Of a DNA stretch of 15,598 bases, positions 1 through 15,598 are shown piece after piece. Below the pieces are notes generated by a model. It saw nothing but the letters and a program-made list of their open reading frames with translations. It was not told the origin of the DNA and made no database searches. This stretch comes from Microcystaceae cyanobacterium (lineage in GTDB: Bacteria; Cyanobacteriota; Cyanobacteriia; Cyanobacteriales; Microcystaceae), in the NCBI GenBank assembly GCA_041746575.1, contig JBGTGT010000104.1, forward strand, positions 1 through 15,598, written 5' to 3'. A program made the position numbers and the translations under genes. Within the stretch, counting starts at the first letter, position 1. Every line of letters starts with the position of its first letter.

Positions 1-120
1 GACCATAAGAAACTCTGCTTAAATTAAAGTAGGGAAGCTGTATTTTGCCAAAACTTAGATAAGTATAGTATCTTTTTTATGTGAATTTTTTAGACATAAA
101 TATAATGATATGTCAAGTTA

Positions 121-140
121 ATTTAGATGCGTTTACCCTG
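121..140 (-). mobile_element. Probable IS terminal inverted repeat (ISAs1-like, CAGGGTAAACGCATCTAAAT on the minus strand) interrupting the PIN gene
   Basis: PIN homology stops abruptly after SEDMQD exactly at this sequence. The CAGGG-starting end resembles ISAs1-family termini, and it shares ATTTAGATGC with the repeat at 2772-2795. Confidence 0.5.
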
Positions 141-518
141 ATCCTGCATATCTTCAGAGTAAAGAATTTCTGCATTAACAGACAAAGCAATTGCTATAAT
201 CAGACTATCCCACAATGAGAATTGATATTGTAAGCGCAAATTAGATGAAGATTCAAGAATGGTTAAATTAAAGGAAATAACCTGACAGCGATTATATAAA
301 GATTGAATAACTTGTTTAACTTCTTCTTCTTGAAAGGAAGCTTTTTTTAATAAATTGACCGAAAGTTAATTGATAACTTGTGTACTGATTACTAAATTGC
401 TTTTTTGAGTTATTTCTGTTGCAATTTTGCGTTTTCTTTCTCGTTCATTGGGTTCAATTCTTTGGTCATCAAAAAGACGATATAACCAAACATTGGTATC
501 AATAAAATTGACTGGCAT
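123..518 (-). pseudogene. PIN-domain (VapC-like) toxin pseudogene
   Basis: Manual translation: MPVNFIDTNVWLY...ISTQVIN*LSVNLLKK...FSLWDSLIIAIAL...ILYSEDMQD. PIN motifs DTN, WDSLI and SED are present. There is an in-frame TAA at 368-366 (codon 51) and the C-terminus is replaced. Confidence 0.85.
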
Positions 519-523
519 AATGT

Positions 524-733
524 TTAATTGGAGCGTTCATAAATTTCTTCACGGGATAAGAATGAATCAACCAAAACAGGGTTATCAGTTAAAATATCTA
601 TAATATCGGCTGTTTTGTCAGATGAAGACAGTTCTGAAGTGTCAGCTAAGTTTTGGGTTTTAAATTGTTCAATCATTGCTTGAATTTGGGCAATCTGTTC
701 GGGTTTTAAGCCTGTTAAATTAATATTAACCAT
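524..733 (-). CDS. Small putative antitoxin of the PIN toxin
   Basis: 69 aa ORF ending 5 nt before the PIN start. The acidic C-terminal half ending in LSREEIYER is typical of VapB-like partners. Confidence 0.65.
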   Translation of the reverse strand: MVNINLTGLKPEQIAQIQAMIEQFKTQNLADTSELSSSDKTADIIDILTDNPVLVDSFLSREEIYERSN

Positions 734-834
734 AATGTTTAATCATTTTATTTTTTACAATTATAGCTGATCTCAATCATGAGAGAACATTTATCAAACC
801 TGTTAAGGATGTTGTTATCGTCAAATTTAGCAGA

Positions 835-1095
835 TTAAGCCACCTCAAGTTCATAATGTAAAACCAATAACTCATCTTCCTTTAAAATTGCCATCGCATA
901 TTCCCGTCCTTGACTATCAGCAAACTCTACTAAATATTGCTTTTCTTCTCCTCTTTCATAAACTTCTACCACCGTTCCCACCTGTCCACTCGGTAAGCTT
1001 TCAATAGACATAAATTCAGGTTCAACTAAAGTTAATCTTTCCTTAGCAATTGGATTAATAATCGCCACTGTATCTAACATTAAAATATTGTTCAT
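835..1095 (-). CDS. DUF4926-like small protein
   Basis: Motif LDTVA...GQVGTVVEVY...YLVEFADSQGREYAM...L, immediately downstream of the DUF6883-like gene. Confidence 0.75.
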   Translation of the reverse strand: MNNILMLDTVAIINPIAKERLTLVEPEFMSIESLPSGQVGTVVEVYERGEEKQYLVEFADSQGREYAMAILKEDELLVLHYELEVA

Positions 1096-1100
1096 GATAC

Positions 1101-1430
1101 CTACTTAATAAACGCAGAAATAAGACGAGGATTCGCATTTGTAGAAGTGACTTCCCAAATCGTCCGAAGTTGCATCCTTTCTTGATTCGGTATCGTCCAA
1201 TCTACCTTAAACTGTTGACCAAAATCTGTCTGTGCTTGCTGAACCACTTCCCCTTCAATGGCCGCTAGACGAATCATTGACAATAACAGTTCAGCATTTT
1301 CTTGAGTGATACCTAAACGAGCTTTAAAAACCCTAGCCTTATGTTTACCGCTAGAATGTTCAGGATTTAAGCAATAGTTAATTAACTTTTCCATTGCAAT
1401 CTCCGCTTGTTCCCCGTTAGGTAATTTCAT
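1101..1430 (-). CDS. DUF6883-like protein (putative toxin/nuclease partner of DUF4926)
   Basis: Motif MKLPN..A.I...KL..YCLNPEH..GKHKARVF...LG...W......PRLISAF. Confidence 0.72.
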   Translation of the reverse strand: MKLPNGEQAEIAMEKLINYCLNPEHSSGKHKARVFKARLGITQENAELLLSMIRLAAIEGEVVQQAQTDFGQQFKVDWTIPNQERMQLRTIWEVTSTNANPRLISAFIK

Positions 1431-1518
1431 ACTTTTACAGACAAGATAATTTAAAATGGGATTTTACACCCTTTAACTACAAACTAAAAAAACTCACCTC
1501 ACTATTAAACGATAAAAC

Positions 1519-1535
1519 TACTATTGAAAATAGTA
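1519..1535. promoter_or_regulatory. Perfect 7-3-7 palindrome (TACTATT-gaa-AATAGTA) upstream of cas6; possible operator
   Basis: Seen directly, 14 nt before the cas6 ATG in the divergent intergenic region. Function is inferred. Confidence 0.35.
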
Positions 1536-1549
1536 TATCAATCCTTCCC

Positions 1550-2263
1550 ATGCTTGCCAGCAACTCCCCCCTTCCCAACCCCTACATTGACCTAAAATTC
1601 CCCCTCACAGGTCACATCATACCCTTAAATCACGGCTATCCCCTCTATTCAGCTATATCTCACCAATTCCCCGTCATTCATAACCTAGACACCCTCAGCA
1701 TTCATCCCATCACAGGTAAACCCGAATTTCCCCACCTTCTCTACCTTACCGAAGACTCTTACCTCTGTCTGCGTCTTCCTATTAATCAAGTCCCTCTAAT
1801 CTACCGACTCGCAGGAAAAACCCTCAACCTCAATGACCATAAAATTCGCCTTGGATTACCAGAATCCACTTTTATCTCCCCTCATCATCACCTCTATTCT
1901 CGTCTTGTCGTTATTCGAGGATTTGATGAACCTCAAACCTTCCTTGAAGCAGCACAACGCCAACTAAACCAGCGTAACATAACCGCTACCTTATCCCTCA
2001 CGTCCCGACCCGAAGGTGAACCCATTCGACGTATAATCAAGATTAAAGGCAAAACCCTTGTCGGTTTCGGAGTCAAAATCAGCGATTTGAACGAAGAAGA
2101 CTCAATTTCACTACAAGAACAGGGAATTGGGGGAAAACACAAGATGGGATGCGGAGTGTTTATTAAGGCAGAGGGCAGAAGGCAGGAGGCAGGAGGAAAT
2201 AAAAGGGAGAAGGAAGGGATTAGGATTCAGAAATCAGAGAATAGAAGGCGAGAGGAAAGTTAA
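1550..2263 (+). CDS. cas6: Type I-B (Myxan) CRISPR endoribonuclease Cas6 (Cmx6), with a repeat-derived C-terminal tail
   Basis: N-terminal IDLKFPLTG..IPLNHGYPLYSAIS and the C-terminal glycine-rich loop LQEQGIGGKHKMGCGVF. Confidence 0.95.
   Translation: MLASNSPLPNPYIDLKFPLTGHIIPLNHGYPLYSAISHQFPVIHNLDTLSIHPITGKPEFPHLLYLTEDSYLCLRLPINQVPLIYRLAGKTLNLNDHKIRLGLPESTFISPHHHLYSRLVVIRGFDEPQTFLEAAQRQLNQRNITATLSLTSRPEGEPIRRIIKIKGKTLVGFGVKISDLNEEDSISLQEQGIGGKHKMGCGVFIKAEGRRQEAGGNKREKEGIRIQKSENRRREES
2166..2195 (+). repeat. Tandem heptamer (GGCAGRR) tract; left arm of a 30-bp inverted repeat
   Basis: AGGCAGAGGGCAGAAGGCAGGAGGCAGGAG matches the reverse complement of 2731-2760 at 27/30 positions. Confidence 0.9.
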
Positions 2264-2314
2264 AAAGGATATAATAAGCTTTAACGTCAAACTTCTGCCT
2301 TCAAACTTCTATCT

Positions 2315-2665
2315 ATGAGCTATAGAGAACAATTCATTTGGAAACGTGGAATTCAACTATCCGTAAACTGTTATCAATTAACTGAAAAATTCCCTAAGTC
2401 AGAATTATATGGACTTACAAGCCAAATAAGACGAGCTTCTGTCTCTGTTCCCTCTAATATTGCTGAAGGTTATGGCAGAAGAACCAAGAACGAGTATATT
2501 CAGTTCCTTCATATTGCATTGGGGTCTTTAAGAGAACTAGATACACAGCTAATCATAGCTAAAGAAGTAAAATTAGCTACTCCTGAATTATTTGACCCAA
2601 TTTTAGAAGAAGTAGATAGTATGCAAAGAATTTTAGTTTCTACTATTCAAAAGCTAAAGCCTTAA
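2315..2665 (+). CDS. Four-helix-bundle protein (23S rRNA IVP / bAvd-like superfamily)
   Basis: Signature W......L...Y.LT..FP..E.YGLTSQIRRASVSVPSNIAEG.GR....Y..FL.IA.GSL.EL.TQL.IA. Confidence 0.93.
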   Translation: MSYREQFIWKRGIQLSVNCYQLTEKFPKSELYGLTSQIRRASVSVPSNIAEGYGRRTKNEYIQFLHIALGSLRELDTQLIIAKEVKLATPELFDPILEEVDSMQRILVSTIQKLKP

Positions 2666-2691
2666 ATTTCCCCCCTACCCTTTTACCCTCC

Positions 2692-2795
2692 TAAGCTAAG
2701 ACGCATTTAAACTGGGTAGCGCGTAAATAGCTCCTGCCTCCTGCCCTCTGCCTCCTGCCTGTCCCCACAAACCAATTTAGATGCTTAACAGCTTA
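2692..2795. mobile_element. 104-bp MITE-like element with 24-bp imperfect terminal inverted repeats
   Basis: 2692-2715 TAAGCTAAGACGCATTTAAACTGG versus the reverse complement of 2772-2795, TAAGCTGTTAAGCATCTAAATTGG (18/24 identical). Confidence 0.55.
2731..2760 (-). repeat. Tandem heptamer tract; right arm of the 30-bp inverted repeat
   Basis: CTCCTGCCTCCTGCCCTCTGCCTCCTGCCT. Confidence 0.9.
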
Positions 2796-2831
2796 CTCTT
2801 CTGCCATCTGTTTCCTGCCCCCTGCCCCCAA

Positions 2832-4553
2832 ATGATAGCCACTTCAACCCCCCCCAAAATCCATCTGCACCTCAACGCACCTGACACCACCCTCATTCAT
2901 CGTGCAGGGATATTAGGGTTATGGATGACCCTTAAACAGCTAGAACAGCAATTTCCTACTCCTTTCCAACGTTTAGGCGGATTATCATGGAAATTAACCC
3001 CTGATAGTGTTAGTCTTGATTGGCAAGGACAAGATGAGGAAGTCTTAGATTGGCTACTTAAACAAGCGTTTCAAGTTGATGCGAAAGGCTTAATCAGCTT
3101 ACTAGGACTAAAACCTCAATTTATGCCTTTAATTAATAAAATACACCTACATCAAGCCTTAACCGCCACCTTACTACAACATAATCAATTTGTAACTCCC
3201 ATTACTCGCCAATACCAAGTCTATGGAATTAATTTAAAGAAAACTGCTCCTAATTATCTCTTAAATTTACTCATCAAAAGCCCTATTCCCCTACAATTTT
3301 ATCTATTAGCTAAAGGAAAATTAGATGCCATTAAATCTATCAACCTGACAGAAGATAAAGTTAACTGTCGCCTCAGCTATAAACGACTAGCAGACTATAT
3401 TCATCAAGACTTTAGCCAACAATTATGTCATCCTAAAACCCATCAATTAATCAAAGATTATATCCCGATTGTTAGTTGGTTGTATCCGGGGGCTATCATT
3501 CGACATGAATTAGTCAGAAAATTTAATCAATGTAAAGAACGTCCCGAATATGCTTTTGCCCTATTATTTTTACCAATAGCTTGTCACTATTTAATTTTAT
3601 CTAAAGGAATCAATGAACAACTAAAATCGAAGAAAAACCATCCTATTAAATACTTATTGGTCATTCCAGACTCTATTAACTTAGAAAAATCAGCCAAAAT
3701 ACGCTGGCGTTTAAATAATACTCATTATCGAGAGTTGTATGTTTCTAGTTTAGCCGAAGCTGGTTTAAATTATTATGTTAATGAAAATCAGCGTCACTTT
3801 TCCCCTCAAAGATGTCAAGTTATTCTCTATGATAAATTAATGAAAACCTCTCAACTCAGAAATCCTGTTGATATTCAAGACTTTTATATCACACCCAAAA
3901 ATCTGAAAACCTATCAACTTGCTCACCGTCATCTTCAACACAATCAACTTATACCAACTGAAGTAAACTTTCTCATTAGATTAAACTTAATTAGGGGAAT
4001 AATAGCTGAAAATATTCTTAAAAAACAATCGATTTGGCGAAATTTATGGTTAATCTTAAAACAAAAAGACCCCTCTGGTGAAATTAGACAGCAACTCAAT
4101 TACAATCAAACAGGATTATTCACCATGATAAAAAATGTTGATGAAATTACCAAATCTCATGATGCTTTTATTGACGTTATTCACGAAGCATTGAAAATGA
4201 TTTACGCTCAAATGTATCAAGATAATCCCGATTCAGCACCGAAAAAGATTGACAGAGAAAATGAACGCCTTAAATCTAAACTTTTAGATTGCTATAAAGA
4301 GGAAACCTTTCGACATCTCATGGCTAAATTACTCTCAAAAGCAGGGAATCTTTCAACCCTTAACGAAAACCGTAAATTAGTCTTACCAATTTTAACAGGT
4401 AAAATAGACTGGAAAGAAGCCAGAGATATTGCTTTAATTGCCTTATCCAGCTATCCCACCAAAGCAAGATTAAGTAGGCAAACTTTAGTCTTTTTTGCTT
4501 TTCCGCTACTCCTTGAGGTAGAACTTTATCAACTCGCTTTTGTTATTTTATAG
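2832..4553 (+). CDS. cas8: Type I-B (Myxan) Cascade large subunit Cas8 (Cas8b3/Cmx8); likely start 2832 rather than 2781
   Basis: N-terminal L.L.APDTTLIHRAGILGLWMTLKQL, WLYPGAIIRH, FALLFLPIAC.Y...L.VIPD, and position between cas6 and cas7. The ATG at 2781 lies inside a repeat. Confidence 0.9.
   Translation: MIATSTPPKIHLHLNAPDTTLIHRAGILGLWMTLKQLEQQFPTPFQRLGGLSWKLTPDSVSLDWQGQDEEVLDWLLKQAFQVDAKGLISLLGLKPQFMPLINKIHLHQALTATLLQHNQFVTPITRQYQVYGINLKKTAPNYLLNLLIKSPIPLQFYLLAKGKLDAIKSINLTEDKVNCRLSYKRLADYIHQDFSQQLCHPKTHQLIKDYIPIVSWLYPGAIIRHELVRKFNQCKERPEYAFALLFLPIACHYLILSKGINEQLKSKKNHPIKYLLVIPDSINLEKSAKIRWRLNNTHYRELYVSSLAEAGLNYYVNENQRHFSPQRCQVILYDKLMKTSQLRNPVDIQDFYITPKNLKTYQLAHRHLQHNQLIPTEVNFLIRLNLIRGIIAENILKKQSIWRNLWLILKQKDPSGEIRQQLNYNQTGLFTMIKNVDEITKSHDAFIDVIHEALKMIYAQMYQDNPDSAPKKIDRENERLKSKLLDCYKEETFRHLMAKLLSKAGNLSTLNENRKLVLPILTGKIDWKEARDIALIALSSYPTKARLSRQTLVFFAFPLLLEVELYQLAFVIL
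4125..4553 (+). CDS. cas11: Putative Cas11 small subunit translated internally within cas8
   Basis: In-frame ATG at 4125 with AGGA at 4112-4115. The context caggattattcaccATG resembles the cas7 start (cggagtttatcaccATG). Helical domain with F...IHEAL...W...RDIALIAL.SY. Internal Cas11 translation is established for types I-B, I-C and I-D. Confidence 0.7.
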   Translation: MIKNVDEITKSHDAFIDVIHEALKMIYAQMYQDNPDSAPKKIDRENERLKSKLLDCYKEETFRHLMAKLLSKAGNLSTLNENRKLVLPILTGKIDWKEARDIALIALSSYPTKARLSRQTLVFFAFPLLLEVELYQLAFVIL

Positions 4554-4579
4554 CCCTTTCTTAGTCGGAGTTTATCACC

Positions 4580-5455
4580 ATGCGATACTTATTTGGAAAC
4601 TTACTCACCCATCATGCTCCTGCTTCCTTAAACCGAGGTGAAAATGACGGAAATGAACAATTAATACAACAAATTATTTGGCAAAATGAACCCCATTCAA
4701 CCGTTTCTCCCTTTAGTATTCGTTGGAAAGTTCGCTATCAATTTCAAGAACAAAAAGAAGACGTTTACGAAAAATGGGACAAAGTTCAAAGAATTCGTGT
4801 TCCACAACCCAAACCTCATAATGCAGAGGATTTTATTGATGATGATGTCATGGGATTTATGGTAACAGAATCTGCAAAAAAGAATCAAAAAGGAACAAGT
4901 AATGCTCGTCAAGGTGCATTAGGGACAAACCGAGCCATTTCTTTAACCCCCTATGATGGTGCAACCTTTAACTATTACAATAGTGGTGAAAAAGATAAGC
5001 TTTCTATTCATAGCACGAATGTTCATAATACCTGTTATCAATATTGTTTTGCTTTAGATTCAAAACATTTAGTCAATAAATCTCGTATCCTTAAGGTGAT
5101 AGATGCTTTTATTCATCTAGGTCAAGTTGGGGGTCACTACAATGATTCTTTCTTCGATTTCTCACCAGAAAGTGTTGTTTTTCGCTGGACAAAAGATAAC
5201 TGTCCTCGCTTTCTTTATTGCTTTGAACAAGATGAAAATAAGCAAATTATTGCACCCAAGTTAGAAGAACAAGTCGAAGCAGAAGATATTCTCCCTCAAG
5301 AATTATGGATTGGGGGAGAAATTACCAAAAACTTAAATATTGAAAATGCTCATCTTCATAGAGGGATTAAAAAAACGGCTGAAAACCTTAAAGCAAAAAT
5401 TGTTGAAGACTTAAAACTACCTCCTGAAGAATCCCAAAAACAAGAAAACCAATGA
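4580..5455 (+). CDS. cas7: Type I-B Cas7 (Cst2/DevR)
   Basis: LFGNLLT....SLNRGE..GN...IQ, FIDDDVMGFM, NRAISLTPY.G, YQY.F.L, VGG.....FDFSPESVVFRWT; GGAG ribosome-binding site. Confidence 0.93.
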   Translation: MRYLFGNLLTHHAPASLNRGENDGNEQLIQQIIWQNEPHSTVSPFSIRWKVRYQFQEQKEDVYEKWDKVQRIRVPQPKPHNAEDFIDDDVMGFMVTESAKKNQKGTSNARQGALGTNRAISLTPYDGATFNYYNSGEKDKLSIHSTNVHNTCYQYCFALDSKHLVNKSRILKVIDAFIHLGQVGGHYNDSFFDFSPESVVFRWTKDNCPRFLYCFEQDENKQIIAPKLEEQVEAEDILPQELWIGGEITKNLNIENAHLHRGIKKTAENLKAKIVEDLKLPPEESQKQENQ

Positions 5456-6090
5456 AATCAGTTGCTATTTATATTGATGTTCCCGTTGCTACTTTCCGAC
5501 AATCTCATGCTAGAGAGTACGGGAAAACTTATCCTTATCCTCCCCATTCAACCGTTTACGGACTTTTGTTATCTTTAGTAGGTGAAATGGACATGAACAA
5601 GCATTGTGGGGTTCAATTAGCTATTGCAATGTTATCTCAACCTGCTAAATCGAAAACATTGAGAACCATTAATCGGTTTAAGTTCAAAAAACAAGATCAT
5701 CAAGGCAATAAACGACCCGATTATCAAGAAATCTTAACCGATATTCGTTTCATTGTTTGGGTACAATCAGCAGAAGATAAACATAATCCTACCTTACCAG
5801 AAAGACTAGAACAAGCCTTATTGAATCCTGATTCTGTGCAAAGATGGGGCGTATTATTCTTAGGAGAAAGCGATGATTTAGTGAATAATATTAAGTTAGT
5901 CCCTGACAATTTTGAAGTTAAATCAAGAGAATGGCTATTAAGAGACGATAAGGGCTGGATTACTTTACCTTATTGGGTAGATCATTTTAACTTTCAAGGA
6001 ACACGATGGTTTCGCTATCGCTTAGAAGCAATTGCTTGTCAATCGCCACCAGAATCAGCTTATGTAACAATTAAACAAGACAAATATTAA
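5452..6090 (+). CDS. cas5: Type I-B (Myxan) Cas5 (Cmx5/DevS)
   Basis: VPVATFRQSHAREY..TYPYPPHSTVYGLLLSLVG, RPDYQEILT, LFLGESDDLV; ATGA overlap with cas7. Confidence 0.95.
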   Translation: MKSVAIYIDVPVATFRQSHAREYGKTYPYPPHSTVYGLLLSLVGEMDMNKHCGVQLAIAMLSQPAKSKTLRTINRFKFKKQDHQGNKRPDYQEILTDIRFIVWVQSAEDKHNPTLPERLEQALLNPDSVQRWGVLFLGESDDLVNNIKLVPDNFEVKSREWLLRDDKGWITLPYWVDHFNFQGTRWFRYRLEAIACQSPPESAYVTIKQDKY

Positions 6091-6177
6091 ACTTTTCAGT
6101 AGGTTTTTGATTAGCTTAAAGAGTTGCTTGTAGAATTATTTGTACGAATAGGCTAAAACAGTCTTTTAGCTTATGCC

Positions 6178-6436
6178 GTGATTTATTGCTTGATGTTATA
6201 AGGCGTTACTTAACCTGTCAGAGTGGCTGGTTTTGTTTCAGTGTATTGTGATTTATTGCTCGATGTCGTAAGGCGTTACTCACGTATCTAGCCAGTATGC
6301 AATCGCTAAATTCGCTTGTAATCCATTACTTGATGTTTTAAAGCGTTACTCACGTCGATTATTCAGTTTTGCCTAATCTTCTAGAACAGTGATCTATTAC
6401 TTGATCTATTACTTGATGTCGTAAGGCGTTATTCTC
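6178..6436 (+). CRISPR. Short degenerate type I-B CRISPR array, 4 repeats and 3 spacers
   Basis: Repeats: 6178-6213, 6248-6283 (GTGATTTATTGCTCGATGTCGTAAGGCGTTACTCAC), 6318-6353, and 6389-6436 (48 bp, with an internal 12-bp duplication). Spacers: 6214-6247 (34 bp), 6284-6317 (34 bp), 6354-6388 (35 bp). The GATGYCGTAAGGCGTT hairpin resembles cyanobacterial I-B repeats. Confidence 0.93.
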
Positions 6437-6638
6437 AAAGCAGAGAATTTTTGTGTAGTATTTTTTGGATTCTCGTTTTTATGTTACAACGAAGTCATAA
6501 GGGTTTGGATGCCCAAAACAAGGATATTTATTCAATGCAAGTGTAGTATATTTAGGCAATAATTAATAGCGCAAAGCATTATTTAAGCTAAAATTTTAGT
6601 AGTTCTCTCTTACTAAGACTTTACTCCTCTCTAATTTC

Positions 6639-8522
6639 ATGTTGAGCTTTTTCCCAACTCCCTACCCAGACGAGTTACTTTACAGCATATTGGCTCGTTA
6701 TCATCTGCGTAGTGGCAATAATAGCCCTAAAATCACCCTTAAAGAACTTTTTGACGACCCTAATACTATCGCAACAGTTGACCTTCCTGCTAATCTTGAC
6801 GCGCTGATTCAACAACTTTCCCTATTCTCTCACTACACCGTCGAAGATTTAATCAATAATTACACCCTTTACCCCTACTATGCCCCATTTATGACCCCTC
6901 AACGGGCAATTACCATCCAAAACTCCATGAAAGCACAATATGGAGGCAATATTCATACTCGTATTGGGATTGTCGCCAGTTCTATTCCCTTGCTTCAATA
7001 CCTTCGTTTTTGTCCAGATTGCCTTAAAGAAGACGAAAAACAGTATGGGGAAGCTTATTGGCATCGAATTCATCAAACAGCAGGGGTTTTAGTTTGTCCT
7101 CATCATGGCATTCCCCTACACGATAGCACCGTCGCTTTTCAAAGACTCAACCGCCACGAATACGAAATTGTCAGTCCTCAAAATTGCCAATTAAACACTT
7201 CGATACCTCACTATAGTTCTCAAGCCTTAAAAAGCTTCATCCAACTAGCTCAAGATATTGCTTGGTTATTGGAACATCCTCAATCTTCTCAAACCTTTGA
7301 TTATTACCGTCAACGGTACTTAAACCGTATGATTGAGCGAAAACTTGCCACAGCCTCCCATAGAGTCCATCAAAAGCCCTTAATTGATGAATTTATCTTC
7401 TTCTACGGACGAGATGTATTAGAACATCTCAACTGCATGATTGATTATAACGATTCTAGTAACTGGTTATCGAATATTGTGCGAAAAAATCGCAAAGTGT
7501 TCCATCCGATTCGTCATATCTTAATGATGCGCTTTTTATTTGGTTCTGCTAAAGCCTTTTTTAAGAATGAAGACAATTACAAACCCTTTGGTGATGCACC
7601 TTGGTTATGTTTCAACGGTGCAGTTGAGCATTATCAGCAACCTGTCGTTACTAATCTTCAAATTAGCCATTGTTTAGAGAATAAAAAGCCATTAGGGACG
7701 TTTACTTGCTCCTGTGGCATGATTTACAGTCGTACTGCTTCTGATAAAACCCCGAAAGATAATTATTCCATCGGAAGAGTGATTACTTATGGCGAAATCT
7801 GGGAAAAACGCTTACAAGAATTGGTAGAAGGTGAAAAATTAGGATTAAGAGCCACGGCTAGAGCTTTAAAGGTAGATACCCGCACAATTAACCGCTATAT
7901 TGATAAATTAGGGCTTAATGCTTCTTGGCAATCTTTACCCCCTCAACCGACACCAGCAGACACTCAACCCCCTAATAATCATAATCCTCAAGCTGAATAT
8001 CGTCAGCAATGGTTAGACCTTCAAAAAACCTATCCTGACGCAACAAAAACCACCTTTAGAAAGCAATTTCCTGCGCTTTATATATGGCTGTATCGCAATG
8101 ATAAAGACTGGTTAAATGAGCATTCACCCACCTTACAGCGTCCTGTTTCTACTAACAACCGAGTCAATTGGCAAGAACGAGATAAACAGATTAAACTGCA
8201 AGTAGAAGAAGCGGTGACTCAACTGCTCAATCTTGATATTCCCCAACGTATAACCATCGGTAAAATCGGCACAATGACGGGTTTAAAAGCCATGTTAGAG
8301 CAGAAGTTGGATAAATTACCCTTAACTCAAGCTTATCTCTTAGAAGTCACTGAATCGGTCACAAAGTTCCAAAATCGGCGAATTCAATGGGCAATTGCGG
8401 AAATTCACCGACGAGGCGAAGAAGTTAAAACATGGAAGGTGATGCGGTTAGCAGGAATGAAGGAACATGAATTTGAGAGGGTGGAAAAGATGGTTTTGAG
8501 TATGACGAAAAGTGTAGTGTAG
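6639..8522 (+). CDS. tnsD: Tn7-like target-selector protein TnsD (TniQ domain plus C-terminal DNA-binding extension)
   Basis: FFPTPYPDELLYSILARY, LRFCPDC....YGEAYWHRIHQ..GVLVCPHH zinc motifs, HPIRHIL, an HTH-like GLRATARALKVD, LY.WLYRNDKDWL, RVNW..RD. At 627 aa it is much longer than a Cascade-partner TniQ. Confidence 0.92.
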   Translation: MLSFFPTPYPDELLYSILARYHLRSGNNSPKITLKELFDDPNTIATVDLPANLDALIQQLSLFSHYTVEDLINNYTLYPYYAPFMTPQRAITIQNSMKAQYGGNIHTRIGIVASSIPLLQYLRFCPDCLKEDEKQYGEAYWHRIHQTAGVLVCPHHGIPLHDSTVAFQRLNRHEYEIVSPQNCQLNTSIPHYSSQALKSFIQLAQDIAWLLEHPQSSQTFDYYRQRYLNRMIERKLATASHRVHQKPLIDEFIFFYGRDVLEHLNCMIDYNDSSNWLSNIVRKNRKVFHPIRHILMMRFLFGSAKAFFKNEDNYKPFGDAPWLCFNGAVEHYQQPVVTNLQISHCLENKKPLGTFTCSCGMIYSRTASDKTPKDNYSIGRVITYGEIWEKRLQELVEGEKLGLRATARALKVDTRTINRYIDKLGLNASWQSLPPQPTPADTQPPNNHNPQAEYRQQWLDLQKTYPDATKTTFRKQFPALYIWLYRNDKDWLNEHSPTLQRPVSTNNRVNWQERDKQIKLQVEEAVTQLLNLDIPQRITIGKIGTMTGLKAMLEQKLDKLPLTQAYLLEVTESVTKFQNRRIQWAIAEIHRRGEEVKTWKVMRLAGMKEHEFERVEKMVLSMTKSVV

Positions 8523-8552
8523 TTTTTAAATTACAAAGTTTGATTTTCCAAT

Positions 8553-9137
8553 TCAAACAAAAGCACGAAGCGTAATTGAAATTCTTCGCCCTTTATTTTT
8601 TGAGAAGTGAGGAACTTCATGAGTCCAGTATTCATTAGTCTCATACGGCATAATAAATACCCCTCGATTTTCAGCAATAAAATCTTTATAGTTTGAACTG
8701 AGTTTGGATCTTAATCGAAAAATTCGTGTTTGACCTAAAGATATTGTGACGATAGGTGTTCCGTCAATTAATCCTATGGTACTATCTTGATGTTTACCAA
8801 TATAATGCTTTTGAGATCCTTCATACCAATTAACTAAAACACCATTAAGACGACTATCGATAGCATTCTTAGACCATTTTAAAAAAGGGGTTAATAAGGT
8901 CGGAAGAGGTAAAGCTTTATTAATATTTCCAGTATAGTAGTAATCTTTATCATAGGCTTGTTGCCAACGGGGAGTTTTTACCCATCGTCCATGTATCATA
9001 ATCGTATGAAAATCTTGAGGATGGAGTTTCCATAAATCCTCAAATAAATGATCATTTGTATAAACATCAGGAGGCAAGATGCCCGTATAAAACTTACATT
9101 GTTTGTCTAATTCATGGCAAGTAAAGTCAGCATACAT
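8553..9137 (-). CDS. AlkB-like 2-oxoglutarate/Fe(II) dioxygenase (ALKBH2/3-like)
   Basis: TPRWQQAY, LVNWY, HQD (HxD), IVTISLG..R.F, WTHEVP, RISITLR. Confidence 0.9.
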   Translation of the reverse strand: MYADFTCHELDKQCKFYTGILPPDVYTNDHLFEDLWKLHPQDFHTIMIHGRWVKTPRWQQAYDKDYYYTGNINKALPLPTLLTPFLKWSKNAIDSRLNGVLVNWYEGSQKHYIGKHQDSTIGLIDGTPIVTISLGQTRIFRLRSKLSSNYKDFIAENRGVFIMPYETNEYWTHEVPHFSKNKGRRISITLRAFV

Positions 9138-9205
9138 AAAGAGTCACGATAATTAGTAGAAATTGAGTCTCAATTTATATAAAAATAATTGTCATTTGTC
9201 AATAG

Positions 9206-12200
9206 TTAAGGAGAACCTTCTTGATTATCAGATTGTGGTTGACCACTATAATATTTATGTCGAAGGATGTTGAGTTCGGGAAAATCAAATATATCAGATG
9301 GACTTCCTTTTAAAGCAAGATTACGAGCATCCTTAAGCATAGGATCATTTACGTCTTCAGTACAATCTTGTACTATATTACTACCAAATAAACCTAAGAT
9401 TAAAATATAATTTTTTACTAATTGATTAGGATAATCTAACTCTGAATTAAGAGCTTTTTTGACAGATTGTAAATGAGAGTCTTGTTTAAATGAACTATAT
9501 TTATGTCCTAAATATAGCCAAGTTTCAGTTGCCATAAGCTTCTCTACTATACTAGACGATTCTAACGTAGAGAATTCAACAATTATTTCCCATTCTTGAC
9601 CATCAATATTGGGTAAGAAGCGCATCGCTCTTAAGGTAATTGCTTTTAGATATTCAGAAGATAATTCACGATTTGTGTAATTTAATAAAGTTCTAATCTG
9701 AGGGCAGAATCCCTGTCGAGCCAAGCTTTCTAGTATATGAATAGGATCTCGAATAATCCAGAATTTTTCACCGCATAAGATTTCCATTAAAGGTGTAACT
9801 ATCTCCTCAAATCCTAAGATCGAAAGTCTAAATAATGTAAAACGAATATATCTTTGAAATTTTCTTTGTTCGTTCAGTTGGTCATTATTCAATTCACATA
9901 GCTTTTGCCAGCTATCACAAAATAATTCCACTAATTCGTTTCGCAATTGTTTGCGTTTTTCATCCAAAATGTTATTTGAAGACTTAAAAATAGCTGCCCA
10001 AATCATAGTTTCAGAATATGAATTATCATTAGGAGGTAATGAATTTTTTATTTCTCCTTCCAAGTCCAAAATATCTAATTGTTGTTTTAAATCTTTCTCT
10101 CTTCTTTTTTCATTGAATAAATATTTATATATCCTTCTACTAAGTTCAGTCGGCTGAATATAAATATGAATAGCTCGAAGACACTGCTGATATTGCTCTA
10201 TATTATGCCACCACCGTTCATCATCATCATAAGATTTTTCTAATAAACTACGATGCTCTGGATTCAAAATATACAGATAATTTATGATACACTCAAAGTC
10301 TTCTTTTAATCTATCTAAACACTGATCTTCTTGTTGTAAAAATTCATCGCGGCTTAATTTCTCTGTTTTATTTCGATTCAGATTTAGCTCTAGCTTATCC
10401 AATTCTTCAACTAAAATCTTTTCTACCTCATCCACATCTTCTGGATCTGGAACAATAAAAATCATATCATCTACATAGCGATGAAGTTCAGCTTTTGGTT
10501 CTCTATTTAGTCCAAATCTAGTGTCTATTGCAGTGAGGTATATATTCTGGTAAAAACCAGAGCCAATACTTCCTTGAGTTATTCCTTTCCCTACTTCATG
10601 TTCATCAATATTTTTAGAAAGTAATAAGCGAATTAGCCAGCGTATGCGCTCACTCTCTGTTCTAAACTCATGACAAAGTTCATCGTATAATTGAGATTGA
10701 ATTATTTTTGTGTAAAATGACTCAATATCAACTCGCAGAATACCACAATTAGGATATTTTTTGGCACTATCCTTTGCTTGTGTCATATAAGCTTGATAAG
10801 CATCAAACCAATACCCATAAAAATATTCTGTCTGTCTTCCTCTATAATCTCCTGCAATTTTATAAGCATAACTATTACCTCGTAACTTAGATGCTTTGTC
10901 TCCTAATTGTTGAATAATTGCCACAGAAAGGATTTCTTCTTCAATGCGAGAAAGCCCTTTAGGGCGAGTATCATTGATATTCTTAGGAACTTTATAATGA
11001 ATGCTTTCATCTGTTAAGGCAACCTCACGAGCATAAGCACACAATTTTTCTCTTAAATCACCAAGTCTAGCCTCAAGATTCATTTCAAATAGACGCATTT
11101 CCGTTTCATCATACAAGGTTTCTCGTAAAAGATTATGACGCGCTCTCGCCCATGCTAATCTAAGATTATCTAGACTGATAACATCATTCCAATGAGAATC
11201 TCCTTCTAAATCAGCACTCCAAATTGTCTGCAAGTCTGCATAGAACTCCACAGGATTACCTATTTTTGCTCTCCCTTTATCTTTCCAGTAACTACCTTCA
11301 GGATTTTCAAAATAAATCTTATGGTAATCTGAGTGATTCTGATTAATTTTATGCTTATTTCCTAAAATGAGTTGTAAAGTATGTGCCATTTCTTGAATTC
11401 TTTGACTGAGAGGAACTTCACTATTTGTACCGATTTGAACCTGATTTTCCATATTTTTAGTACCAATCGTTAAGATGTGCATTACATCTATGGGAACATC
11501 TTCTATCAATTGTCTATAGGATTGGGCTTCAGCAGTACCAAGTCGTATGCCATTTTCTTCAACAGATTCATCAATATTAATATCTAAACTTTTTAACTCA
11601 TCTATTTTTGCTTTCTCGTTTCTATAATTTTGACTAAAGGGAGAAATCACATTAAGTTGCATCACTAAAGTGTTTGTAAAGCATGGTAGCTGAGAAGATG
11701 CACGTTCTTTGTCAAGCAACTGACGTATCTCAATTGAAGCATTTGGAAATCCCTTAATGACTGATTTATAATCTAGATTGACTAGATCATTGGTCAATAA
11801 TTTTAGATGTTCCATCATTTTATGATAGAGTGCAATAGCTCGATGACTTGGATCTACACCGATGAAAAAAAGATTTATATCTTTGGTCAATTTTCCACTT
11901 TCTTTTAAATACAGAACCGCTTCTAAAAAAGCAGCAGAACCAGCACCAGCACCACAACCTATGTCCAATACGCAGATTTTCTGATTATGTCTTAACCAAT
12001 TGATCAGTTTTTCTTTTGTTATGATATATTCTAGAGAATGCGCTGCTTTAAAATAATGACTAGGAAAAAGATTATAATATTGAAACGCAATATGTTTTAA
12101 GTCTTCTTGTTGTAAGATTTCCTTCCATTTGCCTCGTGGATCTATTGTCTTATATCCTTTAGCCTGTTCAAGATTATCAAGCCACTGATGTACCGCAGTA

Positions 12201-12256
12201 TAAGCTTCTGCGATAATGGGATGAAAAGTGCGATGGGTGTTTGAATTACTGTTCAT
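9206..12256 (-). CDS. Fusion of a class I SAM-dependent methyltransferase, a reverse transcriptase and a C-terminal alpha-helical (HEAT-like) region (UG/Abi, DRT-like)
   Basis: VLDIGCGAGAG (DIGCGAG at 11945-11965) and FIGVDPS. RT motifs: NLRLAW, VPK...TRP, SYAY, VDIESFYTKI, GITQGSIGSGFYQNIYL, RYVDD (YVDD at 10466-10477), LNLNRNKT. Followed by about 380 aa of Leu/Glu-rich sequence, probably helical. Confidence 0.9.
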   Translation of the reverse strand: MNSNSNTHRTFHPIIAEAYTAVHQWLDNLEQAKGYKTIDPRGKWKEILQQEDLKHIAFQYYNLFPSHYFKAAHSLEYIITKEKLINWLRHNQKICVLDIGCGAGAGSAAFLEAVLYLKESGKLTKDINLFFIGVDPSHRAIALYHKMMEHLKLLTNDLVNLDYKSVIKGFPNASIEIRQLLDKERASSQLPCFTNTLVMQLNVISPFSQNYRNEKAKIDELKSLDINIDESVEENGIRLGTAEAQSYRQLIEDVPIDVMHILTIGTKNMENQVQIGTNSEVPLSQRIQEMAHTLQLILGNKHKINQNHSDYHKIYFENPEGSYWKDKGRAKIGNPVEFYADLQTIWSADLEGDSHWNDVISLDNLRLAWARARHNLLRETLYDETEMRLFEMNLEARLGDLREKLCAYAREVALTDESIHYKVPKNINDTRPKGLSRIEEEILSVAIIQQLGDKASKLRGNSYAYKIAGDYRGRQTEYFYGYWFDAYQAYMTQAKDSAKKYPNCGILRVDIESFYTKIIQSQLYDELCHEFRTESERIRWLIRLLLSKNIDEHEVGKGITQGSIGSGFYQNIYLTAIDTRFGLNREPKAELHRYVDDMIFIVPDPEDVDEVEKILVEELDKLELNLNRNKTEKLSRDEFLQQEDQCLDRLKEDFECIINYLYILNPEHRSLLEKSYDDDERWWHNIEQYQQCLRAIHIYIQPTELSRRIYKYLFNEKRREKDLKQQLDILDLEGEIKNSLPPNDNSYSETMIWAAIFKSSNNILDEKRKQLRNELVELFCDSWQKLCELNNDQLNEQRKFQRYIRFTLFRLSILGFEEIVTPLMEILCGEKFWIIRDPIHILESLARQGFCPQIRTLLNYTNRELSSEYLKAITLRAMRFLPNIDGQEWEIIVEFSTLESSSIVEKLMATETWLYLGHKYSSFKQDSHLQSVKKALNSELDYPNQLVKNYILILGLFGSNIVQDCTEDVNDPMLKDARNLALKGSPSDIFDFPELNILRHKYYSGQPQSDNQEGSP

Positions 12257-14705
12257 AGATGTACTCTTTAGGAATTAAGTTAATAAAAGGACTGGGAGAT
12301 TTAGAATAACCTTTAGAATCTTTGGCAAAAGAAGAAATAAATAACTTTTTCTTAGCTCTTGTCATTGCTACATAAAATAATCTTTTTTCCTCTTCTAATT
12401 TGTCATCACGAATGCTAAAAAAGCTTGGAAATTCATCTTCTGTCGCACCTGCAATAAAAACAATGTCAAATTCTAAACCTTTCGATTGATGCACAGTAAT
12501 AATAGGTATTTGATTGTTATTTTTGGAAATTTGATCTAAATTTTTAGCAAGTGCTGTGTGTTCTAAGAGAGTTCGTAAAGCCGTGTCAGGATGTAAGTCA
12601 TTATCATCAAGTTCTTGAAAAATGTTGACCAAAAATAATAAATTTTGTGAGCGTTTAGTGTCCGATTGATAATAACTATAAAGCTGAGATTCTATCAAGA
12701 CTTTGTTTAATAATTCTGGTGGTCTTAAATTTTGACTTGAATCACGCCAATCATTTACCTGTTTAGCTAGTTCTTTAAATTCTTCTTGATATTGAATTCC
12801 TAAATTTTTACGAGCATCTGAATTTGCTTGAATGAGTGGAATTAATACGGCTAATAAATCAATAGTCGTTCTGACATCATCCATTCCCTTATGAGTGGGA
12901 AGATGTTTAAGATTAAGATGTTTAGCTAAAGACTCTAAAGTGTAACGTTCTGCTGTAATAAAACGTCTCGATAAATCTAAAGTGTCTTCCCAAGGTAATT
13001 TTGGAACACTTAAACCAGCTTTTTGTGCTTGAGCCGTTATCATCTTAATATCAAAGATTATATTGTGTCCAACTAGCATTGAATCTTTTATAAAATCAAA
13101 AAATTTATTGAAAGCATTTTGAGGTGATTCTCCATATTTTTCAAGAAATAGATCACTATATCCGTGAATTAACTCTGAGTCACCGACACTAACTGTATTA
13201 ACAATATAAGTATGAAATCTATCTTTAGGTAATCCATTGATTAGACGAATAGCTGCAATTTCTATTACTTCATCCTGACTAATTGAAAATCCTGTTGTTT
13301 CAACATCAAAGACAACAATTGAACCTGACGTATAGGCTTTTATTAATTCTCCAAAAGGATCTCCCTGAATGAAGGTTTTACTTGATACCATATCCGTTAA
13401 GCTCAAACCACATATTTCTCCCTTTTTCATCAAATTTTTAATGGTTTTGTCACCAATTTCTCGCTTGGGGCGTAGTAACATTCTACGCATTGCACTCGTA
13501 TCGAAAGGATTTATAATCAAACGCAAATAGGCTAAAGCATCTTTGACCTCTTGGTGCATAAAAAACTGAAATTGTTCAATTGTTAAACAAGGAATATTCA
13601 TTTTTTCTAACATTCGACTAACAATTTCTGTTCGCTTATGACTTCGGGAAAGAACTGCGACTTTGCTGTAGTCAATATTCGTCTGTGTTTTTGCTAAATC
13701 TTGTACTTTGTGGCTAATCCATTCTGCTTCTGATTCTTCGTTTTTTGCTCTATAAACTTGAATAGATTCTCCCTGTTTGCAGTTAGGAGAAGGGCTAATT
13801 TGAGTTTGTCGAGTTTCAAAAGAGTCTGCAAAAGCTGAAGCCGCTTTTAGCAATGTTTTTGTCGCTCGATAGTTCCAAGTTAAAAGATACTTGGTAGGAT
13901 GGAAATTATCATTAAATTGTGAAATAACTTCGTAAGGTTCAGAACCTCGCCATTCATATATGGTTTGATCTAAGTCTCCTATCATAGTTAAATTACCACT
14001 TCGCTTTGCCAAGTGATTCACAACTTGATATTCAGAAAGATGAGTATCTTGAACTTCATCAACCTGAATAAAATCAAATTTTTCTGACCAGCGTTGATTG
14101 ATGTCTTTTTCTTGAGATAACATGGCTCTGACATAAAACAGCAAATCCGCAAAGTCTAAAGCATGACGTTTTTGCAGTATCGTTTGATATTGACTAGCAC
14201 AATCAGCAAATTTATTTCCTCGTAATAAATACAGTTCGTTTAATGAAATATTCAAAGACAATTGATGATTTTTCGCTTGATTTTTGCAAGTAGTTATTTT
14301 AAAGAAAACGCTTTGTGCTTCCCGATGATCTGATAAACTAAAAACTTCTTTAACTAATTCAATACAGTCAGCGTCATCATAAACGACAAAATCCGATGGT
14401 AAACCAATCTCACGAGCTTCTGTCCTCAGCATAGATGAGCATAAGCCATGAAAGGTTTTTATAGTTAACTCGGATAAGTGCTGTGGACAATACCTAGCTA
14501 ATCTTTCGCTCATTTCCTTGGTGGCTCGATTAGTAAAAGTTAGGCATAGTATTTTATTGGGTGAAATGCCTTTATTTATAGCGTGTACGACTCGCTCAGT
14601 TAAAACACGAGTTTTCCCTGTACCAACTGGCGCAAGCACCAAAACAGCACCTTGAATGTGATTGATAATAGCTCTTTGTTCAGCGTTTAGCTCATTTGGA
14701 GACAC
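12246..14705 (-). CDS. UvrD/PcrA-like SF1 helicase with an inserted DnaQ-like DEDDh 3'-5' exonuclease domain (GTG start)
   Basis: Helicase motifs: APVGTGKT, LTFTNRA, TFHG, VDEVQD, GDLDQTIYEWRG, NYR, TVHQSKGLEF, EEKRLFYVAMTRAK. Exonuclease motifs: FDVETTG, GHNIIFD, HKGMDD. Confidence 0.93.
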   Translation of the reverse strand: MSPNELNAEQRAIINHIQGAVLVLAPVGTGKTRVLTERVVHAINKGISPNKILCLTFTNRATKEMSERLARYCPQHLSELTIKTFHGLCSSMLRTEAREIGLPSDFVVYDDADCIELVKEVFSLSDHREAQSVFFKITTCKNQAKNHQLSLNISLNELYLLRGNKFADCASQYQTILQKRHALDFADLLFYVRAMLSQEKDINQRWSEKFDFIQVDEVQDTHLSEYQVVNHLAKRSGNLTMIGDLDQTIYEWRGSEPYEVISQFNDNFHPTKYLLTWNYRATKTLLKAASAFADSFETRQTQISPSPNCKQGESIQVYRAKNEESEAEWISHKVQDLAKTQTNIDYSKVAVLSRSHKRTEIVSRMLEKMNIPCLTIEQFQFFMHQEVKDALAYLRLIINPFDTSAMRRMLLRPKREIGDKTIKNLMKKGEICGLSLTDMVSSKTFIQGDPFGELIKAYTSGSIVVFDVETTGFSISQDEVIEIAAIRLINGLPKDRFHTYIVNTVSVGDSELIHGYSDLFLEKYGESPQNAFNKFFDFIKDSMLVGHNIIFDIKMITAQAQKAGLSVPKLPWEDTLDLSRRFITAERYTLESLAKHLNLKHLPTHKGMDDVRTTIDLLAVLIPLIQANSDARKNLGIQYQEEFKELAKQVNDWRDSSQNLRPPELLNKVLIESQLYSYYQSDTKRSQNLLFLVNIFQELDDNDLHPDTALRTLLEHTALAKNLDQISKNNNQIPIITVHQSKGLEFDIVFIAGATEDEFPSFFSIRDDKLEEEKRLFYVAMTRAKKKLFISSFAKDSKGYSKSPSPFINLIPKEYIYEQ

Positions 14706-14964
14706 AAAGACTTCTCTCTTTATTCGATACTTAATCCTAAAATTCCCCTATTTCAGAAAATATTTTATAGGTGTAATAAATCTTCATAATCTGCTGGCTG
14801 TCTTGTTAGGATCAACGAAGGGTAAAGAGTAACAAGCTTCCTCACACCTCTTTCATTAGTTCATGCGTTTTTATTCCCTACTCCTACAAGCCTTGATAGA
14901 GATGGCGATCACTTTATCAGATAGTTTATCTGATCCTTATATGTAGATTAGCCTTTTCTGTTTT

Positions 14965-15127
14965 TAGAAATTTACCAACTTTATTATCTAATAAAAGTGA
15001 GTTTAACAACTGCCAAAGAATTGACTAGCTATAATTTACCAACTTTATTTTTTGCAGTTCTCTTTTACCCAACGAGAGATTAAGCATTAGATTCATAGAA
15101 ATTTACCAACTTCATTATGTATCTACA
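14965..15127 (-). repeat. Tn7-like transposon end (left-end architecture) with three spaced TnsB-binding sites
   Basis: AATTTACCAACTTYATT at 14969-14985, 15033-15049 and 15100-15116. The minus strand reads TGTAGATA-CATAATGAAGTTGGTAAATT, i.e. a TGT-starting 8-bp terminus followed by a site resembling Tn7's GACAATAAAGTC. Candidate 5-bp target-site duplication ATATC at 15128-15132. Confidence 0.85.
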
Positions 15128-15462
15128 ATATCGATATTGTGAAAGAAAACTAAAACGGTCGCAAAGACTTGTTTCTCGTAAAATCAAAGGTTCTGGTAAC
15201 AGGAGTAAATCTAGAGTTAAATTAGGTAAAGTTCACCTCAAAATAAGTAGGCAGCGTAAAGACCATGCTGTGAAGTTAGCGCGGTGCGTAATCACATCTA
15301 ACGATGTAGTAGTCTATGAAGATTTGAGGATTAAGAACTTAGTGAAAAACCACTGTCTTGCTAAGTCAATTAACGATGCTGGATGGTATCAATTTAGAGT
15401 TTGGTTGGAGTATTTTGGTAAAGTATTTGGGCGATTGACTGTTGCGGTTAATCCTGCATATA
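15128..15462 (+). pseudogene. tnpB: Internal fragment of an IS200/IS605-family tnpB
   Basis: YR..ERKLKRSQR.VSRK.KGS.NR.K.R..L.KVH.KI.RQRKD, VVVYEDL.IKNLVKNHCLAKSI.DAGW.QF...LEY, VNPAY. Lacks the N-terminus/RuvC-I and the C-terminal zinc finger/RuvC-III. Confidence 0.9.
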
Positions 15463-15598
15463 AGTAGCTAGGCAGAATTAAATAGAAAACGTTCTGTAGT
15501 ATGTTGCGATCGTTGTGCGCGAGTTTCTACACTCTCGATTACAGTGATCGCCAAATCATATTCGTCTTCAAAAATCCGACCAGCCAGTTCATGTGTTT
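15463..15598 (-). mobile_element. IS630-family element, 3' end (transposase C-terminus 15468-15598, partial)
   Basis: Minus-strand translation THELAGRIFEDEYDLAITVIESVETR...ERFLFNSA* resembles cyanobacterial IS630 transposase C-termini. The element starts right after a TA (15461-15462), where tnpB homology breaks. Confidence 0.72.

Follow-up and report, generated by a model that had tools for sequence, protein, structure and literature searches.

A UG35-type reverse transcriptase and helicase cassette with an AlkB-like gene in a CRISPR-associated Tn7-like transposon of a Microcystaceae cyanobacterium

Results

Layout, boundaries and transposon setting of the cassette

The window analysed here, a 15,598-nucleotide stretch of DNA from a Microcystaceae cyanobacterium, contains three genes on one strand that encode a helicase, a reverse transcriptase (RT) fused to a methyltransferase-like domain, and an AlkB-like protein (Table 1). 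A sequence-only reading of this DNA had described three intact, co-oriented genes with an 11-nt overlap between helicase and RT (12246-12256) and a 68-nt gap between RT and AlkB, and these coordinates are all as it gave them; its observation that the catalytic motifs of the three proteins are intact also holds, as the motifs are invariant in family alignments of 13 helicases, 21 RTs and 12 AlkB-like proteins. The limits of the cassette are defined by a metagenome contig from another study's run (X6, 8785 nt), which matches exactly the span 8551-14837 with 353 differences and has flanks unlike those of the window, and by a second genome, G448, whose similarity to the window (89% at the nucleotide level) stops at the same 3' point, 8551. 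The cassette moves as one unit.

Table 1 Features of the window
Feature	Position	Strand	Basis or detail
cas6, cas8, cas7, cas5 and degenerate 4-repeat CRISPR array	1550..6438	+	Pfam Cas6 6.7e-68, weak DevR, Cas5d
Degenerate CRISPR array, 4 repeats	6176-6438	+	repeat family D1
tnsD/TniQ target selector	6639..8522	+	Pfam TnsD 1.4e-118, TniQ 5.2e-31
Cassette, 6.3 kb, 3 genes plus 132 nt upstream	8551..14837	-	X6 match; 3' limit also from G448
AlkB-like gene	8553-9137	-	194 aa
RxxxxxR	8565-8585	-	AlkB-like gene
H173	within 8613-8624	-	AlkB-like gene
HxD	8784-8792	-	AlkB-like gene
RT-AlkB spacer	9138..9205	-	conserved core in alignment of window, L017 and L057
Promoter-like site TTGACA-17-TATAAA, near-consensus	9174-9202	-	pattern match
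RT gene	9206-12256	-	1016 aa
YVDD, residues 594-597	10466-10477	-	RT catalytic core
Motif A VDIESFY	10712-10732	-	RT
Rsm22/METTL17-like class I SAM-methyltransferase domain (predicted), residues 1-348	11213..12256	-	AF2 and structure matches
Motif I LDIGCGAGA	11942-11968	-	D98, G100, G104 invariant in 21 RTs
Helicase gene	12246-14705	-	819 aa, GTG start
DEDDh exonuclease domain (predicted), helicase residues 464-618	12852..13316	-	Pfam RNase_T 1.7e-27
DEVQD, D216-D220	14046-14060	-	invariant, 13 helicases aligned
Walker A, G28-T32	14610-14624	-	invariant, 13 helicases aligned
Upstream region moving with the cassette	14706..14837	-	inside X6 match
Tn7-like left end: three 17-nt TnsB-site-like repeats (14969, 15033, 15100), ...TCTACA	14969..15127	+	

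As cargo, the cassette occupies the left end of a CRISPR-associated Tn7-like transposon (CAST) that probably homes to glmS. It lies between tnsD and a Tn7-like left end whose repeats match those beside tnsA on contig C126, which upholds the earlier assignment as CAST cargo. On C126 the same 17-nt repeat occurs three times with the same inside-to-outside polarity, at a glmS-proximal end that reads ...TTTTTACA and lies 23 nt from the glmS stop. The sequences flanking the two ends, ATTAT and ATATC, do not match as the 5-bp target duplication of a single insertion would, and contigs C104 and C126 both terminate in repeats of ~140 nt shared with other contigs. A second cas8/cas7 copy is found on contig C77, the decayed copy in G448 adjoins glmS, and the same CAST also carries an Eco47II restriction-modification (R-M) pair.

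Immediately 5' of the helicase start, the final ~90 nt are conserved in seven other helicase-first loci, to which the window is only weakly similar by eye; RNAalifold returned 0 pairs for a conserved RNA structure upstream, and all Rfam families scored below their gathering cut-offs.

The RT belongs to the UG35 family

The RT protein consists of an N-terminal methyltransferase domain, an RT domain and a helical C-terminal domain. In a PADLOC scan of the three cassette genes, it matched RT_UG35 almost end to end (E=0, 1235.5 bits, with RT residues 7-1013 covering profile positions 3-935 of 938), the second-best profile being RT_UG25 at 163 bits. Pfam places RVT_1 at residues 494-635 (3.6e-13), and Asp510, Asp596 and Asp597 are invariant across 21 aligned RTs. 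The same scan assigned the helicase to RTasHel (3e-282, 936 bits); PADLOC profiles exist for both proteins.

UG35 was described by Mestre et al. 2022 (PMC9226505) as an N-terminal methylase-RT fusion with a linked UvrD-like helicase, its association with defence being graded 'inconclusive'. The methyltransferase, RT, helical C-terminus and adjacent UvrD-like helicase of that system are all present in the window, whereas the third, AlkB-like gene is an extra of the window's sub-clade. The main text of that study never uses 'alkb', its File S1 tree contains none of 'exonuclease', '2OG' and 'AlkB', and the passages matched by our search make no mention of a DEDDh insert. A methylase-RT with a divergent DUF1848 gene, as covered in the same source, was placed in UG25 (PMC9226505). 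Such RTs share the three-domain build of the window RT and are 38-42% identical to it, with DUF1848 as partner instead of a helicase, yet they score 1055-1200 bits with RT_UG35 versus 161-182 bits with RT_UG25.

An AF2 model of RT residues 345-1016 (pLDDT 81) consists entirely of helices between model residues ~300 and 658, and Foldseek aligned the RT with its C-terminus to AbiK, AbiA, DRT4 and Abi-P2 (E 8e-7 to 1e-4 over 536-709 columns). These proteins have in common with UG35 an RT core followed by an all-helical C-terminus, at only 12-15% identity, but they are single-gene systems that lack the methyltransferase domain and helicase partner found in UG35. These four Class 1 UG/Abi polymerases, whose structures are solved, are reported to carry out protein-primed, template-independent DNA synthesis (PMC9508834, PMC11077055, PMC12783706).

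For the N-terminal domain, Pfam gave only a weak Methyltransf_12 match below cut-off (0.0079, residues 97-169), while its AF2 model (pLDDT 86, pTM 0.88) matched class I SAM-methyltransferases. VIA-align ranked Rsm22/METTL17-type mitoribosome assembly factors highest, with Z scores of 21.2 (265 aligned, rmsd 3.8), 19.3 and 18.6 against 14.7 for the next family. The modelled domain thus resembles the rRNA-binding Rsm22/METTL17 fold rather than a DNA methylase, although identity to this nearest structural match is 8-10%, the fusion to an RT is a feature of the window protein, and likeness of fold is not evidence of like function. Methyltransferase activity is inferred from the predicted fold and motif I, which reads GCVMGA or GCAMGA instead of GCGAGA in the RT-first clade.

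The helicase carries an inserted exonuclease and is a conserved partner of the RT

From its sequence, the cassette helicase is a UvrD/PcrA-type SF1 enzyme (Pfam UvrD-helicase 1.4e-69, UvrD_C 1.3e-102) with an inserted, predicted DEDDh 3'-5' exonuclease. The insert was found in all helicases scanned with Pfam, and its residues Asp467/Glu469, Asp552 and His605/Asp610 are invariant in 13 helicases. PcrA is alignable to helicase residues 5-438 and 733-814 only, and the DEDDh domain sits at what we take to be the place of the PcrA 2B domain. Given that the RTasHel profile has 675 positions and the protein 819 residues, the exonuclease probably lies outside the RTasHel model. GajB of the Gabija system shares the SF1 UvrD fold (PADLOC GajB at most 312 bits, PDB GajB 1.9e-12), but RTasHel scores far above GajB and the DEDDh insert belongs to the cassette helicase; Pfam named no nuclease gene comparable to GajA among window ORFs of at least 80 aa.

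Helicase and RT form a real, conserved gene pair. Of the 20 intact helicase-type loci whose flanks were informative, 19 place the helicase beside the RT (14/15 helicase-first, 5/5 RT-first), a linkage that bears out the helicase-RT part of an earlier proposal that the genes make up one three-gene system; the AlkB part does not extend to the family, as AlkB adjacency proved rare when neighbours of RT homologues were tabulated. The RT itself is sporadic: 4 of 401 cyanobacterial genomes encode it, within the family the count is 3 of 89, and decayed copies occur at L003, L006, L057 and G413. Among five sampled genomes with readable flanks, three have the helicase without the RT (accompanied by an R-M pair in G104 and G208, alone in G125), so the helicase may work independently; in two congeners, a type II HindVP R-M pair occupies the RT slot and the helicase is kept. 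With R-M genes both there and on the CAST of the window, the context of the cassette is defence-like.

The AlkB-like gene is an addition in one branch

The third protein matches Pfam 2OG-FeII_Oxy_2 (PF13532; 3.5e-17, 63.7 bits, above the cut-off of 31.2), and Asn103, Tyr105, His116, Asp118, His173, Arg185 and Arg191 are invariant in 12 AlkB-like proteins. ALKBH2 is its nearest relative among solved structures (7.8e-11), and the 2OG-Fe(II) fold, HxD...H and RxxxxxR motifs of this predicted dioxygenase are common to ALKBH2/ALKBH3 and E. coli AlkB. Assignment to the E. coli AlkB equivalog (TIGR00568) was rejected, as the score of 21.2 bits falls short of the 231-bit cut-off.

AlkB follows the RT in a single, monophyletic clade (window, G448 and L017; support 0.99; RT identity of at least 73%) and on one metagenome contig. 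None of the 8 other helicase-first loci with 1 kb or more of downstream sequence has it, nor does any of the 4 RT-first loci that extend at least 4 kb past the helicase. One of 401 sampled cyanobacterial genomes (G000) has the family, a rarity which indicates that its adjacency to the RT is not chance; the other 400 contain no copy in trans at E<=1e-30, and the core would therefore work without any AlkB. AlkB is thus an add-on of one UG35 branch, not a core component.

How closely AlkB is tied to its neighbours within that branch can be read in different ways. An obligate three-component system, in which all parts act in one pathway and methylation and oxidative demethylation form a coupled write/erase, would fit the single strand, tight spacing and conserved spacer core, the position of AlkB within the cassette limits in two comparisons (X6 and G448), the parallel drop of AlkB and RT identities to the window (87/85% in G448, 75/73% in L017) and the rarity of the family. 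We consider it quite unlikely, given the AlkB-less loci and the missing trans copies described above, the promoter-like site in the RT-AlkB spacer, and G448, where AlkB is intact beside an RT with a stop codon and a truncated helicase, consistent with an RT-independent role.

Several of these observations would also suit a mere passenger, that is, a self-expressed alkylation-repair gene captured beside the RT and co-inherited because the cassette is young: AlkB was acquired once on the tree, has its own near-consensus promoter-like site, survives in the decayed G448 remnant and, as the only AlkB-like gene in the window's genome at E<=1e-5, could serve the host directly. No terminator-like site was found in the spacer. 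This account is rather unlikely in our view, since place and orientation are kept down to 73% RT identity in another setting (L017, flanked by STAS, DUF6272, K+ channel and aspS genes) and 2OG/AlkB-like domains occur in defence contexts, as in the PADLOC CARF_2OG profile that the cassette matches at 6.6e-12.

It is also conceivable, but very unlikely, that the cassette is an alkylation-damage tolerance or repair module in which the helicase exposes single strands for AlkB, the exonuclease carries out resection and the RT contributes fill-in synthesis or a signal. UvrD/PcrA, DEDDh and AlkB would be repair-type activities, as judged from their sequences; ASCC3 offers a precedent, as it is reported to expose single strands for ALKBH3 (10.1101/2020.05.22.111591), albeit as a Ski2-like rather than UvrD-like helicase; and the related Class 1 UG/Abi enzyme UG10 PrimPol-RT has been reported to act in the oxidative-damage response as well as in defence (PMC12439943). 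Against a repair module stand the sporadic, mobile and decaying distribution typical of defence genes, the R-M genes in place of the RT at the same site in congeners, and the lack of AlkB in most family members.

Discussion

The locus is probably best explained as a UG35-type two-gene module of Class 1 UG/Abi, a candidate anti-phage system that gained AlkB in one sub-lineage. In such a module, the RT would, like AbiK, AbiA and DRT4, respond to infection with unconventional DNA synthesis that uses a protein as primer and either no template or a small RNA as template, and the Rsm22/METTL17-like domain may bind or methylate structured RNA as a sensor or regulator. The helicase-exonuclease could serve as effector or product processor by translocating on and unwinding DNA and trimming 3' strands. 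AlkB, perhaps expressed from its own promoter, would be a dispensable accessory clearing 1-meA/3-meC-type lesions from single strands exposed or methylated by the system.

The sequence-only reading knew of no characterised system with this gene set. We found no experimental work on UG35, including phage protection, in the searched literature, and to that extent the statement stands, but the methylase-RT with its helicase had already been described and modelled. What is new is the AlkB-bearing 6.3-kb cassette, the placement of the DEDDh exonuclease at the presumed 2B position, the Rsm22/METTL17-like rather than DNA-methylase fold of the modelled methyltransferase domain, and the type II R-M pair that congeners have in the RT slot beside a retained helicase; the UG35 RT and helicase core is already catalogued.

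For the UG35 family, the window provides a compact, apparently intact and clonable cassette with defined limits (8551-14837) that represents a candidate system. It also offers several mechanistic leads: an exonuclease in what we take to be the place of the regulatory 2B domain of the helicase, a methyltransferase domain that, as modelled, is more like an rRNA-binding assembly factor than a DNA methylase, a helicase that can persist when its RT is swapped for an R-M pair, and a rare predicted AlkB-type demethylase recruited in one branch. If AlkB does not act with the system, the locus is a further member of a catalogued family inside a CRISPR-associated transposon; if it does, this would be the first oxidative demethylase shown to act in RT-based defence. 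Finally, we raise as a long shot that the Rsm22/METTL17-like domain and AlkB are a write/erase pair on nucleic acid bound or made by the RT, with methylation gating the helicase-exonuclease. The substrate would be either a structured RNA or single-stranded DNA synthesised by the RT itself, methylation of its bases would serve as a switch or timer to license the helicase-exonuclease, and AlkB-less relatives would do without the reset step. Were this true, the cassette would be a reversible, methylation-gated RT immune system.

Classification of the cassette genes

The window is the complete contig C104 of a 4.2-Mb cyanobacterial assembly (G000), and the coordinates of its three co-oriented cassette ORFs, including their overlap and spacing, agree with those of the sequence-only reading.

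Cassette genes and gene junctions in the window
Feature	Position	Strand	Description
Helicase	12246-14705	minus	ORF, 819 aa, GTG start
RT	9206-12256	minus	ORF, 1016 aa
AlkB-like	8553-9137	minus	ORF, 194 aa
Helicase-RT overlap	12246-12256		11 nt
RT-AlkB spacer	9138-9205		68 nt

Pfam assigns UvrD-helicase and UvrD_C domains to the helicase, along with RNase_T/DEDDh over residues 464-618, and RVT_1 to residues 494-635 of the RT protein, which also has a sub-threshold Methyltransf_12 match at 97-169; the third protein matches 2OG-FeII_Oxy_2. The catalytic motifs are intact, as had been claimed: their residues were located in the window and are invariant in family alignments of 13 helicases (G28-T32, D216-D220, D467, E469, D552, H605 and D610), 21 RTs (D98, G100, G104, D510, D596 and D597) and 12 AlkB-like proteins (N103, Y105, H116, D118, H173, R185 and R191).

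The gene set had been put forward as one without a known characterised counterpart, with a PADLOC search as a check on its novelty. Used at the level of protein models, PADLOC instead matches both the RT and the helicase to catalogued models. The RT aligns end to end with RT_UG35 (E=0, 1235 bits, profile positions 3-935 of 938) and the helicase with RTasHel, the RT-associated helicase (3e-282, 936 bits), whereas the best model for GajB of Gabija scores far lower on the helicase (312 bits only). An N-terminal methyltransferase domain is described for both UG35 and UG25 by Mestre et al. 2022 (PMC9226505), where a putative UvrD-like helicase (cluster 22) goes with UG35, a DUF1848 protein goes with UG25, and the defence prediction for UG35 is inconclusive. 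The RT-helicase pair is thus a known, catalogued candidate system. In the main text of that paper (PMC9226505) "alkb" is absent, as are "exonuclease", "2OG" and "AlkB" from its File S1 tree; its Table S2 may say more on the helicase cluster. Our literature search found no other relevant paper on UG35.

RT_UG35 is the best model for all 15 RTs scanned (865-1402 bits), two DUF1848-linked RTs included, with RT_UG25 at no more than 191 bits. The methylase-RTs of loci L007 and L014, each with a divergent DUF1848 gene, score 1055-1200 bits with RT_UG35 versus 161-182 bits with RT_UG25. On these HMM scores we reject a UG25 assignment for the DUF1848-linked RTs, in contrast to the DUF1848 association with UG25 in Mestre et al. 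2022 (PMC9226505).

Conservation of the RT-helicase pair

Homologous loci were collected from species genomes with a query that included the generic methyltransferase motif (at least 9 loci) and from metagenomes with a query rebuilt from the RT and C-terminal part (24 loci), and their arrangements were read by tblastn with the window proteins and Pfam scans of neighbours. The RT is matched in 4 of 401 sampled cyanobacterial genomes and in 3 of 89 genomes from the family to which the window belongs. The helicase precedes the RT in 14 of the 15 intact loci whose upstream flank is informative (the window, L002, L004, L005, L018, L019 and L021-L028; RT identity 56-64%), and tblastn gave no helicase match in the 162 nt upstream in L020. 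The inverse order, RT then helicase, is found in 5 of 5 loci at an RT identity of ~35% (L015, L033, L034, L038 and L039). A divergent DUF1848 gene is present in L001, L007, L008, L014, L029 and L036, and no partner was seen in L009, L016 (8-kb flanks), L032 and four loci on short contigs. Several copies are decayed, namely L003 (RT split, helicase with an internal deletion), L006 (RT cut by IS66), L057 in genome G448, and the copy in genome G413.

A FastTree phylogeny of 26 RTs, omitting broken (L003, L006, L008, L036 and G413) and redundant or partial sequences (L021-L023, L025, L027, L028 and L033), recovers a helicase-first clade (support 0.96), an RT-first clade (1.0) and a DUF1848 clade (1.0). 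Given these arrangements and this tree, we consider the RT-helicase pair to be both robust and already known. Among database homologues, RT P0002 and helicase P0242 have the same longest contig size, 6852.

Within the RT-first clade, the RT frame of L015, L034, L038 and L039 reaches ~130 codons upstream of the start common to other UG35 RTs, and their motif I reads GCVMGA or GCAMGA, not GCGAGA. In L002, AAA ATPase and subtilase (S8) genes occupy 11399-15098, immediately downstream of its UG35 pair; seen in one genome, they could form a further pair of defence type within this island.

Helicase architecture and occurrence apart from the RT

The alignment with PcrA covers helicase residues 5-438 and 733-814 and leaves the DEDDh domain in between, an insert that presumably occupies the position of PcrA's 2B domain. 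Pfam finds this insert in 6 of 6 helicases scanned, and a query of helicase residues 430-730 retrieves 187 database clusters at E<=1e-10. Every organism-bearing source name is cyanobacterial among the 120 of 187 matches listed, and the NCBI names among the matches listed are "3'-5' exonuclease" or "UvrD-helicase domain-containing protein". No solved structure was found for a helicase with a DEDDh insert of this architecture.

The tie between helicase and RT is not strict: the helicase is present in 6 of 401 sampled genomes versus 2 with a helicase-type RT. Two congeners of genome G086, G104 and G208, have a helicase 90% identical in DNA with syntenic flanks, and carry a HindVP restriction enzyme and C5 methylase at the RT's place. 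The helicase stands alone in G125 (49% identity), and the G244 helicase locus is cut by the contig end.

L050 (G104, 4890-9478), L051 (G208, 4890-9523) and L015 (G086) represent one syntenic site at which the UvrD-DEDDh helicase is kept, while the block directly upstream of it is either a UG35 RT or the HindVP enzyme with its C5 methylase.

Distribution of the AlkB-like gene

An AlkB-like gene follows the RT in the window, in L017 (RT 73% and AlkB 75% identity, gap 72 nt), in L057 of G448 (RT 85% and AlkB 87% identity) and on one contig of metagenome run X6. AlkB matches are lacking from the eight other helicase-first loci whose sequence extends 1 kb or more past the RT (L002, L004, L005, L018, L020, L024, L026 and L027), from five more loci within their available 230-415 nt, and after the helicase from the four RT-first loci with at least 4 kb of flank. 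In this tabulation of the neighbours of RT homologues, the proposal that the three genes form one system is supported as to the conserved RT-helicase linkage and not supported as to AlkB being a general component, given its absence from 8 of 8 other helicase-first loci with sufficient flank. The window, L017 and L057 group together in one clade (support 0.99) whose sister comprises the remaining helicase-first loci, implying a single AlkB acquisition. Downstream of L017 lie STAS, DUF6272, K+ channel and aspS genes.

The AlkB family is large (1117 database clusters at E<=1e-5); the closest clusters show 89, 87 and 75% identity, followed by matches at 64% or less. At E<=1e-30 it occurs in 1 of 401 sampled cyanobacterial genomes, G000 itself, which holds only one copy at E<=1e-5. 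Human ALKBH2 is the best solved relative (7.8e-11), and against the E. coli AlkB equivalog model the protein scores 21 bits, below the cut-off of 231. The core of the RT-AlkB spacer is conserved; the spacer contains TTGACA-17-TATAAA on the minus strand (9174-9202) and no terminator-like site. In G448 the AlkB ORF is intact, the RT has a TAG stop and the helicase is reduced to its last 196 residues. Database RT P0004 and AlkB P0123 share a longest contig size of 13053, which is only suggestive of adjacency.

Transposon context

Matches to tnsA and tnsB in G000 are confined to contig C126, which reads glmS, an end with repeats, tnsA, tnsB, tnsC, a short tniQ, an integrase, an Eco47II restriction enzyme with C5 methylase, further cargo and IS66. 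Its end has three contiguous 17-nt repeats, and the terminus, ...TTTTTACA, is separated from the glmS stop by 23 nt. The window carries three copies of this repeat (at 14969, 15033 and 15100; spacing 64-67 nt), with the inside-to-outside polarity of C126, followed by ...TCTACA and an end at 15127; a truncated TnpB frame lies beyond this left end (14969-15598 region). Because the C126-type repeats, their polarity and the TCTACA terminus coincide here, we place the three genes inside the element, between tnsD and the left end, bearing out their description as CAST cargo.

The 5-bp flanks of the window and C126 ends differ (ATTAT vs ATATC), both end-bearing contigs terminate in repeats common to other contigs, and cas8/cas7 occur once more on C77, at 78-89% identity. 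G000 may hold two related elements, or a rearrangement may have taken place. Beside glmS, G448 carries, in this order, a helicase stub, an RT pseudogene, AlkB, the 5' part of cas6 inverted together with the region upstream of it, and a DUF6883 gene; we therefore ruled it out as a separate, independent cassette context, since the G448 locus belongs to the CAST lineage of the window and has decayed to a remnant.

Several further features were observed in the window. An ORF at 15117-15467 begins within the transposon end. A DUF4926/DUF6883 gene pair lies upstream of cas6 (835-1430, minus strand), and the DUF6883 member of this pair survives in the G448 remnant as well. Between cas6 and cas8 lies a gene (2315-2665) whose product is a four-helix protein of the 23S rRNA-intervening-sequence type (PF05635, 1.7e-37). 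Inverted repeats of 30 nt, rich in G+C, flank this gene at 2166-2195 and 2731-2760, and the cas6 frame continues into the left arm. This insert is polymorphic, given that one contig of run X1 carries 512 other letters in place of window 2167-2854. The interval between cas5 and tnsD holds a degenerate four-repeat CRISPR-like array (6176-6438), made of 40-nt units that are 75-80% identical and spaced by 70-83 nt.

Cassette boundaries and upstream region

The X6 contig (8785 nt, from a run of a different study) aligns to window 8551-14837, showing 353 differences, and has flanks unlike those of the window; the similarity of G448 (89% nt) stops at the same position, 8551. Together these delimit a mobile 6.3-kb cassette, of which 132 nt lie upstream of the helicase. 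Pieces from run X5 cover window 9472-14813.

In an alignment of 11 upstream regions, ~90 nt before the helicase start are conserved among seven loci (L002, L018, L019, L021, L024, L026 and L028). This non-coding block reads TTCATGAAATTTT...TTACTGAGGACATTGCCGAATG...AGCTAnGATTG...CTAAAG, is weakly resembled by window 14706-14790, and may be a regulatory site. A sigma-70 reading was rejected, as the hexamer spacings misfit by eye, and a sigma-70 consensus scan gave no enrichment (36 sites vs 29.8 +/- 5.9 expected).

RNAalifold found 0 pairs in the aligned upstream regions and Rfam no family at gathering score, so that we set aside a structured ncRNA upstream of the helicase and do not claim a template RNA, although these results do not prove its absence. 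The one Rfam hit of note, RF03531 ("sRNA included into helicase gene"), stays below threshold at 51.5 bits against 65.2; at window 12321-12419 (minus strand), it falls in the conserved C-terminal helicase coding region and most likely reflects coding conservation.

Structural leads and proposed roles

The predicted structure of the N-terminal 350 residues of the RT protein (pLDDT 86, pTM 0.88; 20 sequences) matches class I SAM-methyltransferases in Foldseek. In VIA-align, the Rsm22/METTL17 mitoribosome assembly factors are clearly first (Z 21.2 with 265 aligned residues and rmsd 3.8, then 19.3 and 18.6), followed from Z 14.7 by mostly small-molecule methyltransferases, with no DNA methyltransferase by description in the best 50 matches. 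RT residues 345-1016 (pLDDT 81) match group II intron-like RTs, and the RT with its helical C-terminus also matches AbiK, AbiA, DRT4, DRT6, Abi-P2 and UG15, as would be expected of a Class 1 UG/Abi enzyme.

By analogy with AbiK, AbiA and DRT4, the RT would perform unconventional DNA synthesis, with the methyltransferase-like domain in a putative RNA-directed role and the helicase-exonuclease acting as effector or product processor. AlkB may be an accessory that removes 1-meA/3-meC-type lesions from exposed single strands, as ASCC3-ALKBH3 would suggest. Less probably, the cassette would serve in a repair-type role, for which a UG10 PrimPol-RT, reported to act in an oxidative-damage response as well as in defence (PMC12439943), offers a precedent. 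As for the candidate defence system first proposed, its RT-helicase pair stands and the novelty of that pair does not; what is new is the AlkB-bearing form of the cassette, its carriage by a CAST and the structural leads.

Follow-up and report, generated by a model that had tools for sequence, protein, structure and literature searches.

The window analysed here, a stretch of 15,598 nucleotides of cyanobacterial DNA, contains a reverse transcriptase (RT) gene that overlaps a helicase-exonuclease gene and lies beside cas genes, a mini array and tnsD. The features are listed below, with the evidence for the assignments in brackets.

1550..8522, plus strand: carrier element with cas6, cas8, cas7 and cas5 (type I-B/MYXAN), mini array and tnsD (Pfam, PADLOC, NCBIfam)
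6176-6438: mini array, four repeats
6639-8522, plus strand: tnsD
8553..9137, minus strand: AlkB-like 2OG-Fe(II) oxygenase, 68 nt downstream of the RT gene (PF13532)
9206..12256, minus strand: UG35 reverse transcriptase, 1016 aa, consisting of methyltransferase, RT, helical repeats and conserved tail (PADLOC RT_UG35, structure model)
9236..9289, minus strand: conserved C-terminal tail (aa 990-1007, E-P-x-x-L-R-x-x-Y-Y) with the candidate priming residue Y1003 (conservation)
9302..10324, minus strand: alpha-helical repeat region (aa 645-985), a Class 1 hallmark (model secondary structure, structural alignments)
10325..11200, minus strand: RT domain (aa 353-644) with D510, QG at 561-562 and RYVDD at 593-597, the YVDD codons lying at 10466-10477 (Pfam, conservation, model)
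11213..12241, minus strand: class I SAM-binding methyltransferase fold (aa 6-348), predicted to be Rsm22/METTL17-like (VIA, conservation, motif scan)
12246..14705, minus strand: partner gene, 819 aa, UvrD-type helicase with an inserted DEDDh 3'-5' exonuclease at 12852-13316 (PADLOC RTasHel, Pfam)
14969..15127, minus strand: Tn7-like end with three 17-nt repeats (spacings 64 and 67 nt) and a terminal TGT at 15127, read as a Tn7 left end from the general layout of Tn7 ends

The gene at 9206..12256 is a full-length UG35 Class 1 UG/Abi RT. It forms a single ORF of 1016 aa without internal stops, and a motif scan placed DxGxGxG from aa 98 and YVDD from aa 594 (594-597), as the preliminary description had read them. 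The best match is the PADLOC profile RT_UG35, with 1235.5 bits across aa 7-1013, followed by RT_UG25 with 163 bits and UG36 with 79 bits. Pfam detected RVT_1 at aa 494-635 (E 3.6e-13) and weak methyltransferase matches (best E 0.0079). The listings of Pfam, NCBIfam and PADLOC contained no maturase, HNH or Cas1 domain above cut-off, and the motif scan showed no VTG, which agrees with the earlier reading; CxxC was absent as well. A group II intron RT was rejected (TIGR04416, 59 bits against a cut-off of 300; no Rfam intron match), as was a retron (no VTG; NF038233, 41 bits against 235; no flank common with relatives). The supposition that the clade was already named among the UG/Abi groups proved right: Mestre et al. 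2022 (PMC9226505) name the UG35 architecture as a Class 1 UG/Abi RT with a UvrD-like helicase of cluster 22. Among the papers listed for UG35, this was the only relevant one and none was an experimental study, in line with the earlier statement that no mechanism was known.

The AlphaFold2 model (mean pLDDT 83) consists of three parts, at aa ~6-348, ~353-644 and ~645-1000, corresponding to a seven-stranded methyltransferase fold, the RT and an all-helical region, and domain-wise modelling and Foldseek bear out the N-terminal methyltransferase proposed earlier. The fusion is retained in homologues and is not an artefact, because 104 proteins match the query at E<=0.001 and the majority span 98-100% of it. 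Moreover, among the 150 matches listed for a profile of the methyltransferase domain only, the RT domain is present in 95 of the 95 proteins of at least 400 aa. The homologues were placed in a quick tree of 31 sequences, in which one UG25-like row stands for the other RT groups.

Structural alignments of the RT and helical repeats extend over aa 367-993 with AbiK and aa 363-977 with DRT6. Class 1 RTs studied to date are untemplated and often protein-primed, and the tested members are anti-phage, according to published reports including 10.64898/2026.02.16.706125. Conserved RNA was sought in the flanks; none of 15 relatives matched the downstream flank, and one of 13 matched the upstream flank, over 20 nt. 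An Rfam scan gave three matches, all below the gathering score and within coding sequence, and the promoter/terminator scan was at chance (36 vs 31.1; 4 vs 3.3). Given how far the alignments reach (aa 977-993) and the lack of conserved flanking RNA, the AbiK-like protein-primed, untemplated synthesis suggested in the preliminary description can be kept, by analogy, as the best guess. The tail motif occurs in 52 of 62 sequences, compared to a mean of 2.7 in control windows, and its mean conservation equals that of the RT core (0.48 each; helical repeats, 0.34). Three tyrosines, Y480 (58/62), Y689 (57/62) and Y1003 (56/62), are conserved and none is invariant. DRT3b primes from Y666 in the tail behind its helical repeats, and Y1003 is, by this analogy, a priming candidate. 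The tail end is modelled with pLDDT 56, and a complex prediction between the RT core (aa 352-720) and the tail (aa 984-1016) scored 0.00, which carries no weight either way.

Conserved residues of the methyltransferase domain include P65-x-H67-x-x-K70, D98-G100-G102-G104, D135 and N202. Its model (pLDDT 87) was searched by VIA against 48,161 chains, and the top three, 6sg9_F1 (Z 20.6), 8d8j_0 (Z 18.9) and 8csp_7 (Z 18.5), all belong to the Rsm22 family, about 5 Z ahead of the next chain (13.6). An independent full-length model again placed Rsm22-family chains first. The match to Rsm22, METTL17 and mt-SAF1 covers 248-264 residues at 8-10% identity and an rmsd of 3.6-4.2. In Foldseek, the highest TM-score (0.53) likewise falls to the Rsm22 family, and the top rows by E-value are small-molecule methyltransferases. 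Sequence comparison lends weak support to this assignment: the top 30 of 3,609 frames include 9 of the 11 bacterial Rsm22 proteins, and hhalign against Rsm22 gave 87.7% (E 3.4e-6, 53 columns) and 50.5% in a narrower comparison. The cysteine cluster that binds Fe-S/Zn in Rsm22/METTL17 (PMC8171064, PMC9892005) is present in the 11 bacterial Rsm22 proteins aligned and was found in 0 of 62 UG35 sequences by motif scan, and PF09243 has no match in this genome or in 27 UG35 methyltransferase-domain sequences, so the rRNA-binding surfaces may be missing from the UG35 domain. Where the helicase lies downstream, the branch mostly has other residues in place of H67, K70, G102 and N202, so this domain need not be catalytic in every UG35. 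The RT_UG25 profile matches the domain in 22 of 27 members. The motifs [DNS]PP[YFW] and PC are the catalytic motifs of N6A/N4C/C5 DNA methyltransferases; they occur in 0 of 62 UG35 sequences, and no DNA methylase is among the best 50 VIA rows. The models therefore point to a resemblance to an RNA-binding ribosome-assembly factor rather than to a DNA methylase. This relation is a predicted likeness in working only, and a common fold in itself proves no function. For the family itself, blocking of the mRNA channel by Rsm22/METTL17 has been described, and for yeast Rsm22 both tRNA methylation in vitro and a loss of SAM binding with a structural role have been reported. Among the papers listed, none links Rsm22 to an RT or to anti-phage defence; the nearest of them has Rsm22 as a prophage insertion site. 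An Atlas search with the domain returned nameless top clusters, one with PF11312 in 13% of its members being a mere lead.

The partner gene lies upstream of the RT gene, overlaps its start by 11 nt and matches PADLOC RTasHel with 936 bits; neither it nor the transposon setting appears in the preliminary description. Its Walker A/B motifs and D467, E469, D552, H605 and D610 are invariant in 14 of 14 sequences. In relatives, UG35 is accompanied by a helicase upstream, a helicase downstream or DUF1848; DUF1848 stands without a helicase at five loci, and both partners are missing from four whose flanks are complete. The helicase is broken at 4 of 19 helicase-branch loci (L001, L006, L008 and L016). 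At three of these the RT catalytic residues are intact beside a helicase remnant of 24 aa (L001) or 55 aa (L008) or a helicase with a stop at codon 227 and a match ending at 321 (L016). These three relatives, together with the exchangeable partners, indicate that the helicase is no strict antitoxin. DUF1848 partners carry CxxxCxxC in 7 of 7 checked, and an Atlas search with DUF1848 returned only DUF1848.

The RT-helicase pair is probably cargo of a type I-B CRISPR-Tn7-like element, which is not closed as a full element: the window holds one end, the other end and tnsA/B/C lie on another contig (C126), and the flanking 5-mers differ, with no common target duplication. Defence cargo including defensive RTs has been reported in Tn7-like elements (PMC8649781). 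The best non-self match of the mini-array spacers within the genome was 24/33. The AlkB-like oxygenase was considered as a third component and rejected, since none of 38 related loci in one set and none of 89 in another has it; it is probably unrelated cargo. UG35 was detected in 4 of the 401 phylum genomes and in none of the 20 others from the same family. Around relatives, Iet, pPIWI-RE and RmrA-like genes are among the neighbours. Among the matches listed on viral contigs (at least 58 loci), there were only short RT-domain matches at E 4e-8 or weaker and no full-length UG35.

The analysis above establishes the family, the order of the domains, the intactness of the catalytic residues, the partner gene, the likeness of the fold to Rsm22/METTL17 and a mobile, patchy distribution. 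The UG35 module is probably transposon cargo that serves in abortive-infection defence. For its mechanism we favour, at somewhat less than an even chance, control by protein-primed, template-free single-stranded DNA over the fused SAM-binding domain, which would act on RNA as an effector and arrest the infected cell. The RT would make this DNA off one of its own tyrosines, Y1003 ranking first, then Y480 and Y689. The covalent DNA would act as a signal controlling the fused SAM-binding domain, by analogy with DRT1 and DRT4, whose DNA products are reported to control a nitrilase and an RNase, respectively. Upon phage infection, the Rsm22-like domain would methylate, or bind and block, a translation RNA such as tRNA or small-subunit rRNA, and the cell would be stopped. 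The helicase-exonuclease, as an accessory that can be exchanged, would act on the free 3' end of the DNA to trim or unwind it and would set the threshold, yet would be dispensable for keeping the RT harmless. The narrower proposal, that protein-primed DNA switches on the Rsm22/METTL17-like domain to methylate tRNA or jam the small ribosomal subunit, is rather doubtful. If true, it would represent an RT-controlled RNA-modifying or ribosome-blocking immune effector, hence a new effector chemistry within RT-based immunity, and would put a fold familiar chiefly from the assembly of mitoribosomes to use in bacterial defence.

Other explanations assign the DNA and the partner different roles. The RT could make single-stranded DNA constantly, to be cleared by the 3'-5' helicase and 3'-5' exonuclease of the partner in place of ExoI, until a phage DNA-binding protein blocks clearance and toxic DNA accumulates; the methyltransferase fold would then be structural or a SAM sensor. 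Such a scheme has been reported for DRT4, where ExoI is involved, and for DRT3, where RecBCD is; the DEDDh residues are invariant, and the polarity would suit a 5'-blocked product. In addition, the partner is the only full-length PF00929 match in this genome (two matches, the other partial), and PF08411, the ExoI C-terminal family, had no match among 151 genomes of the phylum; however, PF08411 is missing from 13 of 14 control genomes too, so its absence in the phylum is not special. Catalytically intact RTs beside wrecked helicases, the DUF1848 loci without helicase and the loci with neither partner also speak against clearance, and we consider it unlikely as a whole. Alternatively, the partner could be the effector, loaded or activated by RT-made DNA against phage or host DNA like UvrD partners elsewhere in defence. 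The helicase scores 100-312 bits with GajB models, and its breakage would be expected of a costly gene, but an RT is missing beside it at 7 of the 17 close metagenomic loci (4 of the 10 in which both flanks measure at least 500 nt), at all 49 distant loci and in 4 of the 6 genomes that carry the close helicase form, and the DUF1848 branch contains no helicase; this role seems improbable to a high degree.

The preliminary description had also offered marking of the RT's DNA product or template as a role of the methyltransferase. The domain is always fused in cis among the listed matches of at least 400 aa. PADLOC mad2 hits aa 78-154 (E 1.3e-8) and recurs in 15 of the 27 members, there are weak matches to type II methyltransferase models, and an AlkB-like demethylase adjoins the RT. 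However, the mad2 match is confined to the SAM-binding strands, and the missing DNA-methylase motifs and VIA rows, and the absence of AlkB from related loci, argue against marking. With Rsm22/METTL17 as the nearest folds, the sensor or effector role named in the same description fits better, and product marking is distinctly unlikely. The least probable account, to which we give little credence, is a non-defensive DNA-damage or stress module combining RT end-filling with UvrD, radical-SAM-type DUF1848 and AlkB-type neighbours. Every partner comes from repair-type families, the DUF1848 cysteines are conserved, G2L4 RT is the top Foldseek match of the whole model, and the defence association of UG35 is given as inconclusive in PMC9226505. 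Against it are the rare, patchy and often decaying occurrence of UG35 as transposon cargo and its Class 1 anatomy, the tested members of which are anti-phage.

The locus itself is unsurprising because the family is already catalogued; the additions are the Rsm22/METTL17-like fold, the tail-tyrosine candidate, the exchangeable partners and the Tn7-like cargo setting. The role of fused and partner enzymes in Class 1 RT systems is called poorly understood in 10.64898/2026.02.16.706125. In this respect, the Rsm22-like fold shifts the first candidate substrate from DNA to translation RNA, the conserved tail supplies point-mutant sites for the priming question, and natural helicase deletions and partner swaps indicate parts that should be dispensable. 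Since this copy has both genes intact and canonical methyltransferase residues, it is a usable test case.

Compared to known systems, UG35 shares the order of RT followed by helical repeats with the Class 1, protein-primed, template-free AbiK, DRT4, DRT6, DRT3b and DRT7, and a conserved tail tyrosine with DRT3b. These have no methyltransferase and are 12-17% identical to UG35, which is known here by sequence and model, in structural alignments. UG25 and UG36, which are methylase-fused or methylase-associated RTs, have the methyltransferase-RT link in common with UG35 but differ in profile score (163 and 79 bits vs 1235) and in partners. Rsm22/METTL17/mt-SAF1 (PF09243) is the best structural match of the UG35 domain, with a P-x-(T/H)-Y helix before motif I in both, whereas UG35 has no Fe-S cysteine cluster and no PF09243 score, and its RT replaces the C-terminal domain. 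Cyanobacterial type I-B CRISPR-associated Tn7-like transposons share cas6/8/7/5, the mini array, tnsD and the Tn7-like end with this locus; here, tnsA/B/C are on the other contig and the flanks have no common target duplication. The closest system is the published UG35 (PMC9226505; PADLOC RT_UG35 and RTasHel), with the same full-length profile, N-terminal methyltransferase, helical repeats and adjacent helicase, and this locus does not differ from it in anatomy. The available text of that paper gives the domain only as 'methylase' and assigns DUF1848 to UG25; to this description, the present analysis adds a fold narrowed to Rsm22-like, a UG35 branch also accompanied by DUF1848, and a DEDDh exonuclease within the helicase.

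The window RT (9206-12256, minus strand), a single open reading frame of 1016 aa, almost certainly belongs to UG35. The PADLOC profile RT_UG35 matches it over its whole length with 1235.5 bits, followed by UG25 with 163 bits and the other RT groups with at most 96 bits, and the upstream gene (12246-14705), which shares 11 nt with the RT gene, matches the RTasHel profile with 936 bits. Group II intron and retron models score far below their cut-offs on this protein; a grouping with those RTs, considered in the preliminary description, is not supported. According to the definition of Mestre et al. (2022; PMC9226505), a UG35 system consists of a Class 1 RT that carries a methylase at its N-terminus and helical repeats, together with a UvrD-like helicase; the defence prediction for UG35 is inconclusive there. 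UG35 is thus an already catalogued family, and the literature searched contains computational descriptions of it and no experimental work.

An AlphaFold2 model of the full-length protein, built from 40 homologues (pLDDT 83, pTM 0.81), has the following parts:

aa ~6-348: methyltransferase fold
aa ~353-644: RT
aa ~645-1000: helical region
C-terminal to the helical region: short tail

A motif scan found DxGxGxG starting at aa 98, YVDD is present at aa 594, and no retron VTG motif occurs in the window RT sequence, all as previously described. The methyltransferase-RT fusion is no artefact: it is kept across 104 homologues, most of them full-length and the named ones chiefly cyanobacterial. In addition, a methyltransferase-domain profile searched against 1.84 billion representatives gave 326 matches; among the 150 listed, all 95 proteins of at least 400 aa contain an RT, and the remaining 55 are short pieces.

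When the methyltransferase domain is folded alone (pLDDT 87) and compared structurally with 48,161 solved chains, it is most similar to trypanosome mt-SAF1/Rsm22 (Z 20.6 over 264 residues, rmsd 3.9), followed by yeast Rsm22 (Z 18.9) and human METTL17 (Z 18.5), with the next row at 13.6; the nine top rows are identical with the full-length model. In a Foldseek search, small-molecule enzymes lead by E-value and Rsm22 has the highest TM-score (0.53). The hhalign probability against 11 bacterial Rsm22 proteins is 50.5% with 27 sequences and 87.7% with 62 (E 3.4e-6, 53 columns), the common region being the pre-motif I helix and motif I. Nine of the 11 also rank within the top 30 of 3,609 frames, with weak E-values and interspersed with other genes of the genome. 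The main signal contrary to the Rsm22-like reading is a PADLOC mad2 match on the SAM-binding strands (E 1.3e-8). Neither the Rsm22 cysteine cluster nor DNA-methylase motifs occur in any of the 62 aligned UG35 sequences, whereas H67, K70, D98, G100, G102, G104, D135, and N202 are conserved in 56-62 of them and are all intact in the window protein. The likeness to Rsm22 would concern how the domain works and not family membership. Yeast Rsm22 methylates 18 mitochondrial tRNAs in vitro (PMC8171064), and in cryo-EM structures Rsm22/METTL17 obstructs the mRNA channel and also holds h31, with SAM binding reported lost in yeast Rsm22 (PMC9892005). No link of an Rsm22-type fold to an RT system was found in the literature searched; the term 'Rsm22' is absent from the searched part of the PMC9226505 supplement, outside which lies the domain-annotation Table S2.

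In the RT domain, D510, Q561, R593, D596, and D597 are invariant in the 62 sequences. Codon 570 (10547-10549), beside the QG motif, encodes Q in the window and A in 54 of 62 and in the four closest relatives checked. Structural alignments spanning RT and helical region are obtained with AbiK (444 residues), DRT6 (384), and Abi-P2, but DGR, CAPP, DRT9, DRT2, and group II RTs score equally or higher on the core alone, and therefore the RT fold by itself does not assign the enzyme to a group. Searches around the gene revealed no conserved flanking RNA, and the gap to the next gene is only 68 nt. Class 1 enzymes have priming tyrosines at differing positions (10.64898/2026.02.16.706125; PMC12783706). 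Candidates in UG35 are Y1003 (56/62), in a tail whose motif is found in 52 of 62 sequences (control mean 2.7, maximum 7), and also Y480 (58/62) and Y689 (57/62).

The genomic setting is as follows:

1550-8522: cas6, cas8, cas7, cas5, four-repeat array, and tnsD, type I-B CRISPR-Tn7-like
after tnsD, on the strand opposite to the cas/tnsD genes: AlkB, RT, and helicase
14969-15127: Tn7-like end, three spaced 17-nt repeats with the TGT terminus at 15127

The array (6176-6438) has four degenerate repeats and three spacers, the third longer and partly duplicated; no spacer target was found in the genome (best match 24/33). Contig C126 of the same genome (~8900-14750) carries tnsA and tnsB, a frame resembling tniQ, and similar end repeats in close spacing, beside a gene with a glmS-like start. 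A type I-B CRISPR-Tn7-like element appears to be split across the two contigs, but it cannot be closed because the flanking 5-mers differ between the two ends. The RT-helicase pair, placed between tnsD and the Tn7-like end, is best read as transposon cargo; defence cargo including defensive RTs has been reported on Tn7-like elements (PMC8649781). A second cas6-cas8-cas7 set, 78-89% identical and accompanied by DUF4926, lies on contig C77 (1544-4943), so that the genome may hold two related elements. Other observations in the window are a DUF6883-DUF4926 pair upstream of cas6 (835-1430), possibly of toxin-antitoxin type; a four-helix-bundle gene of the 23S rRNA IVP family between cas6 and cas8 (2315-2665), flanked by 30-nt inverted purine-rich repeats (2166-2760 in all) and resembling a small mobile insert; and an IS200/IS605 tnpB-like fragment (15117-15467) that lacks its start and begins right at the Tn7-like end. 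Of 401 genomes from the phylum, 4 were found to have UG35, and none was found in 20 other genomes of the same family.

A genome scan returned at least 38 loci, 34 of them UG35; L034 is ambiguous between UG25 and UG35, and L035-L037 belong to other groups. Among these 34, the helicase is upstream and intact in six, an upstream remnant in three, and downstream in nine (one contig-cut, one broken); five have a divergent DUF1848 and no helicase, four have neither within full flanks, and seven are fragments or at contig edges. A quick phylogeny made with IQ-TREE has 31 rows, namely the window and 30 loci, without L035-L037 and five fragments; L001 carries the label 'edge' in it, given before its helicase remnant was seen. 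In this tree, each layout forms a separate supported group (SH-aLRT 100, 100, and 97), and the window RT groups with the helicase-upstream loci. The helicase-downstream branch (L014-L019, L021-L023) has an added ribbon-helix-helix head on the RT and replacements at several of the conserved methyltransferase residues. Divergent DUF1848 without helicase is found at the UG35 loci L009, L010, L012, L025, L029, and L060, and CxxxCxxC is present in all seven DUF1848 proteins checked. One further UG35 RT (L032:9353-12946) carries an N-terminal NACHT helical domain (NNH2). From the helicase side, among the best 80 of 559 metagenomic loci, an adjacent RT accompanies 10 of 17 close helicases (at least 55%), a distant RT 1 of 14 at 45-55%, and no RT any of the 49 below 45%. 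Close UvrD-DEDDh helicases without RT (L065, L068, L078, L084, L085, and L103) show no common replacement partner.

Our preferred reading, to which we give slightly less than an even chance, is that the RT would make untemplated, protein-primed ssDNA controlling the fused Rsm22-like domain, which would act on translation RNA and thereby arrest the infected cell; the helicase-exonuclease would serve as an exchangeable tuner, and we infer all of these steps. The novel case, an RT-controlled RNA-modifying or ribosome-blocking effector, is rather unlikely. The inserted DEDDh domain of the helicase has all catalytic residues invariant (14/14), and the partner could be a built-in eraser standing in for ExoI: PF08411 is found in none of 151 genomes, and the partner holds the only full-length of two PF00929 matches in its genome. 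However, 13 of 14 control genomes also lack PF08411, and L001, L008, and L016 (two of them metagenome-assembled) keep intact RT catalytic residues beside a wrecked helicase, which weakens this reading; the eraser is unlikely. The converse, a kept helicase with an interrupted RT, is seen in L013; neither protein acts as a strict toxin or antitoxin. It is quite unlikely that the methyltransferase methylates the RT product and slightly less likely still that the helicase is the effector, and a repair role is the least likely of these.

Although the locus is already catalogued, the fold, tail, and partner data yield specific tests. Compared to Rsm22/METTL17, the UG35 domain has a matching fold but is missing the cysteine cluster of Rsm22. 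DUF1848 is assigned to UG25 alone in the available part of Mestre et al. (2022; PMC9226505), whereas one UG35 branch also has it here. DRT3b primes from Y666 in a tail past the repeats (PMC13174585), as the candidate Y1003 in the conserved UG35 tail may do. Finally, the fused effectors of DRT1 and DRT4 are reported to be regulated by a DNA adduct (PMC13275509; 10.64898/2026.10.27.754916), which is a precedent for the control proposed for UG35.
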